This document shows positions 1 to 64,000 of a DNA stretch of 64,000 nucleotides, one piece after another. Positions within the stretch are counted from its first letter, which is position 1. The number at the start of each line of letters is the position of its first letter. The notes beneath the pieces were generated by a model. That model did not search any database. It saw nothing but the letters and a program-made list of their open reading frames with translations, and was not told the DNA's origin. Position numbers and translations under genes: made by a program. The DNA is from an uncultured virus (IMG/VR IMGVR_UViG_3300042350_002513) (Duplodnaviria; Heunggongvirae; Uroviricota; Caudoviricetes), in IMG/VR virus record IMGVR_UViG_3300042350_002513, one strand, 5' to 3'.

Positions 1-3000
1 TTTTATTTATCTCTCTAATAGTTTGAGCGCGATTTTTTTCTATATCAATTTGATTAGAGATTTGAAGATTGATGCTATTGTATTGAGAATTTAAAGATTT
101 AAGAACTTCTTCATTTTCTTTAAGTCTCTTAGTGTTTTCTGCTAAAATTTCTCCAAGGTTTTTCGATCTTTTGGCGAAATCAAAAACGTCTATTCCTGCT
201 TTTTTGAGCGAGTCGAATAAAGAACTTAATGCTACAGTATCAAATTCAGCAAAAGCTTTGTCAAGCTGATCAATTATTTCTTCAGGAATAACTGTATTCT
301 GTTTTAACTGAGCTTTTATATTTTCTACGCTCTCTTTATTAACCATTGGTTGTGCGCCTATGCGGGAACCATAAGGCCCAATAGTCTCTTGACTATAAAT
401 AATTGCTTGAGATTTTAAAGAATCAATAAATTTAGAAAAGTCTGCTGCGGCATTTTCTCCAGTAAATTTTTTAGTTATATCTTCTGATCTAATAGAAGAG
501 GTGAATAATCTATTAAACACTTCTTGATCTTTTGGCTTTAAACTACTTCTACCCAAAAAAGAAGATTGCTTTTCAATAAATTGCGTGATAGCTAATTGTC
601 GCTCTAAATTCTTTTGCGTATTGGCCATTTCTTTATTTACTTCACCAATAGCTTCAGTAACCTTACTTATCTCCGTCCCTGCGGCTAACACTTTACTTCT
701 GAACTGTTCAGGAATACTATTTAAAGCTTCTGTTAAATTATTTTGAAACTTTAATAGTGCTTCAGGCTTTGTCTTAGGATCATTTAAAGCGTTTTGTAAA
801 CCTTCTAAAGAAGTAGAGTAATTTTGAGCGGCACCAGAAAACTCAGCAGATCTTTCTTTTGTCTCTCCCAAAGATTTATTAATTTTATCAATAGCCTCTT
901 CAGCTTTGGCATCTTTTAATTTAATAAGAGCAGATCCAGCTCCTAAAATTACTCCTGCTATTGCTCCGTAAGGGCCAAACTGTGCCCCTAAGCCAGCAAA
1001 AGAAGCTATGTCTCCTAAGCCAGAAGCTGCGGCTCTTCCTGTTTTATTTTCTGGAGATATGAATTGTCCACCAATATTTGAAGCTACACTACCAATTAAA
1101 CCAATTTGAGTGCCAAGCCCTCTAACGTATCTATCTGCTTGCCCTCCAGACGCAAAACTTGCTCTTGAAAATACAGGAGCTTGAGCCTGTCTTATATTTT
1201 CTTGCGCTTGTCTTCGTCCCTCTCTAGCGGCAGATAATTCTTCTCTTGCTCTTTTTCTTAGTTCAGATTGTTGTTTTCTTAGCTCTTCTAATCTAGCTAC
1301 TTGTTCTGGAGACGCAGCAACAGGAGAGCTTGTAACAATACCAAATGGATCTTTAGTTGTTTTCCCGACTAAAGGAGCGGTAGCAGTGCCTTGAAGTTTT
1401 AAAGTTGTTTTATTTACATTTGTAAATGTTCTTTCAATCTCATCAGATATTGCTTTTTGACTCTTTTTGAAGTCTTTTGGTATTTGTCCTATCTGTTGAG
1501 AATAAGAAGCGGCAGCAGAAGCATTTGATTTAATTAAAGTATCAGAACTACCTTTTAAAGTTCTAAGGCTTCCTGCAACTTCTTTTAAAGCAGTACTAAG
1601 AGTTCCAAAAGCAGCAATTAATATAAAAGCATCTGCGCCCCCAAACTCAGCAAAATTAGGAATATGTCCTCTTGCAGACATTCCTTTTGTCTTAGGATCT
1701 ATTCCAGCTTTTTCTGCTAATCCAATTCCATTATTAAGAGAGCCTTCTGTAGAATTATAAACACCCAATCCCATTGGATTGAAGCTAGTCTTTAATTTAT
1801 CGCTTCTACCTAATCTAACCTGAGAAGCAGAATATCCAGCAGACATTTCTCTATTCATTGCCTCCATAACTGGATTAAAATTAGGGATATAACCTGAAGC
1901 AAATCTAAAATCATCTTCGTATCCGAGACTACCTAAAGAAGATTTTCTCTTAGAAGCTAGGCCGCTTCCTAGATTAAACATTCCTGTATCAACTATGCTA
2001 ACTTTACCACCCTTAGTAAAGATAGAGCTTAAAATTCTGTCAATTTGAGCTTCTGCATCTTTGTTGTCTTTTGATTCAATAGACTTTAGTAATTTCTCAT
2101 AATTTCTTCTAGAAATCTTAGACAAGATACCTTCAGCTACTTGATTATACATCATATTGCCAAGGTTTTGAGTTAGGTCAACTGCCTCCATTCTACCTCC
2201 TGCATTAATTTGAGAAGTAGCTCTGTCGGCTATGATTTCTGCGAGTTGGACAAATCCTCTTCTTTCTCCAGTATATTCGTCTAAATTTTCAGAAATTTCT
2301 TGTGCTGTTTTTCCAGAGAAAATCTCTTTATAAATAGCACTCTTTTGTATAGCTTTTGACAATGCTCCATAAATCTTAGGAGTTTCAAAAATTGGGTTTA
2401 ATTGTTCTGCACCAATCATCTGGCCAAGCTCTTGTGAAGCTAAGTATTCATTTGCTACATTAGATTTTGTAGATGATTTGTTATCTGGGAATTGTTTTAC
2501 TCCTAGATTTCCTCTTAATGCAGAAAATGTTCCAAAAAATCCGGGTTTTCCTAATTGCATTCTAGCAAAGTTAGGAATATGACCCGATGAATAATTAGAT
2601 ACGAAATCTCTAAACTTTGAAGCTTTGCCTTGATCAATTATAGATTTGTTTTGCTTATAAGTAGAGATAATGAAGTTCATCAACTCGGGAGTTAGTGAAC
2701 CTTGAATTTCTTTTAAATAAGAGCCTACTTGCTCTGCGTTAGCTGCCCAAACGCTTGCCATTGATTTAGCATGAGCTTCTCCTTCTGTTCTATTAACTTG
2801 GTGAGCGGCTTCATGAAAAACAGTATCTAATATTTCTCTAGAATAGATGTCTCTAAATTTACCAACTGATTTTATTTTCTTTCCTTGTTTAGCTTTTTCT
2901 TGAGAAATCTTTCTAATTCTATCTATAACTGTCTCTACATGAGCAAATGGTTCAACTATAGATTTCGTACCTGCTTCTTTTGATGAAGCAGTATTTAAAC

Positions 3001-6000
3001 CCATCCAATTAGCTCCAACAGCTAAACCTCTAAACGAAGCATTAGCCATTCTTGGATCAAAAATCTCAGAAGCCTGTCCAATTGTTTGTTCAAAAACGCT
3101 TTTTAAAGCAGCACCAAAATTTTGGAATTTAGGATTTCCAGCAATACTCTCCATTGTTCCTTTAGGCAAAGAAGAAGAAACATCAAGAAGCTCAAGACCA
3201 GAACCCATTTGATAAGAAGGGACATTCCTAACGCTATCTTCTTGAGCGCGTTTTAATTGTGCAGCTAAATCCTGTACGGCAGATTTTGCCATTTTGCCTA
3301 ATGGCCCTCTTAACTCAGTTCTGTCAGTATTCCAAGGATAATTTGGATCACCTGCACCAACATTACTCCTAACATTAAACATTAAACTTTTAGGAATATA
3401 GTCTACTCCTTCTACTTTATAGTTAGCATACTTCATTCCCTCTGACAGCATGGGAATCTGAGCGTATCCATAAGTTTTTTGAGGATCTCCTTGAGGATCA
3501 AACAATATATCTACTTCTCCACCTTCTGCCGTTAAAGTTCTTTGTACTGAAGATTTACTAGGATCAAATTTAGAAAAATAATATTTTCTATAGCTAGGAT
3601 CTTCATTTCTAGTATTAATTGTTTGCCTCAATAAACCAGAAGAAGCAGTAGTAAATTTAAATGGAAGTTCTGCTACTTTTCCTGCTCTATTCTCTAAATA
3701 ACTTCCATAAGATATATAACCCTCTTTAGAAGGAGAAGCAGCGAAAGTGGTTCCCATTATTGGAGTATTCTTTTTTTCTGGATTGACTTCTCTCCAAAAC
3801 ATTTTTAACCCATCAAAATTTAAATCACCTCTTGGTTGATTAAAAAGAGTTTCATCTAAACTTATTTTGCCCTTTTGTATGAAATTATTCCATCCTTCTG
3901 GGGTTCCAGAAACAATTGTTCTTATCTTTCTACCATTTATTTCTTTTATAGTATCAAGAAGGAACTTCTTGGAACCCATGAAAATAGAAGCTTTTCCCAT
4001 TCCAAATCCAGATAATCCTTTATTACCTCCTTCATTTCCTGTTTGAGCATATGGTAAAAATTTAGTGAATACATCTTCTGGAGACATTCCAGTACCAACA
4101 TCACTAATTGCAAACTCATTTGGCTTTCCATATCCGCTTACTCCAATGAAAACTCCCTTTTCTTGTCCTGATTGACCGTGAGCGACAGCGTTTTGCAAAG
4201 ACTCTCTAAATACTGTTTCGGGATTAATATCCATTTGTGCTAAATTAATTCCCATTAGTCTAGCGGTATTTACTGTTTGAAAGTCTTTTTGAGCAAAATT
4301 TGGTATAAAACCTTTTGAAAATCCAGTACTAAGCTGACTTACCTTTTTTTCTTGAGCCTTAAAATGCTCTGCCATTTGTAGGCCGAATTTCTTCTTAACT
4401 TTACCAATAAACGATCTTACAGCATCATCATTATTTCTTAATTTATAATCTCCATATTGATCTCCAAATCCGGGGAAAAACTGTCTTACATTTCCAATAT
4501 TTCCCCCAATTACGTCAAAATCTCCAACACCACCACCAGATTGATCTCTTGTGTAATTAGCGGCTAAATTAGTAGAAGCTTCAAAAATAGTACCAGCAAG
4601 AACAGAATAATTTTTACCTGCCTTATTAAAAAATTCATCAACAGAAGCATCCGAATATTCTCCGGGTCTAATATAATTAGCAATTTGTTTTGTTGTTCTG
4701 CGAGAGAAATCTGCTGTTTGTGTAATTAGATTAGTTTTTTCTTCGTTTTGAGAAGACGAATTTAAAGCATAAGATTTAATCTTAAAAGCTCTTCCGTCTT
4801 CTTTTCTCTTAGTTAATATTTCTTCGGTCTTTTCATCTGCAAATAGTTCCTTATTTTTTGCATCTAAATCAAATACAAGCATTGAAGCAGGAGGAACGTA
4901 AGGCTCGTAAACTTGTCTAATTCCTTCTTTAATATTTTCTTGACCTGCTATTTTCTTTCCGGGGGCAAAGTCGCGTCTTATGGTATTTAAATCTGATATA
5001 GCTCCAGATTTCCATCTTGGATCATCTTTTAAAATACTATCTGGAACATATTTTCTAATATCTCCATAAGTGGCTCCTCTTCTAACAAATGTATTTAAAT
5101 CATTTGCAGTAAAAGCAGAACCATCAGTTTTATAAAAACCTTTATCTTGACTCCAAGCTGCCGATGTTCCAGTTGTAATTTGAGAAAGAGAAACGGGAGC
5201 AGATAGACCAGACCCAAGCCACCAATCATTATCTCCATAAGAAGGATTGGTTAAAGGTTTTGGAGCAAAATTAGGAATGAATCCTTTAGCCATGTAAGGA
5301 TTAATTCCATTTTTAGCCATGGATTTTGAAGCTAATTGAGTTGCTGCGCGAGATCCTTGAGGAGGAAGAATATAAGGTTGAGCGAAACCGGGAATATATT
5401 TAACTGTTTCGGCAGTATTCATTATTCCGCCAATTGACTTTGGAGCAGCAACTACTCTACCGGGAGTATAACCACCTTGCATAGCTCCAACCATCTCTGC
5501 GGCTTGCTGTTTAGCTGGAATATACCCTTCTGCGCTTCTTCTTCCAACAATAGTATTCTTTTCAGAAACTCTTAAGCCTGAAGCTAAAAATCTACCGCCT
5601 ATATCAATAGAAGAATTTTTAATTTGTTCCGATAAAGCAGCTTGCTCTATAAGAGTTTGTTTTATTTGCTGCTCTACTTGCAAGCGGGTTCTAGATCCAG
5701 AGATAATGTCTTTAATTAGATCAGGATTATCAGAAAGAATTTTACCAATTTCTGATTGTAAAACAGCTTGTTGCCTTCCAAGAGTATTTAGCCCCAAAAG
5801 ATTTTTAGTCGCATCTCCAGCGAATTTAGTAAAGTTAGCTAATAGTTTTCCAATTGCAAAAGCTCCAATACCTAAACCGGGACCAGTTATAAAATTAGTA
5901 ACGCCACTTAATACACCAGTCGCAATTTTTTCGCCAACTCCCTCTGCGTCTTTTTCATTGTAAGACTCTAAGCTTGAATTAATATAGCCTAAAACTTTTC

Positions 6001-7165
6001 TAATTCCGGGTCCAACGCTTGCTTCTCCAATTGAGGTAGCAAATTTTGTGAAATTAATAGTTGTCTCATTAAGTAAAGCAGAAAGGCTTTCGTTTAATGC
6101 TTTATTCTTTAATATAGCTTCGTCTGCTGCCTTAGAGGAAGTTCTTGTAGCTTCTGCGAATGCAGAATTTTGTTTTGATACGTCTGCTAATGCCGCTTTT
6201 AAAATGTTAATTTGATAAACACCACCAACAAGTTCAGCAACTTGAGATTTAATAACAGGATTTAAATTTTGAAATGACTGAGCCAAGTTTTCAATAACTT
6301 TAATCGTTGGCAAAGCATTTCCTGAAATATCAGTAACAGCAATACCAAAGTCTTTCAAATCACTGATAACTTGAGGTCTTTCTATTCTTGTAAAAATAGT
6401 CTTTAAAGCGTTACCGATTACAGCACCACCACGGGCAGTTGTTTGCTGAACAGAAGTAACAATACCTAACAATTCATCAAAACTAACTCCAGCTTCGCTG
6501 GCTGAAGAACCTACACGCTGAATAGCTTCGGACAAGTCTCTAGAACTAACTGCGAATTTAGCGTCAACGGCGGCTAACTTATTTACTACATCAGTTGTAG
6601 TGAGAGCTTCTTTTGTAAATGAGTTTACAGCAGCAGTAAGAGCCTCAGTACTAGAAACGACATCAAGACCAGAAAGACGAGTTAAGATAAGAGCATCTCT
6701 TGTTCTCTTTAATGTCTCTTCTAATCCCAAACCTTGTCTTGAAAATTCTGTTGCAGCACTGGCTACATCTTTAAAAGCCGATCCAGTATTTTTTGCTACA
6801 CTAAATAACTGATCTCCAAATTGCTTGATACCCTTAGAAGATGTATTTAATACTACATTGATATCAGTAAGAGACTTTTCTACTTCGATAGTAGTATTTA
6901 CTAAAGAGGAAAATGACTTTTGAACTGCAAAAATAAGACCAGCAGAAGCTCCGAATGCGACTACACGGGCATTTGAAGCTTCCAAAGACTTTTGGAATTC
7001 ATTAGCTAAACCAGTAATTTTACCCAGTGGTTGAGAAAAATTTCTTGTATTTAGAGAAAGATTACTCTTGCTCTGGATACGGTTCAACGCCGACAACACA
7101 TCTTTTTCAAGTTGCGCGGCAGCAAATGTCGCTGAAATGGGAATATTTCCTGCTGATGTAGCCAT
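1..7165 (-). CDS. Tape measure protein (partial, runs off the left end), with inserted enzyme-like domains
   Basis: Not in the ORF track because there is no stop in the window. Hand translation from ATG 7165 gives MATSAGNIPIS...ASAATEFSRQGLG...VVNKLAAVDAKFAVSSRDLSEAIQRVGSSASEAGVSFDELLGIVTSVQQTTARGGAVIGNALKTIFTR, a TP901-type TMP domain. Frame spot-checked open at 5284, 4312, 2584, 1894, 1669 and position 2. Follows the chaperone and tube genes. Confidence 0.9.
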   Translation of the reverse strand, partial: MATSAGNIPISATFAAAQLEKDVLSALNRIQSKSNLSLNTRNFSQPLGKITGLANEFQKSLEASNARVVAFGASAGLIFAVQKSFSSLVNTTIEVEKSLTDINVVLNTSSKGIKQFGDQLFSVAKNTGSAFKDVASAATEFSRQGLGLEETLKRTRDALILTRLSGLDVVSSTEALTAAVNSFTKEALTTTDVVNKLAAVDAKFAVSSRDLSEAIQRVGSSASEAGVSFDELLGIVTSVQQTTARGGAVIGNALKTIFTRIERPQVISDLKDFGIAVTDISGNALPTIKVIENLAQSFQNLNPVIKSQVAELVGGVYQINILKAALADVSKQNSAFAEATRTSSKAADEAILKNKALNESLSALLNETTINFTKFATSIGEASVGPGIRKVLGYINSSLESYNEKDAEGVGEKIATGVLSGVTNFITGPGLGIGAFAIGKLLANFTKFAGDATKNLLGLNTLGRQQAVLQSEIGKILSDNPDLIKDIISGSRTRLQVEQQIKQTLIEQAALSEQIKNSSIDIGGRFLASGLRVSEKNTIVGRRSAEGYIPAKQQAAEMVGAMQGGYTPGRVVAAPKSIGGIMNTAETVKYIPGFAQPYILPPQGSRAATQLASKSMAKNGINPYMAKGFIPNFAPKPLTNPSYGDNDWWLGSGLSAPVSLSQITTGTSAAWSQDKGFYKTDGSAFTANDLNTFVRRGATYGDIRKYVPDSILKDDPRWKSGAISDLNTIRRDFAPGKKIAGQENIKEGIRQVYEPYVPPASMLVFDLDAKNKELFADEKTEEILTKRKEDGRAFKIKSYALNSSSQNEEKTNLITQTADFSRRTTKQIANYIRPGEYSDASVDEFFNKAGKNYSVLAGTIFEASTNLAANYTRDQSGGGVGDFDVIGGNIGNVRQFFPGFGDQYGDYKLRNNDDAVRSFIGKVKKKFGLQMAEHFKAQEKKVSQLSTGFSKGFIPNFAQKDFQTVNTARLMGINLAQMDINPETVFRESLQNAVAHGQSGQEKGVFIGVSGYGKPNEFAISDVGTGMSPEDVFTKFLPYAQTGNEGGNKGLSGFGMGKASIFMGSKKFLLDTIKEINGRKIRTIVSGTPEGWNNFIQKGKISLDETLFNQPRGDLNFDGLKMFWREVNPEKKNTPIMGTTFAASPSKEGYISYGSYLENRAGKVAELPFKFTTASSGLLRQTINTRNEDPSYRKYYFSKFDPSKSSVQRTLTAEGGEVDILFDPQGDPQKTYGYAQIPMLSEGMKYANYKVEGVDYIPKSLMFNVRSNVGAGDPNYPWNTDRTELRGPLGKMAKSAVQDLAAQLKRAQEDSVRNVPSYQMGSGLELLDVSSSLPKGTMESIAGNPKFQNFGAALKSVFEQTIGQASEIFDPRMANASFRGLAVGANWMGLNTASSKEAGTKSIVEPFAHVETVIDRIRKISQEKAKQGKKIKSVGKFRDIYSREILDTVFHEAAHQVNRTEGEAHAKSMASVWAANAEQVGSYLKEIQGSLTPELMNFIISTYKQNKSIIDQGKASKFRDFVSNYSSGHIPNFARMQLGKPGFFGTFSALRGNLGVKQFPDNKSSTKSNVANEYLASQELGQMIGAEQLNPIFETPKIYGALSKAIQKSAIYKEIFSGKTAQEISENLDEYTGERRGFVQLAEIIADRATSQINAGGRMEAVDLTQNLGNMMYNQVAEGILSKISRRNYEKLLKSIESKDNKDAEAQIDRILSSIFTKGGKVSIVDTGMFNLGSGLASKRKSSLGSLGYEDDFRFASGYIPNFNPVMEAMNREMSAGYSASQVRLGRSDKLKTSFNPMGLGVYNSTEGSLNNGIGLAEKAGIDPKTKGMSARGHIPNFAEFGGADAFILIAAFGTLSTALKEVAGSLRTLKGSSDTLIKSNASAAASYSQQIGQIPKDFKKSQKAISDEIERTFTNVNKTTLKLQGTATAPLVGKTTKDPFGIVTSSPVAASPEQVARLEELRKQQSELRKRAREELSAAREGRRQAQENIRQAQAPVFSRASFASGGQADRYVRGLGTQIGLIGSVASNIGGQFISPENKTGRAAASGLGDIASFAGLGAQFGPYGAIAGVILGAGSALIKLKDAKAEEAIDKINKSLGETKERSAEFSGAAQNYSTSLEGLQNALNDPKTKPEALLKFQNNLTEALNSIPEQFRSKVLAAGTEISKVTEAIGEVNKEMANTQKNLERQLAITQFIEKQSSFLGRSSLKPKDQEVFNRLFTSSIRSEDITKKFTGENAAADFSKFIDSLKSQAIIYSQETIGPYGSRIGAQPMVNKESVENIKAQLKQNTVIPEEIIDQLDKAFAEFDTVALSSLFDSLKKAGIDVFDFAKRSKNLGEILAENTKRLKENEEVLKSLNSQYNSINLQISNQIDIEKNRAQTIREINK

Positions 7166-7193
7166 ATATCCTTAAACCTAAGAATAATTACAC

Positions 7194-8210
7194 TTAAACG
7201 CCGTGTAATTTGATTAAATCTTCAAAACTTAATGAGCCGCCTTTTTTCTTTGCGGCTTCATCTAGAGAGATGGCTCCAGTATTGTCTTGCTTTAATTTCT
7301 TTAGGTCTTCCTTGGTAGCTCCCATCACAGAAACGGCTTGGACAGCGGTTTCTTTGCCTGAAGCCGCATTTTTATCTTCATGCAGTTTTTCAAGATTACT
7401 ACTAGACTCATACCAATCAATAATCTTATCTACATCATCATTATATTCATCAGGATGCTTGACGCTAGACTTGCTCATCAAGTCTTTGAAGTATCTAGCG
7501 TATCCAAACAATTCAACCTGATAGAATGTCAAATGAGTAACTGGTTTACCAAAGAAAAAGAATGGATTATCGTCTGCTAAGTAAAAATAATTAAGGAAAA
7601 AGCCGCTAACTCCTATTCTTTTTATATTATGGTTATTGAACTTTTGGGCGCATTTAGAATAAGCACCGACTAAATTAAATAACTCAACTTGATCTATATC
7701 TTCAAATTCTTCTAATGTAAAAGCCTGTTTTTCGCATTTTTCATCAAGGTATACAGAATAATAAATATAAAACTCATTCATTCTTTTGCCCGAATAAGTC
7801 TCGCAAGTGTTTTCTAGGAGATCGTCTTTCTTTTGCTGTAACCGATTAGTTTCTTCAGTTATCTCTTTCATCTGCCTATCAATATTCTCCAAGTCTCTAG
7901 TTAAGTATAATTTGCGGCGAGTTTTCATTAAATTCGCAAGAGTAAGTCTATTATTTTCTATCTTTTTATCGTCTTTTTCGTTGTATATATTTTCTTTAAT
8001 TAGCTCTTTTATCTTTTCTTCGTTTGTTGGAATACCTTGGGATTTAGCTTTGTTATAATAGTAATTTTCTTGAACTTCAATTGTTCCTGCGTCTTTTGGA
8101 GACATATGCTTAACATAGTAAGTCTTACCATTTAATTTAAATGAAGAAGACCCAGTTACTATATCCCAATAAAGAGATTTTAGATTTTTATTAAAAGCTT
8201 CTAGATCCAT
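7194..8210 (-). CDS. Probable tail assembly chaperone
   Basis: 338-aa charged helical ORF directly upstream of the TMP; function from position only. Confidence 0.5.
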   Translation of the reverse strand: MDLEAFNKNLKSLYWDIVTGSSSFKLNGKTYYVKHMSPKDAGTIEVQENYYYNKAKSQGIPTNEEKIKELIKENIYNEKDDKKIENNRLTLANLMKTRRKLYLTRDLENIDRQMKEITEETNRLQQKKDDLLENTCETYSGKRMNEFYIYYSVYLDEKCEKQAFTLEEFEDIDQVELFNLVGAYSKCAQKFNNHNIKRIGVSGFFLNYFYLADDNPFFFFGKPVTHLTFYQVELFGYARYFKDLMSKSSVKHPDEYNDDVDKIIDWYESSSNLEKLHEDKNAASGKETAVQAVSVMGATKEDLKKLKQDNTGAISLDEAAKKKGGSLSFEDLIKLHGV

Positions 8211-8215
8211 ATACT

Positions 8216-8241
8216 AAAAAGCCCCCGCTCTCGCAGGGGCT
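8216..8241 (-). terminator. Intrinsic terminator
   Basis: AAAAAGCCCC...GGGGCT hairpin with a U-tract on the minus strand. Confidence 0.65.
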
Positions 8242-8262
8242 AGGATTAATTAACGCAAGAAA

Positions 8263-9003
8263 TTAAAAGATTTTTTGTTCTAACTTTAGCACATCGAAGT
8301 CCTCCTTCGAATTTGCTCTACCGACGTACCAGAAACTAATAAAGTAAATGAAAGCGTTAGCTACTTTTACTAGATGAGGATCTTCTGATTCAAAGATTTC
8401 GTCATACCTGTTCATTCGGGCTTCATAATCTCCTTCACCAAAGAATGGTTGTTTCTCCCCGTTTTTCTCATAGTATGACAAAAATAATATCCACCAAGTA
8501 ATTACTTTATTACGCGCCCTTGTTTCTGCGGTATTGTCAAACAACGACTCTTTTTGTACCTCTAGTTCTGTTAGAGAGTTTTTAATTACAGTAATCTTGG
8601 TTTCTAGCTCTTCTTTTTTAGCTGTAAAATAATCTGGTCGATCTTTCTCTTCTAAAGCAAGAAGTCTTTGCAACTCGTTTTGAGCATCATACAAATCCTT
8701 ATAAGCATCTGCTTCTGCGTTTTTAGTTCTATCTGCTAAAATTCCACCATCATCAACATATCTCTTATTTAGTAGAGTACGAGTAAGAAGACCAGCTTTT
8801 ACTCCTTCAGAAAGCTTAACGCCATAAAACAATTCAGCTTCGTCAAACAAAGCTCTAGTAGGCTTTTTGATAAAATAGTTATGAGGAATCTGAGTAGTTA
8901 CGTCTTTAGTAATCGTGACTTTTTGACCAGCCTCGTTTACAGACTCTTCTGTTTCTTTTACAACACCTTCTTTATTTATTGCAAATTCGTATATCGTTTT
9001 CAT
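8263..9003 (-). CDS. Probable tail assembly chaperone
   Basis: 246-aa ORF between tail tube gene and TMP; function from position only. Confidence 0.5.
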   Translation of the reverse strand: MKTIYEFAINKEGVVKETEESVNEAGQKVTITKDVTTQIPHNYFIKKPTRALFDEAELFYGVKLSEGVKAGLLTRTLLNKRYVDDGGILADRTKNAEADAYKDLYDAQNELQRLLALEEKDRPDYFTAKKEELETKITVIKNSLTELEVQKESLFDNTAETRARNKVITWWILFLSYYEKNGEKQPFFGEGDYEARMNRYDEIFESEDPHLVKVANAFIYFISFWYVGRANSKEDFDVLKLEQKIF

Positions 9004-9221
9004 TATAAATCTATATTATTTAGTTCTTCTTCGAACTGTCTGATGGTATCATTGCCAGAATCAAGAACTTTTTTTCTTAGCCTTTGATACTTATCTTCAG
9101 AGATATTATAACCATCTTCTTTTAAATCTTCAAGTAAGATTAAAAAGTTTTTATATAGATTAATAACTTTACGCCGATTTTGAAAGAGAATAAACTCTTT
9201 CATTTTTATATCCATAGCCAT
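9003..9221 (-). CDS. Hypothetical protein
   Basis: 72-aa ORF whose stop overlaps the next start codon. Confidence 0.7.
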   Translation of the reverse strand: MAMDIKMKEFILFQNRRKVINLYKNFLILLEDLKEDGYNISEDKYQRLRKKVLDSGNDTIRQFEEELNNIDL

Positions 9222-9270
9222 AATACCTTTGAAATGCCTTTACCTAATAATCTTTACACGCATAAAAACA

Positions 9271-9300
9271 AAAAAGCCCCAGTTTTTAGGCTGGGGCTTT
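9271..9300 (-). terminator. Intrinsic terminator after tail tube gene
   Basis: AAAAAGCCCCAG-loop-CTGGGGCTTT hairpin. Confidence 0.8.
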
Positions 9301-9319
9301 GAAGTTGATATTTATTTAA

Positions 9320-10504
9320 TTAGTGGAGAGGCAAGGTCTCAAGCATGAATAGTCCTCTATCATTTTGTTGAGGAGAACCGACTTGAGTAGAGAAGTTCAA
9401 TGTAACCTGCTTGTTGGCTCCGATTGAAGAAGAGAAGTCTTGTGAATCCAAGTTAAGTCTCTTTAGAACGTAACCAACTCCCTCGCTGGCGATTAGATCT
9501 GTATTAGCAGTAGCAGGAGCAGCGAGAGTAATAACAGCGTCATAAAGACCGTCTGTATTTACTAGATCAACCAAGTTACCAGTAGTAAGATCTTGTACTA
9601 AAGCTGTGACAGAAAGAGTTACGGTAACTGGGAAATCAATTTCTCTTGAATAAGCGTATCTGCTTCCGATCTTTTGCAATGGAGTTCTGTTTAGACCCAT
9701 TGAGATAGAGAAGTTTTGAATAGCAGCAGAGGTAGTTAAATCTGTACCACCATAAGACTGACCTTGAGTCTTTGTTAGAGAGAAGGAAATATCTCCGTGT
9801 CTAAGAGCAGCAACTTTTCCTAAAGCATTTTCACCATTAGGATTGCCTGTAGCTTGAGGTAGAATAAAAGCACCTCCAGCAACGTTTCCAGCAGAAGTGA
9901 CTCCGGGGGCTGCGCCTGAATTTCCATTGCTGAAATTCATGTTTAAGCACTCCAAACTAACAGAAGTAGTTGGGAAATCTCCTACGGCGGCATTAATCGA
10001 ATAATTAGTTAAGAAACCATTTCCTAATCCAATTGTACTTCCTACTGTTTGGTTAGCAGCAGTATCACCAGCAAAAGAGGAAGCATCATTACCTTCAGAA
10101 ACTGTTCTGATAAAATAATTTTTAGTATTGACAAATCCACTAGTAAGAATTCCAGACAAGCAAGATTGAGTAGCAGCAGCACTAGTTATATTAACGATGC
10201 CAGTGATTCCAGCGTCAATAACTGAGAAGCCAAGATTTTTTTCATTAGCCATGTCTGTTAGCAAGTAAGTAAAATCAACTCCTACAGTGGGTTGCTCTAG
10301 AATAATACGATCAATAGCAGCTAGATCGCCGAATTGGTTAACGTCTCTTCTTGCAATATTGAAATTATAATTACAAGATTGGACGCGAGAAAACTGGTTA
10401 ATATATAAATTTCCAGTTTGTGGTGGTGTAGAAGCCGCTACGTCAACAATGTCTTTTGTGTTGAATAGTGCTTCTGATTGGTAAATTACACGATTTCTTG
10501 GCAT
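9320..10504 (-). CDS. Probable major tail tube protein (paralogue 1)
   Basis: Beta-rich, 394 aa, upstream of chaperones/TMP, followed by a strong terminator; paralogous to 10565-12226 and 43719-44993. Confidence 0.65.
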   Translation of the reverse strand: MPRNRVIYQSEALFNTKDIVDVAASTPPQTGNLYINQFSRVQSCNYNFNIARRDVNQFGDLAAIDRIILEQPTVGVDFTYLLTDMANEKNLGFSVIDAGITGIVNITSAAATQSCLSGILTSGFVNTKNYFIRTVSEGNDASSFAGDTAANQTVGSTIGLGNGFLTNYSINAAVGDFPTTSVSLECLNMNFSNGNSGAAPGVTSAGNVAGGAFILPQATGNPNGENALGKVAALRHGDISFSLTKTQGQSYGGTDLTTSAAIQNFSISMGLNRTPLQKIGSRYAYSREIDFPVTVTLSVTALVQDLTTGNLVDLVNTDGLYDAVITLAAPATANTDLIASEGVGYVLKRLNLDSQDFSSSIGANKQVTLNFSTQVGSPQQNDRGLFMLETLPLH

Positions 10505-10564
10505 ATTTTTAATCCTTTAAATTTCTTTTTATTATTACATTTTTTATTCTGTTTTGAGAAATTA

Positions 10565-12226
10565 TTATATGATTTCTTGTCTTTGCATCCAATAATCTCC
10601 CTGCATAAATACACCTTTAGTGGAATCTTGAGGAGAACTCATTTGACCTCCAAAGGTTAAAGTAGCTGTTTTGTTAGCTCCAATTGAGGAACTAAAGTCT
10701 AAAGATTCTAACTGCGCTGATTTAATTAAATATCTTACACCAGTTATCTTACCATAACTTGAAACTTCAGTTCCGGGTTTAATAAAAGATACTGAAGTAT
10801 TGAATTTGATATCTTTACTAGAAACTACATCAACTAAATTACCAGTTGCTAATTCTGAAACTAAAACATTTACAGAAAAAGAGTAATTAATTGGGAAAGT
10901 TATTTCTTTAGCAAAATTAAAAGTATTTCCAAGTTTATTTAGAGACTCTCTAGATAAACCAATTGATAAAGTGAAATTTTGAGCGTTTAAAGAAGAAGAT
11001 CTTGTGTCAATTCCTAATCCTCCAGAAGCATAAAAAGGACTTAAATCAAGTACAATACTTCCGGGTCTAAATGCAGATATATTTTGTGATAGATCTGATC
11101 TGCTATTGAAATCAGGAAGAGAATAAGTTCCATTTACTCTTGTGCCGCCTTCGTCTATTGAAGGCAAAGGATAACGTTTGCCAGCGGCACTAGATTTAAA
11201 GTCATTTGCTCCAGTAACGATAGAAAAGTTTCTAGCTTCGTTACTAATCGCTACGTTTGGAATATCTCCTACTGCTGCATTTACGGCATAATTTGTAATA
11301 ACTGAATTTCCAAAAGCAATAATAGCTTGATCTAATGTCCCAGTAGTCGCAACGCTTACGTCATTACCTTGAGGGACTGTCCTTACAAACAAGTTTCTTT
11401 CATCGCTTGCTTTTGTGAGTATTCCACTTAAACAAGTTACGTCTATAATGCTAGAAGTACCTTCTGGATAGTTATTTGCAAGAGTTGGAGAGAAAGTAGA
11501 AGCATTACTTGTTCCTCCAATACCAACATTGACAGGAACATTAGTATAAGAATTTGTAAAAGCTACTTGAGAAGAATTAATATAAATAACACCTGATCCA
11601 CCATTAGTTATTGAAACGCCAGTAGCTTGACCTGCATAGACACCTCCAGTCGCCACATTAAAAGAAAGGACGGGAGGTACATTCGCTCCTACTTGAGGTA
11701 ATGTTAAAGTAAACGAATTTAAATAGCCTTGACCCCCATCGGCAATAGAAACCTCAGTAATTCCAAATTCGGATTGCCCAGAAACAGTAACTGTTAAATT
11801 TACAGCAGCACTTCTCTTCAAAGAAGTTGTAGTGAAACCTAATTCTTTTTCGTTCTTAAGACCGTTTTGATAGTAATTAAAATCAATATTTATTACTGGT
11901 TGCTCTATAATGATTTTGTCTATTGCGGCCAAATTTCCAAATTGATTTACATCTCTTCTGCCAACATTAAAGTTATAATTAATACTTTGTATACGATCCA
12001 AATTAGCTAAATTTGGAAGCAAACCTGCTTGCATAGTAGCAAGATTAGTTGTGGTAGTACCTGCTCCAGAAGTTAAAGTTCTTGTAGCAAGAGGATCTAA
12101 TTGATTTAATTTTTGAGTAGGAACGTTTACGTTACTTCCTGTTACGAACTTATAGTGACCAGATATGGCTGGCGAAGGGCCAACGTATAATGCTTCGTTT
12201 TGGTAAATTACTCTAGTTTTCGCCAT
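10565..12226 (-). CDS. Tail tube-like protein (paralogue 2) with inserted beta domain
   Basis: Shares RVIYQ.EALY, RRDVNQFG.LAAID, NAAVGD.P and FSSSIGANK with paralogue 1; carries an extra GGQGY/GGSG-containing insert. Confidence 0.6.
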   Translation of the reverse strand: MAKTRVIYQNEALYVGPSPAISGHYKFVTGSNVNVPTQKLNQLDPLATRTLTSGAGTTTTNLATMQAGLLPNLANLDRIQSINYNFNVGRRDVNQFGNLAAIDKIIIEQPVINIDFNYYQNGLKNEKELGFTTTSLKRSAAVNLTVTVSGQSEFGITEVSIADGGQGYLNSFTLTLPQVGANVPPVLSFNVATGGVYAGQATGVSITNGGSGVIYINSSQVAFTNSYTNVPVNVGIGGTSNASTFSPTLANNYPEGTSSIIDVTCLSGILTKASDERNLFVRTVPQGNDVSVATTGTLDQAIIAFGNSVITNYAVNAAVGDIPNVAISNEARNFSIVTGANDFKSSAAGKRYPLPSIDEGGTRVNGTYSLPDFNSRSDLSQNISAFRPGSIVLDLSPFYASGGLGIDTRSSSLNAQNFTLSIGLSRESLNKLGNTFNFAKEITFPINYSFSVNVLVSELATGNLVDVVSSKDIKFNTSVSFIKPGTEVSSYGKITGVRYLIKSAQLESLDFSSSIGANKTATLTFGGQMSSPQDSTKGVFMQGDYWMQRQEII

Positions 12227-12230
12227 AATT

Positions 12231-13079
12231 TTATGTTTGTCTTGGCTCTCTAAATTTAACTAATTCAAAATCAATTAGTCCATAATAAGAACCGGGATTA
12301 ATATTGTTCTCTCTATCTCTTACACCTGCGACCTTTGAGACGGAAACCCTATCTATCATGCAGTAGTCTTTGCCGCTTGTAATGTTATTATAATTAAAAA
12401 CTACCCCGCTCTTAAAGCTGCCTAAAACATTAAATGGATTGTATGTTGGATCAATTAGAGGAACGTTGTCGTAATTTCTATCTCTAAATAATGAACAAAC
12501 TGCATCTAATGTATATTGTGAATCAGCAATAACAATGGCTCTAAAGTCTACTCTCGTTTCGTCTGTTCCGCCGAAAGCCCAAGGATCATTTGTGCTTCCA
12601 TTATTTTTGATGAAAATTACAGGGTAAGTTATTGTATTTTCTTTTAAAGAATCCTTTAAAGATCCAGCAGGGGTTTTATTTCTTCTAACGTATTGAGTTT
12701 CAAATAGCAGCACCTCTTCTGGTTGAGATGTCATCAACACGTTAAACTCTTTAACCGAATAAGTTCCAGAAACATTAAGAGATCCAGAACTTAAATAAAT
12801 CTGCCCCTCTGAATAGTTTATACCACTTAGAGGGCTTTGACCTAAATTGTAATTTGCGCCATTTATGCTAACTCCCGTCATTACTGTTGCTCCAGCAATT
12901 GAAGAGTCATATACTAATCCTTTATAAGGTCCGTTATAAGCATAAAAACCATTCACATAAGAAGAATTGGCGGGAAATGTAGTAGTTACATTATAGTAAG
13001 CCTCACCCTTGGATAATAGAGTGTGATCAAACCACATTAAAAATGATGAAGATATTTGATTGTCAAATTGCGGTTTCAT
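12231..13079 (-). CDS. Putative tail terminator/neck protein
   Basis: 282 aa, immediately upstream of the tube genes; YP.IFI motif; mostly positional. Confidence 0.45.
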   Translation of the reverse strand: MKPQFDNQISSSFLMWFDHTLLSKGEAYYNVTTTFPANSSYVNGFYAYNGPYKGLVYDSSIAGATVMTGVSINGANYNLGQSPLSGINYSEGQIYLSSGSLNVSGTYSVKEFNVLMTSQPEEVLLFETQYVRRNKTPAGSLKDSLKENTITYPVIFIKNNGSTNDPWAFGGTDETRVDFRAIVIADSQYTLDAVCSLFRDRNYDNVPLIDPTYNPFNVLGSFKSGVVFNYNNITSGKDYCMIDRVSVSKVAGVRDRENNINPGSYYGLIDFELVKFREPRQT

Positions 13080-13690
13080 TGTTTGAGTTTATCCTTTAGA
13101 TTTTTTAGTATTGTACTCAAGTATTTTACAGTAGAGAAAGAGCCTGATCTAACTTTGTCATCTGCCTGAATACCGCCGCCAGATCGGCTAGGCTCAGGAG
13201 ATTTAAATTTTCCAGACAAGTAATACCCCAATCCAGAAATACCTCTTTCAATTCCTCTAACCCAGCTTCTTCCAGCTTCCCAAGGTAATGGAGTTTTTTG
13301 TTCTATTGACTTTAATGTAGGAACTGAAACAGGGAATTCGAATTGAACACCTGTTTCTGTAGTTCTTGTTTTGGGAGTTCTATTTAGTAGGATTTCTTCT
13401 TCTAAAGCTTGCCTTACCTGCTGCGTAGGCTGAGAGTCTTGATCAAATCCAATAAATGAAAATAAATTAGAGTCAGGTTTTGTTCCGGGTAAAGTTTTTG
13501 AGATATTCTTTCCTTCGGCTCCCATTTCTAATTCGACAGTAACTGGGTGCTGATCAAATTCTTTTATTGTTTGATTTTTAAGTCTTTGAAATTCTTTTTC
13601 GGCTCTTTGGTAGGCTAAATTCTGAATATCTTTACTGAAAAGAAGTTTTTTGACTTCTCTATTTAAAATTGTCTTATTTATTGTAGCCAT
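13076..13690 (-). CDS. Putative neck/tail completion protein
   Basis: 204-aa basic protein in the connector cluster; positional. Confidence 0.4.
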   Translation of the reverse strand: MATINKTILNREVKKLLFSKDIQNLAYQRAEKEFQRLKNQTIKEFDQHPVTVELEMGAEGKNISKTLPGTKPDSNLFSFIGFDQDSQPTQQVRQALEEEILLNRTPKTRTTETGVQFEFPVSVPTLKSIEQKTPLPWEAGRSWVRGIERGISGLGYYLSGKFKSPEPSRSGGGIQADDKVRSGSFSTVKYLSTILKNLKDKLKQ

Positions 13691-14130
13691 TACATTATTT
13701 CCTTCATCATGTACTCGTAATAAGGTTCATCAATATACCTTTTAACTACAAAACCATATTGCACATTCCAAGACTTATTGTCGAAAGTTATTCTTTCTGT
13801 TTTACCATTTTCAATGTAATCTTTAGCTTCTAAGCGAACTCTTATTCTTGCAGTAGTATTAGGATTTTTAATCTCAGAATTTAAAGACACAATGTCTTCA
13901 TCTGGACTACCATAAAATATTCTAGCTTTATAAACTCCAGAGACTGGTGTATAAGTTACACTATCAGGCAATTGATCTGTAGGATAACCAAAGACAGGAG
14001 TTTCATTAACAGAAGTTATATTTTTAATAGGCTCTTTGTAAACGACAATATCCCTAGACAATGTATCAAAAAGATCATTGTAATTTGATCCAAAGCTAAG
14101 TCTTTGTGCGTCTGTTAGTAAAGATGCCAT
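13690..14130 (-). CDS. Putative head closure (stopper) protein
   Basis: 146 aa, beta-rich, ending RITFDNKSWNV; positional. Confidence 0.45.
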   Translation of the reverse strand: MASLLTDAQRLSFGSNYNDLFDTLSRDIVVYKEPIKNITSVNETPVFGYPTDQLPDSVTYTPVSGVYKARIFYGSPDEDIVSLNSEIKNPNTTARIRVRLEAKDYIENGKTERITFDNKSWNVQYGFVVKRYIDEPYYEYMMKEIM

Positions 14131-14132
14131 AA

Positions 14133-14627
14133 TTAAATTCTATTGAATGGTCTGATTGAATAATACTTATCGGTAATATAAGACCCAGCTACGGTATCGT
14201 CGCCAGCAACTTGTAGAGGACCAACGTCGTTAATATTGTAATCATTAACCATCGCAGTTAATTCATTAAGTGAATTTTTCTTTGCTTCTAAGTATATTTT
14301 ACTGGTTTCGTTTCGGTTGATTCTGCGAACAGTTCCACCGCCATCTGTAACTTCCAACAAGCTATCTCCATTTATTGCATTTAAAGTTTGCTTGACTTTT
14401 AGATCGTAGAAATAACATTCATAGATCTTTTTATAAATAGACTTCTCTGTTTCTCCCAAATTGGGCACAAGCTCCAAAGAAGCGTCGTCTATAATAATGT
14501 CTTTGTTCAGTTTATTATTAAGAATACCTATATTGCTCCTAAGCCAATAACTAATGGCTGGTACTGATAGATCACTTGGTTGACCTAATTCGAAATAGAG
14601 TTCTTGAGCCATGTCTACGATTTTCAT
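14133..14627 (-). CDS. Putative head-tail adaptor
   Basis: 164 aa, helical followed by a beta hairpin; first gene of the connector cluster. Confidence 0.4.
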   Translation of the reverse strand: MKIVDMAQELYFELGQPSDLSVPAISYWLRSNIGILNNKLNKDIIIDDASLELVPNLGETEKSIYKKIYECYFYDLKVKQTLNAINGDSLLEVTDGGGTVRRINRNETSKIYLEAKKNSLNELTAMVNDYNINDVGPLQVAGDDTVAGSYITDKYYSIRPFNRI

Positions 14628-14628
14628 A

Positions 14629-15009
14629 TTAGTATGTTATTTCTGGATTAATTACAAAATAGCCACCTTCAACAGTACGAGCATAATCTTCTCCCGAGAA
14701 AACTTGAACATCGTATAATAAGTAACTAGATGGTAAAGCCGCCATTCCTGTTCTACCTATGCTGATATCGATATATCCGCTGACAAAACTTTCTCCTGCG
14801 GCTCCTGATATGATTTGTGGCTTTAAGTCTAATAAAATACCAGAGCTTGGTACATACACATTGTCGTTTGTATACCCTGCCCCATAACTTGCCCTTACAT
14901 AGCCAGAAGCCGTGAAGCCCGATAAGTTCATTACAACTCCATCAGAGTCACGGGCAACAAGTCTCTTATAAAAAGAGTTTCCTTGTGTACCTGTTAAATT
15001 CATACACAT
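14629..15009 (-). CDS. Virion protein, BppU-N/Ig-like beta sandwich
   Basis: QGNSF...NLSG.TA...YDVQ...VEGG.F.I.PEIT pattern typical of phage structural beta-sandwich proteins. Confidence 0.5.
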   Translation of the reverse strand: MCMNLTGTQGNSFYKRLVARDSDGVVMNLSGFTASGYVRASYGAGYTNDNVYVPSSGILLDLKPQIISGAAGESFVSGYIDISIGRTGMAALPSSYLLYDVQVFSGEDYARTVEGGYFVINPEITY

Positions 15010-15017
15010 TATTACAC

Positions 15018-15040
15018 AAAAAAAGCCCCTTTCGGGGCTT
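15018..15040 (-). terminator. Intrinsic terminator
   Basis: AAGCCCC-TTTC-GGGGCTT hairpin plus U-tract. Confidence 0.8.
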
Positions 15041-15060
15041 GAGAAGAGATATTTTAAAAA

Positions 15061-15888
15061 TTAAGCATTATCTCCAGTTGGGACTGGTGGAGGAGGAGGT
15101 GGAGGAGTTGGCTCATTTACAGTTACAATAGCCACATCACTCTTTACAGATCCAGCAACGTTACTAACTGTTACAGAATAGTTTCCTGAATCAGAGATTT
15201 GAGCGTTAGCAATTTGGAAAGCACTTCCAGTGGCGGCTAGAATAATTTCACCATCTTTATCCCATTGGAAAGACAAAGGCTGATCACCCATGACTCCTAC
15301 GTTCAAGTAACCAAATCCGCTAACATTCAAATTAAGATTTTGAGGTTGAGATGTGATTACTGGAGCCTGAAACAAACTCAAGTAAACACTAGAGCTAACA
15401 GTTGAACCTGCTGGATTATTAATCTTAACATTATAAGAACCCAAGTCTCCAGTTCCGACGCTTGCTATAGAATAAATTGAAGAATTCGCTCCTTCAACAT
15501 CTAAATTATTTTTAGTCCACTGGTAAGTTAATGGAGAATCACCACTTGCCACTACGGAAAATTCAGCAGCTTGTCCATCTAGAACCTTTTGATCTACTGG
15601 TTGAGAAGTAATAAACGGAGCAACAGCTTCAGTGTATCCTAAATTTTCTAATACTACATTTTTTACATAATCATAATCAGCCTGAGCGGTTTGCTCAGGT
15701 GGCCAATCCTGCCAGTCATCTCCTGCAAGATTAGTATAAGTCCTATCTAATACTAGATCTGCTGGATTTTTCATCACAACAGAGAATTTCACTCCTTCAT
15801 GAGGATCAAATGCATTAAAGTCAACGCAAAGCTGCGTCACATTTGCGCCAGATGGCTTTGGGTAAACGGGGATAAATATTGTATTCAT
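15061..15888 (-). CDS. Immunoglobulin (I-set-like) domain protein
   Basis: Two AP.ITSQP...V.G..PL.YQW.K...D.G.Y.V...N.AGS Ig repeats and a poly-Pro C-terminal tail. Confidence 0.85.
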   Translation of the reverse strand: MNTIFIPVYPKPSGANVTQLCVDFNAFDPHEGVKFSVVMKNPADLVLDRTYTNLAGDDWQDWPPEQTAQADYDYVKNVVLENLGYTEAVAPFITSQPVDQKVLDGQAAEFSVVASGDSPLTYQWTKNNLDVEGANSSIYSIASVGTGDLGSYNVKINNPAGSTVSSSVYLSLFQAPVITSQPQNLNLNVSGFGYLNVGVMGDQPLSFQWDKDGEIILAATGSAFQIANAQISDSGNYSVTVSNVAGSVKSDVAIVTVNEPTPPPPPPPVPTGDNA

Positions 15889-15935
15889 TTTCTTATTTTA
15901 ATCTAAAATTAATTTATTCTAATATTTTTTACACT

Positions 15936-18056
15936 TTATAATCCGAATCTTCCTTTTGTAGCGTTGTAATTTTGCAAGACTTGAGCGGCTGTTAATTGTT
16001 TTGTATATAATCTTAAACTTGCGATAGTGCCAGTAAATCTTTCTCCTGTAGTCGCTGGATTAGATGCTATTTGAGGGGCAGAAGCAGATAATGTCGCACT
16101 GGATGTAGCATTAGTAGTAGATGCCACTCCGTTTACATAGACTATATATTGATTTGATGCATTTCTTACTCCCACGACATGATACCAAACATTTTGCGAT
16201 ACAGCAGTTTGATGCGTTGTAGTTGTTCTTACTCCTACCGCGTTAAAATCAGTTAAAGCAAATCCAGATCCATTTGGATAATATAAAGCAATAAATCCAG
16301 CAACATTTGATGACTGTGAAGCGTAAATAATATTATTTGTTACTGCTGCTGTAGAATATACCCAAACTTCAATTGCAAATTGTCCAGTTCCAAATGCAAG
16401 TCCACTTGTAGGCAATGTGCCATACTTAGCATTTGAATCAAATATAATTCCACCATTATTATTAGAAGTATAAACTGGAGATCCTATCAAAGTACCATTG
16501 TATCCATTTCCACTAACATCATACCAAGTTGCTCCCGATCCAGCATAACTATCCGTATTGCCAGCGTCTAAATCTAATACTAAATTTTCTCTTGCTATGT
16601 TGTTATCAAATCTAGCTTTAAAAGATTGATAATTAGACACTACTTCTGATTGACTTAAAGCCCTTTGATACATTCTGACTAAGTAATATTCATGTTGAGC
16701 AGGCCAGATATATCCTTGCGTAGTTGGATTTCCAACATAAGCAGATCCAATATTCATTTGAGCATAAGCAACTTGAGCAGTTGTCGCGGCTACAGTTGTA
16801 GGACCAGCAACTAAATTTCCATTTATATAAAGACTTAATACATCTCCTGATCTAGTAGCAGTAATGTGCATAATTTTATCTTGATAACTTGCAACATTGC
16901 AAGATATGCCTACAACAGTAGATGCGCTATTCCAATAAACATACCATAAATCTGTTCCAGCAAAGTATAATCCGCTATGTTGTCCTGTCCATAAAACTAT
17001 TGCTTGTACTGTTTGTGTTGTTAATGCATTATCATAAGTATAAACGCTTCGAAAACCTTTTGGATTTACTGCTACTTCTACTGTGTGGTCTCTGTATATT
17101 AAATTTAAAATTGTACTTGTTAAATTTTGACCACCAAATGAACTTATAGCATAAGGAGTGCTAGTATTAAAATTAGAAACAAATGCTTTAGCGTTATATC
17201 TTGGATTTGCCCCATTAAAAACAAAATCAAAACCATTACCACTCAAATCAAATACGCATCTATCTGTATTAAAAATACCCCATTTTTGCCCAAGATATGT
17301 GTGGACTTGTTTCATCTCAGTAGAGTTTAATGCTCTATTGAAAATAAGTATCTCGCACATATCGCCGTTATAATATCTTCCACCACCGTGGCCCCAATAT
17401 CCTATAGCTAAAGCAGTAGTAACCTGTGCAGTATTAGCATAAACAGTTCTTGTAGTCTGCGCAGTCCCGCTTATATAAGGAGTTGCATTCGCACCAGATT
17501 TATTTAATGATAATAATTGGATAACATTATCAGTATAAGTCCAAGGACTAGCAGAAGCATCTACGAAAGAAGATCCGTTTCCATTTGCATAATAAAATTG
17601 ACTTAAATTATTAACTCTTTGTATTACAAAACCTGCGGTTCCACCACCATGATAATTATCAATTAAAACTGCATAATTATAAACTTGTGTTGCCGGTTTA
17701 TAAATTATAAAAATACTTGCATCAGTTGGGAGAGATATTCCTGATGATATAATTAAATTATCAAGATTACCTGCATTAAAATTCACACCTTTTCTGCTAT
17801 TAATTATTGAACTTCTTGAAGGTTGATATGAAGAATTTGACTGATTTGCGTGAAAATTGTTTCCACTTTTATCACGCCATTGACTTACTTCTGTTCCAGA
17901 ACTATAACTAAAAGTTGAATCATCTGAAGCATCAAGCCAAAGCAGTAATCCATTTTTTACAGGCAAATCTGTAGTTGGATATGATTTATTTTGTGATGAA
18001 TCTAAACACATCACTAAACCATCTGTTATTAGGCGAGGAGAATATTGTAATGCCAT
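15936..18056 (-). CDS. LamG/concanavalin-A-like multi-domain virion protein
   Basis: GLV..LD...SY, W.D.SGN, WYHVVG, YING and QNYNATK.RFGL signatures; three LamG-like units. Confidence 0.85.
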   Translation of the reverse strand: MALQYSPRLITDGLVMCLDSSQNKSYPTTDLPVKNGLLLWLDASDDSTFSYSSGTEVSQWRDKSGNNFHANQSNSSYQPSRSSIINSRKGVNFNAGNLDNLIISSGISLPTDASIFIIYKPATQVYNYAVLIDNYHGGGTAGFVIQRVNNLSQFYYANGNGSSFVDASASPWTYTDNVIQLLSLNKSGANATPYISGTAQTTRTVYANTAQVTTALAIGYWGHGGGRYYNGDMCEILIFNRALNSTEMKQVHTYLGQKWGIFNTDRCVFDLSGNGFDFVFNGANPRYNAKAFVSNFNTSTPYAISSFGGQNLTSTILNLIYRDHTVEVAVNPKGFRSVYTYDNALTTQTVQAIVLWTGQHSGLYFAGTDLWYVYWNSASTVVGISCNVASYQDKIMHITATRSGDVLSLYINGNLVAGPTTVAATTAQVAYAQMNIGSAYVGNPTTQGYIWPAQHEYYLVRMYQRALSQSEVVSNYQSFKARFDNNIARENLVLDLDAGNTDSYAGSGATWYDVSGNGYNGTLIGSPVYTSNNNGGIIFDSNAKYGTLPTSGLAFGTGQFAIEVWVYSTAAVTNNIIYASQSSNVAGFIALYYPNGSGFALTDFNAVGVRTTTTHQTAVSQNVWYHVVGVRNASNQYIVYVNGVASTTNATSSATLSASAPQIASNPATTGERFTGTIASLRLYTKQLTAAQVLQNYNATKGRFGL

Positions 18057-18067
18057 ATAGTTTTAAA

Positions 18068-19249
18068 TTATAATCCGAATCTTGATTTATCTGCTTGGAA
18101 ATTTTGCATAATTTGTTGTGCGGATAATGCAGTATTATATATTAATACATTAGCTATCCTACCATCAAAATATTCTCCATTTAATTCTCCTTGTCTACCA
18201 ATGATAAGCGGACCAGTTCCTGTATAAGTGAAGCCAGATCCTTTTGTAGCGACTAATACTCCATTTAAATAAATATAAGCATTTGATACAGTGTATACTC
18301 CAACTAAATTCATCCAAACGTTTGTATTACCTGCGCCAGCCACTGTAACAGGAGTCCAATTATCAGTAAATCTTACATTACTATTCTCAAATCCAAAATA
18401 AAAAGAATTACCAGAATTTGCATTTGTCCATTGAGATAATAATTCTCTATAACTTAAATTATTAGAATTTCGATAACACCATACACTTACTGTATAGGGA
18501 GCAGTTGATGTAGGAACTATAGAAGAACCAACACTAGTTATATAATCATCCGAACCATCAAACGCAATACTTCCATAATTAGAAGCATTTAATAATGGAC
18601 CATTAGTTAATGTTCCAGATCTATTGTTACCGCTTACATCTCTCCAAATAGTATTACCAATATAATAAGGATTAAAAGTCGTAGCACTAGAAGCTCTTTC
18701 TACTTGCATTCCATCCCACCAAATATTAATACCTGCACCACCTGAATTTGGTCCATCCAATCGACCTTGGATGAAAGCTGTTGTTGCCGCTGATATTGTA
18801 GCGGTAAATGAAACCCTTGTCCATGAAGTAGATATTGATATTGCTCCATAATAACTAGTGATAGCCACTCCATTAGAATCTGCGGGTATTAGAAATAATT
18901 CTCCAGTAGTAGCTACACTAGCTTTTACATAAACACTTATTGTCCAAGTTTGACCATTGGCTGCTGGAGCTAAATTCCAAGTAGATAACGCGCCGGGACC
19001 ATAGTTAATTGTATTGGTGAATGGATCGTTTCCCGTAACTGCCATTTTCATTGGAATAGATCCATACTGCCTAGTCATCGTTGTATCTCTAGAAAGAGTT
19101 GCCGCATTTGCAGCATTAACTCCAGCCCATGCAAAAATATCAGTTGGATTTGGCATTACATTTGGACTATAACTTCTCATATAAGAAGCATCTAAATCTA
19201 AAACCAATCCATTTCTAACTATTTGCGGTCCATTATTTACTGTACTCAT
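18068..19249 (-). CDS. LamG domain protein with carbohydrate-binding-like insert
   Basis: LamG N- and C-terminal motifs enclosing a TWTISVYVKA...WTRVSFT...WWDGMQVE jelly-roll. Confidence 0.8.
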   Translation of the reverse strand: MSTVNNGPQIVRNGLVLDLDASYMRSYSPNVMPNPTDIFAWAGVNAANAATLSRDTTMTRQYGSIPMKMAVTGNDPFTNTINYGPGALSTWNLAPAANGQTWTISVYVKASVATTGELFLIPADSNGVAITSYYGAISISTSWTRVSFTATISAATTAFIQGRLDGPNSGGAGINIWWDGMQVERASSATTFNPYYIGNTIWRDVSGNNRSGTLTNGPLLNASNYGSIAFDGSDDYITSVGSSIVPTSTAPYTVSVWCYRNSNNLSYRELLSQWTNANSGNSFYFGFENSNVRFTDNWTPVTVAGAGNTNVWMNLVGVYTVSNAYIYLNGVLVATKGSGFTYTGTGPLIIGRQGELNGEYFDGRIANVLIYNTALSAQQIMQNFQADKSRFGL

Positions 19250-19252
19250 ATT

Positions 19253-21553
19253 TTATAATCCATATGTTGCACGGGTTGCATTGAAATTTTGTAATACTTC
19301 TGAAGAGGTCAATGATCGGCTATATATTTTTACATTAGGAATTTCTCCATCGTAACTTCTTGTTAAAACTCCACCAGCAGCCCCATCAAAATCTGCGCCT
19401 ATCGCAATTGGTGTTGTTACTGAGCGTAGAGGCTTGTTGCCATTAGTGTCTGTTTGAATAAAGACTCCATTTCTATACCAAGAAACATTACCATTATCAT
19501 ATACAACTGTATAATTGATATATGATGAAGTTGAAAGGCTATGAGGTATAGAATGTGTACTATAACCATCACCATTTGCGCTGCCCACCAAGAAATAAAT
19601 ACTTCCTTGAGCAAACCAATTAAAAAATAATAAGAAACAAAAGTTAAAATCAGCACTAGACCCCCATTTAGATACCAAACTAGTTTGCGTTGTTGTACTA
19701 TTTGGTTTTGTCCATACATCAATTGTTAATTGTGTATTGCTAGGTAATGTGATTATATTTGTATTTATAAAACTCTTATTTGCAGGAGTAAAAGTATAAC
19801 CGCTAGAACTATAAAGTATATTTGATATATTTGAATTGTTATTATTTCCACTTAAATCTACTATTCCTGCTCCACCAGAAGCAGTTCCTGTTTCGTATGG
19901 TCCAAATGCTAAATTGTAAACTTGTACGTTGTTATGATAAAAACTACTATCAAGATACAAAGGACTAGTTGAAGTTCTTCTGACTGACCTTGTTAGAACT
20001 CCATCTACAAAATAACTAACGTTTATTCCATCGTATATGATCTCAAAAAGTGTTGAAGAAGTGTAAGCTATTGAAGCACCAATACCAGTACCGCTTTCAA
20101 ACACAACTGCCGTGGCAGTGTCTGTTATATACCAAGCATAATCTAATGTTGTATATTGAATACCTTTAATTACTGGGTTTGTGTTTAAAGATATCATCGC
20201 CGCCAAATTTGTTTGGCTTGCATAGAAACTTACATAGCATGGAGTTGTATATGATTCTGTGCTATAAATTCTAGCATTTACCCAGCTATTTCCTGCTGTA
20301 TTTTTTGTAAATCTTGATTCTCCAGAAACAGATTGAGTTACGTTTGCTAAATTTGCAGTAAATGAATTACCGGGGTATTTAAAAGCGGCTGGTTTTTTTA
20401 ATGTATTTATTGTTAATGTCGGATTTTTCATTAACAGGTATCCGCTTGTAGCAAATCTACTTGGATTACAAAATCCGGGATATAAAAACACTGCCAATGT
20501 TCCGCCTCCTGCTCCTGCAACAGCACTGGTTAGAGTTACAGTTCTCCAAACCCCTTTAGTCAAGTCAGGAACACTTAAAGTACCTGCCGGTGCATTTCCT
20601 CCATAATTTTCAAGCACTAAAAGAGTAGCATTATTTCCATTTACTCCGGGATCAACAGCATCTGAACTAATAAAATAATCGCATGAGAAAACGGCATATT
20701 CTCCAGATTTTATATTGACAGTATTTCCATGATAATGACAACCATTTGTTCCCAAGTCGTACCTATAAACGATGTCATTTTGTTTTATTATGTAATCTCC
20801 AAATATTTGATTATAACCAAGTCTTGTAAACGTTCCAGTTCCATTAATAGCAAACGTTACGTTATTGTTCGCGCCAGATCCTTCGCCAGATGTTCCATAT
20901 GATTTAAACCAATTAATATCTTTTTCTCTACGAGGAACAATGTCGTTATTTTTAAGTTGATAACTTCTTACAAATGGAGTAGCATAAGATTTCTGCTCCA
21001 ATTGCCTACCATCAATATAATAAGTAGTACCTACAGTATTAATTCCTGCAAAATTTATTCTACAAACAACGAAAAAAGTATTAGACTGTGTTGTAAAAGT
21101 ATGAGTAACTCTTTTCCATTTTCCAACATCTGCTTGAGTTATCGCTCCGCCACCATTTTCTGTTATATATCCAATATCAGACCCATATTGCACGGGTCGT
21201 AATACATCTAAAGAAACTCCAGCAGGCATACTCTCTACATATACATAACAACTATAAGTATATACAGTTGAACCTCTAACAGGAATGATTGATTCCATGT
21301 CTAACATTGCATCAGCGCCAGTACTATTTCTAGACGCTCTTAAAGAGTAATCTCCAAAATAAGAAAATGCAGTAGATCTAGCTGCTGTAGCATTTGCTGG
21401 ATAATAAGTACTTACAGCGTTTTCAAAAGAGTCATAATCAGCAAAAATTAAATTAGTTGTAGGCTCACCACGAAAACTCTTTAAAAATTCTCGGTTATAG
21501 TACAACTGTAAATCTTTTTTTACTATTCCTCTGTTGGCGTGTTGAACGGACAT
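19253..21553 (-). CDS. LamG/CBM multi-domain virion protein
   Basis: YTYSCYVY...WKRV...IDGRQLEQ jelly-roll modules and a C-terminal LamG ending QNFNATRATYGL. Confidence 0.8.
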   Translation of the reverse strand: MSVQHANRGIVKKDLQLYYNREFLKSFRGEPTTNLIFADYDSFENAVSTYYPANATAARSTAFSYFGDYSLRASRNSTGADAMLDMESIIPVRGSTVYTYSCYVYVESMPAGVSLDVLRPVQYGSDIGYITENGGGAITQADVGKWKRVTHTFTTQSNTFFVVCRINFAGINTVGTTYYIDGRQLEQKSYATPFVRSYQLKNNDIVPRREKDINWFKSYGTSGEGSGANNNVTFAINGTGTFTRLGYNQIFGDYIIKQNDIVYRYDLGTNGCHYHGNTVNIKSGEYAVFSCDYFISSDAVDPGVNGNNATLLVLENYGGNAPAGTLSVPDLTKGVWRTVTLTSAVAGAGGGTLAVFLYPGFCNPSRFATSGYLLMKNPTLTINTLKKPAAFKYPGNSFTANLANVTQSVSGESRFTKNTAGNSWVNARIYSTESYTTPCYVSFYASQTNLAAMISLNTNPVIKGIQYTTLDYAWYITDTATAVVFESGTGIGASIAYTSSTLFEIIYDGINVSYFVDGVLTRSVRRTSTSPLYLDSSFYHNNVQVYNLAFGPYETGTASGGAGIVDLSGNNNNSNISNILYSSSGYTFTPANKSFINTNIITLPSNTQLTIDVWTKPNSTTTQTSLVSKWGSSADFNFCFLLFFNWFAQGSIYFLVGSANGDGYSTHSIPHSLSTSSYINYTVVYDNGNVSWYRNGVFIQTDTNGNKPLRSVTTPIAIGADFDGAAGGVLTRSYDGEIPNVKIYSRSLTSSEVLQNFNATRATYGL

Positions 21554-21580
21554 AATAAGTTTTACACTATTATTATATTG

Positions 21581-21856
21581 TTAATTTGAGGGTAAGAATA
21601 CTTTACCTACTACTGAATCTCTTTTACTCAATAGTTTTTGTTTTAGGACTTCAATTCGGTCTTTAACTTTTTCATAAACTAATTGGCACACCTCTTCTTG
21701 GTCTTTTCCTGTGCATTCCAATAAAGTAGCCACCTCTTCTATGTTTAAAGACTTATTATTAGTTGTGTCAGTTAATAAAAACCCAACAATAATTCTGTCA
21801 GGACTATCAACTGGGCATAACTCGTATTTGTATATTTTGTATTCAATTTCTTCCAT
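21581..21856 (-). CDS. Hypothetical protein (possible fibre chaperone)
   Basis: 91-aa ORF directly after the giant fibre gene. Confidence 0.6.
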   Translation of the reverse strand: MEEIEYKIYKYELCPVDSPDRIIVGFLLTDTTNNKSLNIEEVATLLECTGKDQEEVCQLVYEKVKDRIEVLKQKLLSKRDSVVGKVFLPSN

Positions 21857-21862
21857 AAAATT

Positions 21863-24800
21863 TTATTTGTATAGTGGTATAAATACTGTATCTCCGGGAT
21901 TGGCCGCGCCAGTTTGAATTGGCATCCATCCAACAAATGTTTTACCAGCCGTACCTCCTGCTGCTCCTACAAGTTGAGCAGTTTCAACTCTAAGAACTGG
22001 AGCAGTACCATCGCCTTTAATATGAAGCCTTGCTGCGGCTGGATTAGTTAAACCAATTCCAACGTTACCATTAGTTTCTAATGAGTGATAAGTGCTTGCT
22101 CCAGCGCCCAAAAGGAGTTTTCCATTGTCTGTCCTAATTGTAGAGTTTCCTAATCCGCCGTCTGTTGATCTATTAGAAGAATTAGTGAACATCACCAATC
22201 CATTAAGGTTACTATTTCTACGGAATACTAACGCAGCAAAAGCATTTGATCCTGTATTAGCATTTCTAACGGCAGAAATATTCCCTCCGTTTACATCATC
22301 ATAAACATCAAACTTTGTATCAGGAACTGTAGTTCCAACACCAACGTAACCATTGCTTGCGTCAATGCGCATTCTTTCTGATGTACCATTAGCATAGAAT
22401 CTTAAGTGAGCCGCAGTTGTACCATTGCTGTTATAATTAATGAACATACCATCTGTATTGACCGTAGATTCATTTCTAAGAACTCTTATGTTTGCGTATA
22501 TATCGTTAGCGCTAGAGGCAGTGTTTAATACCGCGACTGTTCCAAATCTTAGAATGTTTGCAGAAGCAATGCTAACATCACCACCAGAGACTTGCAATCT
22601 ATAAGCTGGATTTGTTAAACCAATACCAACATTGCCTAAATTATTAATTCTAACTCTTTCTACGTTAGGAAGATCAAATGGAGAAGTATGCAATGCAAGA
22701 CCGACTTTTCTATTATAACCTGCTCCTGCTCCACCAGCGCCGATGTCTTCTTCTGAAACAGCATATATACAAGCAGATTTTTCAAGAGCATTTGGCGCAT
22801 CAACGCTGCCGCCACCCATCTTTATACCCCATTTTGCATTATTATTTGAATTAGACGCTGGAACAGCGTTAAATGGAGCAGTTAATATTAAGAAGTCATT
22901 AACCAAATTAGCATTCATTAACGCACTGGTGCTAATTGAACCTAATTGTATTCTTGAACCTGTAGGAGTAGTTTCTACAACATGTAATCTACTGGTGGGA
23001 GTAGTTATATTTATACCAAAATTTCCACCATTTTTTAATGTAACTTGTTGAGAACCAGATCCAGCAGCACCAAATATTAGATCTCCGCCATTTGTATGGA
23101 GACGAACGTCATTTGAACCAGCCTCTCTTCTCATTCCATGAGACGAACCTCCAACGAAAAATCCTCCTGCTACCGCATTACTATTAGCATCAGATACCAC
23201 GAATCCTCTAACATCTAATTTTTGAGCAGCGGCTGTCGCGCCTATGCCTACGTTGCCATTTGTAACAGCTAAATATGTATTATAGTTTGTGCTTACAGTT
23301 CCATCACCATAAACAACCATTGAAGTAAGATTATTAGAGCTTCCTCTAAAAGATGTTGATCCACCATTAGTAGAGGATATAATGTTAGAACCGCCATCTA
23401 AATAATTCAAATGAGTGAAAAAAGAAGAACTTGATGCGATACGAATCTCACCGTTAACTTGTAATTTAGAAGCTGGATTAGTTGTGCCAATACCTAAATT
23501 TCCCTCAACGATTAATCCATTCGCAGGAGCAGCGACATTATAAGTATTTGAACCTATACTTGCGTTACCAATAACAGATAATTTATTAATAGGATTATTT
23601 GTGCCAATTCCTACTTCGTTATTTTTTACTACTAAGTCGCCGCTGCCATATTGACCCATTACTATTCTATCGTCTGCGAATACTTCAAGCACTGGTAAAC
23701 CAGCAGAGTTATTAACGGACATCAAAGAGTCGCTCAAATCATCTACAACACTAAACAACGTACCATTTGTTCCATCCGCTCTAAATACAGTATCATTTGA
23801 AACAGAAGAAACGACATGAAGTTTACCACTAGGCAATGTCGTACCTATTCCAAGATTTCCTGCGGTAGTAGTATTAATAGATCTAATATAATCTAATCGT
23901 GCTACCGCTTCAGACTCAGAAGTATCTCTTGTAAACCAAGTTAGCCAATTGCTCCCTGCTTTATTTAAGAATCTAATATTACTATAGTGATAAAGAATAT
24001 CGCGTAATTCTAGAGATCCAACTATTTGGAAATTGCCATCTGTTTTTAAAATATTTTCACCAATACGGTAAAGATTCACTTCAGTGTCTCCACCAAATGT
24101 TATACCACTAGCTGCCGTTGTAGAACCTAAACCACCAACAGATAATAAAGTAGTTGGGGTATTTGTACCAATACCGACTCTACCATTTTGTTTAATACGC
24201 ATGGTTTCGGGGCGGTTATAAAGATTTTCATTTACATAATTATTTTGAAATATATGATCTTGATAAGCACCATATATCATACTATCTGAACCTACAGCCG
24301 CTCCTGCATTTCCAAATGCGACATATCCACCAACATTATTATCTAAGAAAACTAAACCTGCATATGTTCCATTATCAGCAGAATTTCTGAATGTTATGTA
24401 ATTACTTGCATTAGAATCAAGTAACACATTTGTTCCTGCTGGAGTAGTGCCGATTCCCGCTGGAATAGAAGCGCGGACATTCAATAGCGCAGTAGGAGTA
24501 GTTGAACCTATACCGACAAATGATCCATCAATAACCATCCTTGTAGTACCACTTGTACCAAAAGAAAGAGGTTGGTTATTTAAAGTTTGTAATTTAACTT
24601 GATAGCTAGTTCCATCTCTTACAGCAGAAAATTCTCCCAAAGCAACCCCTAATTCACTCAATTTAAAACCTACTTTATTATTAGCAGAAACTCCATTGCT
24701 TCTAATATTAGCTAATATATTTTCGCCGCTATTTAAGTTAACTTGGAATTTGTCTCCGGGATTTGTTATACCTATACCAACATTACCATTACCAACTGGT

Positions 24801-27800
24801 ACAACACAAACATCATTTCCACCATAATTTAAATAAAGAGGTACACTTCCTTGGCTTTGAACTTCGGCTGCTGTCGCATTAGTGCCTAATGCTAAAGTAG
24901 TTGTCCCATTAGTTATTTTTTCTTGAAAGACTGAACCTAATGTTCCCGGACCGCTTACATTAAGTAAAGATGAAGCATTTGTTACTCCTATTCCAACATT
25001 GCCACCCATCAATGCCAACTTTTGTGTATCAATTCTTAGACGGGTAGTATTGATTATAAAAATATTTCTATTACTGAAATCAAAACAGACTATATTGCTT
25101 CCATTCCAAGCCCAACCAGTAATATTTGGCGGGAAAGTAGTTATAGTAGCAAGCGGAGTTCCATCTAATCCTACTTTATAAATATTTGCACCATTTTGTG
25201 TTGCCCATAAATAAGAACCATCATAAGTAATAGCTTGCGCAGATATAGTCCCCGCCGCCCCTACATACGTTGAAACTAAATCAATAGAAGAGCCATTCCA
25301 TTTATAAATATACAATGTTCCAGAATAAATTAAATATAAATGACCATCTGCATATTCAACATCGTAAGTAGCATTAATAGCAAGAGTCGCTGATTCCGCA
25401 ATTATTGTAGCTGTTTGAGTTGTAGTGTCTAAATCATAACCTACTATTTTACTTGCGGAACCTGTATAAACTACGCACCATAAATATCTACCATCCCAAG
25501 CAGCACCATGAGGAGCGCCATATCCAGATGGAAGAGGTAATGTTACGAAATAATAACCATAAGCATTAGTTATTTGAACAAAATTATTATCATAAAAATA
25601 CGCACGATAATTCGCTTGATCAGTAAAAATATAATGCTTGCCAGTCCAAACAATGCCTCTAAATTGAGTATTTGCGACAAGCTTACCAGTATCATAATAA
25701 GTTATGCCTGAATCAGTAGCGTCTGCGCCAAAAGAACTAATACCCGGATAAGAAGTGGTATAAGAAGCTGTTTTGTGAGAGAGGATATTAGAACTAGGTC
25801 TAATCGTACCAACTACGTCTAATTTTGCCCCCGGAGCAGTAGTTCCTATTCCAACATTATTGTCATAACCTACTGACATCATTACAGTAGCGGCAACATT
25901 AGCTACTCTATTTATAGCAAAATCAATTCTTGTATCTGTGTTGCTATTCCAATAAGGAGTAATTTGAGCGCGATAACCAGTGCCAGTATCGAATCTTAAT
26001 TGAATACCTTTGCCTTGAGTAGAAGCTATATCTAAATTAAAAAGAGCATTTTGTAAATTTCCTACTCCAAGATAACCACCATTTGTAAGTACAAGGACAT
26101 TGTTAGCATTTACATTTCCATTATAAGCTATATTTAAAAAGTTAGTATCAAGACCAACAGAATAAAAAACACCACCATTTCTTTGAAGTCTTACTACTTC
26201 AGAAAAAGCTCCCTGAGCATTATTAATATGCAAACCTCCAGAAGGAATAGTGGTGCCAATTCCTACGTTAGCACCATTTGGATTTAATAAAAGTGGATAA
26301 TTAAAATTTAATGCAGTTTCATCTGTTGATTGAATCCAAGCACCATTTCCTGCTGCTCTAATGCCAAAATCTAGGACAGCGTTGTCTGTAGTATTGCTTA
26401 TTCTGAAAATTCCACTTTGAGTTGCGGCAATAGAAGCAGGATTACCAACAGTTCCATCGATTTGGAATTTTTGAACTGGGAAAGCTGTACCAATTCCTAC
26501 TCTCCCCGCTTCATTTGTAAATATCTGTTTTGTATTTGCGGAAGTGGCGATTTGATAAGTGTAAGGTTGAACCCAGAAATTTGATAATGATACCGCACTA
26601 GGAGAAGGGCCATTTACTGTTACTGTAATAGTATTAGCAAGACCAGTACCGAGACCATTATTTACAGCACCATTAGTTTTTAAAACTAAAGATACGCCTC
26701 CAAAACCAGTAACAGGATTATCAGATAAAACTAATAATGTGACATCATCAGGGCTGCAACCATAAACAGCAAATTCTTGCAATTTTGCAGAACACCATAT
26801 TTCATTTGGCCTATAAGATATATTAGAACTAACTAGAAATGATCCCGCCCAACTAATATTTCCACCATTTACTAAAACTTTGACTGTTTGAGATGTATAA
26901 CTAGAATTTCCTAATATTATAGAGTATTGGCCCCAGTTAGCAGCAGCAGTCTTAGTGACTGAAGAATAATAAGCAGAGTTAGAATTATAAATTAATCCTG
27001 CGACGTTAAGAGATCCATCTGTTTTAATGGTATCTTCGGCGGCGCGATAAAGATTTGCTTGAGCATCATTGCCAAATGTAATACCGCTTGCAGCAGTCGT
27101 TGAACCCGCTCCACCAATTGCGAGAAGAGAAAGAGGGGTTACTCCACCAATTGAAACTTGAGAGTTATTTAAAACTTTTAATGAACTTTTCCAGTTAGCG
27201 TGAGAAACTGCTCCTCCAATATAAGATCCAACATCTACTAGTGGAGTAGTCGTGCCACTATAATCACCTACTAATCTTAAACCAGCAGTAGACTGATCCA
27301 TTCCAATACCAGCCCATCCACTATATGTACTTAAAATTAAAGGATTATTAGCTACAGTATTACCAAAAGAAAGAGCAATCGCCGCAGTTGTTCCTGAGAT
27401 AGATAATTTAGATTGAGGATTTGTACTTCCTATTCCAATAAATCCATTATTCTTAATAAATAAACCATCATAAGTGCCTTTAAATCTACTATCTGTTACT
27501 GGAAATTCATATCTGTTGAAGCCAAGAAGACCAGCAACAGTTGCGCCTGTACCTGTCGCAGTAGTTTCTGTTAATACAGTGTTTGCCTTTATTCTCGCAA
27601 AAACCGCCATTGCGGCACAAGCACCACCCAAGGATCTAAAACGCAAATCAACAGCACCGCCAGTAGTAGCTAATCTAGCATCAACAACCACACCATTAGG
27701 CTCACCTGCATAATGAGCTTGAGTTCTACTTGGTAATTGAACCCAATCTGTTGTCGCTCCAGTATAAAAATTAGCAATCAACTCAAACATTGAGTATTCA

Positions 27801-29296
27801 ATTGTGCCGCAATCATGATGAAATATTTCAATAGTAGCTCTAATAGAATTAGCAGAAGCAGCTAAAGCTCCAATTTCTGTAAAACTACCTGCTGCGGCGG
27901 CGACACTTCTTGCTATAGCTATTACATGCTCGTCTGCATTAGTATCATTTAAATTCCAATACAAACTTCCTTTTACATGCAGCCTTTTAGTTGGGTTAGT
28001 TGTATTTATTCCAAAATTACCATTTGATCCAATATAAGCACTTTCGTTGCTAGTATTTGTCCTAAAATACATCGCAGAATTTGCCGCTAATATCATGTTT
28101 CCATTACTTGACGCTTTCGTAGCTATGCCAAATGAACCACCATCTCTACCTCCAACTATTTGGTTACTACCAATTGTTCCTAATTGAACTTCGTCACCAT
28201 TGGTTCCAGTTACATGTAGTTTAAAAGCAGGATTTGTTAAGCCTATACCAACATTCCCACCGCTTGCAATATAAACAGTAGCACTTCCTAAAATGTCTGT
28301 AAATTGAATACCATTTGCTCTACCATATAATTGGCCAATAAAATTATTCGTTTGATCATTAAATAATGCAATACCATAACCACCAGCAGGTCCAATTTGA
28401 CCAACGCCAGTAACCCTCAAAGACCCAGCGACTTCTAATTTCGCTGAAGGATTATTTGTACCTATGCCAACATTACCATTAGTAGTAGAGAATATAGGAG
28501 CAACAAGCATTGAGTCTCCTCTAGACAAATACTGACCCCTTACTTCGCCATAATCTAAACCTTTGCCTTTATATATTTTAACTTCATCTATTATTCCATA
28601 GAAGAATTGGCCGACGGCGTGAGCGGATCTACCAATGTATCCCGCTGAAGCCACTTGAATGTTTGAACTATTTGCAACAGAAGATATTCTTGTTCCGTTA
28701 GAGTATACATTTAAAACAGAACTAACTCTTGTTACGACAATATGATACCAAACATTAGCTGCCCAAACTATAGCAGGAGCAGTTATTAAAGAATTTTGGA
28801 CATATACCTCTATAGTATTAAGATTAGCTTGAGGTCTAATTAGTATACCTGCTGTATACAGGCCAATTTCTATTAAGGTATTATTGAAGCCAGCAAAGCT
28901 ACTATTGGGTCTACACCAAAGTGAAACAGCAAAATCTCCAGTTCCAAAATCAAAATCAGTACTATCAGGCACAACTACATAATTAGCATTGCCTCCAAAA
29001 CCATCTAAAGCTGTACCTCTTATAGCAGTCGTCGTATAAGTTAAGCCAACAGAAGATGTATTATTTCTTCCTGTTTTATCTGATATTAATAATCCTGACC
29101 CTTCGTCAAATCCATAATAAGCCACTAACCCGTGATCGCTTGGAGCTGTTATTGTAGAATCGTTTGCTATTCTATAAAAAGACGAGCCGTCTATATTAAC
29201 ATTTCCAACGACATCTAGTTTAGCTCCGGGAGCCGTTGAGCCTATGCCTACGTTATTTTCATTTGTTTGAATTGCGGGAATTGTTTTATTAGCCAT
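21863..29296 (-). CDS. Giant tail-fibre-like protein, 2477 aa
   Basis: Many GNVGIGTTNP..KL.V repeats, an N-terminal LamG domain and a (W/Y)DG.YLW beta-propeller-like segment. Confidence 0.8.
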   Translation of the reverse strand: MANKTIPAIQTNENNVGIGSTAPGAKLDVVGNVNIDGSSFYRIANDSTITAPSDHGLVAYYGFDEGSGLLISDKTGRNNTSSVGLTYTTTAIRGTALDGFGGNANYVVVPDSTDFDFGTGDFAVSLWCRPNSSFAGFNNTLIEIGLYTAGILIRPQANLNTIEVYVQNSLITAPAIVWAANVWYHIVVTRVSSVLNVYSNGTRISSVANSSNIQVASAGYIGRSAHAVGQFFYGIIDEVKIYKGKGLDYGEVRGQYLSRGDSMLVAPIFSTTNGNVGIGTNNPSAKLEVAGSLRVTGVGQIGPAGGYGIALFNDQTNNFIGQLYGRANGIQFTDILGSATVYIASGGNVGIGLTNPAFKLHVTGTNGDEVQLGTIGSNQIVGGRDGGSFGIATKASSNGNMILAANSAMYFRTNTSNESAYIGSNGNFGINTTNPTKRLHVKGSLYWNLNDTNADEHVIAIARSVAAAAGSFTEIGALAASANSIRATIEIFHHDCGTIEYSMFELIANFYTGATTDWVQLPSRTQAHYAGEPNGVVVDARLATTGGAVDLRFRSLGGACAAMAVFARIKANTVLTETTATGTGATVAGLLGFNRYEFPVTDSRFKGTYDGLFIKNNGFIGIGSTNPQSKLSISGTTAAIALSFGNTVANNPLILSTYSGWAGIGMDQSTAGLRLVGDYSGTTTPLVDVGSYIGGAVSHANWKSSLKVLNNSQVSIGGVTPLSLLAIGGAGSTTAASGITFGNDAQANLYRAAEDTIKTDGSLNVAGLIYNSNSAYYSSVTKTAAANWGQYSIILGNSSYTSQTVKVLVNGGNISWAGSFLVSSNISYRPNEIWCSAKLQEFAVYGCSPDDVTLLVLSDNPVTGFGGVSLVLKTNGAVNNGLGTGLANTITVTVNGPSPSAVSLSNFWVQPYTYQIATSANTKQIFTNEAGRVGIGTAFPVQKFQIDGTVGNPASIAATQSGIFRISNTTDNAVLDFGIRAAGNGAWIQSTDETALNFNYPLLLNPNGANVGIGTTIPSGGLHINNAQGAFSEVVRLQRNGGVFYSVGLDTNFLNIAYNGNVNANNVLVLTNGGYLGVGNLQNALFNLDIASTQGKGIQLRFDTGTGYRAQITPYWNSNTDTRIDFAINRVANVAATVMMSVGYDNNVGIGTTAPGAKLDVVGTIRPSSNILSHKTASYTTSYPGISSFGADATDSGITYYDTGKLVANTQFRGIVWTGKHYIFTDQANYRAYFYDNNFVQITNAYGYYFVTLPLPSGYGAPHGAAWDGRYLWCVVYTGSASKIVGYDLDTTTQTATIIAESATLAINATYDVEYADGHLYLIYSGTLYIYKWNGSSIDLVSTYVGAAGTISAQAITYDGSYLWATQNGANIYKVGLDGTPLATITTFPPNITGWAWNGSNIVCFDFSNRNIFIINTTRLRIDTQKLALMGGNVGIGVTNASSLLNVSGPGTLGSVFQEKITNGTTTLALGTNATAAEVQSQGSVPLYLNYGGNDVCVVPVGNGNVGIGITNPGDKFQVNLNSGENILANIRSNGVSANNKVGFKLSELGVALGEFSAVRDGTSYQVKLQTLNNQPLSFGTSGTTRMVIDGSFVGIGSTTPTALLNVRASIPAGIGTTPAGTNVLLDSNASNYITFRNSADNGTYAGLVFLDNNVGGYVAFGNAGAAVGSDSMIYGAYQDHIFQNNYVNENLYNRPETMRIKQNGRVGIGTNTPTTLLSVGGLGSTTAASGITFGGDTEVNLYRIGENILKTDGNFQIVGSLELRDILYHYSNIRFLNKAGSNWLTWFTRDTSESEAVARLDYIRSINTTTAGNLGIGTTLPSGKLHVVSSVSNDTVFRADGTNGTLFSVVDDLSDSLMSVNNSAGLPVLEVFADDRIVMGQYGSGDLVVKNNEVGIGTNNPINKLSVIGNASIGSNTYNVAAPANGLIVEGNLGIGTTNPASKLQVNGEIRIASSSSFFTHLNYLDGGSNIISSTNGGSTSFRGSSNNLTSMVVYGDGTVSTNYNTYLAVTNGNVGIGATAAAQKLDVRGFVVSDANSNAVAGGFFVGGSSHGMRREAGSNDVRLHTNGGDLIFGAAGSGSQQVTLKNGGNFGINITTPTSRLHVVETTPTGSRIQLGSISTSALMNANLVNDFLILTAPFNAVPASNSNNNAKWGIKMGGGSVDAPNALEKSACIYAVSEEDIGAGGAGAGYNRKVGLALHTSPFDLPNVERVRINNLGNVGIGLTNPAYRLQVSGGDVSIASANILRFGTVAVLNTASSANDIYANIRVLRNESTVNTDGMFINYNSNGTTAAHLRFYANGTSERMRIDASNGYVGVGTTVPDTKFDVYDDVNGGNISAVRNANTGSNAFAALVFRRNSNLNGLVMFTNSSNRSTDGGLGNSTIRTDNGKLLLGAGASTYHSLETNGNVGIGLTNPAAARLHIKGDGTAPVLRVETAQLVGAAGGTAGKTFVGWMPIQTGAANPGDTVFIPLYK

Positions 29297-29300
29297 ATTA

Positions 29301-32300
29301 TTATGTTACTGATGCTTGTTGTCCCATTACATGATATGTAATTAGAGATGAATTTGTTGAAGAAGTTGCAGAAATTAATTTTAATTGTATTAAAAAGTTT
29401 TGAGTACCTGCGGCTGCTGGATCTACTATTTGGATATCTATTTTGTCTCCAGCGGGTCCTCTTGTATTGTCATGAGCAGTTATGATAGTTCCGGGTTCTC
29501 CGTACCCAGCATTATCACCATTCTGAATAAATAGTTCAGATACAAACGCTACTGCGCTATGATTACTCCAGTCTCCAAATGCTCCAATCTTGACATAGCA
29601 AGAATTGTGAGCCAACATATTAACTGTCAATACAGTAGTCCAAGAAGCAGTGCTTAATGTCACTGTCTTTTGACCATATATGTGACCATTTAAACTGGTA
29701 GTACCTGCTACTACTAGATTTCCATCTGTTTTTATTGTATCTTCGGCAGATCTATATAAATTTGCTTGAGCATCGCCTCCAAAAGTTAATCCGCTTGCTG
29801 CTGATGTAGAGCCGGGACCACCAACTGATAATAATGTAGTTGGACTTACTGTTCCTATTCCGACACTGCCAGCAAAATAAGCAGAGCCATTTGTTAATGA
29901 AATATAAGACTGTAATGTGCTGGTTCCTCCGCCAATGAAACCAATTGAATTTGCAGGAAGATTTGATACAGCCGAGTCAATTTGACGATGATAAATTCCC
30001 CAGTTGCTTGATGTATCAGCGGAATCCAAATAAATCCAAGAATCTCTGTCATTTGCTTGAGAATATAAAAATACATTTGATGCTGGATTAACGGTGGTAT
30101 AAGTATTGAGAACTAGGCTATTTATTCCTCTGTATCTTTCTCCCCTTATTGTTCCACTAACGTCTAAAGTATAAATTGGTATTGTTGTAGCTATGCCTAC
30201 ATTTCCATTATTACGGAAATACATTCTGGCACCAACGCCTTCCTGCCAAATGTAAAGGGCAGGACTAGTTGCATCAGTATCTCCGACATTACCAATTCTC
30301 CATTTTCTTACTCCGTTAGTATGTATGAAAAGTCCACCATATCCATTAGAAGAAGCATAATCGACAATAAATCCGGGTTCTATCGCTCCACTTGCAAAAG
30401 ATCTTATCGCTGTTCCGCTAACATCTAATGCCCATGCAGGGCTTGTCGTTCCTATTCCAATTGCGTTAGAAGTTAGTGAGATAGTACCTTTAGGTATAAA
30501 TCCATAAGTAAGGTCTAATCTATTACTAGCATAATAAATTAATCTAGCATTAGAATCACCTCCAACAGAATTTGTAAAGTCAATATAAGCTCCATTTGTT
30601 CCCAACAATTGTAATTGAGCATAATTATCTGCATTATTAAAGCCCATTGAACCCGCTTTATTTAATCCATATCTACTTCCAGCAGAAGAATTATCAGAAA
30701 CTACAAAGGGCCAGTTAGTATCAGAAGTTGAAGCGTTTATTCCTAATGAGCCATTTACATCTAATTTGTAAGATGGATTAGAAGTTCCAATTCCAACTTT
30801 ATTATTAACCAATACAAAATCACCACTTCCATATTGCCCAGCAACAATTCTATCATCAGCAAATACCTCAAGAACTGGGAGACCAGCAGAGTTATTGACC
30901 GACATTAAAGAGTCGCTTAAATCATCAGTGACTGAAAAAAGAGTACCATTGGTTCCATCTGCTCTTAATACGGTTTCTCCAGCAACAGAAGAAACTATAT
31001 GAAGTTTTCCGCTAGGAGTATTGGTGCCAATGCCAACATAACCACCCTTCTTTATCGTAAGAGGATAGCTTTCCCAATTATTACCAGCATTATTGCCAAC
31101 ATTTAAAACTAAATCAGTAGTAAAACTTCCGGGATAAATATTACCATTAGATGTTTGTAAATAAGTTCCCGCAAGTATATACGCACCTGCTACAAAACTG
31201 CCATCTGTTTTAATTTGACTAGTTGATGATCTATAAAGATTCGCAGAAGCATCTCCACCTAAAGTTATACCGCTTGCTGCTGTTGTAGAACCTGCGCCAC
31301 CAACTGACAAAAGAGTAGTTGGAGTATTCGTACCTATTCCTAATTTACCATCAGATGTAATTCTAGCTTTTTCAGTGTTATTTGTATAAATTTGAATGGC
31401 ATGAACACCGATTGTAGATAATACTGTTCCATTATTGTCTGCTCCTATAGCGAATCCTGCATCCGTAGCAAGATCTCTCGTAAACGTAGCAAGAGTAGCA
31501 GATGTATTAAATACATGTAGTGGAGAACTAGGAATTGCTGTACCTATTCCAACTTTGCCATCATAAGTAAATCTAACCGACTCTGTTAAATTGCTATTTC
31601 CAGTAGCTCTTCTGGAAGAGAAAGCTAAATCACCTATACCAAATCCTTGACCATTTAAAAATAAAGATTTAATTGCCCACTGAGGAGTATAAGTATTAGC
31701 ATCATTTAAAGTAGCAAATAAAACTGCGCCACCTTGATTTGAATTATTAAGAGAGCTTCCTACTAGAATTGAACCTCCTTTATTACCACCATCAACTAAA
31801 TCAGCAGTTGCTTGATTTGCGCCAATTACTGTTAATTGATAATTTGGATTCGTTGTTCCTAAACCAACATAACCATCGCTTTTTAAAACAAGAGAATTTA
31901 CCATATTTGTATTAGTAAATGCTCCCGCTGTTACGTTCATGAACCCAAATATCTTATATCCAACTGCTGGCGCAAATGCTTCAAAATAAGGTCTATAAGC
32001 TTGTGTAGATTCAACGGTTCCTGCTAATTCATTTGTCCAATTTAAATTTTGACCATAAGTATACCAAGGGCTGTTTTGCGAAGAATGATAAGTATGTTCA
32101 GATGTTCTGATGCCTCCATTAAGTCTTGTTATATTTAATCCAACGTTAGTAACCGAGTCGTTACCAATTTGAGCATTTCCTTGTACTTCTAATCTTTGAG
32201 TAGGATTTGTCGTTCCTAAACCGACATTGCCAGCAGTCGTCAAAATATGTTGACTTCCTCCCGCTCCTAAAAGTAAATTACCATAATCAGTTCTTATTGT

Positions 32301-35300
32301 AGAATTACCTGTACCACCGTCAGTGCTTCTAGTAGATGAATTTGTAAATAAAACTATGCCATTATTTCCACCATCTCTGCGCAATACAAATGCTGTATAT
32401 GCGTTTGATCCTGCGTTTAGATTTCTGACATAAGACAATAATGGACCATCTGTATTATCATAAACATCTAATTTACCAATGGTGCTTACTGTTCCAATTC
32501 CAACAGTGCCATCTGATCTAATTCTAACTTTTTCTGAAGAAGCCCCATCTAAAGTCGTATAAAAAGCCAAATAACCATCTTGAGTACTTGCAGTTGAAGT
32601 GAAATTTTGCTCTGCGGCGGCGACTATTCTTGCTCCCAAAATTGCAGTACCTGCCGCAGCAGAATTACCTCCATATCCTAAATTAAAATTAATAGAGGCA
32701 CCATAATTTGTTCCTGTTTGAGTATTTTCAAGAGTTAATAAGTTATAAGCACTATTATCATTTCCTTTTATTAATAATCCAAGAACTGAAGAGAAAGTAG
32801 AATATCTTGCATTAGCGTCTCCTTGAACTACCTGCAATTTTCCAGCAGGATTGGTTGTAGCAATTCCAACATAACCATCAGAATTAATCCTAATTCTTTC
32901 TACATTATTAGTATAGATTTGCCAGTATCCACCACTAGATGGTAAATATCTTATTGCTGTATGAGAATTTGTTGCATCCCAAATAGAAAAAGAATTAGAA
33001 CCATTATTATCTTGATCAACATAAAATGCATATTTTGCATCATTATTTGCTATATCTAAAGCTAGTAATTGATCTTTAGCTCCTTTATTAATAGACAACT
33101 TAGCGGTTGGAGCAGTAGAGTTTATACCGACATTACCGGCAGATGTAATTCTAACTCTTTCTGTTTGTTGAGTATGAAATGTTGTATGATTCCAACTGCT
33201 TAAAATCATTCCGTCAATTACAGAATCATATTTTAGATACTGAGAAGAAATATCATTCGCCCAACTTATAGCAGAGCCGCTTCCAGCGGCCATATAAATA
33301 CTACCATTAACATTTAGTTTTAAAGGAGCAACGCTTGTGCCAATTCCAATATTACCATTAGATAAAATTCTTAAAGCTTCTGTTTGAGTAGCAAAGCCTA
33401 CTCCAAAAGCCATTCCATAAGATGCACCGCTTGGATTAAATTCAATATAAGCTTGATTTGTTACATCTGTACGTTTTTGGATCTTTGTGCTGGCAGTTGT
33501 CCAGTCTCCTCCTGTTGCAAAACGTGTTTCTACTAAATTAATTTGCGAAACATTTCCATTATTAACAGCATAAGTAAATCCAGTAATAGTAGACCCAGCA
33601 GGAATACCGGGTAATGTTCCTGCATTTATATTTAAAGTAGTAACGGTAGTAGTATTAGTGTTAAAATTGCCATTAACTACTAAGCTACCATCTGTTCTTA
33701 TCGTATCTTCGGCTGATCTATATAAATTTGCCTGAGCGTCTCCTCCAAAAGTTAATCCGCTTGCTGCTGAAGTTGATCCAAGTCCGCCAAGAGAAAGAAG
33801 TGTTTGTGGATTTATAGTTCCAATTCCAACTTTGCCATCAGCCTTAAATACAGATATACCACTAGCACCAGCAGAAAGAACAATAGAATTAGGATTAGCT
33901 GAAAGTAAAATCAAATCATCAGAAATGCCTCCGGTGACAGCAGACGCTAACCCGATGCTGGCTTCTGGAGTTTGTGCTTTATAAAATTCAATTTGAGAAC
34001 CTGCATTATTTCCCGTACTTCCTACTAGTCTAACCGTAGCAATGCTTGATACTGTACCGCTATTTATTATATGTAATTTTACGGTAGGATTAGTTGTTCC
34101 TATTCCAACATTTCCGCCGTTTGCTACAGTAACAGCATTAGAATTAGTAGTTCTATTAAAAATAGCAAATCCATTTGTGCCATCTGCACCAGCGGACCAT
34201 AAATTACTTGTACTGCTTTGGAAATCCATCCAAGTACCAGCAGTTGATCCAGAAATGAATATCAATTGGTTGTCGCTTGAAGTGATATGAAGTTTTCTAA
34301 GTGGATTAGTTGTGCCGATACCAACATTACCTACATCAGTTACTGTCATTTTTACTGTTGGATCTGTAAGAACGCCTCTGGTGTATATATCTAAAATTCC
34401 CCCAACACTTCCAGCACTAACCGGCCTATTTCTAAACACAACGTGACTATATAGTCCTAATGCGAGAGATGTTGGATTAGCATCAGTTGCGGCGTCTATT
34501 AAATTCAACGTATGAGTATAAACACTTGTATTAGTTGTAATATCAGCGTTGATAAACATTGCTCTTTGATTTAAACCAAGTGTACCTGCTGAAACATAAA
34601 GTTTAGCATTTGGTGATGTTGTGCCTATACCAATATTACCATTATGGTAAATACGCATTCTTTCGGCATAAGTTTGGTCATTGAGTTGATTTGTATAAAA
34701 TGCTAAACTTGTGCCTCTATTGTAACCCAAAGTATCTTCGCTGACAGCATAAATTGCTGAAGTTTTCCCTAAGCTATTTGAAAGAGAATCGACCGCTCCA
34801 ATAAATTTAATACCCCATTTTGCTCCAATATTAGAAGTTGTCGCTGAATTAACGCCATAAGGAGCATTTAAAATTAATAAATCATTTGTAGAACCCGAAT
34901 TCATCAAAGCACTTTCAGAAGAAGTACCTAATTGAATTCTTGTTCCTGTTGCAGTAGTTTCTACTACATGCAATTTAGAAGTAGGAGAAGTCGTATTTAT
35001 ACCTACATCACCACTACTATCAATATAGACGGCATTGGTTAATCCATTTGTTTGAAAGTATAAATCTGAACCGCCTAATATTAAACTTTGATAAGAGCCA
35101 GCCAAAGTATTGTCTACGCCCTGTATATAAGTGCCAGCAGAGTTGAGATTAAATCTTACTCCTTTAGTTGCGCCTGCCACAGAAAAAGCATATGTACTAT
35201 CAGGACTTACAACATGTAATCTACCATTTGGAGTAACTGTACCTATTCCTACATTTCCTCCAGAAGTTATACTCATTAAAGTACTTCTTCCGCCACCACC

Positions 35301-37358
35301 AACAGAAGTCTGAGTACTAAAATATAAACTTTGACCACTTGCCCAATCAAAATAATTTATTCCATTATTTCTAAACAAAGAAAGTCTAGAGTTATTTCCT
35401 TCGCTAATTAATTCTCCACTTGCTCTTACTGATCCAATTACATCTAATTTATAACCGGGGTTACCTATTCCAATTCCTGCGTTTCCACTAACTAATAAAT
35501 TTGAGGTTATATTGGTAGTGCCATTTATTTTTGAATCACCAAATACTTCAAAAGTATCAGAAGACTGAGAGTGCGCTCCAAATCTTACTAGATTTATGTA
35601 TTGATTAGCAGTGCCTCCCGCTTGTTGTAAGTATAAAGGAATATTTGAGGAGCGATCTACTTTTATGAATCTATGTCTATATTGACCATTTGTATATGTA
35701 TTATGATCGAAAACTAAACCAAAAACTCCAGTAGCATTTGGAAATATATTAGAATCAGGAATTCCTGATTGACTAGTAAATCCCATGTTTCTCAAGTGTA
35801 GTTGACCTGATGGATTAGTTATACCTATTCCAACGAAGCCATTATCATAAATGCTTCCAGTAACTAATTCTTTAGACGTATTCCAACGAGGAACATAATA
35901 TTGCGTTCCAGATCCAGAAAGAAAAGTTTGAATTTCGTAACCACTTAGAGAATTAATCCTAGCGTTAAGAGTTGAACCAGTTGCAGCTAGGTTCGTGTTC
36001 GTAGTGTTGATCTTCGTATCAAGAGTCGAACCAGTGGCAGCTAGGTTAGTGTTCGTAGTGTTAATCTTAGTATCAAGGGTAGAACCAGTAGCAGCTAGGT
36101 TAAGGATCGTCGCAAAGTTCGCGTTGGAATAACCACTCAGAGCATTGATCTTCGTATCAAGGACCGAACCCGTAGCAGCTAGGTTAAGGATCGTTGCAAA
36201 ACTGTTGTTGGAGTACCCACTCAGAGTGTTGATCTTTGCGTCGAGAGTCGAACCAGTTGCAGCAATGTTTCCGCTCAAAGAAGTAATCGTTGGAGAAATT
36301 ATCCCAATAGCGACCTCTAAAGAACCATCGGTTTTAATTCTTGAGCTAGATATCCTATACAGGTTAGCAACAGCATCGCCACCAAAAGTTAAGCCGCTTG
36401 CTGCTAAAGTAGAGCCCGCGCCACCAACTGACAACAGAGTAGTTGGAGAGGCTGTGCCTATACCAACTTTATTATTTATAAGAACAAAATCATTTTGTCC
36501 ATACTGACCCATCACGACTCTATCATCTGCAAATACTTCCAATACTGGTAAACCTGCGGAATTATTCACCGACATCAAAGAGTCACTTAGATCATCATTT
36601 ACAGAAAATAAAATTCCATTTGTACCGTCTGCTCTAAGGACAGTTTCACCAGCAACTGAAGAGACGATATGAAGTTTACCTGTTGGTTGAGTAGTTCCAA
36701 TTCCAACATAAGAACCTCTTCCAATAAATAAACCAGCTTCCCAAGCATTTTGGGCAATATTTCCAACAAATACTGTTAAAGCTCCATAAGGAGCCCCGGC
36801 ATAAATTTGTCCACCAGCAGTTTGTAAATACGAAGCAGCATATACATAAGAAGAAGATGCCAAAGAAGCAGCAGTAAAAGCAGCATCTGTTTTTAACACA
36901 GAATCAGAAAGTCTATATAAATTTACAACGGCGTCTCCACCAAAAGTTATTCCACTTGCCGCAGAAGTGGAACCCGCACCACCAACAGACAAAAGGGTTG
37001 TTGGACTAATAGTACCTATTCCAACATTTGTACCATTATCATATATACTTCCAGTAATTAATAACTTGCTCCCATTCCAACGAGGAACATAATTAGTAAT
37101 ACCATTACCAGATAAAAAAGTATTATTCGCATATCCACTAAGAGAATTTATTCTATTATTTAATAAGGTTCCAGTAGCAGCAATCTGCCCACTTAAAGCA
37201 GCAAGATCAGTATTACTTGAATCTGCTTGCCACATTACGCCAGATGATGTAGACGTTAGAACTTGACCGGGAGTTCCTAAACGACTAGAGTAGTCAAATA
37301 TAAAACCGGATATCTGAATGCCCGTAGCAAATAATTCATCTATAGCAAATTGCGCCAT
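29301..37358 (-). CDS. Giant tail-fibre-like protein, 2685 aa
   Basis: Many GNVGIGT repeats, AATGS coiled-coil-like repeats, and modules shared with the downstream fibre gene. Confidence 0.8.
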   Translation of the reverse strand: MAQFAIDELFATGIQISGFIFDYSSRLGTPGQVLTSTSSGVMWQADSSNTDLAALSGQIAATGTLLNNRINSLSGYANNTFLSGNGITNYVPRWNGSKLLITGSIYDNGTNVGIGTISPTTLLSVGGAGSTSAASGITFGGDAVVNLYRLSDSVLKTDAAFTAASLASSSYVYAASYLQTAGGQIYAGAPYGALTVFVGNIAQNAWEAGLFIGRGSYVGIGTTQPTGKLHIVSSVAGETVLRADGTNGILFSVNDDLSDSLMSVNNSAGLPVLEVFADDRVVMGQYGQNDFVLINNKVGIGTASPTTLLSVGGAGSTLAASGLTFGGDAVANLYRISSSRIKTDGSLEVAIGIISPTITSLSGNIAATGSTLDAKINTLSGYSNNSFATILNLAATGSVLDTKINALSGYSNANFATILNLAATGSTLDTKINTTNTNLAATGSTLDTKINTTNTNLAATGSTLNARINSLSGYEIQTFLSGSGTQYYVPRWNTSKELVTGSIYDNGFVGIGITNPSGQLHLRNMGFTSQSGIPDSNIFPNATGVFGLVFDHNTYTNGQYRHRFIKVDRSSNIPLYLQQAGGTANQYINLVRFGAHSQSSDTFEVFGDSKINGTTNITSNLLVSGNAGIGIGNPGYKLDVIGSVRASGELISEGNNSRLSLFRNNGINYFDWASGQSLYFSTQTSVGGGGRSTLMSITSGGNVGIGTVTPNGRLHVVSPDSTYAFSVAGATKGVRFNLNSAGTYIQGVDNTLAGSYQSLILGGSDLYFQTNGLTNAVYIDSSGDVGINTTSPTSKLHVVETTATGTRIQLGTSSESALMNSGSTNDLLILNAPYGVNSATTSNIGAKWGIKFIGAVDSLSNSLGKTSAIYAVSEDTLGYNRGTSLAFYTNQLNDQTYAERMRIYHNGNIGIGTTSPNAKLYVSAGTLGLNQRAMFINADITTNTSVYTHTLNLIDAATDANPTSLALGLYSHVVFRNRPVSAGSVGGILDIYTRGVLTDPTVKMTVTDVGNVGIGTTNPLRKLHITSSDNQLIFISGSTAGTWMDFQSSTSNLWSAGADGTNGFAIFNRTTNSNAVTVANGGNVGIGTTNPTVKLHIINSGTVSSIATVRLVGSTGNNAGSQIEFYKAQTPEASIGLASAVTGGISDDLILLSANPNSIVLSAGASGISVFKADGKVGIGTINPQTLLSLGGLGSTSAASGLTFGGDAQANLYRSAEDTIRTDGSLVVNGNFNTNTTTVTTLNINAGTLPGIPAGSTITGFTYAVNNGNVSQINLVETRFATGGDWTTASTKIQKRTDVTNQAYIEFNPSGASYGMAFGVGFATQTEALRILSNGNIGIGTSVAPLKLNVNGSIYMAAGSGSAISWANDISSQYLKYDSVIDGMILSSWNHTTFHTQQTERVRITSAGNVGINSTAPTAKLSINKGAKDQLLALDIANNDAKYAFYVDQDNNGSNSFSIWDATNSHTAIRYLPSSGGYWQIYTNNVERIRINSDGYVGIATTNPAGKLQVVQGDANARYSTFSSVLGLLIKGNDNSAYNLLTLENTQTGTNYGASINFNLGYGGNSAAAGTAILGARIVAAAEQNFTSTASTQDGYLAFYTTLDGASSEKVRIRSDGTVGIGTVSTIGKLDVYDNTDGPLLSYVRNLNAGSNAYTAFVLRRDGGNNGIVLFTNSSTRSTDGGTGNSTIRTDYGNLLLGAGGSQHILTTAGNVGLGTTNPTQRLEVQGNAQIGNDSVTNVGLNITRLNGGIRTSEHTYHSSQNSPWYTYGQNLNWTNELAGTVESTQAYRPYFEAFAPAVGYKIFGFMNVTAGAFTNTNMVNSLVLKSDGYVGLGTTNPNYQLTVIGANQATADLVDGGNKGGSILVGSSLNNSNQGGAVLFATLNDANTYTPQWAIKSLFLNGQGFGIGDLAFSSRRATGNSNLTESVRFTYDGKVGIGTAIPSSPLHVFNTSATLATFTRDLATDAGFAIGADNNGTVLSTIGVHAIQIYTNNTEKARITSDGKLGIGTNTPTTLLSVGGAGSTTAASGITLGGDASANLYRSSTSQIKTDGSFVAGAYILAGTYLQTSNGNIYPGSFTTDLVLNVGNNAGNNWESYPLTIKKGGYVGIGTNTPSGKLHIVSSVAGETVLRADGTNGTLFSVTDDLSDSLMSVNNSAGLPVLEVFADDRIVAGQYGSGDFVLVNNKVGIGTSNPSYKLDVNGSLGINASTSDTNWPFVVSDNSSAGSRYGLNKAGSMGFNNADNYAQLQLLGTNGAYIDFTNSVGGDSNARLIYYASNRLDLTYGFIPKGTISLTSNAIGIGTTSPAWALDVSGTAIRSFASGAIEPGFIVDYASSNGYGGLFIHTNGVRKWRIGNVGDTDATSPALYIWQEGVGARMYFRNNGNVGIATTIPIYTLDVSGTIRGERYRGINSLVLNTYTTVNPASNVFLYSQANDRDSWIYLDSADTSSNWGIYHRQIDSAVSNLPANSIGFIGGGTSTLQSYISLTNGSAYFAGSVGIGTVSPTTLLSVGGPGSTSAASGLTFGGDAQANLYRSAEDTIKTDGNLVVAGTTSLNGHIYGQKTVTLSTASWTTVLTVNMLAHNSCYVKIGAFGDWSNHSAVAFVSELFIQNGDNAGYGEPGTIITAHDNTRGPAGDKIDIQIVDPAAAGTQNFLIQLKLISATSSTNSSLITYHVMGQQASVT
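35936..36280 (-). repeat. Intragenic tandem repeat, five copies of LAATGSTLDTKIN-like unit
   Basis: Visible in both translation and DNA. Confidence 0.85.
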
Positions 37359-37390
37359 TTTAAAACCTTATACCTTATTATTATTTACAC

Positions 37391-37431
37391 AAAAAAATCT
37401 TTAGCCCCCTAAAAATCGAGAGCTAAAGATT
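37391..37431 (-). terminator. Intrinsic terminator
   Basis: AATCTTTAGC...GCTAAAGATT stem with U-tract. Confidence 0.65.
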
Positions 37432-37458
37432 GCGTTTCTAATATTTTGGTCTAATATT

Positions 37459-37683
37459 TTAGACTTGCATCTTTGGGAACGGAGGAATCTCTGGTCCCTT
37501 TGTGTTGCTGATTAGATTTTGAAGAGCAGCGGTACACTTATCAAGATACACATGCTCATCATAACTCAATCTGCTTTGACGAGCTAGACCTACAAAAGTG
37601 TTTAGCGCAACTTGTGCAGTAGGATCTGGCAAGTCTTTGACGGATGGAGGTTGCTGTGGTTGCTGTTGATTAGTCTGTTCCAT
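37459..37683 (-). CDS. Hypothetical protein
   Basis: 74-aa ORF co-oriented with its neighbours. Confidence 0.7.
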   Translation of the reverse strand: MEQTNQQQPQQPPSVKDLPDPTAQVALNTFVGLARQSRLSYDEHVYLDKCTAALQNLISNTKGPEIPPFPKMQV

Positions 37684-37692
37684 ATATTTGTA

Positions 37693-38049
37693 TTATCTTC
37701 CTTCGGCTAAAATTTTCTTTACAGTATCAGAAACACTAGTATCTAAAACTTTCTTGGTGCTGGATACTCTCAAATAAGAATTATTGTATCTGCGAAACTC
37801 GTTCAACAATCGCTCTCTTAGCATCTTCATATTGTCAACGGGAATAAGATTCATCTTAAGAGCATGATTTTGAAGGTCGCTTTTAGTCATTGCATTTAGC
37901 TGACTCCAATACTCATCTTCACTAAAAGTACCATATTTATCAGCACCAGAATCACCAAGAATTTGGTCAAGAGTTTGATATTCTTTTTCTTCGATCTTGG
38001 CGTGAGTTTGACTCAAGTTTTCGATATTTTGCTTCTTCTTCTTAGCCAT
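37693..38049 (-). CDS. Hypothetical protein
   Basis: 118-aa ORF downstream of the major capsid gene. Confidence 0.75.
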   Translation of the reverse strand: MAKKKKQNIENLSQTHAKIEEKEYQTLDQILGDSGADKYGTFSEDEYWSQLNAMTKSDLQNHALKMNLIPVDNMKMLRERLLNEFRRYNNSYLRVSSTKKVLDTSVSDTVKKILAEGR

Positions 38050-38085
38050 ACCTTATATTAATACATATAGTTAAAAATGTAAAAT

Positions 38086-38116
38086 AAAAAACCCCGGAGG
38101 GGTTACCTCCGGGGTT
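38086..38116 (-). terminator. Intrinsic terminator after major capsid gene
   Basis: AACCCCGGAGG-loop-CCTCCGGGGTT stem plus U-tract. Confidence 0.85.
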
Positions 38117-38133
38117 AAAACCTAACTTAGATT

Positions 38134-39291
38134 TTATACGTCATCGAATCTCATACCGACGACAGCGCGAGCGTCGATACAGATACGGCCTTCCTCTAGG
38201 AATCCGTAGAATCCAGTCTTCTCGGCGCGGGTGATGAATTGATCATCAGGGAGAACAGTGAGTTGTCCACCGCTCTCAGCGTTTGTAGCAACTGGGCGAA
38301 TGAAAGCATCGCGGCTTAGATCAAGTCCGATAGCAATTTCCTCTGTGCTGGCGAAAGCAGCAGAGTTGTTTCCGTTAATATCAGTATAGGTGTTAGCACC
38401 AGTAAAGTTACTGAGAAGAACGTTATACTTTTGGCTTGCACCCAACTCAAGCAACTCAATGATATTGATACCAAAGAGGCTTTCCATACCACCACCTCTG
38501 AAGATCTCAGTGCGAACATCCTCAGACAATTGAGTTTGAGTAGTGGAAGTAGTTGCGAAGAGAGGATTGAATGAGAACTGACGAATCTTAGCTTTAGCTT
38601 CAGGACTGACGAAAAGATCAGTCAAGCCGCGAGCAGAATTATCAGAAGGAGTACCACCAGCAAAAGAAACATTAATTCTCTTGGTGCGGAGGATCAAATC
38701 ATTTAACATTTGAAGATTAAATGTAGCTGCACTGAAAGTTTGAGCAGGAGAAAGAATGTGCTTCAAAGCTCCAGAAGTTCCGAAAGCAACTGAACGTCCA
38801 TCCTTGGTGGAGGCGTTTGCTAGAGCCTTAAGAATAACAGCCCAAGCATTGCGCTCTTGCTTAACAAGAACCTCTTGAGCCATGCGATCCAAAGCTCCAC
38901 TAACTACGTCAAGACGAGCTTTGCGAGCATACTTCTTATTGAAGGAAACGGCAGAGTCAAGACGGTAAGTAGCAATCTTCAACTCTTGAACTGGTTGATC
39001 CATGTAGTTGGAGGGTAGACCACCAGCAACATTTTGTGCCCAGACGGAAACTAGACCAGCAGCCTCATTGTAATAGAGATCAAGAGGATAAGAAGGACTA
39101 TCGTCCTCATTAAACTCCATATCTCTATAGATCATACCGGCAGTACCAGCTTGAGCGAGTACCTTTTGGATAACTGGTCCAACGAAAGCGGCCAAAGCCT
39201 CCATAGCTTCAGCGGACTCAACGACATTGCGAGAACCAACCTTTTTGATTAGCTCTACTTGTTCTGGCGTATTTTTTAATTTAAGTCTCAT
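38134..39291 (-). CDS. Major capsid protein (HK97-like fold expected)
   Basis: 385 aa, follows protease-scaffold and decoration genes, C-rich codon bias suggesting high expression, strong terminator, MCP-like C-terminus GFYGFLEEG...D.RAV. Confidence 0.8.
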   Translation of the reverse strand: MRLKLKNTPEQVELIKKVGSRNVVESAEAMEALAAFVGPVIQKVLAQAGTAGMIYRDMEFNEDDSPSYPLDLYYNEAAGLVSVWAQNVAGGLPSNYMDQPVQELKIATYRLDSAVSFNKKYARKARLDVVSGALDRMAQEVLVKQERNAWAVILKALANASTKDGRSVAFGTSGALKHILSPAQTFSAATFNLQMLNDLILRTKRINVSFAGGTPSDNSARGLTDLFVSPEAKAKIRQFSFNPLFATTSTTQTQLSEDVRTEIFRGGGMESLFGINIIELLELGASQKYNVLLSNFTGANTYTDINGNNSAAFASTEEIAIGLDLSRDAFIRPVATNAESGGQLTVLPDDQFITRAEKTGFYGFLEEGRICIDARAVVGMRFDDV

Positions 39292-39328
39292 ATTATTTAG
39301 TTAATTAGTTAGTTGTTCTTGTTGGTTA

Positions 39329-39898
39329 TTATAGGTCGAGGTTCAATAAGGCATAGCCATCAGTATCAGCAGAACCTAAATAAGTTCCAACCTTAGCACC
39401 ACCGCTACCACCATAAATGGCAGCATTGGTTTCCAATTCACCATTAGCATTGATGAAAGCAGAGTTACCAGCGGTAGCTCCAGTTGCATAAGCCAAGATG
39501 ATGCCGCGCTTGAGAACGGGAACAGTTTGTCCAGAGACAACTGCGCTCAACTCAGCAGCTTTGCGAGGGTTATAGATAAGTTTCTCGCCGTTTTCGTCTG
39601 TTTCACGAACGTCATTGAGAAGGATTCCGATAACCTTGCCCAAGTCTCCAGTGCCAGCAGTAGTAACGCGAGCAGTGGTGGAATAACGATCAGAAACGAC
39701 GTTGCTGTAAGAAGCTCCTACAGCACCATTTGATAGAATGTTTAGAGCGTCGTCAGTGTTTCTCCAACCTGAGCCAAGGACTTTAACGAAAGTTCCTTTG
39801 TTTACAGTTTCGAGATCAAAAGCGAACATGTTGATAACTTCATGCTCACCATAACCACGAAATGGTTTAATTAATCTTTTAGTAGATGAATATGGCAT
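39329..39898 (-). CDS. Capsid decoration/cement protein
   Basis: 189-aa Gly-rich beta protein between scaffold and MCP (GILLNDV...V.V.KRG). Confidence 0.65.
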   Translation of the reverse strand: MPYSSTKRLIKPFRGYGEHEVINMFAFDLETVNKGTFVKVLGSGWRNTDDALNILSNGAVGASYSNVVSDRYSTTARVTTAGTGDLGKVIGILLNDVRETDENGEKLIYNPRKAAELSAVVSGQTVPVLKRGIILAYATGATAGNSAFINANGELETNAAIYGGSGGAKVGTYLGSADTDGYALLNLDL

Positions 39899-39929
39899 AG
39901 TGTTTTCCTATTATATATTTATTGTTTGT

Positions 39930-41399
39930 TTATTTTGTAATAACGAAGCCTTCGTCATTAAAAGCTGATTGATATTTTTGCTTAATTGTCTTTGATGGAG
40001 CAACAACGCCAGCAGTGATCTTGTCAGTTTGCTGAGTTCCGTTGCTAATAGCGTCATCAACGACAGTAGCATTTTCGGTAGAAGCAACAGATTGCTTGTC
40101 CTCTGTAGCCATTGTCTCTTTTTTCTCTTCTTTTGGCATCTTAGAGGCTTTATAAACTTTGTTCTTCTCCTTCATTAGAACGCCCATTTTCTTTTTGTAG
40201 GCGGCGAAAGAATCATCGTCTAAATCTCTGATATCGTTAGCAATTACTTCCCTATCTTCTGAATCAAGATCAAACTCTTCATCAAGTCCAGCCATTCTGG
40301 AAGAGAATAGTTCTTGCTTCTCCTTAGAAGCTTTTTCTTGTTGTAGGGTTTCTAAAGATTGCTTGAGGGTCTCAAGTTCTTTCTTTAGGTTTTCAGAATC
40401 AGTAGAGAGACTAGCGTACTTCTCTTCAGCATTCTTGATTGCGTCTTCTTTTGCTTTCTTCTCAGCAGCAAATTTCTCAGAGGCTTCTTTGAGTTGCTCT
40501 CCAATGAAATCTCTGATGGAAGAAGCGGTTGCTTCTTTAAGCAACTCATCAGTAATTTGCGATACTTCAGATATTTTCATATTCTTTCTTTCGATAATTA
40601 CATTAGATTCTAGGGTTTGTGAAATTTCTTCTGCTTTTTGCTGTATCATTTCTTCTGATTCTAGTTTTTTAATACTAACACCGGCGACATCAGCGGCAGG
40701 ATTCGCAGTTAAGCCAACTCCTAAAGGAAGCACTCTTCCTTTAATTTTACGGTAAACAGATTGATTTTCGCTTATTCTTCCGCTGCCGCCATATCCGGTT
40801 AATTTACCTTTAATTTTTTCAATCTCTTCTTTGTCAGAAATGATGGAAGCGTTCTCTATATTTTTCTCGCCGCCTTCTAAAACAGCTATCTCAAAATCAT
40901 TAAATCCTAGCTCCCAAGAGGCACTAACTTTCATGTAGTTATTGGAAGTAGGATCATTTGACTCTTCTATTACATTTGCTAGATCTTTATTTACGATTTT
41001 CCAAACAACGCCGCCAAGAGTAATGTTGTATGGCTCTTTTTTATCTTTTACTTGCTCTTCTGTAAGAGGTAAATCCGTTCCAAACTCAGAAAATCCTGCT
41101 GATAAAATAACACCAACTACATTTGAGCGATTATGTTCAATGTTAATTGGTTTATTTATAAAATTTTTGTATACTTCAGTGGCAATAGAAGAATCAATTA
41201 CATCTCCATTTTTATTAACACGATTTACAACACAAGCATTAAATGCAATAGGCAAAAGATCCATATTAGAATCAGCATTGACTTCAGGAATGAAATTCCC
41301 TACGTCAACTAGACTGGCTAATGATAGATATTTATCTTTTTCCTCAGATACTAAAGGTCTTATTGAGGAACTAAACGTTGTTGAAAAATCAAAATTCAT
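39930..41399 (-). CDS. Prohead protease fused to coiled-coil scaffold
   Basis: N.NGD...KPINIEH...G.I...VSASWEL protease-like N-terminal domain followed by an acidic/basic coiled coil. Confidence 0.75.
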   Translation of the reverse strand: MNFDFSTTFSSSIRPLVSEEKDKYLSLASLVDVGNFIPEVNADSNMDLLPIAFNACVVNRVNKNGDVIDSSIATEVYKNFINKPINIEHNRSNVVGVILSAGFSEFGTDLPLTEEQVKDKKEPYNITLGGVVWKIVNKDLANVIEESNDPTSNNYMKVSASWELGFNDFEIAVLEGGEKNIENASIISDKEEIEKIKGKLTGYGGSGRISENQSVYRKIKGRVLPLGVGLTANPAADVAGVSIKKLESEEMIQQKAEEISQTLESNVIIERKNMKISEVSQITDELLKEATASSIRDFIGEQLKEASEKFAAEKKAKEDAIKNAEEKYASLSTDSENLKKELETLKQSLETLQQEKASKEKQELFSSRMAGLDEEFDLDSEDREVIANDIRDLDDDSFAAYKKKMGVLMKEKNKVYKASKMPKEEKKETMATEDKQSVASTENATVVDDAISNGTQQTDKITAGVVAPSKTIKQKYQSAFNDEGFVITK

Positions 41400-41401
41400 A
41401 T

Positions 41402-41698
41402 TTATTCTAGAAAATAATTAATACTGCCGATTGCACTAGCTGTAGAAATTGCTACTCCTGAAAGATCAGGAACTCTAACAGGTACAGAAAAATTACAATT
41501 ACCTTGAGCTACATAAGCTAAAACATTTCCAGAAGTAACAGAAGAAGCATTAGTTAAAGTTATAGCAGAATTAGTAGCAATAACATCAGTAATATAAATT
41601 CTACCAACAGTTGGCGGTTGGATTACAACGCCGGTAGTTGTAAAATTAACAGTACTGATTGGTACTGAAGGAACTCCATATCTTATAAATTCTTTCAT
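41402..41698 (-). CDS. Small beta-rich hypothetical virion protein
   Basis: 98-aa ORF overlapping the upstream gene. Confidence 0.65.
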   Translation of the reverse strand: MKEFIRYGVPSVPISTVNFTTTGVVIQPPTVGRIYITDVIATNSAITLTNASSVTSGNVLAYVAQGNCNFSVPVRVPDLSGVAISTASAIGSINYFLE

Positions 41699-42060
41699 TT
41701 TAAAGTTAGTAAATATTTAGTTTTATTAACGCTTCCTAAAATTTCATCTCTGATATTTAGAAGATCAGTATCCTTAGCAGGGTCTAGCTGAGAAGGTAGA
41801 TCAGAGCTAAGGAAAGAAATAAAATTATTCATTGCCTCCAATGGGCTAACGGATTTGTAATTTTGAAGAGTTAGCACAAATGAATCTTTTGCAATGATGC
41901 GCCCATATTTACCCATGAAAACTTCAACAAATTCATCAACATGTCCAGAAAGGCTATCGTATAATTCTCCAAAACTCTGATGCTCTGAATAACCATAAGT
42001 TTGCCAATGGAAAATTTTGACTTGATTTTGAAACTCTAACATTGCAGACAGCATATTCAT
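41695..42060 (-). CDS. Ferritin/Dps-like four-helix protein (DUF5856-like)
   Basis: FHWQT..YSEH..F.ELYD.L...VDEFVE...G and DLLNIRDEIL....K.KYLL motifs. Confidence 0.75.
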   Translation of the reverse strand: MNMLSAMLEFQNQVKIFHWQTYGYSEHQSFGELYDSLSGHVDEFVEVFMGKYGRIIAKDSFVLTLQNYKSVSPLEAMNNFISFLSSDLPSQLDPAKDTDLLNIRDEILGSVNKTKYLLTLK

Positions 42061-42083
42061 ATTCTTTAGTATTTATACACTCT

Positions 42084-43100
42084 TTAACCTATTTGAACTA
42101 ACTGGTCTTGCGTTTTAGTAAGAAGATCTCCCTTTTTGTATGTTGGACCTTCATTTGTAACTTCATAAGAAATCACTTTACCCATGCGATTGGGTAAATC
42201 TTTAATTTCTTTTATAACTCCTTCGCTTCCATAATGATCACAGTCTTTGTTTACGTTCTTAACCATATTTCCAACCATGAACATTGGTCCCATAGGATAA
42301 GAAGCATCGCTTTCTTGAGCAAACATTACATAATTATGTATCATTACCATGTAATCTTCTGTGATAGCGATCTTGCCTTGTAAGAACGACTCAGTTAAAT
42401 TTTCTTTAACCTTTTCATTATTTAAAGCATTAAGAATATTTTCCGCATGAGTTTTAATAGAATTTAAAGAGCCAACTGACATTTCTAAATATTCATTCTT
42501 GTACTCTTCCATTTCGATCTCTTCGGATTCCATCTCATCTTCAGGCTCCATCATTTCTTCGGCCTTTGATAAATCAGGCCAAATTTTTAAGAGTTCACTT
42601 TGATCCCAAAGAGTAAAACCATCCCACTCTTCTTCATTAGCTTGAGCTTTCTTTAAAGCATCTTGCTTTGGATAGTCTTTTTCTCCGGGCTTTGCTGGCT
42701 TATAATTCTTACCAAGACGTTGTTTCTTCTTTTGGATATTGTACCAAAGACCTTTTCCAGCTTCTGTTTCTAAACTAAAAACTCCTTCTGAAGCTTTAAC
42801 TGGAGAACCCGCCCTCCATTGATAGCATGACCAATATTTAGCCTTCCATTTTGGTCCGGGGTTTTTGTCGCAGCCATGTCTTGCTCTAAAACTTTTTCTT
42901 CTAGCAGGATCATCTCTCTTGATCTCCATGTTAGGATCACCAAAGTTAACCTTTACGACATTTCCTTTGTCATTTTTGACATAAACAGAAAACTTTTTAG
43001 GCCCATCAGGAGTCCTGAATGGCTTATTTAATGTTTTCTTTTCTTTATCTGCGGCGACGATCTTAGAAGAAATATCAATTTCTAATTCTTTGGTTTTCAT
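42084..43100 (-). CDS. Head-cluster protein made of fused small domains
   Basis: LNKPFRTP.GPKKF.VYVK...VNFGDP...SFRARH.C...YWSC domain, a GLW.NI..K module, and acidic and SH3-like segments. Confidence 0.7.
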   Translation of the reverse strand: MKTKELEIDISSKIVAADKEKKTLNKPFRTPDGPKKFSVYVKNDKGNVVKVNFGDPNMEIKRDDPARRKSFRARHGCDKNPGPKWKAKYWSCYQWRAGSPVKASEGVFSLETEAGKGLWYNIQKKKQRLGKNYKPAKPGEKDYPKQDALKKAQANEEEWDGFTLWDQSELLKIWPDLSKAEEMMEPEDEMESEEIEMEEYKNEYLEMSVGSLNSIKTHAENILNALNNEKVKENLTESFLQGKIAITEDYMVMIHNYVMFAQESDASYPMGPMFMVGNMVKNVNKDCDHYGSEGVIKEIKDLPNRMGKVISYEVTNEGPTYKKGDLLTKTQDQLVQIG

Positions 43101-43101
43101 A

Positions 43102-43671
43102 TTAAATATATTCTAGCCAGTTTGCTTTTTCTTGTTCTGTATCTAAATATAAGTCATTCTCATCTTCAAAATCATAATCAAGATTATAATCTTGGATATC
43201 GGTATCGGCTTGAGAAAAGTCGCTATCATTTGGTTCCCAAGAATCAGAGATATCAAACTCTGAAGCTCTAGCAACATCACTATCAGCTTTACGATAAGAA
43301 TCTTTAACAGGTTTACCAGCCATCATTCTTAAAAACATATTTACCCTTGCTGCGGCCCATCTCCCTCTAGTCATTCCGGGTCTATGAGAAGAACTAAATG
43401 CACCAGCACCTCTGCGGTATACTTTCTTTAACTGAGTTAAATTAACTTTCCTAGAGTGCTTTGCATTATGATTCTTTACTTTGTTTTTAAGCATCTCTAT
43501 AACTTTAGCAGAAAACTGTATTGCTTTGTCGCTTTTTGTACCTGCGCTACCGGCAGGATTTTTCGCAGATCCTTTGCGTCTTTCAGAGGGTTTCGAAGGG
43601 GTCTGAGCAGAGCTTTTAGGCCCAGACCTCTTTGATTCTAAGATTTCAATTTCTAAACCCTGTAGATTCAT
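43102..43671 (-). CDS. Conserved phage head-cluster protein
   Basis: LKKVYRRGAGAF.SSHRPG.....WA.ARVN.F motif. Confidence 0.7.
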   Translation of the reverse strand: MNLQGLEIEILESKRSGPKSSAQTPSKPSERRKGSAKNPAGSAGTKSDKAIQFSAKVIEMLKNKVKNHNAKHSRKVNLTQLKKVYRRGAGAFSSSHRPGMTRGRWAAARVNMFLRMMAGKPVKDSYRKADSDVARASEFDISDSWEPNDSDFSQADTDIQDYNLDYDFEDENDLYLDTEQEKANWLEYI

Positions 43672-43718
43672 ATTTTGTAGCTTATTATTTATACACTAAA
43701 ATTTACCGATTAAGGAAA

Positions 43719-44993
43719 TTATAATGGACCGTTAGTATTAAAATTCGTGTAACTTAATCCTTTTAATAGTCCGCTCATAAACAAACCATTAGAATGAGGA
43801 TAAGAATTTAGATCCATGTCACAATAAAAACTAAAATCTAAAACAGCATTTGCACCGATTGAAGAGTCGTAAGACAAGTCTTTGAATTTTGCGCCTCTGA
43901 TATCGTATCTAATAATCGTATCAGAACTCTTATTCATCTTGATAACAATATCGTATTTAGAATTAGACTTTATATCTGATAATAAATCTCCTGAATAGTT
44001 TAAATTCCTATAAATAGTAGAAAAAGACCCTTCAACAGTAATTGGAGTGTTTATTTGTCTATCTACGGGATAAATATAGCCTAATGTTTTTAAAGGCTCT
44101 CTCTCTAGAGGAACGCTAAAGTTGAAGCTTTGTATTGCAGCATCTTGAACTATTCTATTAGACTTAGTTTTAGAAGTAGAATTTACATCATAAATATCAA
44201 TAACAATCTCACCGGGAAGCAAAACAGAAATAGCATTTCCAGTTTCTTCCACTAATGAATTGTAGTTTGGAATGTTGAAACGAACCCCAGTATTTAGTGA
44301 GCCACTTTTTGGATCTAGGTAAGGAGATGTTGCGTTTATTCCAGAAGAATAGTATATTACATTATGAGCCGCATAATTAACAGTAGCTTTAGGAAAATCA
44401 TTTACTTGAGCCTGAACTCCATAAGAAGTTATGTAGCAATTGCCAAAAGCTAAGACTGGAAAGCCAGAAATATTATTTCCTATTGCGTCTGTATTATTTG
44501 GAGTGATAGTTAAGAATAAATTACGCTGATCTCTGTATTTGAATGGATATTTAAAGGTGTTATTGGTGGCTTGAGTTAGGTCTGTATTAAAAGCATAACT
44601 TTGATCTCCAAAAGAAAATCCAGAAAGGATATTGCCACTAGGATAAACTTGACCGCCATCAAATTGGTCTAAGTTTGGAGGCCCGAGGTTAACATAGAAG
44701 CCCATACGAGCTTCATTTCTCAAATCTTTTATGTTATAATTAAAACTAATACTAACATCAGGAGGGGTTAATGTATAATCATAAATTGCAGAAGCATTTC
44801 CAATCTCTGAGAATCTTAATGGCTGAGTATTGATTTGATAACTGAATTGATTTATTCTTTTAAGAGGTTGAATTAGATTGTAAACCCCAGTATTAAACAA
44901 GTTACCATTTGGATCAGAAAAAAAGTAACCACTCGCTGGAGCAGGTCCAACGAATAGCAATTCGTTATTATATATTACTCTATTTGTAGCCAT
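43719..44993 (-). CDS. Tail tube-like protein (paralogue 3), next to portal
   Basis: MATNRVIYNNELLFVGP, FGN..ITSY.V.A.V.DFP and SSIGAN shared with 9320-12226. Confidence 0.6.
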   Translation of the reverse strand: MATNRVIYNNELLFVGPAPASGYFFSDPNGNLFNTGVYNLIQPLKRINQFSYQINTQPLRFSEIGNASAIYDYTLTPPDVSISFNYNIKDLRNEARMGFYVNLGPPNLDQFDGGQVYPSGNILSGFSFGDQSYAFNTDLTQATNNTFKYPFKYRDQRNLFLTITPNNTDAIGNNISGFPVLAFGNCYITSYGVQAQVNDFPKATVNYAAHNVIYYSSGINATSPYLDPKSGSLNTGVRFNIPNYNSLVEETGNAISVLLPGEIVIDIYDVNSTSKTKSNRIVQDAAIQSFNFSVPLEREPLKTLGYIYPVDRQINTPITVEGSFSTIYRNLNYSGDLLSDIKSNSKYDIVIKMNKSSDTIIRYDIRGAKFKDLSYDSSIGANAVLDFSFYCDMDLNSYPHSNGLFMSGLLKGLSYTNFNTNGPL

Positions 44994-46879
44994 TATATTT
45001 TGCTATGGTACAGCAAACTAGCCATGTAAGAATCGACTTGATGCTCGCAAGCTATTTCGTGAATTTCTTCAATTCTTTGAGGATTTTTATCTACAGGAGT
45101 TTCAATATATTCATTTATTTTAGAAGTCCAATTAGATTTGTCTTCATTAGCGACAATAATCTTAGTAATATCAAGGGCAACTTCTTTTTGTTTATCGTTT
45201 AGCTTTTTAAGCTTATGTTTCTTCTTTAAAGAAGCTTCTACTTCATCTCCTAATTTGCTTGTAGCTTCTACAATGTTTTTTAATTTCATAACACTGTAAT
45301 TAGCTTTAGAAGAAGTGCCGATTGGCTTAACATTTTTGGTAGCTTGTTTAATCCCTGTGGTTCCTCCGGGTCTACCCGCTTCTACTTTAGGACCACCAAT
45401 TAAGGGCTGATAAAATCCTTTGTCTTTCAAGTCAACAAACGATGTTTGAGACTGAACAGACTCATCTGGAGTTGGAAGGACTCCCGTTTCAATAGCCTTA
45501 AGACCCTCTTCTGGAGTGAGAACTCCAAGTTCAATAAGGCGAGTATAAATTCTGTTAAGATTTTGATCTGTCTTGAGATCCATATCCTCAAAGAAAGGAG
45601 TAGGAAATACTTTAAATCCAATTTCTTTAGAAATTCTTTTTACTTCAGGAAGCAGAAAGTCAGTTACGAAAGCTTGTCTAGCTTGTAATAATTTTTGACT
45701 CAATAAAGAAATCTTTGCGCTAGTGTTAGCAAATTTTTCGTTTGTTATTAAGATATTATTTAATCCAATATTAATGTCCTTATCAATTACTTCATACTTT
45801 TTAGGATCAAGAATGTCAGCAATTTGAGGGATAACAAACTCTGCTTTTGTTGTATAGTCTGCAATCAAAACTCTGCCAATTGATTGATTAGCAAAGAGAT
45901 TTTGCATTGTTTTTAAGTTCTCTTGGTTAACGCCGCCCTTGTCAGGTTCAGCACCCATTGTTACGAGCAAGATAACTTGCTGGATTGTTCTTGTAAGAGC
46001 CATATCCATACGGCGCATTTCGATTTTTGCGCTAATATCTTCAAGAACTGGGAAACCCATAGGCACAGCAAAAGGTTCATAGTCTTGCTTTTTGTAGAAT
46101 ACAGCATAGAATTTCTTGGTATCCAAATGTAAGAGAACTGCTGTAGCTTTTCCTTTTAAAACTTGCTCTTTTACTAATGGATCAAGAGAGTCTAATATTT
46201 CTTTGTCTTCTTCTGTTCTTGGATGTCTGATTTGCTCAAGTTCATAATCAGTCAATACTTTATAGTACTGCCCTCTATTGAAAGAAAGGTTACCATTTAC
46301 TTGAACATCTGCTGGATTAATAATTATGTATCTAGCAGGAAGAGAAACTTTTGCCGCCAAAGCTTCAGATCCGAAAACTTGGCTAATTTTAGACACATCT
46401 TCTTCTCTTATGGTAGTATCGTATCTATAAATGAAAACATTTCCAGAACGATAATACTCTCTAAAGAATTTATCTTGAAGAGCAGTAATATTTATCTTAT
46501 TAAATAAGGCTTGAAAGAAATCTCTTGCACTTTTATTGCCACCTTTAAGATGAATGTTACCACAAGACAATTCTGACATTAGGTCAATGGTATTTCTAAA
46601 AAGACCAAAATTATAATAAGCTTTTTGGCATAGAATTACTGTGTCTCTTACATCAATATTAGACTTATTATAATTATATCCAGTGGCATAATTAAATGGC
46701 ACCATTCCATCATCGATATTGCGAAAACGATCTGTTCTCTCAATCGTTGATGCGGCATTTCTACGGCTTCTCGTTTCAGTGACTTTGCTTGCTACGCCGC
46801 CATGAGCAGGAGTAGAGCCTTCTACCATCATTGGAGCGAAAGAAGATTCCTCAAATTTTTCTTTTTTAACCTTTGCCAT
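44993..46879 (-). CDS. Portal protein
   Basis: 628 aa directly downstream of TerL; YYRSGNVF and INP.DV portal-like motifs. Confidence 0.75.
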   Translation of the reverse strand: MAKVKKEKFEESSFAPMMVEGSTPAHGGVASKVTETRSRRNAASTIERTDRFRNIDDGMVPFNYATGYNYNKSNIDVRDTVILCQKAYYNFGLFRNTIDLMSELSCGNIHLKGGNKSARDFFQALFNKINITALQDKFFREYYRSGNVFIYRYDTTIREEDVSKISQVFGSEALAAKVSLPARYIIINPADVQVNGNLSFNRGQYYKVLTDYELEQIRHPRTEEDKEILDSLDPLVKEQVLKGKATAVLLHLDTKKFYAVFYKKQDYEPFAVPMGFPVLEDISAKIEMRRMDMALTRTIQQVILLVTMGAEPDKGGVNQENLKTMQNLFANQSIGRVLIADYTTKAEFVIPQIADILDPKKYEVIDKDINIGLNNILITNEKFANTSAKISLLSQKLLQARQAFVTDFLLPEVKRISKEIGFKVFPTPFFEDMDLKTDQNLNRIYTRLIELGVLTPEEGLKAIETGVLPTPDESVQSQTSFVDLKDKGFYQPLIGGPKVEAGRPGGTTGIKQATKNVKPIGTSSKANYSVMKLKNIVEATSKLGDEVEASLKKKHKLKKLNDKQKEVALDITKIIVANEDKSNWTSKINEYIETPVDKNPQRIEEIHEIACEHQVDSYMASLLYHSKI

Positions 46880-46903
46880 AAGCCTAATAATTAATTACAC
46901 ATT

Positions 46904-48745
46904 TTAAATTAAAATTGGTGTAAATCCCGCAGCTACTATTTTATTTTCAGTAGTCATGATATCATTATAGCATTTGGAACCCCATTTCGCTAACATTAAA
47001 GCCGTGTAATTATCTTTTCTTGCTCTGTTAGGGGAATTGGAGCGTTTTAAGTGTTGAGGTAAATCAAAATTAACAGATCCACGGCTGCTAGTAGTAAATT
47101 CTACAAGCGAGCATTGCTTTTTGGTATTGTAAACCAATAAATCTTGATGCTCTATAAGGTCTAGCTTATTCCAATCTTTAATGTCTTCTATGAATATAAG
47201 ATCTTCAGGTATTCTCTTGTTTATTTCTTCATTAAAGAAAGATTCATTGGCTACAGTTTTAGATGCGAACCAAATTTTCTTATAGTCAATGGCTGCTTGC
47301 AGATTTTCGTTACCTCTTCGAATAAATGTAGTTGTGAATACCTGAGTTACTGCTATTTGCCTATTCTCAAGATTATATTGACTCTTAGCCTTCTGAACCA
47401 TCTTCGTATATTCAATACCCTCAAGATCAGAATCGAAGTCAATAAACTTTATCTTCTCAGATTCCGAGTTTACATACTGAGATTCATTATAAGTGTTGAA
47501 GAAAATATCAGCACCAGCATTATCGCAAATGATATAAACAATATTAAAGCTAGTCATTAAGTAATGAAAATATTTAATATGACTATTTAAGCTTCCAAGA
47601 CCTGCGTATGCATGAACAAGAACATCATTCTTATTTTCTCGGTCTATTTCTAAAATTGCCATTGCAAAATAGTCAGCATTTGGACTGTCGCTCATGTTAG
47701 GGTCCATTGCTAAGATATATTGCTTGCCAGAATCTCCTCTGATTTGAGAATGTGGCCTTTCTTCAAACTTAAGAGTGCATTCTTCCATCTTCTTCATGCT
47801 GAAGTAAGAATCGCTACCGTCAGTAAACTGAGCGCAGTATTCTCTCAAGAAAGAAGCATGAGAAGAGCCACCGTTTTGAGCTTCTTCTGTAATAGAAGAG
47901 TCAATCATCTCTGGCGGCAAAGCTTCATAACTTAATTGTGATACAAAGTAAGTTGCACTTGTTGGTTCTTTGGAATAAATGTTGTCGCACCATTCTTTAT
48001 AAGTTTTATAAAGGTTTTCAAAAGTATAAGAAGCAGAGGAAAGAGCAATCATCTTGGAAGTATTCTTAAATTCCATGCGATCAGCTTCTGTCATTGCGCC
48101 TTGGCGAATTAATTCATCTTCTTGTTCACGAATACTAATACGTTCTTTAATGTCTTGAGGAACAATCAAGAATGGCATCAATACGTTTTTAATAATATCT
48201 TCTGGCAATAATAAAAACTCGTCTAGTACAAGAACATTAGCACGGAAACCACGAATCTTTTCACCGCTTAGAGGAATAGCTTTGATAGAGCCTTCGTTTA
48301 TTGACCAATCATATTCGTCATTGCGTTTTGATTTTGCGCCGAACGCTTGCATCAATAAATCTGCGCCTTTAGACTCAGTAATCTTTTCTATTGAATTAAA
48401 AATACTTCTTGCTGTTCTGAATGTAGGACCAGCAATTAGGATTTTGCTCTTAGGCTCAAAGATGCATTGCAAAAAACAGAATACCGCAGCAGAGAAAGAC
48501 TTGGAAGCACCACGACCCCATACGTTCATGCAGAAATTGCGATTCAACATTCCTTTGATTACGATCTCTTGATAAGGCCATAATTTTATACCAGAAATTA
48601 GCTCTGTAGTTATGCCTATATTTGAACGCAAAAATTTAGCCAAAGTTATTTTGGCTTCTTTATCTTCAAGAGTATCTTTTAGTTTAGAATATTCGTCATT
48701 TAAGTTAGGAATTATTCTATTGTACTTTTCTGGGGTATACCACAT
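46904..48745 (-). CDS. terL: Terminase large subunit
   Basis: LWPYQ, Walker A GRGASKS, IRGFRANVLVLDE Walker B, FLREYCAQF, RNase H-like AMDP...D and KDNY.A. Confidence 0.9.
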   Translation of the reverse strand: MWYTPEKYNRIIPNLNDEYSKLKDTLEDKEAKITLAKFLRSNIGITTELISGIKLWPYQEIVIKGMLNRNFCMNVWGRGASKSFSAAVFCFLQCIFEPKSKILIAGPTFRTARSIFNSIEKITESKGADLLMQAFGAKSKRNDEYDWSINEGSIKAIPLSGEKIRGFRANVLVLDEFLLLPEDIIKNVLMPFLIVPQDIKERISIREQEDELIRQGAMTEADRMEFKNTSKMIALSSASYTFENLYKTYKEWCDNIYSKEPTSATYFVSQLSYEALPPEMIDSSITEEAQNGGSSHASFLREYCAQFTDGSDSYFSMKKMEECTLKFEERPHSQIRGDSGKQYILAMDPNMSDSPNADYFAMAILEIDRENKNDVLVHAYAGLGSLNSHIKYFHYLMTSFNIVYIICDNAGADIFFNTYNESQYVNSESEKIKFIDFDSDLEGIEYTKMVQKAKSQYNLENRQIAVTQVFTTTFIRRGNENLQAAIDYKKIWFASKTVANESFFNEEINKRIPEDLIFIEDIKDWNKLDLIEHQDLLVYNTKKQCSLVEFTTSSRGSVNFDLPQHLKRSNSPNRARKDNYTALMLAKWGSKCYNDIMTTENKIVAAGFTPILI

Positions 48746-48746
48746 A

Positions 48747-49685
48747 TTATAACATCTTTAGATCGTAGCAAAGTTGTAGATCGTATTTAAAAAAGTTCTC
48801 ATCAGTTGAGAACATCTTCTCAATAATCCTAACAGATTCCTTACGCCCCTTTGCAAACAAGAATTGAACGTGTGGATATTTTTGTATTAGCTCTCTAACG
48901 TTATGAAAAATAAATTCTGGATTTACCTTCGTTGCTTTCTTATACACATGAGGTAAATAGTTAAATGAGAGTGTATTGCTCAAGCTTTCTTCAACAATAA
49001 TAACCATGTTAGCTTTTGCTTCGCTGGCTTTTTCAATCTCTCGACAGAATCTTTCGTACCCAGCACTCAAAGTTCCTATAAAATCAGAGATAGACTTTCT
49101 CTCAAAGTAAAGTTTGCCATCATAACTTGGATGACTAAATCCATAATCACCAAATTTAAGAGTGCGAACTTCAGAAGCCATGTTAAATATAAATGGTTTC
49201 TGTTCGCGGGTATCAATATAAATTATTGAGTCCTTAGTTTGTAGCTTGGGAAGGTTTTCCAAGCTCTTTGGATATACATATTTATTTTTAAATCCAATTT
49301 CTTCAGCAAGCTTATAGTAGTCGCCAAAAATTTCTTGCAAATAAATAACACTTGGACTTAGAACGCTCCTTAACTCAACTTGAGAAGGAGTATATTCTAG
49401 ATTTTTCTTTTCTTTGCGTTTAACTAAAAAGTTTCTACAGTACTCTTGCTGTTTCTCTAAGGACTGAGCTTTGAGCCAGTTTTTAAGATTGTTTTTATTG
49501 TTAAAATCAGTAGAGAAATACTGTTCTTTATTTTTGTAATTGATAATAGAATTATCGAAGAGATCATAGCGAGGCAATTGCTGTTGATAATATTCAATTA
49601 CTCTTATTTTATGAGCTTTAAGATGTCGATTAAAGTCTACATCAGTTTCATAAACTTTTTGACATATTTTACAGGTCTCAGCCAT
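48747..49685 (-). CDS. C2H2 zinc finger plus ERCC4 (XPF/Mus81) nuclease
   Basis: CKIC...H...H at the N-terminus; IDTREQKP, L..GDY and ERKS..DF ERCC4 motifs. Confidence 0.8.
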   Translation of the reverse strand: MAETCKICQKVYETDVDFNRHLKAHKIRVIEYYQQQLPRYDLFDNSIINYKNKEQYFSTDFNNKNNLKNWLKAQSLEKQQEYCRNFLVKRKEKKNLEYTPSQVELRSVLSPSVIYLQEIFGDYYKLAEEIGFKNKYVYPKSLENLPKLQTKDSIIYIDTREQKPFIFNMASEVRTLKFGDYGFSHPSYDGKLYFERKSISDFIGTLSAGYERFCREIEKASEAKANMVIIVEESLSNTLSFNYLPHVYKKATKVNPEFIFHNVRELIQKYPHVQFLFAKGRKESVRIIEKMFSTDENFFKYDLQLCYDLKML

Positions 49686-50796
49686 TTAACACCTCATCTT
49701 CTGAAATTCCCAAGATGCGACATTTGATTTCATCCATTGTAGAAAGCCTGTCGATCTCATTTTTAACCATTGCTTTTCTTCTTTCAGCAAGTTTCAATAG
49801 TTGAGCGCGGGACTCTTCTTCTTTCCACATCTGAACAAGATTAAGAATACTGGCATTTTCTTTTATTTGCTTGCTAAGGCGATCACTGCGCTTTACTTTG
49901 AGGTCATTGAGAAGCTTTTGTTGGCGAATAGTAGATTGATTATACTCATCTCTTGCTCCGCTAATTGCTTCAATGAGACCCATTGGAATTTTGCCGCCGC
50001 CGTCTACCTCTACATCAATCTGATCTTGTAAAGTTTGAATTGTCTCTTGAATATTAGCCGAGATTACTACTTCAGTAGCCAACACAATGTATTGGTCTAC
50101 TTCTTCTTGAGTGAGATCTGGTTTGTCAAACGTATAACGTACAAATGAGCTTTCAAATAATTCACGATCAATGTTAGAAGTATAACTATTTATCTGATGC
50201 AAGAAACGATAAGTGTGCATGTAGCCAATGATAGCATTAATAGCAGCTTTCTGGCGTGAAGTTACTTTGTCTTTATCAATACCTTCGTGAACATATTTAT
50301 TTATGCGAAACAACATCCGCTCAAATGTCTTTGGCGGCATATATTCAGAGTTAGCAAGAGTCTCTACTTCTCTTTGAGATACTGGACCTGCTTGAATTAC
50401 TTTCTGATCAAGAGTTTTAATGAAATCAATAACTGTACGAGTCTCTTGACTGAGACTAGTAAGATTTTGGTTATTAAAAATACTCTTAGTGATCTCAAGT
50501 GCGCCCATTGAACCGGCATTATTAGCAATAAATTCTCTCTGGTCTGGAGATAGTTCAATTTTATCTTTCGCTAAGTATTCGTAGGATGCTCTTGCTTTAA
50601 TTTGTCTTGTTGACAAGAACTCTTTGACCTTTTTACCGTGCCAACTTCTACCGTCTGCGCCATCAACGTTAGGAAAAGCAAGCCTGACAAGTTCAAGCAA
50701 AGAAGGAGGATTAGTAGGACGATTGTTCCACTCATTTAAAATTGCCAATCTTTGTTGATCATTAAGTTCTTGAGGCTGGTTTCCATTTTCAGACAT
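49678..50796 (-). CDS. Hypothetical helical protein (terminase small subunit candidate)
   Basis: 372 aa with a C-terminal coiled coil, upstream of TerL; function positional only. Confidence 0.5.
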   Translation of the reverse strand: MSENGNQPQELNDQQRLAILNEWNNRPTNPPSLLELVRLAFPNVDGADGRSWHGKKVKEFLSTRQIKARASYEYLAKDKIELSPDQREFIANNAGSMGALEITKSIFNNQNLTSLSQETRTVIDFIKTLDQKVIQAGPVSQREVETLANSEYMPPKTFERMLFRINKYVHEGIDKDKVTSRQKAAINAIIGYMHTYRFLHQINSYTSNIDRELFESSFVRYTFDKPDLTQEEVDQYIVLATEVVISANIQETIQTLQDQIDVEVDGGGKIPMGLIEAISGARDEYNQSTIRQQKLLNDLKVKRSDRLSKQIKENASILNLVQMWKEEESRAQLLKLAERRKAMVKNEIDRLSTMDEIKCRILGISEDEVLNG

Positions 50797-51481
50797 AAAT
50801 TTCTACTTCTCCATTTACAATGCACTTCTTAGCTTTGACAATAATAGAACGCTTAAGGTTCTTTATCTGCTTGTAACCGGGGGAACGATTTTTTTCAGTA
50901 GTCTTAAATCCTAATACTTTAGCTACTTCTTCTTCTTTTTGATTTCTTAGACAAAGCATTTCATACACAACCCACTCTGCTGGCTTTAATACTTTCTTTA
51001 GTGCTGACGATAAGCTTTGTGTGCTTCTCAAGAGATCAAAGCCTTCGTTTGTCATGTCATGAACTTCTTTAATGTGATTTTCAAGAGGAAGAGTTACTTT
51101 TGTATTGAAAGCGTCTTTTTTATTATTCTCCCAATGAGCATACAAGGGGCACTTCTTGCATTGCTCACCATATATTGAACAAGAATCATCCCATTCTGCC
51201 GCCGCACACTTCAAACAAGGTCTAGCATAATTGCCATAGTTGTTTCTTATGATGTTTTTTATTTGATTAGAAATGATAATGTTTAACCAAGGGGCAAGAG
51301 GTTTCTTTGGATCATATAAAGTCCACTTTTTGTAAATATGAATCCTTAATATCTGCTCAACGTCCTCGAAATCAATCCAAGACAATGCAGCAAGGTTCCA
51401 CTTGTTCTTGCGTTTGCGAATTTCTTCGTCTATTATAGCAATGTTCTTTTCAAATGATTCTTTTTGGACTTTATGAGCCAT
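50789..51481 (-). CDS. Phage sigma70-like factor with Cys-rich insert
   Basis: DFEDVEQ.L......W..YDP......W......NQIKN..R (region 2) and a C-terminal EEVAKVLG HTH (region 4). Confidence 0.7.
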   Translation of the reverse strand: MAHKVQKESFEKNIAIIDEEIRKRKNKWNLAALSWIDFEDVEQILRIHIYKKWTLYDPKKPLAPWLNIIISNQIKNIIRNNYGNYARPCLKCAAAEWDDSCSIYGEQCKKCPLYAHWENNKKDAFNTKVTLPLENHIKEVHDMTNEGFDLLRSTQSLSSALKKVLKPAEWVVYEMLCLRNQKEEEVAKVLGFKTTEKNRSPGYKQIKNLKRSIIVKAKKCIVNGEVEIYV

Positions 51482-51482
51482 T

Positions 51483-51884
51483 TTATTTTTGTCTTAATGT
51501 ACCGGCTTCTTGCTTAATCATTTTTAATATCTCTTTTTCAGAGAAGCCTTGTGGTTTTCTATCTATTGAACGGGAAAGATTATCAGGAAGTGAAGCGGCG
51601 ATTTTAGAAAGAGATTCTTTTCTTGGTGAATCAAATTCAATATCGACATCTAGTCCGCCCCTTAATTCAGGAATGGGAGTTGACTCTTGGTCGTCTTCAC
51701 CTTCATCATCATCTTCTTCATCATACTCTTCTTGAGCGCGAACTTTGTTTTCTCTTGCCTTTTTATCTTGTGGCTTTTCTACGATAACACCATAGAATGC
51801 TGTACCACAGGCAGAGCAGAACTTTGGTTTCGCTTGCGTGTATAAATTAGGATTTCCACATTGAGAGCAGTAAATTTTTTGCAT
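51483..51884 (-). CDS. Zinc-ribbon protein
   Basis: CSQCG...PKFCSACG followed by an acidic tail. Confidence 0.75.
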   Translation of the reverse strand: MQKIYCSQCGNPNLYTQAKPKFCSACGTAFYGVIVEKPQDKKARENKVRAQEEYDEEDDDEGEDDQESTPIPELRGGLDVDIEFDSPRKESLSKIAASLPDNLSRSIDRKPQGFSEKEILKMIKQEAGTLRQK

Positions 51885-51941
51885 AATTCATTAATTTATT
51901 ATAGGTTAATAACAGTAAAAAGTAAGTGTAATTGTAATAGA

Positions 51942-52217
51942 ATGAAGTATTCGTTTAAAAATTACGAAAAAGTTGAGTATTTCATCAATTGGGTTAAACC
52001 TCCTAAAGGGTGCTATGGCATATGCGACTCTCCAGAGATGGAAAACCCAAAGATTAAAATTGACCCAACTCTAACCAAACAAAAGACAGTCAACATTCTA
52101 ATACATGAAGTATTACACGCATTCTTCTGGCAAGAATCTGAATCAAAAGTAACTAAATGCGCTAATACTTTATCAAGACTCATCCACCAAAGGATGAAAC
52201 AAAAGTTTAATGAATAA
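51942..52217 (+). CDS. Small HExxH metallopeptidase-like protein
   Basis: YG.C...I.ID..L......LIHEVLHA...E motif; ATG 51942 lies after a GTGTAA motif. Confidence 0.7.
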   Translation: MKYSFKNYEKVEYFINWVKPPKGCYGICDSPEMENPKIKIDPTLTKQKTVNILIHEVLHAFFWQESESKVTKCANTLSRLIHQRMKQKFNE

Positions 52218-52929
52218 TTGATTTGTATTTAGTGATCTTATCAACGATAAAGCGAGTAATACCACTTCTCATAATATCTTCTTGCCCAAGTTTAAAGTAT
52301 TGAATGCCATTGTCTCGACTATCTTGGTCTTGGAAGATATCGCAGAACTCTTTGAACCCAGACTTCTTGCCTAAGTCATTTTGCATAATAGTATCACCAC
52401 AAATAAATAGCTTACTAAATTTACCCATTCGGGTTGCCGCCGTTACAAGAGAATCAAACATCATGTTCTGACCCTCATCCAAAATAACGGAATTAACATT
52501 GAAAGTATAACCGCGAAGCAGAGAAACAGGATAAGTTTTGATCCTTTCTTGCTTATTTAGTAATTCGATGCTGGATTTATTTAGTAATTCTTCTAGCTTA
52601 TCAAATAGAGGTACGTTATAGAAGAAAGTCTTTTCGTCTAAGTCGCCAGTTAAGAAGCCAGTTTGACCATCTGTGCTTTGAATTAGGGATCGGATATATA
52701 CAATATCAGAAATCTTTTTGGCCTTTAGTAATTCTAGCGAGCAATAAACACTCAGTAGAGTCTTGGCTGTTCCGGGAAGCCCATCTAGAATGATTATATT
52801 AGTAGACTTGTCTAAGGCCGCTTGTATAATTTGTTCTTGTTTCGGGGTCCATTTTAATTTACGAATTTCAAAGTCATCTTTTACTTTGTCTTTTTGGGAC
52901 ACATGTGGGGAGTTATCTTTTTTTGACAT
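52207..52929 (-). CDS. phoH: PhoH-like ATPase
   Basis: GLPGTAKT, GFL.G.L.EK, LRG.TF, ILDEGQN, TRMG..SK...GD..Q.D. Confidence 0.9.
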   Translation of the reverse strand: MSKKDNSPHVSQKDKVKDDFEIRKLKWTPKQEQIIQAALDKSTNIIILDGLPGTAKTLLSVYCSLELLKAKKISDIVYIRSLIQSTDGQTGFLTGDLDEKTFFYNVPLFDKLEELLNKSSIELLNKQERIKTYPVSLLRGYTFNVNSVILDEGQNMMFDSLVTAATRMGKFSKLFICGDTIMQNDLGKKSGFKEFCDIFQDQDSRDNGIQYFKLGQEDIMRSGITRFIVDKITKYKSIIH

Positions 52930-52970
52930 TTTAATTAGCCTTACTATTTTAATTACATGTATTATATATA

Positions 52971-53312
52971 ATGAGGAACAAATTTCAAGTTACAGTTGTG
53001 AACCCTAAGACTTGTAGGAAGAAGATTTGTTGTGAGGGGTGCGAACTGTCATATAGCAAAGAAGATTATTTATTATTCTTCACTGTTCGTAAACTTGTTT
53101 ATTTTAATATGATTGCTGAAGATGGGAAGCAAATGAAGATTTGTGACTCTTGTTTAGTGTCTCTCGCTTCGATGACTTGCGCGAAATATGATTTACCATA
53201 TATTACTATTATAATTAAAGGTGAGGAAAATACAAAACAAATAAATATCGAGTATACTGAAGACAAGTTATTCGAAGAGGAGTTAATGAAAGTATTTAAG
53301 AAGATTAAGTAG
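52971..53312 (+). CDS. Cys-containing hypothetical protein
   Basis: 113 aa with two CxxC pairs. Confidence 0.6.
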   Translation: MRNKFQVTVVNPKTCRKKICCEGCELSYSKEDYLLFFTVRKLVYFNMIAEDGKQMKICDSCLVSLASMTCAKYDLPYITIIIKGEENTKQINIEYTEDKLFEEELMKVFKKIK

Positions 53313-53798
53313 TCTATTGTATTTTTCGCCGTTTCTCTCTTCTCGCGGTGAGTTGATTATTATATATTCCAGCATGTTAATCGCGGAATGGAAATTGTTT
53401 CTATTTTTTAGGGAGTTGCCTTCATAAGAAACAATCTTAACATTCCCCGGCACATAGCCCTTATTTGGATCTATCCTATCTAACGATGCTGATCTTTTAT
53501 TATCTATTCCTGATTTGTATAGGATTTCGTGGCCTAAAATGGGGCAGGTATTATTTTTAATGTTTATTAAATCCCCCAGCGTAAGGTTGAATTCCAGATT
53601 TTTCTTTTTTGAACGCTTTTTTGCTTTGCTTAAGATGACTTTTTTGAGATAAACTATCTCGCCTCCATCAACGTTTCCCATCTTTTCTTTAATTTTATTG
53701 TATTCTTGGGAGTAGCAACAGGTGTTACATTTGCCTTTTACTCTGTTGAAATCTGTATCTTCTTTGTTAGCCCCGCAGACAGAACATTTGATTAACAT
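53283..53798 (-). CDS. HNH-like endonuclease
   Basis: CxxC/CxxC, FNLT..D, CPILG, SLDRIDPNKGYVPGNV..VS...N..K. Confidence 0.8.
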   Translation of the reverse strand: MLIKCSVCGANKEDTDFNRVKGKCNTCCYSQEYNKIKEKMGNVDGGEIVYLKKVILSKAKKRSKKKNLEFNLTLGDLINIKNNTCPILGHEILYKSGIDNKRSASLDRIDPNKGYVPGNVKIVSYEGNSLKNRNNFHSAINMLEYIIINSPREERNGEKYNRLLNLLKYFH

Positions 53799-53914
53799 TA
53801 GATATATCTACACAAGCTATATCTAAAAAAGGTATTTTTCAGGGGAGGCTCCGGGGATTTTTTGACCCTGCAAAGTTTCTGGGTTCTCTTTTTTGTTTTA
53901 TTTTTTAAGAAATA

Positions 53915-54062
53915 GGGGGGTCTTATATATGGAGATATATATTATTACATAGAGATAGTAAGTATTTATTAAATTAGGGGCAGAATGAATAGACTTCTTT
54001 AATAGGTATATTAAAAAACAAATGGTTTAATAAATTAGGGCAGAATGATTTTTAGACCCCCC
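53915..54062. repeat. Junction with inverted GGGGGGTCT/AGACCCCCC and direct AAATTAGGG(G)CAGAATGA repeats
   Basis: Inverted repeat at 53915-53923 and 54054-54062; direct repeat at 53971-53988 and 54032-54048. Confidence 0.7.
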
Positions 54063-54135
54063 CGCCCCTGTATTTGAGAAACGTCGGGCATTATTTCGAA
54101 AAATGGGGGGGAGTGTCAAGACAGAATCAGGGCAC

Positions 54136-54161
54136 AAAAAACCCCGCCGTGTGGGCGGGGT
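54136..54161 (-). terminator. Intrinsic terminator
   Basis: AAAAAACCCCGCC-loop-GGCGGGGT. Confidence 0.8.
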
Positions 54162-54169
54162 CGCGTTGG

Positions 54170-54604
54170 CTATTCTACGTTCGCCACGCTGTCAAGCCTG
54201 AAAAGCAGGAACTCGGGATCGTCCTTGTCGGGAGTGTATTCCCGGATCGTGGCGATTTCTTCGGGAGTGGCTTCCCGTCCGTCCACAAGGAATCGGATCG
54301 TCCTTTGGGCGTTGCTTGGCAAGCCCACAAGGTAAAGGTTCCCGTCCGTCTTATGGCGAGCCACGCCGTCCTTGACCCATTCCCACCAAGTCGGCTTTCC
54401 GACAGGCTCCCGTCCGTCCTTTTCCAAGCGGCGACCGTAGGAACCAAGCCCCGCCACGTTGACGACGACCCTGTGATCCCTTGTGACCCTTCCCGTCAAG
54501 GGATTGAGGGGAACGCCAGACCTGCCGCCCTTGTTCATTTTATGCTCGCCCTGAATCAGGATCGTGGCGACTTGACCGGCCCGGATGTTTTCGATGTTGA
54601 TCAT
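54170..54604 (-). CDS. Hypothetical protein, GC-rich paralogue of 55032-55460
   Basis: Start MINIENIRAGQ chosen by alignment with the paralogue. Confidence 0.85.
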   Translation of the reverse strand: MINIENIRAGQVATILIQGEHKMNKGGRSGVPLNPLTGRVTRDHRVVVNVAGLGSYGRRLEKDGREPVGKPTWWEWVKDGVARHKTDGNLYLVGLPSNAQRTIRFLVDGREATPEEIATIREYTPDKDDPEFLLFRLDSVANVE

Positions 54605-54656
54605 GCTGTGTTGCGTTTTTAGTTGGTGATCACAAGCGTCTCGCTTGCTTGACCTG

Positions 54657-54684
54657 AAGTTACTAAAGGCAAAGGACATTGCAA
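54657..54684 (-). promoter_or_regulatory. sigma70-type promoter
   Basis: TTGCAA-N16-TAACTT. Confidence 0.65.
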
Positions 54685-54723
54685 CGGAAAAGTGCGATTG
54701 TCACACAAAAGTAACAAATGCGT

Positions 54724-54909
54724 TTGGCACGGTCCATGCTCCCCAGCACGTTTCATGCCAAGTCTAAGTTGGCACACTTTTTGCTCCCCAGCAAGTCCTA
54801 TGCCAAGTCCGTCCAAACGATAGTTTTCCAATCTGGGGTCCCCAATTCCGAAAACTATCAAATCCCCATAGTTGGCATGGTTTCTGCTCCCCAGCAAGGG
54901 TCGTGCCAA
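54724..54909. promoter_or_regulatory. Three 38-bp palindromes, each two head-to-head sigma54-type boxes
   Basis: TTGGCA-N7-TGCT-CCCC-AGCA-N7-TGCCAA at 54724-54761, 54769-54806 and 54872-54909. Confidence 0.8.
54819..54859. repeat. 41-bp boundary element, copy 1
   Basis: GATAGTTTT CCAATCT GGGGTCCCC AATTCCG AAAACTATC. Confidence 0.95.
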
Positions 54910-55031
54910 GTGCCCGTTAACGTAGAAAATTAAAGTAGATTTAGTTCTTGTATATATATAAGTATATAGTAAATTGGCATAGTCAGTTTGGTTCTTATAT
55001 AAATACAACGTCACTATATAAATACAACATC

Positions 55032-55460
55032 ATGATCAATATAAATACAATACGCGCTGGTCAGATCGCTACTATACTACTAGAAGGCGAGTATAAATTA
55101 AACACTGGTGGCCGTAGTGGTATACCACTAAATATATACAAAGGCCGTGTCACTAGAAAGTTCCGTTTTACTATATCGTTGGCGGGTGAAGAAACCTATT
55201 ATAATATCAATCCCGATGCTATTGGTAAACCCACTTGGTTTGAGTTTATCAAAGACGGCGTAGTGAGAAACAAGAAAACCGGCCAATTGTATTTGGCTGG
55301 CATTCCTCATAACAACAAGAACAACAAGTTTGATTTATATATAGACGGTCGTCCTATTACTAAAGAAGAATACGACTATATTCAACAATATCGCCAAGAT
55401 AAAGAAGAATGCAAGTTCCTCACTATGTCTGTTGATAGTGTAGTAAATGTCGAAGACTGA
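55032..55460 (+). CDS. Hypothetical protein, AT-rich paralogue of 54170-54604
   Basis: MININTIRAGQIATILLEGE...GGRSG.PLN...GKPTW.E..KDGV.R.K..G.LYL.G.P. Confidence 0.85.
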   Translation: MININTIRAGQIATILLEGEYKLNTGGRSGIPLNIYKGRVTRKFRFTISLAGEETYYNINPDAIGKPTWFEFIKDGVVRNKKTGQLYLAGIPHNNKNNKFDLYIDGRPITKEEYDYIQQYRQDKEECKFLTMSVDSVVNVED

Positions 55461-55514
55461 TATATAAACAGTGGGGCGCGAATACTATAAACGCGCATTT
55501 AATACTAAAACACT

Positions 55515-55712
55515 ATGAATGCTAATAAAATAGGTGTTATGGAAATGATTGATATACGAATTGCTATTCAAGCAGAGATAGACAAATGTAATACGCTTAT
55601 AGCAGAGTGTGACAAAGGTAATTACAATAAGGACATCTTTGTTGATAAAAGAGATAGCCTTACTAGAGGTCTAGCTAAATTGAATAAGCAATACTATGAT
55701 TTCATGCTATGA
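55515..55712 (+). CDS. Hypothetical protein
   Basis: 65 aa, followed by a terminator; loosely similar to 61207-61395 (E..(D/E).R.A). Confidence 0.7.
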   Translation: MNANKIGVMEMIDIRIAIQAEIDKCNTLIAECDKGNYNKDIFVDKRDSLTRGLAKLNKQYYDFML

Positions 55713-55768
55713 TAATACTACTTCTTGTTGTCGTGTTAATAGGCATGACTAGATAAGCCCTTAATGAC

Positions 55769-55799
55769 AAACCCTCTGTAGTAATACAGGGGGTTTCTT
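55769..55799 (+). terminator. Intrinsic terminator
   Basis: AACCCTCTGTA-loop-TACAGGGGGTTTCTT. Confidence 0.75.
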
Positions 55800-55826
55800 G
55801 TTTATAAATAGTTGTTTATAAATAGC

Positions 55827-55867
55827 GATAGTTTTTGATTTTGGACACCCCGAATCCAGAAACTATC
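55827..55867. repeat. 41-bp boundary element, copy 2
   Basis: GATAGTTTT TGATTTT GGACACCCC GAATCCA GAAACTATC. Confidence 0.95.
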
Positions 55868-55988
55868 AAATCAGTGATAAATCACTAGTACTACTATTAT
55901 TTGGCATTTATTTGTTTAATATTTATTTAATATTTGCACAAAAAAACCCCACTGTTTATCACAGCGGGGTATTGTATTTGTTTAGTGT

Positions 55989-56405
55989 TTATTCATAATG
56001 TGGGCGAGGCTCCGCGCTATTGTCGGATTCGCCGCGCACCTGTTCGATGGTCACCCACAGTTCGCCGCCATCGTTCCATCCTGTGGGGATGTAGCCCTCA
56101 TCGTGGTACGCCGTGTCACATTCCTCGCCCGGAAGCGCGGCCATCGCACGATACCGCGCAGGGGCTTCCTCGCGGTTCTCGCGCTCCACTTCCGCCTTGG
56201 CCTTTTCAAGCCAAGCCTCGGCCCCCTCCGTGGTGGGGAAGTAAATTGACCCCTCCAGCGTATTCCTATCGTACCACCAGCCACCTTCCTCGGGTCCACC
56301 GTAGTTCTGGCTTCGGCGATACACACTGACCCACGCGCCTTGCGGCACGTTGAAGTCAGGATGGGATTCGATTTTTTCGATCAGCGACTGCATTGTTGTT
56401 TTCAT
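55989..56405 (-). CDS. Hypothetical phage protein (YGGPEEGGWWY family)
   Basis: VSVY.....YGGPEEGGWWY...P.RPHYE; promoter TTGTTT-N16-TATGGT 7 nt before the ATG; terminator at 55940-55970. Confidence 0.85.
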   Translation of the reverse strand: MKTTMQSLIEKIESHPDFNVPQGAWVSVYRRSQNYGGPEEGGWWYDRNTLEGSIYFPTTEGAEAWLEKAKAEVERENREEAPARYRAMAALPGEECDTAYHDEGYIPTGWNDGGELWVTIEQVRGESDNSAEPRPHYE

Positions 56406-56453
56406 CGTCCACACCATAACACCCGCACAAGGGAAAACAAGGGCGAAAGTGAT

Positions 56454-56496
56454 TTGTCACAGGAATTTAACAATCGCACTTGGCATGGTCCTTGCT
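56454..56496 (+). promoter_or_regulatory. Dyad plus sigma54-type box composite
   Basis: TTGTCAC-N6-TTAACAA-N6-TTGGCATGGTCCTTGCT. Confidence 0.7.
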
Positions 56497-56500
56497 TCAC

Positions 56501-56541
56501 CATAGTTTTCCGATTTTGGCACCCCAAAAGCAAAAACTATA
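56501..56541. repeat. 41-bp boundary element, copy 3
   Basis: CATAGTTTT CCGATTT TGGCACCCC AAAAGCA AAAACTATA. Confidence 0.95.
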
Positions 56542-56598
56542 AAAACTCCGCTATAGTAGTATAACGGAGTTATGTTATTTGTTATCTATTTAACAAAG

Positions 56599-57015
56599 TT
56601 AGTCCCATTTTAATGTCCATTCTTTACCAATAAAGGGACGCATTTCACGCAATTCAAAAGAACTAATACAAGAACTTCCGCACCTAGTCAATTCAGGATT
56701 ATCATTAGTCTTCCAATAAACAGTAGATCCATGTATAGAATTAACTATACAAGTACGGGGGCGATAGAAACCAAAATGCAAAAACTTATCTCCCACTTTA
56801 ATACTATCAGAAAGATCTTTCAATCCAAGTGAGTGACAGACAGAAGCTAATCTGCAATTGATCTTATCAAGCTCCAAAGCAATATCACTAGCAGAATGGA
56901 AATTAGCATTTGTTATGTTATTAGCGCAATCGTTGATTTGTTGAATGACAGACTTCACCTCATGCGCGAGCGCGAGGGTGGCGGCGGTAGTGGCGGGGCA
57001 GGAGGAGGAACTCAT
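56599..57015 (-). CDS. Hypothetical protein
   Basis: ATG 57015 lies 9 nt after TTGCAA-N16-TACCCT; terminator at 56541-56571. Confidence 0.75.
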   Translation of the reverse strand: MSSSSCPATTAATLALAHEVKSVIQQINDCANNITNANFHSASDIALELDKINCRLASVCHSLGLKDLSDSIKVGDKFLHFGFYRPRTCIVNSIHGSTVYWKTNDNPELTRCGSSCISSFELREMRPFIGKEWTLKWD

Positions 57016-57060
57016 GGTGCCCAAAGGGTAGCTGTCGGGAATGAGATTGCAAATCAATTT

Positions 57061-57101
57061 GATAGTTTTTCTTTTTGACCTGCCCAAAAGCGAAAACTAT
57101 G
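57061..57101. repeat. 41-bp boundary element, copy 4
   Basis: GATAGTTTT TCTTTTT GACCTGCCC AAAAGCG AAAACTATG. Confidence 0.9.
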
Positions 57102-57150
57102 AAAAAACCCCGCTGTACTAATACAACGGGGCTGTTTATTTATCACTATT

Positions 57151-57354
57151 TCACCAATCAGAATCTTGCCCAGTGGGGTCTTCGTCCCACCCGCGCTGCC
57201 ACTCAGAATGGCAGGGTTGGCAAACCGCGCTCCGTGCCTTCGGGGGCATCAAAACGCTGCAACGGGCGCAATGGAAACGCTCTGCGCCGTTTTCGTCGAT
57301 GACGGGGCAACCGCCAGCTTCGTGCCCACAACAAGGGAAGTCTTCGCAAGCCAT
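57151..57354 (-). CDS. Small Cys-rich (zinc-binding) protein
   Basis: CEDFPCCGH...C, CARC and CQPC; terminator at 57102-57133. Confidence 0.8.
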   Translation of the reverse strand: MACEDFPCCGHEAGGCPVIDENGAERFHCARCSVLMPPKARSAVCQPCHSEWQRGWDEDPTGQDSDW

Positions 57355-57438
57355 AATTTTGTATTGATTTTTTAATTGATTCTAACCGTCGCGCAGATTG
57401 TCGCTGACTTTTCATCTCAAATCAACGGCAAAAATCAT

Positions 57439-57481
57439 TTGTCACCAGAATTTAACAATTGGCTTTGGCATGAGATTTGCT
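57439..57481 (+). promoter_or_regulatory. Dyad plus sigma54-type box composite
   Basis: TTGTCAC-N6-TTAACAA-N6-TTGGCATGAGATTTGCT. Confidence 0.7.
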
Positions 57482-57485
57482 TCGG

Positions 57486-57526
57486 GATAGTTTCTGAAAT
57501 CGGGCACCCCAGATCCAAAAACTATG
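57486..57526. repeat. 41-bp boundary element, copy 5
   Basis: GATAGTTTC TGAAATC GGGCACCCC AGATCCA AAAACTATG. Confidence 0.95.
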
Positions 57527-57657
57527 AAATAGTGATAAATCAGTGATAAATCACTATTCTTTATTTATATTTGGTTATTATTTGCAGAACATTTGATTAA
57601 TATTTGACACAAAAAAACCCGCCGTATTACTACAGCGGGTCTCGTATTGTTATTGAA

Positions 57658-57915
57658 TTATGGTTCGTTGATGTATTGATTCCATTTATCAATAGCGTTT
57701 GTCAGAATGTATTCGTCAATCTCAGTGATAGAATCAGCATCAAACACTGATTTATCATAAGCAACGATACTGACATACTGTTGGCGAGTTTCGAGATCAT
57801 AATCAAATATCACTTCAACAGCAATATCAGAACCAAACACATTAATTTTGGAGTTACAAACACTGAGATTCCCTTTGTTTTTAAGGGTTCCGTTTACAAT
57901 AGGAATGAGATGCAT
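57658..57915 (-). CDS. Hypothetical protein
   Basis: 85 aa; terminator at 57611-57640. Confidence 0.7.
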   Translation of the reverse strand: MHLIPIVNGTLKNKGNLSVCNSKINVFGSDIAVEVIFDYDLETRQQYVSIVAYDKSVFDADSITEIDEYILTNAIDKWNQYINEP

Positions 57916-57923
57916 ATGATTTA

Positions 57924-58121
57924 TCAGAAGCGGCTGAGATGCAATTCGTACAATTCCTGAAAGTATAAATCAGTGATACTATCACACTCAGCTTCTGTTA
58001 AATCGCGATTCAATTGTTTATGAAAAGCGGAATCGACATAAGCATTGCAGCTACCGGGATTAATGATAATAACTTCCTCTAAATCACTAAACTTGATTGT
58101 GGTTTTTGTATTAGTACTCAT
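57924..58121 (-). CDS. Hypothetical protein
   Basis: Start MSTNTK after an A-rich leader; AYVDSA......R.LTE.E.D motif. Confidence 0.7.
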   Translation of the reverse strand: MSTNTKTTIKFSDLEEVIIINPGSCNAYVDSAFHKQLNRDLTEAECDSITDLYFQELYELHLSRF

Positions 58122-58215
58122 GTTGTGTTTATAAATAAGAACAGTCCGACACTGAAGCTTACCACGCCCACGGAAGGAGTAAACAGGTATTTTTGACCAA
58201 TTTTGATACCTAATC

Positions 58216-58256
58216 GATAGTTTTCCGTTTTGGGCTGCCCAGATCCAAAAACTATG
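58216..58256. repeat. 41-bp boundary element, copy 6
   Basis: GATAGTTTT CCGTTTT GGGCTGCCC AGATCCA AAAACTATG. Confidence 0.95.
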
Positions 58257-58327
58257 CCGAGAGCATAGGCGACAAACCCTGTCAAGCACTTTATTTGCAC
58301 TTTATTTGCGTCAAATTGGAATATTTT

Positions 58328-58355
58328 TTGACAACCGCCAGCGATCTGATAACTT
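58328..58355 (+). promoter_or_regulatory. sigma70-type promoter (leaderless)
   Basis: TTGACA-N16-TAACTT, ATG 9 nt downstream. Confidence 0.8.
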
Positions 58356-58364
58356 GTCCCCGTC

Positions 58365-58643
58365 ATGAATCAACACCAACACATCGACACCGCCAGCGAC
58401 CTCCGCGACCTCATCGCCATTGCGCCCACGGAGGAAACTCCCGTCGCCGAAGTCCCCACAACCCAAGTGCAAGTCAGTCAAGACATTTTTCTGGAAATGC
58501 GCGTCCAGCTTATGGCCTATCGCTCCGACGTTCGCTACTTCATGAACGGCATCATCGGCGAAGAAGAGAAGAAGAAAACCATTGACAAGTTGAACCAAGT
58601 CCTTGAAGACTCGGCTTGGGGAAAAGTCAAGATGATTTACTGA
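58365..58643 (+). CDS. Hypothetical protein
   Basis: 92 aa between a promoter and the CCCCGCTTCGGCGGGG terminator (58652-58671). Confidence 0.8.
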   Translation: MNQHQHIDTASDLRDLIAIAPTEETPVAEVPTTQVQVSQDIFLEMRVQLMAYRSDVRYFMNGIIGEEEKKKTIDKLNQVLEDSAWGKVKMIY

Positions 58644-58671
58644 AAAAACTCACCCCGCTTCGGCGGGGCTT

Positions 58672-58712
58672 CATAGTTTCCAGAACGGGGCACCCCAGAC
58701 GCAAAAACTATC
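58672..58712. repeat. 41-bp boundary element, copy 7
   Basis: CATAGTTTC CAGAACG GGGCACCCC AGACGCA AAAACTATC. Confidence 0.95.
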
Positions 58713-58789
58713 CCCTTCGCTCCCGCGAAGAAAAAGATTTTTGGTTTTTTATTTGACTCTTTCGGGCCAAAGTTTAATCTGTAGGGGTC

Positions 58790-58990
58790 ATGAGCAAAAC
58801 GATTGAATTTTACAACCGCGAAGTCTACGGCAACCTGCGCGAGTACGTTGCCAACGAAGGTGACGCAAACATCATTTACCGCTTGACGGGAAAGAAAACC
58901 ATCACTAGTGTGGAGCGCGAGTTGATTCGTGACCTCTCCGGTGGTCTGATTCATTTCAAACAAATTTTGCCCCCTTCGAAGTCGAAGTGA
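58790..58990 (+). CDS. Hypothetical protein
   Basis: 66 aa with VYG....Y.......I..LTGKKT motif; promoter TTGACT-N16-TAATCT at 58753-58780. Confidence 0.8.
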   Translation: MSKTIEFYNREVYGNLREYVANEGDANIIYRLTGKKTITSVERELIRDLSGGLIHFKQILPPSKSK

Positions 58991-59006
58991 GGGTGGGTTA
59001 AGGCAC

Positions 59007-59184
59007 AAGCGGCATGGTACGCAGGGAGACCCTGCGGCGGGTTAGTTGAACCTTTAGAAACACCGCTTTTTAGATTGGGTTCGCGTCAAATGGTACGCAG
59101 GGAGATCCTGCGGCAGGGTTTTTTCTAAGAGAATAAGACTTGTTCTCTTTTGGGTTTTGACCCTCATGAAACAGACGCGAATCC
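59007..59184 (+). ncRNA. Tandem pair of putative structured RNA elements
   Basis: Two copies of stem-AUGGUA-hairpin-GC-hairpin-NNNGAAACA-stem, with different but complementary outer stems. Confidence 0.6.
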
Positions 59185-59188
59185 TTTC

Positions 59189-59229
59189 GATAGTTTCGGG
59201 CAATGGGCACCCCCAACAAAAAAACTATG
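59189..59229. repeat. 41-bp boundary element, copy 8
   Basis: GATAGTTTC GGGCAAT GGGCACCCC CAACAAA AAAACTATG. Confidence 0.95.
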
Positions 59230-59246
59230 AAAAACGATTTTTCTTT

Positions 59247-59275
59247 TTGACAATCAACGCCGATTCCATTAACTT
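59247..59275 (+). promoter_or_regulatory. sigma70-type promoter (leaderless)
   Basis: TTGACA-N17-TAACTT, ATG 7 nt downstream. Confidence 0.8.
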
Positions 59276-59282
59276 GTCCCCG

Positions 59283-59588
59283 ATGAAATTAATGACGAAA
59301 CAACTCACTGAAAAACTCAAAAAGGCCGGTTCTGACGGCATGGTCCCCATTTGTAAGCTTTTCACCCCGTGGGGTGCCGTTACTTGGTTGATCACTGGGA
59401 TCGAAGGTGGCATCCTTTACGGGTTCGCTGACTTGGGCATGGGTTGCGTTGAATGGGGCGGGATCGCTTCCGTGGAAGAATTGGAAGCAATCAAGGGACC
59501 GCTTGGAATGACCATTGAGCGTGACTTGTACTGGCAACCCAAGGAAGGCGTGAATTACTTTGAACTTGAAACCCTCGCGGCTGTTTAA
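59283..59588 (+). CDS. DUF2958-like protein
   Basis: KLFTPWG..TW.I......L.G..DLG.G..E.G..S..EL....G..G..IERDLYW. Confidence 0.8.
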   Translation: MKLMTKQLTEKLKKAGSDGMVPICKLFTPWGAVTWLITGIEGGILYGFADLGMGCVEWGGIASVEELEAIKGPLGMTIERDLYWQPKEGVNYFELETLAAV

Positions 59589-59590
59589 TT

Positions 59591-59773
59591 ATGAGAGAAT
59601 CTGTTTATGCTGCCGAGTGTTGGGCTACTGATAAATCAAAAGAAGAAATCCAATCAGAAATCAATTACTTACAAAACCTTTGGAAGATTAAACACCCAAA
59701 CCCTTTCCCTAAAAACGCACACTATAGTCACATCAGGATTGTAACACTAAAAGAAATCCTTAAGAATAAATAA
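59591..59773 (+). CDS. Hypothetical protein
   Basis: 60 aa in a tightly packed operon. Confidence 0.65.
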   Translation: MRESVYAAECWATDKSKEEIQSEINYLQNLWKIKHPNPFPKNAHYSHIRIVTLKEILKNK

Positions 59774-59775
59774 AT

Positions 59776-59979
59776 ATGAATCCAAACTATAGACAACTCG
59801 CTGAACGTGAAAAACATTTAATCCCAAAAGAGTTCTGGGATATGATGGAATCACAAGCTTGGGAGCGTGGACATTCAAGTGGACAACAGGAAGTCGATTT
59901 ACTACTGATGAATCTAGTGAATGATTTTGTTGACGCTACTATCAAATACACTATAAGAACTGGTAAGACGCTTGTTTAA
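59776..59979 (+). CDS. Hypothetical protein
   Basis: 67 aa with AWERGHSSG..EV motif. Confidence 0.75.
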   Translation: MNPNYRQLAEREKHLIPKEFWDMMESQAWERGHSSGQQEVDLLLMNLVNDFVDATIKYTIRTGKTLV

Positions 59980-59983
59980 TAAT

Positions 59984-60109
59984 ATGTCAATCGACGAAAT
60001 TCTTTTTAATTACAACAAAGCATACGATAAACTAGTTCATTGCGCCGAAAATGAATATGAAGTAGCAGAAAAGAAATTGCAATATTGGCGGCATTTATTT
60101 TTCAGATAA
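59984..60109 (+). CDS. Small hypothetical protein (41 aa)
   Basis: Hand-translated MSIDEILFNYNKAYDKL...HLFFR; fills the operon gap exactly. Confidence 0.6.
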   Translation: MSIDEILFNYNKAYDKLVHCAENEYEVAEKKLQYWRHLFFR

Positions 60110-60110
60110 T

Positions 60111-60305
60111 ATGAAAGCTCTCACACTTCAACAGATACAAGCTAACTTAAAAGAATGGATGGGTGATAGTATAAAGCCCGATACCAGAAGCGGAAAACTT
60201 GCAGAGCGTACTTACATAAAGGCTCTTTTAGATACAGGCGCAACTGTTCCGCCGATTTGCATTATACTACTACAGAGTGGACGTAGTATTGTAAACTTCA
60301 AATAA
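60111..60305 (+). CDS. Hypothetical protein
   Basis: 64 aa ending PP...I...SGRSI; terminator at 60311-60332. Confidence 0.7.
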   Translation: MKALTLQQIQANLKEWMGDSIKPDTRSGKLAERTYIKALLDTGATVPPICIILLQSGRSIVNFK

Positions 60306-60332
60306 ATAGTAACCCCGCCCCGGCGGGGCTTT

Positions 60333-60373
60333 CATAGTTTCCGAAATTGGCCTCCCCGAATCAAAAAACTATC
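60333..60373. repeat. 41-bp boundary element, copy 9
   Basis: CATAGTTTC CGAAATT GGCCTCCCC GAATCAA AAAACTATC. Confidence 0.95.
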
Positions 60374-60390
60374 AAATCGAAAAAAAATCT

Positions 60391-60418
60391 TTGACACTCT
60401 CCAAGAATCTGATATTTT
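60391..60418 (+). promoter_or_regulatory. sigma70-type promoter (leaderless)
   Basis: TTGACA-N16-TATTTT, ATG 7 nt downstream. Confidence 0.75.
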
Positions 60419-60425
60419 CTCTCAC

Positions 60426-60818
60426 ATGAACAAAATCACTTTGTCTCTATTTGTCGTCGCCCTTGTAACCCTTGGGTTTTCCCGCCGCAACCACGGCACG
60501 AAGGAAGACTTGTTTCGCGCAATGGCCCAAGTTGAATCTTCAGGCAATCCCAAGGCAATCAACGCCAAGGAAACTGCCCTTGGAATTTACCAAATCCGCC
60601 CCATGTATTTTCTTGACGCTGGAGTCAAGGGGGCGCATAGTCAGGTGTATGACCCTGCGGTCGCCCGTAAGGTCTGTGAGCGTTACTTTATGCGATATGA
60701 GCCTAAAGCTTTTGCCAATAATGACATAGAGACTTTGGCTCGCTTGCATAATGGCGGTCCTAATTGGCGCAAAAAAGATACTGATAAATACTGGAATAAA
60801 ATCAAAAAACACTTGTAA
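60426..60818 (+). CDS. Lysozyme-like protein (destabilase/transglycosylase type) with N-terminal hydrophobic segment
   Basis: VESSG...G.YQI...Y..DA...ARLHNGGP...T.KYW. Confidence 0.8.
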   Translation: MNKITLSLFVVALVTLGFSRRNHGTKEDLFRAMAQVESSGNPKAINAKETALGIYQIRPMYFLDAGVKGAHSQVYDPAVARKVCERYFMRYEPKAFANNDIETLARLHNGGPNWRKKDTDKYWNKIKKHL

Positions 60819-60822
60819 TAAT

Positions 60823-60924
60823 ATGAGCAACAAAACCTTTGATAGAATCATAAATACTGTAATTACATTACTCGTCATTGCTACTGTTGTTAGTGTTACT
60901 GTGGTTTACAATATTATCTTTTAA
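60823..60924 (+). CDS. Small membrane peptide (33 aa)
   Basis: Hand-translated MSNKTFDRIINTVITLLVIATVVSVTVVYNIIF. Confidence 0.55.
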   Translation: MSNKTFDRIINTVITLLVIATVVSVTVVYNIIF

Positions 60925-60928
60925 TAAT

Positions 60929-61210
60929 ATGGAACTCACTTTTCTTTCTGACCCCGGCCACGGTTGGCTTCGCGTTCCTCATAAATTGCTTGAAGACTGG
61001 AATATTGATATCTTAATATCAGAGTATAGTTATAGAACAAGAGACTTTGCTTACTTAGAGGAAGACTGTGATGCTTCTATCTTCATTGACGAAGCCAAGA
61101 AAAGGAATTACAAATATTCTATTCACTATAAGTTGATTAAAGACTTCGATTACTATCTCAAAAGCGTTGGCAATTACTATAGATTCAACAATAACCTAAG
61201 AACAGCATGA
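60929..61210 (+). CDS. Conserved phage protein (DPGHGWL...YLEEDCD family)
   Basis: SDPGHGWL.V...IS.YSY.....YLEEDCDA..F motif. Confidence 0.8.
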   Translation: MELTFLSDPGHGWLRVPHKLLEDWNIDILISEYSYRTRDFAYLEEDCDASIFIDEAKKRNYKYSIHYKLIKDFDYYLKSVGNYYRFNNNLRTA

Positions 61211-61395
61211 GTGCAGAATTAAAAATAACAATACAAGAAGTAGTAGAACTCCGTGTAGCACTAAATAACGCAGAACGCCGTATCAAAGAGCTAATGGCGT
61301 TAAAGCATGAAGACTGGCATAAATTGTATCATTTAGATATTGATTCAATAGAAAAAGGGAAACAAGCCCTTAAAACTATTATACAAAGAGATTAA
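61207..61395 (+). CDS. Hypothetical protein
   Basis: 62 aa, ATGA overlap with the previous gene; terminator at 61401-61422. Confidence 0.7.
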   Translation: MSAELKITIQEVVELRVALNNAERRIKELMALKHEDWHKLYHLDIDSIEKGKQALKTIIQRD

Positions 61396-61422
61396 ATCAC
61401 AACCCCGCTTCGGCGGGGTTTT

Positions 61423-61463
61423 CATAGTTTCTGGAATCGGGCACCCCGAAGGAAAAAACTATC
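61423..61463. repeat. 41-bp boundary element, copy 10
   Basis: CATAGTTTC TGGAATC GGGCACCCC GAAGGAA AAAACTATC. Confidence 0.95.
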
Positions 61464-61526
61464 CCTTGCAAGAAAAGTGATCATTTCCATTGACGCTTTC
61501 CCTTTCAAGGGCTACTGTTGGGGCGT

Positions 61527-62402
61527 ATGAATAACACAGTTAAAAACGCTATCCGCCACCTCGTTTGCAAAGCCTATGACGCTTTCGCGCAAAACAAAAT
61601 AGACATTAGTGTCATATCACTCCCCGGTTCTTCGTGGGAGTTTGAGAAATACGTTGTTAATCACAGAGACTATTCTAATACGTTTACTACAAACGGATAT
61701 GGTCTTGAAATGTCACTGTTTGAATGTGACAGCAGTGAGTATCAGAGCAACTTGCGCCCAGTTGCTGCTATCTTTCCGCATAACAAGACTAGCGCATACA
61801 TGCTTTCTTGTTCTAATATTACTTATCGTAATGAATACATAAACGCTGATAGTGTTAATAAACTCAAATCCAAAAACATTTTCGCATGGTTTGATTTCTG
61901 CGGTAATCCTACTACACAAAATCTTGATTTAATTAATACCGCTAAGGGCAAGACTGCTACTTTTGTTTTTACTTTCAATACGCACTGGCGTTCTGTCAGT
62001 AATCTTAGCCCTGAGATTCTTGAAGTTGCTAATCAATACAACAAAGGATATGCCATTCAATGCTACTTGCTGCGATTGGCTATTGATTTAGGTTTGTCAC
62101 TGATTTGGTCTTTTGAGTATGTGTCAAATAATAATCCCATGATGACTATCTGTGTCAGTAATGACATTAATGTTATCACAAATCGTCCTTTGCAGGTTAA
62201 GGACTTCATCACTCACGAAAAGAAAGACAAAAAGATCAATCTTAATAAGACTAAATTGGTTCTCAATAAACGCGAATTGAGTGCCGTCTATGCGGATTTG
62301 AAAGAGCGTGTTAGTGATAGTGAAATCTGTAACAAACACAATATTAGTACAGGCACACTTGCGGCTTGTAAGGCTTGGATGACTATGTGGAAAGCTTGGT
62401 AA
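61527..62402 (+). CDS. Rossmann/methyltransferase-like protein with C-terminal HTH
   Basis: ISLPG..W.FE...LFE.D...FAWFDFCG resembles class I SAM-MTase motifs; promoter TTGACG-N17-TACTGT; terminator at 62418-62440. Confidence 0.55.
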   Translation: MNNTVKNAIRHLVCKAYDAFAQNKIDISVISLPGSSWEFEKYVVNHRDYSNTFTTNGYGLEMSLFECDSSEYQSNLRPVAAIFPHNKTSAYMLSCSNITYRNEYINADSVNKLKSKNIFAWFDFCGNPTTQNLDLINTAKGKTATFVFTFNTHWRSVSNLSPEILEVANQYNKGYAIQCYLLRLAIDLGLSLIWSFEYVSNNNPMMTICVSNDINVITNRPLQVKDFITHEKKDKKINLNKTKLVLNKRELSAVYADLKERVSDSEICNKHNISTGTLAACKAWMTMWKAW

Positions 62403-62439
62403 TACAATAGCATTATCACCCCGCCTTCGGGCGGGGTTT

Positions 62440-62480
62440 TATAGTTTCCAGATCCGGGCACCCCGAATCCAAAAACTATG
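62440..62480. repeat. 41-bp boundary element, copy 11
   Basis: TATAGTTTC CAGATCC GGGCACCCC GAATCCA AAAACTATG. Confidence 0.95.
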
Positions 62481-62535
62481 CGAAAAACCCCCTAGTGTTA
62501 AACACTAGAGGGTGCTTTATTTGTTATTTGTTGCT

Positions 62536-62730
62536 TTATTCTTTAATATTTTCTTTCTTATCAACAAGCCTATAGACTTTGAAACGAATATTATTAAGGT
62601 CTTTTCTAATACTCGCTAATTCGGCGCGAATCTTTTCGCGTCTGTTTAACAATAGCCTTGCAGACTTTTTCATCTGCTTAAGGTTATTGATTTTAGTTTG
62701 CAACTTAGTTATCTGCTTTTCTTGTGTCAT
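62536..62730 (-). CDS. Basic coiled-coil hypothetical protein
   Basis: 64 aa; terminator at 62483-62513. Confidence 0.65.
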   Translation of the reverse strand: MTQEKQITKLQTKINNLKQMKKSARLLLNRREKIRAELASIRKDLNNIRFKVYRLVDKKENIKE

Positions 62731-62794
62731 TTTCTTTTATTGTTTTCTGTTATTATACCTATAACTAATACTATTACAAGTATTGCTATAATCA

Positions 62795-63427
62795 TTAGTG
62801 CAATTTGTAACTAACGTTTTTAACTGATTTATCCCAACAGGCGCGGCAATTGAGACATTTATTATCTTGATTGGAGGCAGGACAATTGAATGTTTTATCT
62901 TTTGACACACCAGAAGTCGTTAATCCTAATATCTTAGCAATACCAGTAGGCGCATTGCCGTTTATCATTAGGGAAGAAAGGCGAATAGTGAGATTGGAAG
63001 GAATATCACCAAATTGTTTCTTGTATTGAGTAACAAATGAATATTCCCTAGTGGGTAACCAGAATTTAATACTAGGAAGATTGATAGCAATCTGACAAAT
63101 CTTTCTCAAATGCTCCACAGATTGAATATCTCCACTATCATGCCACCGGAAATAGCCACTAGTTTCTTTTCCAGCAATAGCAATAGTCATAGCGTCAACC
63201 CACTCGGGTTTGTTAATAGAGTCAAATCGTTTTTGTAAAGCGTTTCTGACATTGGGCATGTTATAGAAACCTTTTAATGCATAACACTTAGAACAAACAC
63301 TATTCTTAATAGACACTAATTTTCCGCCCGTTTTACAATACTTTGCCGGGATTGAATAGGAGCGGCACGGCATTTTTGAGGGCGCAGAGAGTCCACCAAC
63401 GAGGTCAAGGGCAAGGTCAAGATTCAT
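62795..63427 (-). CDS. GP88-family (radical-SAM-like, Cys-rich) protein
   Basis: LS.PSKMP..SYSIPA..C..G......SVC..CYA.KG.Y, FRWHDSGD, FWLPTRE, CPA......C..CRACW; start 63427 or 63430. Confidence 0.8.
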   Translation of the reverse strand: MNLDLALDLVGGLSAPSKMPCRSYSIPAKYCKTGGKLVSIKNSVCSKCYALKGFYNMPNVRNALQKRFDSINKPEWVDAMTIAIAGKETSGYFRWHDSGDIQSVEHLRKICQIAINLPSIKFWLPTREYSFVTQYKKQFGDIPSNLTIRLSSLMINGNAPTGIAKILGLTTSGVSKDKTFNCPASNQDNKCLNCRACWDKSVKNVSYKLH

Positions 63428-63482
63428 CATGGAAAGGTTAACGCAAAGGGCAAACCAGCGCAACACTTTTGTTGCGTTTTTC

Positions 63483-63523
63483 AATAGTTTTTCGCGCCGG
63501 GGTGTCCAGTTTCAAAAACTATC
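63483..63523. repeat. 41-bp boundary element, copy 12 (core inverted)
   Basis: AATAGTTTT TCGCGCC GGGGTGTCC AGTTTCA AAAACTATC. Confidence 0.9.
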
Positions 63524-63603
63524 AAAATGTAATAATAAACCCCAATCTATCAAATCGGGGCTTATTTGACTTATTTGCGGTTAATGTTTTTAATATTTGA
63601 AGC

Positions 63604-63867
63604 TTAATGAAAGAAAATTCTTGACTCGTCTTTGAATGTTTTCTCTTTGCCAGTTTCGTCCCATTCGATACCGTATGTCAAACCTTCTTCGACATGATGT
63701 TTATGTAAATAATTGAAACCCTTGTATTGCTTTGCTTCCATCAGCAGGTCCGTCACGAAGAACTGGAGAGTTCTGCGTTGAATGATCGCTTCGTTTTTGC
63801 TGGTGCAAAAGAAGTGATTGGCTTTCAGTTTGACTGATTCAAGGCTAACCGTTTTACGTTTTGTCAT
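63604..63867 (-). CDS. Hypothetical protein
   Basis: 87 aa with Y.GFNYL motif; promoter TTGCAA-N16-TACTAT 7 nt upstream. Confidence 0.8.
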   Translation of the reverse strand: MTKRKTVSLESVKLKANHFFCTSKNEAIIQRRTLQFFVTDLLMEAKQYKGFNYLHKHHVEEGLTYGIEWDETGKEKTFKDESRIFFH

Positions 63868-63910
63868 CGGGGAAATAGTAATTCATGGGCATGAGATTGC
63901 AAGGGTTTTT

Positions 63911-63951
63911 CATAGTTTTTTTATTCTGGCACCCCAGACCCGAAAACTATC
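63911..63951. repeat. 41-bp boundary element, copy 13
   Basis: CATAGTTTT TTTATTC TGGCACCCC AGACCCG AAAACTATC. Confidence 0.95.
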
Positions 63952-64000
63952 GTGGGCAGCGAAAAGGGGCACCCCGTAGGATGCCCCGTGCTGCTTCTAT

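Follow-up and report, generated by a model that had tools for sequence, protein, structure and literature searches.

Apparently exchangeable cassettes fenced by a conserved junction peptide in the giant tape measure proteins of a large uncultured phage and its relatives

Tape measure proteins (TMPs) leave the phage tail first, and in a few phages they carry an enzyme. Piuri and Hatfull reportedly described, in 2006, a cell-wall hydrolase motif embedded in the TMP of mycobacteriophage TM4. In Thermus phage P23-45, the 5,002-aa TMP gp96, whose N-terminal part is the virion RNA polymerase, stays full-size in virions (PMC10770324), and the virion RNA polymerase of N4 is likewise packaged unprocessed (PMC5512222). 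Other TMPs are cut: T5 pb2 after R1127 into pb2* and pb2C, the latter staying in the tail (PMC10038345), and lambda gpH into gpH* and gpHC (PMC12617516). Each cut separates a hydrophobic stretch from an enzyme domain, and the resulting fragment is retained by the tail; the cited accounts name no protease for either cut, and no mapped site for lambda (PMC10038345, PMC12617516). Sle1, finally, is a TMP-related reconfigurable effector of contractile injection systems, and related scaffolds carry different functional domains (PMC13277306).

The TMP described here, encoded in a 64,000-nucleotide stretch of DNA from an uncultured virus (the whole of which we call the window), appears to be a variant of these cargo-carrying TMPs. 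It very probably carries an array of separately folding modules, bounded by hydrophobic segments at aa 425-443 and aa 1842-1864, namely module 1, a core cassette, a GHKL-HExxH cassette, cassette 3, and module 2, with [AS]xG[FYH][IV]PN[FY]A at each joint. Comparison with the described systems reveals both likeness and difference: i) gp96 is also a giant TMP with a folded enzyme that virions contain and that works at entry, and it has membrane segments as well as a metallopeptidase domain, but its enzyme is a single fixed N-terminal one, and neither a repeated junction peptide nor cassette exchange is described in the cited account (PMC10770324); ii) the T5 and lambda TMPs have single cuts near the C-terminus, whereas the window TMP has five candidate sites in its N-terminal half (PMC10038345, PMC12617516); iii) the TM4 TMP and Sle1 indicate that a TMP scaffold tolerates added functional domains (Sle1: PMC13277306), but each has one C-terminal or internal domain, in another lineage and carrier, and no repeated junction peptide in the descriptions at hand; and iv) the polyvalent proteins of Iyer et al. 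2017, in which HExxH metallopeptidase domains are hubs, likewise hold many unrelated enzyme-like domains per polypeptide and are predicted to be delivered together with DNA (the terms 'tape measure', 'GHKL' and 'HSP90' are absent from the main text; PMC5512222). The window TMP combines at least 3 unrelated cassettes with a TMP core, much as polyvalent proteins combine 2-15 unrelated, conflict-related domains, often including an HExxH peptidase; such a fence is missing from nearly all polyvalent relatives of insert 2, whereas the window TMP is itself the tail ruler and has a single invariant peptide bordering its modules. No paper describing a motif-fenced TMP system was found by literature text searches.

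The earlier note, made from the sequence alone, had called the open reading frame a TMP, and profile searches bear this out: the PF10145 match scores 99.6 bits against a Pfam gathering cutoff of 33.2, and 12 PHROG tape-measure families match, the best with E 1.3e-51. The frame runs uninterrupted by stop or frameshift from 7165 to 2 on the minus strand and is open at the window start, and its 2388 residues make up roughly two thirds of a protein of 3,623 aa, counted from the N-terminus, as judged from a relative (P0002) that is 99% identical and in which the motif-free C-terminal ruler part extends to aa 3623. The protein has the traits expected of a TP901-type TMP, being very long and helix-favouring, with hydrophobic segments, and sitting after tail genes; the helix-favouring character of the sequence beside the insert array was judged from composition alone. 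Upstream on the same strand lie genes for a large terminase, a cement protein, an Ig-domain tail protein, and fibre-like ORFs. On these sequence criteria, ORF 2..7165 is a TP901-type TMP of a large uncultured phage. The phage genome spans at least ~168 kb and is low in GC.

Table 1. Features of the TMP reading frame in the window (aa, residues of the TMP)
Feature	Position	Strand	Basis or remark
TMP ORF, residues 1-2388 of 3623	2..7165	-	full length from P0002 and loci L004/L008
PhageMin_Tail (PF10145) core, aa 124-310	6236..6796	-	E 2.7e-28
Hydrophobic Gly/Ala-rich segment 1, aa 425-443, 5' of cassette array	5837..5893	-	Kyte-Doolittle, 19-aa window, 1.46
Module 1, aa 540-633, with both degenerate copies, ends in motif 1	5267..5548	-	
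Degenerate copy GYIP (AEGYIPA)	5516..5527	-	within module 1
Degenerate copy YIPGF (KYIPGFA)	5384..5398	-	within module 1
Junction motif 1, GFIPNF, aa 628-633	5267..5284	-	breakpoint vs P0033, P0036, P0124
Insert 1, conserved core cassette, aa 634-951	4313..5266	-	family alignment
Junction motif 2, GFIPNF, aa 952-957	4295..4312	-	N-terminal homology of 25/34 relatives stops at aa 957-962
Insert 2, predicted Hsp90/HtpG-like GHKL ATPase domain N-terminal, HExxH near C-terminus, aa 958-1527	2585..4294	-	
HExxH of insert 2, aa 1451-1455	2801..2815	-	
Junction motif 3, GHIPNF, aa 1528-1533	2567..2584	-	P0003 homology stops at aa 1535
Insert 3, aa 1534-1757, no fold assigned	1895..2566	-	
Junction motif 4, GYIPNF, aa 1758-1763	1877..1894	-	C-terminal homology of 23/34 relatives begins at aa 1755/1756
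Module 2 spacer, aa 1764-1832, predicted small alpha/beta domain	1670..1876	-	
Junction motif 5, GHIPNF, aa 1833-1838	1652..1669	-	sequence match
Hydrophobic segment 2, aa 1842-1864, adjoins last motif	1574..1642	-	hydropathy
Hydrophobic Gly/Ala-rich segment 3, aa 2063-2083	917..979	-	hydropathy
Motif-free C-terminal ruler part, start; aa 1865-2388 in window	2..1573	-	helix-favouring composition

Each of the five G[FYH]IPNF motifs reported by the earlier note lies exactly where the note had placed it, as do the two degenerate copies, and all are in one frame. Composition predicts 0.00012 motif copies in the full-length TMP, and 120 relatives (301,576 residues) hold 331 motifs where 0.014 would be expected; the consensus across the TMP family is [AS]xG[FYH][IV]PN[FY]A. 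Outside the TMP ORF the motif occurs in none of the six frames of the 64-kb window, and since it is absent from the window's other proteins, no known maturation substrate shares it. In 76 loci with 280 distinct motif instances, the full synonymous set occurs at every position (Gly 4, Ile 3, Pro 4, Asn 2, Phe 2), the Pro codons being CCT in 182, CCA in 81, CCC in 9, and CCG in 8, and the CCT bias at the motif Pro is 65% vs 59% at the control Pro of [ND]PY in the same 76 loci; because the synonymous sites vary, the peptide itself is under selection. The two AlphaFold models place the motif residues in flanks of low confidence (pLDDT below 50-68) next to confidently predicted cores (pLDDT 80-95). 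We conclude from the alignments that a large family conserves the junction at the level of the peptide and, from the models, that this peptide sits in exposed linkers between modules.

Scoring of 8,000 candidates gave 153 proteins related to the TMP at E<=0.001, the family spans at least 557 viral contigs, and 201 of 203 distinct related giant TMPs carry 2-8 motifs; beyond the TMP core, the family had no match among 50,697 deposited phage records. The proposal that the motifs mark domain borders held when homologues were compared: homology to relatives starts and stops at motifs, and the segments between motifs vary while the flanks are conserved. Specifically, i) N-terminal homology stops no more than 10 aa past a motif in 28 of 34 relatives, and C-terminal homology resumes at motif 4 in most (Table 1); ii) 55% of 22,165 HSP ends from 191 TMPs, in pairs that are not independent, lie no more than 3 aa from a motif vs 6.7% of random positions; iii) in at least five 'empty-site' relatives (P0023, P0024, P0026, P0027, and P0031) the flanks meet at a single motif; iv) the family holds 66 cassette clusters, 45 of them singletons, and tandem repeats of a single cassette, with 3 copies in locus L009 for example; and v) cassette 2 of P0124 is 46% identical on a scaffold that is 39% identical, with edges at distances of 1 and 3 aa from the motifs of P0124 itself. 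Judging from these alignments, relatives replace, add, drop, and duplicate entire cassettes precisely at the motif, the unit of exchange being a cassette plus one motif, and a motif-fenced architecture of swappable modules is very probable.

Exact swapping of inserts at the peptide makes it probable that ready-made proteins enter the host by way of the tail, and delivery together with DNA into the recipient cell is predicted because TMP ejection is known from the cited systems (PMC10038345, PMC12617516). The best explanation, to which we assign a probability of roughly 45%, is a TMP whose motif-joined cassettes are delivered as cargo and cut apart at the junction peptide. The cassettes, including one of GHKL-HExxH type that would otherwise be found built into phage 'polyvalent' proteins, would exit the tail together with the TMP upon infection and act early in the host, and the peptide would be the recognition site at which a phage or host protease, or the chain itself, makes the cut that frees the modules. 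Taken by themselves, delivery of the cassettes into the host as cargo is somewhat more likely than not, and cleavage at the motif somewhat less likely than not. The cuts in T5 pb2 and lambda gpH are precedents for cleavage (PMC10038345, PMC12617516), whereas the full-size gp96 of P23-45 and the unprocessed N4 polymerase speak against it (PMC10770324, PMC5512222). Against this explanation also stands the need for each chain to fit globular inserts of ~1,200 residues into the lumen of the tail tube. The product of ORF 39930-41399, previously put forward as the protease, did not hold up, as it matched no family and no protease family was recognised in it; neither was any recognised in the window ORFs scanned, or among 8 upstream gene families kept in 52-69 of 76 loci (the window's own copies being scanned), and the HExxH cassette, limited to a few TMP family members, cannot be a general processing enzyme. 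The T5 site SFVPR/AEGG (slash, cut) loosely resembles [IV]PN[FY]A and the family's C-terminal [IVL]P[KR][FY]AxGG units, but the match of VPR/AEGG with lPKYAsGG and IPNFA covers ~8 residues and falls short of significance (i-E 0.57). Should the chain cut itself, it would do so through attack of the invariant Asn on the peptide bond that follows it (IPN/F), and the TMP would be a self-processing polyprotein that frees exchangeable, phage-specific effectors after ejection. Nodaviruses and tetraviruses use Asn-dependent autoproteolysis of this kind in capsid maturation, as does FlhB/YscU at its NPTH loop; for the junction peptide we consider it a long shot.

The lack of any protease in the window ORFs scanned also suits a reading in which the peptide is an uncut docking site for an assembly partner, which would keep the cassette region soluble and in register during tail assembly while the TMP enters the host as one chain. 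An invariant, exposed 9-residue peptide suggests a conserved binding partner, the candidates being the tail tube inner wall or the products of two ORFs directly upstream of the TMP, in the position of tail-assembly chaperones, whose families are kept in 69 and 68 of 76 loci and matched no known family; and gp96 of P23-45 works as a full-size fusion of TMP and enzyme (PMC10770324). We nevertheless regard docking as rather unlikely, since the motif is confined to the cassette zone and absent from the ~1,800-aa ruler that chaperones and tube also cover. Gly, Pro, and Asn are typical turn formers, and one motif falls at every module border, in linkers separating confident folds, as would befit a purely structural joint, a fixed turn or hinge insulating folds like beads on a string in the tube, with neither partner nor cut; such a joint is improbable, because generic linkers would not stay invariant where scaffolds are down to 33-39% identical, and the aromatic and aliphatic positions are conserved as well. 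Finally, the motif might be mainly a recombination landmark, with short shared DNA at the joints and the peptide conserved as a by-product. Cassette exchange, loss, and tandem duplication precisely at the motif speak for this, as do the codons of the window's near relatives, in which the motif Pro is CCT and the Asn is AAT in 31 of 33 cases each, near-fixation that makes some DNA-level homogenisation at the joints possible. The codon diversity across the 76 loci and the small excess of CCT over the control speak against it, an imperfect identity of at most ~12-18 nt is little for homologous recombination, and the invariant G, P, and N need selection on the peptide, all of which makes a mere landmark highly improbable.

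We wish to emphasize what the architecture would mean for the preferred reading of delivered and cleaved cassettes. It amounts to a building rule for a whole TMP family, in which one invariant peptide fences every module and swaps happen there; the rule would let cargo modules be listed from sequence alone, and the peptide would give a direct handle on TMP processing. Provided that delivery takes place, the tails of these phages hold a customisable stock of proteins that act early, with one cassette type common to the TMP family and the polyvalent proteins; and if the peptide were self-cleaving, hundreds of aquatic phages would possess a natural plug-and-play platform for protein delivery.

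The inserts themselves fared variously against the identities first proposed for them. Insert 1, first read as nuclease-like and part of the swappable payload, is instead the conserved core cassette of the family. Its invariant residues are G858, F861, E862, D884, F897, K908, and K922, and across 48 sequences E862, D884, [DE]906-x-K908, and K922 are invariant or nearly so, an E...D...[DE]xK pattern that recalls the signature of PD-(D/E)xK nucleases. Searches with the model (pLDDT 76) yielded no nuclease and no fold match, the top scores being E 0.066 for Foldseek against the PDB, Z 4.7 across 39 residues for VIA, and E 0.15 for BFVD. The kinase-like label of insert 3 could not be confirmed, as Pfam gave nothing and no match was significant, the best kinase match being the LIMK2 N-lobe at E 0.52. 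The cassette recurs in P0033, P0035, P0036, and P0125, and in three copies in P0124, and a local alignment of 8 copies shows LG.G.[FY]G, a conserved K, D...N at a non-canonical spacing, and [IV]D.G (invariant columns from alignment A4, with 5 of the 8 copies). The likeness GI(N/D)P...G[FH]IPNFA seen before the first and last motifs stands within the window at BLASTP E 0.004, from one comparison; that the two ~70-aa spacers, taken without their motifs, are the same module is not upheld by profile comparison (hhalign probability 0.14%, E 0.4).

For insert 2, the initial reading as GHKL plus HExxH is supported. Its profile (A5) matches the HtpG N-domain in the PDB at E 8.6e-18, the single sequence falls just under the Pfam cutoff (24.2 vs 25 bits), and its Atlas neighbours are viral HATPase_c_3 proteins (0.97-0.98); by these matches, its N-terminal part is an Hsp90/HtpG-like GHKL ATPase. 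All 58 aligned relatives retain the HExxH(Q), which lies in the C-terminal part of the insert, a candidate zincin-like metallopeptidase of the polyvalent-protein type that no Pfam or PDB match covers. Relatives of insert 2 are mostly embedded in proteins of 1,200-5,900 aa, bearers of LPD38, ART-PolyVal, and Acb1 are among 17 scanned with Pfam, and only 3 of 150 polyvalent relatives contain the junction motif. Of the Bergerat-fold residues, E31, Q34, N35, D65xG67xG69, and K101 (insert numbering) each persist in 125 or more of the 126-147 relatives aligned, and the N-box Asp at insert position 38, which is D in 125 of 128 relatives, is Ala in the window's copy.

The minus-strand frame running from 7165 to 2 is open throughout, encoding 2388 amino acids without stop or frameshift and still open at the window start; several viral contigs encode the complete protein without interruption, and its full-length version P0002 (3,623 aa, 99% identical) is found on a 167,793-base contig. 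The predicted product is a TP901-type tape measure protein (TMP), with PhageMin_Tail at aa 124-310 (99.6 bits versus a cutoff of 33.2) and matches to 12 tape-measure families in PHROG. Upstream on the same strand lie genes for the large terminase, a cement protein, Laminin_G_3 proteins, and an Ig-domain tail protein, with two giant fibre-like ORFs separating the head from the tail genes; the two ORFs nearest to the TMP (7194-8210 and 8263-9003) occupy the tail-assembly-chaperone position. The window copies of the eight ORF families directly upstream, whose order recurs in related loci including L021-L100, matched no known family. The closest virus record is a 61-kb fragment with a completeness rating of 36%. 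A genome-collection search, made with the profile of alignment A1 because the module alignment A2 was too variable, hit 21 contigs, of which 20 carry metagenome-bin labels and one is a "strain" record; 9 of the 21 bear labels beginning Flavobacteri, which is weak host evidence, phage contigs being placed by binning. The five motifs that the earlier note had placed in the TMP, and their degenerate copies, were all found where it put them, in one frame and uninterrupted.

Positions of the junction motifs and of neighboring features in the window
Feature	TMP residue (aa)	Window coordinates	Strand	Basis
Junction motif 1, GFIPNF	628	5267-5284	-	sequence match
Junction motif 2, GFIPNF	952	4295-4312	-	sequence match
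Junction motif 3, GHIPNF	1528	2567-2584	-	sequence match
Junction motif 4, GYIPNF	1758	1877-1894	-	sequence match
Junction motif 5, GHIPNF	1833	1652-1669	-	sequence match
Degenerate copies, GYIP and YIPGF		5516-5527 (GYIP), 5384-5398 (YIPGF)	-	sequence match
Two adjacent giant fibre-like ORFs, 2,477 and 2,685 aa		21863-37358	-	repeated tail-fibre PHROG matches, one with Laminin_G_3
Eight upstream ORF families adjoining the TMP		7194-15009	-	order kept in 52-69 of 76 related loci

Composition alone would predict 0.00012 copies of the motif in the full-length TMP, and the strict motif occurs 331 times in 301,576 residues of relatives, versus 0.014 expected; a six-frame scan of the 64-kb window found it confined to the TMP ORF. 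The motif logo is [AS]-x-G-[FYH]-[IV]-P-N-[FY]-[ASN], where N is present in 96% of instances and the invariance of G and P is set by the search pattern. Of the 8,000 candidates scored in a word-based search for relatives, 153 proteins reached E<=0.001; the matches listed, 120 in number, are all TMPs of 1,729-3,908 aa, and 116 of them carry at least one copy of the strict, Ile-only pattern. With Ile or Val allowed, the copy number is 2-8, with a mode of 4, in 201 of 203 distinct TMPs drawn from the listed proteins and the locus ORFs. The junction motif is a family-wide trait of these TMPs, relatives of which are encoded on at least 557 viral contigs. No match to the cassette region (TMP aa 523-1880) was found by tblastn among 50,697 phage records. 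P0040, a typical member of the family, matched 173 phage records; in the 25 listed, the match is confined to the PhageMin_Tail core (residues about 62-398); those beyond the 25 include two records at 60-80% identity.

Comparison of homologous TMPs shows that the conserved, exposed junction peptide is the site where whole modules are exchanged, and the expectation that inserts vary while flanks are conserved came out as predicted. Specifically, i) N-terminal homology to P0002 stops just past a motif in 28 of 34 relatives, at aa 957-962 right after motif 2 in 25 and 1-10 aa past motif 1 or motif 3 in three more, the six exceptions being P0004, P0028, P0030, P0032, P0034, and P0035; ii) in 23 of the 34, the point where C-terminal homology resumes is aa 1755/1756, which precedes motif 4 by two to three residues; iii) between these breakpoints P0002 has cassettes of 570 and 224 aa, P0003 the same 570-aa cassette with a different one of 186 aa, P0005 and seven others a single 275-aa cassette, and P0006 and P0011 stretches of 110 and 504-507 aa, while P0007 has one cassette in two copies and locus L009 has one in three copies; and iv) at least five relatives (P0023, P0024, P0026, P0027, and P0031) have an empty site, the flanks being joined through a single motif, and the exchanged unit is therefore a cassette plus one motif. 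Comparison of 191 non-redundant TMPs gave 22,165 HSP ends within the cassette zone, of which 55% fall within 3 aa of a motif, versus 6.7% for random positions, a figure to be read knowing that the pairs are non-independent and that a conserved motif itself draws alignment ends. The cassettes form 66 clusters, 45 of them singletons.

Short shared DNA at the motifs may aid such exchange, and in the window's near relatives the motif codons are nearly fixed (Pro CCT in 31 of 33, Asn AAT in 31 of 33). Across 280 distinct motif instances from 76 loci, however, the full synonymous codon set is in use at each position (for Pro, CCT 182, CCA 81, CCC 9, and CCG 8), and a control Pro at another place in the module has a similar CCT bias; selection therefore acts on the peptide, which makes it unlikely that the motif is purely a recombination landmark. 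A strict DNA-level recombination signal is ruled out by the codon counts.

The cassette array, whose inserts amount to about 1,200 residues per chain, is bounded on one side by a hydrophobic segment at aa 425-443 and on the other by one at 1842-1864, with a third segment at 2063-2083; the remaining ~1,760 TMP residues are motif-free and of helix-favouring composition. AlphaFold modeled insert 1 (aa 634-951) with both flanking motifs from 48 sequences at a mean pLDDT of 76.4, exceeding 90 in the C-terminal half and falling below 50 in the motif-bearing residues 1-33 and 331-343. Module 2, whose spacer spans aa 1764-1832, was modeled from 78 sequences at a mean pLDDT of 72.7; residues 15-70 form a small alpha/beta core with a pLDDT of about 80-85, and the edges, where the two motifs lie, have 40-68. 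In these models the motifs behave as exposed linkers outside the folds. Fold searches with module 2 found no fold (Foldseek best E 2.9, VIA best Z 2.7), the spacers of modules 1 and 2 showed no significant paralogy, and a homotrimer prediction for module 2 scored 0.00, which carries no weight either way.

The description of insert 2 (aa 958-1527) as GHKL plus HExxH is supported. The single sequence falls slightly below the Pfam cutoffs for HATPase_c_3, and a profile with free-standing relatives matched the HtpG N-domain at E 8.6e-18. Conservation extends to the Bergerat motifs, of which the window copy keeps the Glu, Asn, and G1/G2 boxes, and to HExxH, present in 58 of 58 aligned relatives. 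The GHKL N-box Asp is D in 125 of 128 relatives and Ala in the window copy (TMP aa 995, 4181-4183), a substitution that may alter ATP hydrolysis. An exhaustive search with insert 2 returned 202 representatives at E<=0.001, mostly within proteins of 1,200-5,900 aa, and a word-based search for shorter relatives only two fragments. Among 17 relatives scanned with Pfam, two of them TMPs, HATPase families were found in 13, LPD38 in two, ART-PolyVal in one, and Acb1 with a 2'-5' ligase-like domain in one; judged by these domains, insert 2 keeps polyvalent-protein company. The junction motif is present in only 3 of the 150 insert 2 relatives among the matches listed. An insert-2-type cassette in P0124 is separated by 1 and 3 aa from the motifs of P0124 itself; it is 46% identical to the window's, versus 39% for the scaffold.

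The other two inserts bear out less of what the earlier note had read in them. Insert 1, which the earlier note read as nuclease-like, is not a variable payload: its cassette cluster is common to 130 proteins, and another cluster that may be related to it accounts for a further 44. Its invariant residues (G858, F861, E862, D884, F897, K908, and K922) include an E...D...[DE]xK pattern; fold searches with the model gave no match, and Atlas gave no usable match to insert 1. Insert 3 (aa 1534-1757) has candidate kinase-like motifs, and comparison with kinases gave nothing significant. Copies with 52-58% identity occur in P0033, P0035, and P0036 (their scaffolds, 37-40%); there is also a copy in P0125, and P0124 has three, which adjoin insert-2-type cassettes. 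The two types adjoin in three different scaffolds (P0002, P0124, and P0125, the last fenced by the variant GFIPNL). A word-based search found no shorter relatives of insert 3, and PDB searches with the single sequences of inserts 1, 2, and 3 gave nothing at E<=1.

The modules are predicted to enter the host together with the TMP and to act early. Cleavage of the TMP chain at the junction peptide is given a probability of roughly 0.4. In its favour, tail maturation involves cutting of the TMP in both T5 and lambda (PMC10038345, PMC12617516), an invariant peptide of nine residues suggests recognition by an enzyme, and polyvalent proteins are predicted to be processed (PMC5512222). Four observations count against cleavage: family scans recognised no protease among the window ORFs and the conserved TMP neighbours, no other window protein carries the motif, the TMP fusion P23-45 gp96 remains full-size (PMC10770324), and the likeness to the T5 cut site SFVPR/AEGG is not significant. 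The ORF at 39930-41399 (-), which the earlier note called a protease, matched no Pfam, PHROG, or NCBIfam family even with lenient thresholds, and its position between portal-side and cement/capsid genes would also fit a scaffold; NCBIfam and PADLOC searches gave nothing close to cutoffs. Instead, the peptide could serve to dock the tube or the products of the conserved upstream genes, or be a plain structural joint.

Published precedents exist for enzymes fused to TMPs, for cuts made in TMPs at maturation, and for polyvalent proteins. Literature searches by motif string and topic found no recurring junction peptide fencing exchangeable TMP cassettes, and the words "tape measure" are absent from the main text of PMC5512222. 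At the TMP C-terminus (P0002 aa ~3250-3500) a unit with the pattern D.[IV]PA..GGEYV...[LV]PKYA.GG occurs twice, and its junction-motif-like core [IVL]P[KR][FY]A is present in 40 of 120 relatives; the T5 cut site showed no significant homology to these units.

Elsewhere in the window, a 130-aa ORF at 60426-60818 (+), on the strand opposite to the structural genes, matched lytic tail protein, endolysin, and transglycosylase PHROGs (E 2e-8). Searches of the window for tRNAs and Rfam families, including the stretch at 54815-60389, found none. That stretch has 42-45% GC (~35% elsewhere), short ORFs only, and nine dispersed, imperfect palindromes of ~44 nt, GATAGTTT...GGGCACCCC...AAAACTATC, spaced 425-1144 nt apart, which may serve to regulate an early-gene region, for example as repeated promoter/terminator elements.

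Follow-up and report, generated by a model that had tools for sequence, protein, structure and literature searches.

We consider here the right end of the window (the whole 64,000-nucleotide stretch of DNA that was analysed), where small genes, mostly of no known function, make up a hyperplastic region. Two copies of a short element bracket every transcription unit of this array, which gives one element more than there are units. The elements are found with the pattern ATAGTTTY-N23-RAAACTAT, at most two mismatches being allowed, scanned over the 64-kb window and over shuffled controls. All 13 matches in the window are exact (13/13), and the shuffles yield a mean of 0.28 and a maximum of 2. The places given by the first-pass annotation are right for all 13 copies, its starts being offset by 1 for the flanking N. 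The element is 39 bp long, or 41 bp with the flanking S on either side, and the copies are as follows (41-bp coordinates, strand, start of the 8-bp arm).

54819..54859, plus, arm 54820: element copy 1 (E1), symmetric core GGGGTCCCC, between divergent F01a and F01b
55827..55867, plus, arm 55828: element copy 2, convergent boundary with terminators on both sides
56501..56541, plus, arm 56502: element copy 3, pattern match
57061..57101, plus, arm 57062: element copy 4, core GACCTGCCC
57486..57526, plus, arm 57487: element copy 5, pattern match
58216..58256, plus, arm 58217: element copy 6, divergent boundary
58672..58712, plus, arm 58673: element copy 7, pattern match
59189..59229, plus, arm 59190: element copy 8, pattern match
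60333..60373, plus, arm 60334: element copy 9, core GGCCTCCCC
61423..61463, plus, arm 61424: element copy 10, pattern match
62440..62480, plus, arm 62441: element copy 11, convergent boundary
63483..63523, plus, arm 63484: element copy 12, core polarity inverted, GGGGTGTCC
63911..63951, plus, arm 63912: element copy 13, last copy within the window

Between and beside these elements lie the genes of the array.

54170..54604, minus: F01a, one of two paralogues flanking E1 in every array seen
54860..55826, plus: unit c01, F01b 55032-55460; 65-aa gene 55515-55712; terminator 55769-55796
55868..56500, minus: unit c02, 142-aa gene 55989-56417 (phrog_24642); terminator 55946-55970; GC 51%
56542..57060, minus: unit c03, 138-aa gene 56599-57015; terminator 56544-56571
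57102..57485, minus: unit c04, Cys-rich 67-aa gene 57151-57354; terminator 57106-57133
57527..58215, minus: unit c05, genes 57658-57915 and 57924-58121; terminator 57614-57643
58257..58671, plus: unit c06, 92-aa gene 58365-58643; promoter TTGACA-N16-TAACTT; terminator 58652-58669; GC 51%
58713..59188, plus: unit c07, 66-aa gene 58790-58990
59230..60332, plus: unit c08, DUF2958 gene 59283-59588 and four small genes; terminator 60311-60330
60374..61422, plus: unit c09, SLT transglycosylase 60426-60818 and two small genes
61464..62439, plus: unit c10, 291-aa gene 61527-62402; terminator 62418-62437
62481..63482, minus: unit c11, 64-aa gene 62536-62730; GP88-family gene 62795-63430
63524..63910, minus: unit c12, 87-aa gene 63604-63867; terminator 63534-63566

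Each unit holds 1-5 genes, with a sigma-70-type -35/-10 pair at the 5' end of most units and a hairpin terminator at the 3' end of every one (the scan lists most of these; that of c07 was read by eye). The units are self-contained, as had been claimed. Six of them point right (c01, c06-c10) and six left (c02-c05, c11, c12), again in agreement with the earlier reading. The elements occupy boundaries of all kinds (divergent, convergent and tandem), between a terminator and the promoter that follows it. The stem of the terminator stops 4-6 nt short of the arm, on whichever side a gene ends, and the arm comes after the T-tract of the terminator. The distance from promoter to element varies from 7 to 69 nt. 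The GC content of the cassettes ranges from 31 to 57%, compared with 35% for the phage, and the gene-bearing intervals between elements are 331-1776 bp in the arrays compared.

At the head of the array we also observe a second palindrome, P, of 38 bp (TTGGCA-N6-yTGCT-CCCC-AGCAr-N6-TGCCAA). Its three copies bracket E1.

54724-54761, no strand assigned: palindrome P
54769-54806, no strand assigned: palindrome P
54872-54909, no strand assigned: palindrome P

Geometry and confinement of the element

All 13 copies follow the layout 8-7-9-7-8 (arm, variable 7-mer, GC core of 9, variable 7-mer, arm) without indels and are spaced 425-1144 bp apart, so that the fixed geometry and the spacing described beforehand both hold, as do the inverted core of copy 12 and the symmetric core of copy 1. 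In a position table of 76 type-A copies (65 unique), positions 1-6 and 33-39 are invariant and the GGG/CCC of the core nearly so. Among 90 unique elements the core keeps its polarity irrespective of the direction of the genes (58 plus, 5 minus, 27 symmetric), and every array has at one of its ends a conserved "platform" in which a first element with a symmetric core lies. Adjacent elements resemble each other more than non-adjacent elements do (766 vs 845 mismatches; none of 5000 permutations reached this); near-identity is rare among adjacent pairs. The 7-mers show no pairing covariation in the element interior, which bears out the statement that they mostly do not pair. As single-stranded DNA the predicted type-A folds are weak, from -3.4 to -9.2 kcal/mol, three of eight being no better than many shuffles, and a comparison with Rfam gives no match at the gathering score.

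With the same pattern and up to two mismatches, no match occurs in positions 1-54819 of the window, as the first-pass annotation had said of the first 54 kb. Its statement that no copy lies in a credible gene needs a small correction: a TTG-started ORF (59157-59588) overlaps copy 8, and the likely start of that gene is the ATG at 59283. The array had been expected to continue to the right; it does so by a single further copy, the 14th and last, at window-equivalent 64982, just past the window. In the relative G011, all 15 copies found by the motif scan fall inside the array and none in the remaining 68 kb. The full motif has only two isolated matches in 596 billion bases of prokaryote genomes (185,579 species), and therefore it is not a cellular motif, in keeping with the novelty proposed for it. 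On the sequences compared, the element family is limited to one 10-12 kb accessory-gene array in a group of uncultured lake phages of ~170 kb, and the window is a part of one such phage.

Arm types and rearrangement among relatives

Sister phages carry elements of a second type, B, with the geometry and core of type A and with the arms AGAGTTGC instead of ATAGTTTY. In a third type, C, B-type arms enclose a longer interior that varies from 29 to 33 nt within one array. None of 133 unique type-A/B elements is a hybrid, every one having two inverted half-sites of one type, in a scan that used a 39-bp frame with arms 23 nt apart only and so presupposes the constant spacing; and none of 19 loci with elements is a mixed array. 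Between A and B both arms change together and stay complementary, and the homologous flanks extend right up to the arm. The same cassette families are found in A and B arrays, crossing between them without carrying arms, and the arm type changes from one backbone to another where the neighbouring genes are 91-100% identical. F01a and F01b at the array head split by arm type; F01a of type C, which has B-type arms, scores 73% to type A vs 64% to type B.

Because both arms in all array copies are of one type and never mixed, the arms appear to be recognised sequence-specifically and symmetrically. From these sequences we infer that the agent reading them is a putative trans-acting factor, probably encoded by the phage and linked to the array. 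Is the recognised form a duplex or a hairpin? The first-pass annotation preferred a double-stranded binding site; the lack of covariation between the 7-mers agrees with this, but the complementary change of the arms and the 29-33 nt interior of type C make that preference weaker. A variable type-C interior is better tolerated by a stem-bubble-stem-loop than by a rigid duplex with two half-sites.

Seven relatives, all of them metagenome assemblies, have comparable arrays, and across them whole units are gained, lost, moved or inverted between elements. Cassette maps were compared for the window (W), G002, G003, G004 and G005, and the arrangements seen in them recur in independent contigs. Unit c01 is inverted in G004 and G008; c03 is present, among the relatives compared, only in G002; c04 holds a second gene in G002; and c08 lies inverted in another place in G003, while in G002 and G005 it is shorter. 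Between near-identical units the homology stops at either arm of the element, left or right, or at its core. Since the breakpoints fall at several places in the element and not at one, a simple conservative site-specific exchange is disfavoured as the only process. Inverted units have flipped cores alongside, and at one junction the core alone is flipped (G002r 22417 vs G007r 21048). A 7-mer block is swapped, with both flanks at least 85% identical, in 5 of 21 syntenic junction pairs; in 16 of the 21 each 7-mer is unchanged or has two differing bases at most, so that exchange within elements is not frequent. In the one clear insertion, c09 of G005, just one of the two elements that flank the insert agrees with the element that stands undivided in W. 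Contigs (not reads) from other lake samples carry variant joints at or near elements, and one joint jumps back by 985 bp, the exact E3-to-E5 distance, as would suit a circle, a duplication or a different order of units. The aligned relatives, in which gene order differs between elements and homology breaks in or at the element, thus leave the proposed shuffling standing.

A cognate enzyme was looked for in five records (G001, G002, G011, G012, G014), fragments 20-45% complete that cover ~60 kb on the left of the arrays and 12 kb on their right. There is no match in them to PF00589 (tyrosine), PF00239 (serine) or PF01797 (Y1), and none of these recombinases is found in the ~85 kb of genome visible, so that the recombinase search proposed earlier came back empty for these parts. 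A Pfam scan of 77 proteins gives no recombinase domain and no cas domain, and in the genome parts seen the element could be linked to no nuclease, recombinase or DNA-binding protein.

A proposed recombination joint and its alternatives

We favour, with a probability of about 0.5, a reading in which the elements form a lineage-specific family of quasi-palindromic boundary elements, each a sequence-specifically recognised boundary that would serve as a recombination joint for cassette shuffling. Comparison of the relatives shows the element to be the joint where units are deleted, added, moved and flipped. Elements recombining in parallel alignment may cause the loss, gain or transposition of a unit, and in antiparallel alignment, which is possible because the element is nearly palindromic, its inversion; exchange tracts would end within the invariant arms or the core. 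The process may be short-homology recombination or gene conversion, like that at the promoter-early stem-loops (PeSLs) of T4-type phages (Arbiol et al. 2010, PMC2839356; Comeau et al. 2014, PMC4122927), and breaks by the putative trans-acting factor may stimulate it. During infection the bound factor could insulate units, aid termination or make breaks. The earlier proposal of a recombination site for shuffling thus stands as to the whole-unit changes and the breaks in or at the element; as to an enzyme, no recombinase was found in the parts seen. Against a joint speak the infrequent exchange within elements, the lack of a protein tied to the element in the parts seen, and the length of the invariant blocks, since 8-9 bp offer very little to homologous recombination; a plain crossover inside elements would also make A/B hybrids, of which the 133 elements hold none. 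Moreover, selection alone would put the surviving breakpoints near elements, since rearrangements that leave units intact break in the spacers, which are mostly element.

The purity of the arrays also suggests a dedicated cassette-insertion system, possible though unlikely, in which an enzyme of the unseen genome half or of a new family would cut at the borders of resident elements. Units would be inserted and excised, with the array's own element flanking each cassette, either through repeat duplication, as in the adaptation step of CRISPR, or through an exchange of the integron kind at the foot of the folded element. The arms are always of the array's own type though cassette families are common to A and B, and such a system also suits the one element in excess of units, the constant polarity, the likeness of neighbouring elements, cassettes of 31-57% GC in a 35% GC phage, the platform with its symmetric first element, and the stem-bubble-stem-loop layout that type C keeps despite its varying length. 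However, the Pfam searches of the five records and the 77 proteins yield no candidate, the halves of an element are not linked to the adjacent unit, contrary to a fixed crossover, few adjacent pairs are near-identical, and the c09 insertion of G005 has one matching element, not two. We regard as rather improbable a phage-borne capture device of a new kind, whose putative enzyme would recognise the arms of the folded or duplex element, with self-contained units inserted at element borders and the resident element regenerated on both sides. If true, it would resemble the way in which CRISPR adaptation duplicates repeats, or an integron that lacks a tyrosine recombinase, and would explain the arm-type-pure arrays, the cassettes crossing types without arms, the constant polarity and the likeness of neighbours.

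The terminator stems 4-6 nt from the arm, on whichever side a gene ends, the elements at convergent terminator-terminator boundaries and the strict conservation within each arm type would suit a purely regulatory boundary, where a bound phage protein or the folded element blocks read-through or supercoil coupling and recombination is incidental. This we consider rather unlikely: the distance to the promoter varies over 7-69 nt, elements also lie at divergent boundaries that no transcript approaches, a strong terminator already stands in every unit, and the block-wise replacement of 7-mers and the flipped cores are left unexplained. If the site served a host protein, perhaps a nucleoid-associated or DNA-bending one, the arm type would track the host. 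Type-B arms are indeed common to B and C phages with backbones only ~50% identical, which probably meet in one host, as their fibre-like proteins are alike (56-73% vs 34-47% to type A) and their right-flank block is nearly identical. But the type-A phages W and G005 have the same arms and very different fibre proteins (28-55%), the arm type switches between backbones with near-identical neighbouring genes (91-100%), and the 185,579 species genomes hold just the two isolated matches, making a host protein quite improbable. An element acting in RNA, as a processing site or as a helper of terminators in read-through transcripts, we hold to be highly unlikely. The compensatory A/B arm changes and the arm's place after the T-tract fit it; a position after terminators and before promoters means that the element should seldom be transcribed, the interior lacks pairing covariation, and the folds are weak, with no Rfam match at the gathering score.

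Among known systems, an integron likewise has an imperfectly palindromic site in one orientation at each cassette boundary, cassettes of mixed origin and a platform at one end, and a folded stem-bubble-stem form is conceivable here. The boxes of attC read RYYYAAC...GTTRRRY, over a length of 57-141 bp. The arms here, with GTT on the left and AAC on the right, are the reverse of these boxes in a site of 39-41 bp, so that the earlier judgement of a geometry unlike attC is upheld. In place of mostly promoterless, co-oriented cassettes expressed from Pc, the cassettes carry their own promoters and point six right and six left; element halves do not travel with them, and no IntI-type tyrosine recombinase (PF00589) is present in the five fragment records. 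A CRISPR array shares palindromic repeats of similar length in one orientation, one more repeat than inserts, and purity in repeat type, but its spacers are ~25-50 bp whereas the inserts here are gene units of 331-1776 bp, the repeat interiors vary, and the Pfam scans show no cas gene. REP/BIME sequences are also lineage-specific imperfect palindromes of 35-40 bp between genes, often near terminators, and are thought to co-evolve with a cognate protein, the Y1 (RAYT) transposase; they are dispersed through cellular genomes, whereas the present elements are clustered in one array and all but absent from cellular genomes, with no Y1 match (PF01797) in the five fragments.

A parallel in working is offered by the PeSLs. 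As described in the two accounts (PMC2839356, PMC4122927), these are short motifs that recur in a hyperplastic region, in the gaps between its small and mostly unknown genes. Every gene unit comes with a promoter of the sigma-70 type and a GC-rich stem-loop as its terminator, and insertions, deletions and replacements between relatives end at the motifs, as they do here; the stem-loops often have poly-G then poly-C, comparable to the GGG...CCC core. As there described, however, the PeSL itself is promoter and terminator, its copies being alike as regulatory signals. Here promoter and terminator are separate, with an extra invariant palindrome between them: strong terminators abut the element, and no promoter hexamers occur in it or at a fixed distance from it (65 unique copies). 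Fixed geometry, constant polarity and arms that switch all-or-none between lineages set it further apart, and the phage is not T4-like (its large terminase, compared with 50,697 phage records, has its best matches in Bacillus phages and one Microcystis phage, at ~24% identity). The best reading is that the element works like the PeSLs of T4-type phages but is not a member of their family. As a joint for modular phage evolution it appears to be of a new kind, and the arm-type switching is new here. Cluster O mycobacteriophages (Cresawn et al. 2015, PMC4351075) have a 17-bp palindrome, its function described as unknown, which in dozens of copies per phage genome likewise keeps invariant arms around a variable centre; it is shorter, spread genome-wide and partly inside genes, and in the portion of that account drawn on it is not linked to unit boundaries or cassette turnover.

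The element and the units that it separates

We begin with the element itself, which the first-pass annotation had described as 13 copies of a 41-bp sequence in an array of small transcription units; that observation as a whole is confirmed. A search of the window for ATAGTTTY-N23-RAAACTAT, with up to two mismatches allowed, returns 13 matches, all 13 of them exact and all within 54820-63950; dinucleotide-preserving shuffles give a mean of 0.28 matches and a maximum of 2. The geometry is fixed at 8-7-9-7-8 without indels, and the 41 bp first reported correspond to this element plus one flanking base per side, in most copies a C or a G. The array had been expected to continue to the right, and it does: the nearest record (G001, with 90% of the window's sampled words in common) has one further copy, at window-equivalent 64982, and no copies beyond it are found in a close relative (G002) whose sequence extends 11 kb further in that direction. 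The array thus consists of 14 elements and 13 units.

The anatomy of the element was derived from 76 copies with the arms seen in the window (type A; 65 unique, from eight records). Among the 65 unique copies, positions 1-6 (ATAGTT) and 33-39 (AAACTAT) are invariant and positions 9-12 and 28-31 are variable; G16-G18 and C22-C24 are nearly invariant, and T13-15 and A25-27 are strongly preferred. When the arrays are co-oriented, the centre reads C-W-C in 58 of 90 unique elements, G-W-G in 5 and is symmetric in 27, counts that are a description and not a test because the copies share descent. In every array, the one to three elements nearest the array head are symmetric. Adjacent elements have interiors more alike than non-adjacent ones (766 mismatches against an expected 845, a value reached in 0 of 5000 permutations of seven arrays that are mutually non-independent). 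The arm was also considered as a -10 box and rejected: TAGTTT fits TANNNT, yet no -35 box lies at the right distance, and the type-B arms of sister phages do not fit.

Each of the 12 intervals (c01-c12) holds one to five co-oriented genes, with six units rightward and six leftward as originally described, and the element occupies all kinds of boundary: divergent (E1, E6), convergent (E2, E11) and tandem. The terminators also bear out the earlier description: every unit has at its 3' end a GC-rich hairpin, 4-6 nt away from the arm (most were listed by a scan; that of c07 was read by eye). Wherever a gene ends, on either side of the element, the order is stem, TTTYC, ATAGTTT. The promoter that had been said to lie "usually" at the other end is found in at least nine units, as a TTGACA- or TTGCAA-like -35 box, 16-17 nt and a TANNNT -10 box, with 7-69 nt between the -35 box and the element. 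In at least nine units the ATG follows only 4-9 nt after the -10 box, so the unit mRNAs look leaderless. Such short distances occur at the following sites, and also upstream of c03, c11 and c12:

58330-58367, short -10-to-ATG site
58750-58792, short -10-to-ATG site
59245-59285, short -10-to-ATG site
60388-60428, short -10-to-ATG site
61488-61529, short -10-to-ATG site

At the array head there is a second, 38-bp palindrome (P, with the pattern TTGGCA-N6-yTGCT-CCCC-AGCAr-N6-TGCCAA), which is also present in type-B and type-C arrays and whose full copies bracket E1 between the divergent F01 genes; half copies occur as well:

54724-54761, palindrome P
54769-54806, palindrome P
54872-54909, palindrome P
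about 56479-56497, half copy of P
about 57464-57482, half copy of P

The sigma-54 -24/-12 pattern is TGGCAY-N5-TTGCT. Each half of P fits it, but the halves face each other and suit no gene layout, and this reading was dropped.

Several other signals lie beside the elements. Some leftward units have a conserved AT-rich block of 75-135 bp between their terminator and the element (55868-55945 and 57527-57613; 12598-12732 in the type-B record G013). The block of G013 contains a promoter-like TTGACA-N17-TAAACC with no ORF behind it, and the block may be a short-RNA gene; Rfam matches on these blocks are below the gathering scores. The sequence TTTATAAATA stands twice in tandem immediately left of E2 (55800-55826) and once left of E6 (about 58130-58142), and it contains TATAAATA, the T4 late-promoter word. 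The unit products include DUF2958 (59283-59588 in the window), DUF932 (11215-12075 of G002, locus L151), GP88-family and SLT-transglycosylase proteins. Plasmids and other mobile elements commonly carry members of the DUF2958 and DUF932 families.

Turnover of units and the ends of homology

Relatives were obtained by scanning IMG/VR with the arms and fetching the records, which yields arrays in G002-G010. Unit proteins from the window and from G002, G003, G004 and G005 were clustered into families (F01, F02 and so on), and three of the resulting maps are compared below.

Table. Unit maps of the window and two relatives; brackets enclose one unit.
Window: [F01,F05] [F06] [F18] [s] [F02,F03] [F04] [F11] [F07...] [F08...] [F14] [F15,F16] [F21]
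G003: [F01,F05] [F10] [F17] [F06] [F02,F03] [F04] [F23] [F08...] [F14] [...F07, inverted] [F15,F16]
G005: [F01,F05] [F22] [F10] [F02,F03] [F17] [s] [F24] [F04] [s] [F11] [F07...] [F08...]

Some units are found whole in one array and are missing from another (F17, F18, F24, F06, F22), and F06 and F17 have moved. In G003 the F07 unit has changed both place and direction, and in G004 and G008 it is the F01 unit that is turned round. The comparison of relatives, with its gains and losses, moves and inversions, supports the proposal of cassette shuffling; no recombinase is found in the sequence searched. Not all change takes place at the elements, since genes have also been gained or lost within units c04, c08 and c09. 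A caution is that selection would favour breakpoints between units in any case and that all relatives are metagenome contigs. Assembly chimeras are an unlikely source of the differences, because the arrangements recur across IMG/VR samples (the 12 spacings of G005 again in locus L173, the first 8 in L174) and because the invariant blocks of 8-9 bp are far below assembly word lengths.

Population data come from four runs with 68-91% of the array's sampled words, as contigs and not reads, which give neither circles nor frequencies. The array is broken into many short contigs in these runs. Among the contig joints listed, one leads from 57464 back to 56480, which is 985 bp, exactly the distance from E3 to E5, and lies in the conserved block beside the arms. 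Another jumps from 62479, where E11 ends, to 63562, and a third leads back to 62441, where E11 begins. Two opposite-strand joints (54902/57102 and 58280/60363) adjoin elements or lie within them. Other joints fall within units, such as 59763 to 60111, an indel that is also present in G002.

The next question is whether homology breaks fall inside the element, as the first-pass annotation had proposed to check. We read the window at base level against G005, whose common units are 95-98% identical. At E6, the identity from the right flank reaches the right arm and is lost within the element. Against G005r 16873, the identity at E7 covers the right arm, the 7-mer on that side and the core, and ends before the left 7-mer; against G005r 16503, it ends just past the left arm. 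At E10 it spans the whole element and ends in the terminator, and at E8 the flanks are 93-100% identical while both 7-mers are replaced (4/7 and 3/7 bases). Over all records, 21 junction pairs have both 40-nt flanks at least 85% identical; five of these have 3-4 of the 7 bases replaced in one 7-mer or in both, and the remaining 16 show no more than 2 differences in either 7-mer. Next to the inverted F01 unit (G004, G008) stands an element with a flipped core, and the last elements of G002 and G007 have the same right 7-mer, left 7-mers that differ by 2 bases, and opposite core polarity. These patterns show exchange inside elements, apparently in both parallel and antiparallel register and ending in the invariant blocks. 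They do not fit a single fixed crossover point, since each half of the element would then stay linked to its own flank.

Arm types and the search for their reader

We turn our attention to the arms. Further loci were fetched via the neighbouring HNH gene, and some of these relatives are without any ATAGTTT element. The element of the type-B phages is AGAGTTGC-N7-GGGCWCCCC-N7-GCAACTCT, which has the length, core and polarity of type A and different arms. Among the 28 fetched loci, 14 have type A only, 5 have type B only, 9 (short pieces or distant phages) have none, and none is mixed; over the unique elements of all loci, both arms are of type A in 91 and of type B in 42, with 0 hybrids. Arm type does not follow the backbone: between G013 (type B) and the window (type A) the HNH protein is 95% identical and ten neighbouring proteins are 92-100% identical, while the HNH proteins of other type-A phages are only 65-79% identical. 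Unit families are common to A and B arrays, with DUF2958, F13, F20 and F22 at 94-100% amino-acid identity, and the homologous flanks of A and B elements reach the first base of the arm, after which the arms differ at positions 2, 7 and 8. In a third variant (type C, in G014 and G015) the arms are of the B type and enclose N5, G6, a loop of 7-11 nt, C5-6 and N5-7, with an inter-arm spacer of 29-33 nt that varies among the copies of one array; the backbone of these phages is about 50% identical. The arm types imply that the arms are read by sequence, alike on both sides, by a factor that varies with the lineage. This putative reader would most simply be encoded in or near the array, since arm type travels between backbones with the array.

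A double-stranded protein site had been favoured over a hairpin, on the ground that the 7-mers mostly do not pair. This holds for the 7-mers: between their symmetric positions the 65 unique type-A copies give no pairing covariation, and pairing is rarer than expected at 10/30 (9 of 65 against 17.8 in shuffles) and 11/29 (16 against 21.2). The arms, however, are left complementary by the change from A to B, and this complementarity and the length variation of type C suit a folded form. A stem-bubble-GC-stem-loop tolerates both the complementary arm change and the variable length, and rigid duplex half-sites do not tolerate the latter. The pairing deficit fits a kept bubble as well as avoidance of a cruciform. 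Against a folded form, the predicted single-strand folds of type A are weak (-3.4 to -9.2 kcal/mol, with three of eight no better than many shuffles), while those of type C are better (-8.7 to -14.3).

What might the factor be? In agreement with the earlier statement that no recombinase is encoded in the window, a Pfam search of 77 proteins of the window and its right flank finds, close to the array, no domain of a recombinase or transposase and none of the classical DNA-binding kinds. Six-frame searches, in which control genomes gave matches, find no Phage_integrase, Resolvase or Y1_Tnp in G001, G002, G011, G012 and G014, records that are 20-45% complete and cover about half of the genome. 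The F01 paralogs, which flank the symmetric first element in every array, are confined to these phages (71 relatives, none below 47% identity), and types A and B separate in the F01 tree. The AlphaFold2 model of F01 is a small beta-barrel (pLDDT 82.8), with no PDB match that improves on Foldseek E 0.2 or VIA Z 4.4 and nothing above 0.83 in the ESM Atlas. The F01a protein of type C is nearer type A than type B despite the B-type arms, and F01 is therefore dropped as a supported candidate. The HNH/endonuclease-VII-like neighbour (53283-53798) does not track arm type either, because it is 95% identical between the window and G013.

Three adjacent genes of the right flank, which carry no family annotation, are 97-99% identical between B and C and 68-85% identical or absent in A, with one lineage per type; they are a candidate lead to the arm reader. 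The gene block to the right of the array (48-2341 of G011, locus L195, type B, against 56109-58730 of G014, locus L219, type C) has 93-99% protein identity and includes a 156-aa gene that is absent from type A. This block looks like a recent exchange between distant phages, whose backbones are about 50% identical.

Competing readings, known systems and the phage

How are these observations best combined? The most likely account, to which we give a probability of about 0.5, is a sequence-specifically recognised boundary element doubling as a short-homology recombination joint. Such an element would mark the borders of units and would offer, in its invariant blocks, a short-homology joint for their shuffling. 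A dedicated cassette-insertion system is the best explanation for the purity of arm type within arrays, but the enzyme that it calls for is lacking, and we consider it rather unlikely. Still less probable in our estimate is a purely regulatory boundary, for which exchange at the element would be a side effect. Two further readings, a site for a host factor and a role as RNA, rank after it. Tail-fibre type was tried as a proxy for a host factor and rejected, the fibres being mosaic and differing even between two type-A phages; this mosaicism is evidence against a straightforward dependence of arm type on the host. A search for known RNA families in Rfam returns none at gathering score (best E-value 0.069).

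Large phages keep fast-changing accessory genes in islands, probably for host take-over and counter-defence. To our knowledge, the way in which such islands are rebuilt rapidly while gene expression stays intact has been described in some detail only for the promoter-early stem-loops (PeSLs) of T4-type phages. The present element is a cleaner and more testable case, being apart from promoter and terminator, fixed in geometry and available in at least three natural specificity variants, and the arrays, never mixed in arm type, offer a direct route to the factor. The new facts, which also give the experimental handle, are the three natural variants, the all-or-none switching of arms, the absence of hybrids (0), and the cassettes that cross between arm types without their arms.

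In two accounts, PeSLs are repeats between the small genes of hyperplastic regions, where relatives differ, and are made up of a promoter and a stem-loop rich in G and then C (PMC2839356, PMC4122927). PeSLs are the closest system in mode of working, with promoter-gene-terminator units and shuffling in common. The present element, however, has no promoter inside, which is the defining feature of a PeSL, and the phage is not T4-like, so the element is not a PeSL member. Integron attC sites, CRISPR repeats and REP/RAYT each share some traits and fail tested defining features. Another repeat with invariant arms is the 17-bp palindrome of Cluster O mycobacteriophages, which is dispersed and without a tie to units (PMC4351075). 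A full-text literature search, judged by title and abstract and thus weak evidence of absence, found no published account of such an element.

The gene content of the window is that of a phage, with a large terminase, a PhoH-like gene, an ERCC4-type nuclease, an HNH/endonuclease-VII-like gene and a cement protein, along with lectin-fold fibre proteins and three giant ORFs. By CheckV, the completeness of the 61-kb record G001 is 36%, which implies a genome of about 170 kb. The large terminase is only about 24% identical to that of any GenBank phage, megablast of the array gives no match among GenBank phages, and all 24 public runs containing the array are labelled lake water metagenome. The array has a GC content of 38-45%, compared with 34-39% for most of the first 54 kb; the values of single units (c01-c12, 54860-63910) run from 31 to 57%, the phage itself being at about 35%, and the neighbouring paralogs F01a and F01b differ strongly. 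This spread suggests units of different origin or age.

Laminin_G_3 is the sole Pfam domain found in the three giant ORFs:

2-7165, minus strand, giant ORF of at least 2388 aa that runs off the window
21863-29296, minus strand, giant ORF of 2477 aa
29301-37358, minus strand, giant ORF of 2685 aa

Together with three lectin-fold fibre genes (15936-21553), they are mosaic between close relatives. A 230-aa protein (50789-51481, minus strand) matches Sigma70_r2 weakly (E 4.8e-05; 23.5 bits, slightly below the cut-off of 24) and may be a phage sigma factor.

Follow-up and report, generated by a model that had tools for sequence, protein, structure and literature searches.

Sigma-54-type boxes in PeSL-like cassettes suggest possible use of the host sigma-54 RNA polymerase by a family of uncultured freshwater phages

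Phage transcription is known to depend on sigma-70 of the host, on sigma factors of the phage itself or on phage RNA polymerases. Sigma-54 promoters, for which the classical consensus is TGGCACG-N4-TTGCW, are silent until an ATPase activator acts, and our full-text literature search returned no description of a phage lineage built around promoters of this type or their arrays. Among bacterial sites, oppositely oriented sigma-54 promoters are known at hycA/hypA and zraP/hydH, as given in the relevant passages of PMC3844500, and sigma-54 and sigma-70 promoters overlap or compete at glmY/glmZ and in the class I/II sites of Schaefer et al. 2015 (PMC4551910). The closest described phage system is the PeSL cassette of T4-type phages, in which a repeated stem-loop terminator, where polyG/polyC tracts and G-T pairs are frequent, is combined with a strong sigma-70 early promoter, as PMC2839356 describes. 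PeSLs are located in hyperplastic regions, where they separate ORFans and act as points of recombination, as excerpts of PMC2839356 and PMC4122927 report (Arbiol et al. 2010; Comeau et al. 2014). The sequences compared here suggest that a large uncultured freshwater phage family may use the host sigma-54 RNA polymerase in a previously undescribed way.

The stretch analysed, hereafter the window, comprises 64,000 nt of an uncultured virus (IMGVR_UViG_3300042350_002513) and is part of a large phage with a GC content of 35%; a near-identical IMG/VR record of 61 kb is rated 36% complete. Its minus-strand structural block holds a tape-measure-like ORF of at least 2388 aa plus ORFs of 2477 and 2685 aa (2-7165, 21863-29296 and 29301-37358, all minus strand), the first with a phage minor-tail (tape-measure) domain and a weak HATPase_c match, and Laminin_G_3 domains occur in several neighbouring tail genes. 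The window also encodes a terminase (46904-48745), PhoH, an endonuclease and a small sigma-70 region 2 protein (50789-51481), whilst scans of it for Rfam families and tRNA genes found none. Because cultured phages yielded no blastn match to 53-58 kb and the terminase is at most 25% identical to that of any cultured phage, the host could not be inferred. A Bacteroidota host was considered on the grounds that window genes have AT-rich leaders without Shine-Dalgarno motifs, but was not supported, as TTTG-N18-21-TAnnTTTG is not enriched (4 vs 2.5 expected) and relatives carry consensus sigma-70 promoters and purine-rich ribosome-binding sites (RBS). In the related G005 lineage (e.g. L067 1700-3400) these are strong RBS and perfect TTGACT-N17-TGGTATAAT promoters, and the window and G005 lineages may differ in their hosts or translation signals. 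Set beside T4-type phages, the window phage also has T4-late-like motifs: TATAAATA, the late-promoter motif of T4, has 24 occurrences in the window where 9.4 are expected (e.g. 42070-42077 (-), 43686-43693 (-), 54998-55047 (+) and 55803-55824 (+)), with several copies 10-20 nt before start codons, and the 230-aa protein at 50789-51481, which contains sigma-70 region 2 only, could be the matching gp55-like late sigma factor.

The array studied here marks the border between the conserved block and a 54-64 kb region of small genes on both strands, each with its own terminator. The sequence-only reading had described three 38-bp units of the form TTGGCA-N7-TGCT-CCCC-AGCA-N7-TGCCAA, the six half-sites of which keep GG-N10-GC spacing, and had noted that the cluster straddles copy 1 of a 41-bp inverted repeat; we recovered all of this, with the six half-sites as read and the spacing kept in 6/6. 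The array and its flanks contain the following features:

54170-54604, minus strand: GC-rich paralog of 144 aa, transcribed leftward from the array
54698-54717, plus strand: TTGTCAC-N7-(T)TAACAA element, with the first plus-strand box 6-7 bp further downstream; the element also precedes the single boxes at 56481 and 57466
54724-54761, no strand assigned: palindromic unit 1, plus box TGGCACGGTCCATGCT (54725-54740) and minus box TGGCATGAAACGTGCT (54745-54760), face to face across a 4-bp CCCC gap
54769-54806, no strand assigned: palindromic unit 2, plus box 54770-54785 and minus box 54790-54805
54819-54859, no strand assigned: copy 1 of the 41-bp stem-loop element (GATAGTTTTC..GGGGTCCCC..GAAAACTATC), between units 2 and 3
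54872-54909, no strand assigned: palindromic unit 3, plus box 54873-54888 and minus box 54893-54908
55032-55460, plus strand: AT-rich paralog of 142 aa, about 50% identical to the product of 54170-54604, transcribed rightward

In order, the array runs + - + -, then the stem-loop, then + -, with units 1 and 2 also standing back to back (TGCCAA-N7-TTGGCA) and an AT-rich stretch (54920-55060) adjoining. The core TGCTCCCCAGCA has three exact copies in the window, all within the three units. The pattern TGGCAY-N6-TGCT is matched nine times in the 64-kb window against 0.28 expected, a number reached by 0/100 shuffles, and six of the nine matches fall inside the 186-bp cluster; the other three (56481-56496 and 57466-57481 on the plus strand, 33327-33342 on the minus strand) are boxes beyond those of the sequence-only reading. 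When the 38-bp units were folded as single-stranded DNA, the fixed arms alone paired and the N7 middles stayed unpaired, as claimed earlier; with pairing confined to the arms around 12-14-nt internal loops (dG -6.2 to -7.3, z -1.3 to -3.1), simple hairpins were rejected as an account of these units. The 41-bp stem-loop keeps its pairing in relatives through compensatory changes, as seen in the alignment of orthologous arrays. The TTGTCAC-N7-(T)TAACAA element at 54698-54717 may be an operator or part of a leftward promoter; in relatives it takes the form of two TGTNACA palindromes 11 bp apart, with an operator-like look.

The two paralogs that diverge from the array keep this synteny in 19 of the 36 related loci searched. 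A homologue search returned 71 lineage-restricted hypothetical proteins, no Pfam or PHROG family was assigned, and the AlphaFold2 model is mostly beta (pLDDT 68), with no Foldseek match in the PDB, one uncharacterised phage protein of no named function in BFVD (E 7.7e-4) and nothing informative in the protein atlas (scores at most 0.83). Examined as a candidate DNA binder by these family, fold and structure searches, the paralog gave no DNA-binding hint. Three TATAAATA motifs (54998, 55017 and 55040) precede the AT-rich paralog, and such T4-late-like motifs are carried by this copy and not by the GC-rich one.

Beyond the array, the boxes of the window and the stem-loops that accompany them are as follows:

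33327-33342, minus strand: isolated box TGGCACAAGCGTTGCT, inside the 2685-aa ORF in sense orientation, which may be a chance match
56454-56540, plus strand: single module with TTGTCAC..TTAACAA (56454-56473), box TGGCATGGTCCTTGCT (56481-56496), 5 nt and a 39-nt stem-loop (56502-56540)
57439-57525, plus strand: single module with TTGTCAC..TTAACAA (57439-57458), box TGGCATGAGATTTGCT (57466-57481), 5 nt and a stem-loop (57487-57525)
54820, 55828, 56502, 57062, 57487, 58217, 58673, 59190, 60334, 61424, 62441, 63484 and 63912, no strand assigned: copies of the 39-nt stem-loop

Both single modules share one order, TTGTCAC-N7-TTAACAA, 7 nt, box, 5 nt, stem-loop and terminator, and lie upstream of minus-strand GC-rich genes (55989-56417 for module 56454-56540 and 57151-57354 for module 57439-57525), with their boxes facing away from these genes and toward the stem-loop and terminator. 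The minus-strand genes 54170-54604, 55989-56417 and 57151-57354 are visibly high in GC for a phage of 35% GC, and each is preceded by TTGTCAC-N7-TTAACAA and a box. In the modules (56480-56508 and 57465-57493), the stem-loop's first bases, TAGTTT, come 17 nt after TTGGCA, so placed that a sigma-70-like -35/-10 pair is superimposed on the sigma-54-type box. Degenerate box-like sequences, GGGAATGAGATTGCAA (57037-57052) and TGGGCATGAGATTGCA (63886-63901), lie 9-10 nt before stem-loop copies, and the similar GGAATGAGAGTTGCAA recurs in the L033/L044/L059 lineage; these could be boxes that have decayed or members of a second class of motif. Four freshwater/riverine RNA runs cover 0.05-0.11 of 53-62 kb as short assembled contigs at 88-99% identity, and one 222-nt metatranscriptome contig spans 57396-57614, across the module at 57439-57525. 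The assembled contigs of the four runs, which are without strand, start or level information, gave no cover of 54724-54909.

The 39-nt stem-loop (ATAGTTT-N25-AAACTAT) has 13 copies at 54.8-64 kb, all in one orientation regardless of gene strand. Its core is a G-tract/C-tract, GGGCACCCC or GGGGTCCCC, and from 54820 to 63950 it occupies nearly every intergenic gap, directly beside terminators. The minus-strand fold of most copies is more stable by 1-10 kcal/mol because of G-U/G-T pairs (e.g. -21.5 vs -11.2 at 62441), whilst copies 55828 and 57062 favour the plus strand. The locus thereby resembles PeSLs in its terminator/stem-loop/promoter-like composites, repeated between small ORFans of a hypervariable region and recurring about every 1 kb in relatives, in its stem-loops with G-tract/C-tract cores and G-T pairs, and in its whole-module indels between close relatives. 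It differs in that the PeSL promoter is a sigma-70 consensus, whereas here a sigma-54-type box stands alone or upstream of a sigma-70 promoter. A sigma-70 component is present in the G005 lineage (TTGACT-N17-TGGTATAAT), but in the window sigma-70-like hits are not enriched (26 vs 22.8 expected) and it is the sigma-54-type box that recurs. PeSLs are found in T4-type phages, and the phages described here are not T4 relatives by their terminase, with its identity of at most 25% to any cultured phage.

Orthologous arrays of close relatives differ by the gain or loss of entire boxes, and many contigs break at arrays: L010, L013, L016, L019, L025, L030, L054 and L055 begin or end within about 1 kb of them, which likely reflects disruption of assembly by repeats and population variability. 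In the L027/L057 (49-kb IMG/VR contig) and L045/L063 lineage, there is an unbroken run of 8-10 cassettes, each about 1 kb long and bounded by the same module of about 170 bp; the module consists of a face-to-face pair, a 58-nt hairpin flanked by GGGGCCCC and a back-to-back pair. Such variability, together with the AT-rich stretch beside the window array and the recombination at PeSLs described in parts of PMC2839356 and PMC4122927, would be in keeping with boxes that act at the DNA level, as replication-origin iterons or substrates for cassette shuffling, and have no role in transcription. We consider this very improbable. An origin fits poorly with lineages in which boxes return at intervals of about 1 kb, on 8-10 cassette junctions of each contig, and beside the window array no initiator gene was recognised. 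Recombination alone leaves selection on a bipartite motif with free spacers unexplained; it is compatible with a promoter role and would be secondary to it, as in PeSLs.

To assess conservation in related phages, we searched IMG/VR and found the exact palindrome in 22 contigs, a variant that allows any central 4 bp in 30 contigs (32 stretches) and the back-to-back pattern in 57 stretches on about 40 contigs, with phage genomes of 150-200 kb among the palindrome carriers. Both palindrome patterns were absent from 185,579 bacterial and archaeal species, one genome each, and no host or prophage copy of the palindrome was found among them. Since only 0.004-0.07 hits were expected by chance in these genomes, their absence gives no sign of avoidance, and the viral hits are therefore not chance matches. 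Four long relatives, of 203 kb and 161 kb (circularly assembled), 153 kb and 124 kb, have 7-16 strict boxes each (reversed-pattern control 0), mostly in one zone of a few kb, with 2-3 scattered boxes each in G003 and G006. Across 12 aligned orthologous arrays the TTGGCA, TGCT, AGCA and TGCCAAGT columns are invariant, whilst variation is seen in the spacers, in the central gap of unit 3 and even in how many boxes there are. The close face-to-face pairs (TGCT-AGCA gap 3-8, n = 50) have a gap of 4 in 31 cases, 5 in 9, 8 in 6 and 3 in 4, and the close back-to-back pairs (TGCCA-TGGCA gap, n = 39) one of 9 in 30 cases and 7 in 9. A total of 226 unique boxes comprised 109 with a face-to-face partner, 16 abutting a GGGGCCCC-flanked hairpin, 9 abutting an ATAGTT-type stem-loop, 4 in tandem and 88 in other contexts. 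Five tandem boxes 26-28 bp apart lie upstream of a gene in contig L014.

The motif itself is closely constrained. In 162 unique TGGCA-N7-TGC sites from the loci, the unfixed positions were a preceding T (-1) in 92%, a pyrimidine after TGGCA in 100% (C 54%, T 46%, purine never), a purine at the next base in 99% (G 68%, A 31%), a T (-15) before TGC in 49% and a T (-11) after TGC in 97%, giving the consensus tTGGCA-Y-R-N4-tTGC-T, with Y at -22 and R at -21. The sequence-only reading had named relatives that keep the palindrome and lose GG-N10-GC as its own counter-case, which did not appear; we found TGGCA-N7-TGCT at N7 in 216 unique sites, at N6 in 1 and at N8 in 0, so that the -24 GG and -12 GC elements are conserved at an invariant 10-bp GG-GC spacing. 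ChIP-supported sigma-54 sites of Salmonella and E. coli show the same degeneracy in the site lists of PMC3844500 and PMC4591121. Judged by eye against these lists, the box motif is a match to the sigma-54 -24/-12 consensus, degenerate positions included. Eight divergent phage lineages share an identical consensus (reversed-pattern control 0-2), and the boxes are sigma-54-type by every sequence criterion tested, namely consensus, Y/R positions, spacing and lineages. Between some of these lineages, identity is as low as 39-47% for PhoH and 28% for the flanking paralog; a motif unchanged across lineages with such diverged proteins is more readily reconciled with a conserved host factor than with a phage protein that evolves fast.

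We therefore weighed two kinds of binding partner. Tentatively, and at somewhat less than even chances, we favour the half-sites as promoter elements of the host sigma-54 holoenzyme, set in PeSL-like cassettes, with the cluster acting as the divergent control region of the two paralogs. The boxes share with bacterial sigma-54 promoters tTGGCA-Y-R-N4-tTGC-T, GG-N10-GC, zero tolerance in spacing, asymmetry and use as single copies. They differ in lying on a phage and at very high local density, with sigma-54 dependence putative; face-to-face pairs with a 3-5-bp gap, present in these phages, occur in 0 of about 185,000 prokaryotic genomes. Alternatively, the boxes may be operators of a phage-encoded (or other host) DNA-binding protein, their resemblance to sigma-54 sites being incidental and the arrays serving as cooperative platforms that would regulate the divergent paralogs and neighbouring sigma-70 promoters. 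The regular face-to-face and back-to-back geometry with its 45-bp alternating lattice, the tandem sites at 26-28 bp, too close for holoenzymes, and box positions that vary relative to genes as transcription-factor sites do, all argue for such operators, and the paralogs that flank the array in 19/36 loci could be autoregulated binders. An operator protein would nevertheless have to recognise an asymmetric site that works as a singleton, and to reproduce the fixed bases, Y/R degeneracy and absolute spacing of sigma-54 sites with no drift of the motif between lineages whose proteins are 28-47% identical, whilst the flanking paralog itself has no DNA-binding hint. We consider this explanation unlikely, though a live rival.

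Placement relative to genes is clearly promoter-like in the G004/G005/L055 lineage and ambiguous in the window's own. Genes of the former have clear purine-rich RBS and consensus sigma-70 promoters, and three arrangements recur: box, 17-nt inverted repeat, RBS and ATG (3 genomes); box, 8-10 nt, 6-bp stem-loop with a T-run, TTGACT-N17-TGGTATAAT, RBS and ATG (several per genome); and tandem boxes. The sigma-70 promoter downstream of box and stem-loop has the form TTGAC(T/G/A)-N17-TATAAT, and its -35 element recurs 36-37 nt after the box. Over L066, L067, L068 and L055, a sense gene with RBS and ATG lies within 200 nt of 14/34 boxes, against 5/34 for the divergent control, a count that covers G003, G004, G005 and L055 and includes seven G003 boxes without a gene either way. 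With crude longest-ORF calls across all lineages, 99 intergenic boxes point toward a 5' end and 55 toward a 3' end, 48 lie inside called ORFs and, for 24, the nearest 400 nt hold no ORF; the single boxes divide 12 toward a 5' end and 17 toward a 3' end under the same crude calls. A count requiring Shine-Dalgarno motifs for 50 single boxes (8 sense, 14 divergent) is unreliable, because window genes lack such motifs.

These placements also bear on the proposal of the sequence-only reading that the cluster is a decoy, sink or roadblock. Under this alternative the boxes would be a non-productive platform for the sigma-54 holoenzyme, working as a sink, roadblock or insulator at cassette boundaries and neighbouring promoters. 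Several features lean this way: with a gap of 4 bp between face-to-face boxes, the predicted start of each falls within its partner, no activator gene or enhancer was found, the single-module box faces the terminator of the upstream gene in the orientation expected for a head-on block to read-through, and boxes of the G005 lineage lie about 36 nt upstream of sigma-70 promoters. The C of the -12 TGCT is invariant, and Schaefer et al. tie this C to repressive, activator-dependent complexes in the part of their paper that deals with it (PMC4551910). Sections of the same source describe repression of sigma-70 promoters by sigma-54 through competition, and most E. coli sigma-54 sites are transcriptionally inactive in the portion of PMC4591121 concerned. 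On the other hand, neither a set geometry, nor a constant 5 nt to the stem-loop, nor placement directly before RBS and ATG is required of a pure decoy, and complete relatives carry only 7-16 strict boxes per genome. The decoy, sink or roadblock gained no specific support; boxes of the G004/G005/L055 lineage hold ordinary promoter positions, with the sense excess over the control given above. We regard it as unlikely, though a live rival. Its suggested location on early-entering DNA was not borne out: the terminal repeats of two complete relatives (G003 and G004) measure only 123 and 127 bp and are assembly overlaps, and arrays at physical genome ends were rejected as unproven. A homologous phage mimic of the RpoN-box type also found no backing, since the sigma-54 DNA-binding domain is absent from the six phage records searched, a result that concerns homologous and not non-homologous binders.

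The proximity of boxes to sigma-70-type promoters recalls the overlapping promoters of the glmY/glmZ type, in which a sigma-54 box likewise lies near or over a sigma-70-type promoter; here TTGGCA doubles as a -35-like hexamer. The glmY/glmZ-type overlaps are single chromosomal sites with known activators, whereas the phage arrangement is repeated at many cassette junctions. Plain sigma-70 promoters with TTGGCA as the -35 were rejected as a general account of the boxes, as a -10 at 17 bp is missing from the face-to-face boxes and TGCT is left unexplained.

If the half-sites are promoter elements for the host holoenzyme, the boxes would be the -24/-12 elements that it recognises, and the cassettes that bear them, as counterparts of PeSLs, would separate the small accessory genes of the hypervariable region. 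The three face-to-face pairs and one stem-loop would form the divergent control region of 54170-54604 (leftward) and 55032-55460 (rightward), giving three rightward and three leftward promoters. Their predicted starts would lie 19 bp from the motif centre, following the rule used in PMC4591121, and the nearest sense promoters about 130 nt from each start codon. As each predicted start falls within the partner, the two boxes of a pair would be occupied only one at a time, and it is a reasonable inference that face-to-face boxes 4 bp apart are not both occupied. Firing would need an activator. The enhancer-binding ATPase domain (PF00158) had no match in G001-G004 and G006, a weak match in G005 being a RuvB-like protein of 296 aa, and no enhancer-like repeat was recognised at -80 to -150 of the boxes. 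As no canonical activator is phage-encoded, a host enhancer-binding protein or a phage factor would be required, and a host activator is possible. A further difference from bacterial sigma-54 promoters, beside the lack of an enhancer or activator gene, is an inverted repeat spanning the predicted start; in three lineages it begins 1-10 nt past the box. The motif, its strict spacing, its conservation, its cassette context and, in one lineage, its promoter-like placement are what the sequences show; sigma-54 binding, the direction of firing, the activator and the timing are what we infer here. Counted against the promoter reading are the missing activator and enhancer-like site, the split of 99 vs 55 gene ends, the single boxes at 12 vs 17 and those of the window that point away, as well as the fixed gaps within pairs and the 26-28-bp tandems of L014, denser than holoenzyme footprints allow; packing of this density is more typical of cooperative protein binding. 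The 5/6 match of TTGGCA to the sigma-70 -35 hexamer also counts against it, some modules having a -10-like hexamer 17 bp downstream.

Since sigma-54 promoters are silent without an activator, they would provide a phage that uses them with a switch of unusual tightness. In the furthest-reaching version, which we hold to be distinctly unlikely, the host sigma-54 holoenzyme would run a whole temporal class of accessory genes without a canonical enhancer-binding protein, the promoter being opened by a new phage activator or by the start-spanning inverted repeat, and dense arrays would also soak up the small sigma-54 pool and so silence sigma-54-dependent stress or defence responses of the host during infection. 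Were it true that phages open sigma-54 closed complexes in another way, this would bear on a long-studied mechanism; were the boxes instead decoys or roadblocks, they would represent a DNA-based means of disabling a host sigma factor. Ultimately, the 186-bp fragment is a compact and testable reagent under either reading.
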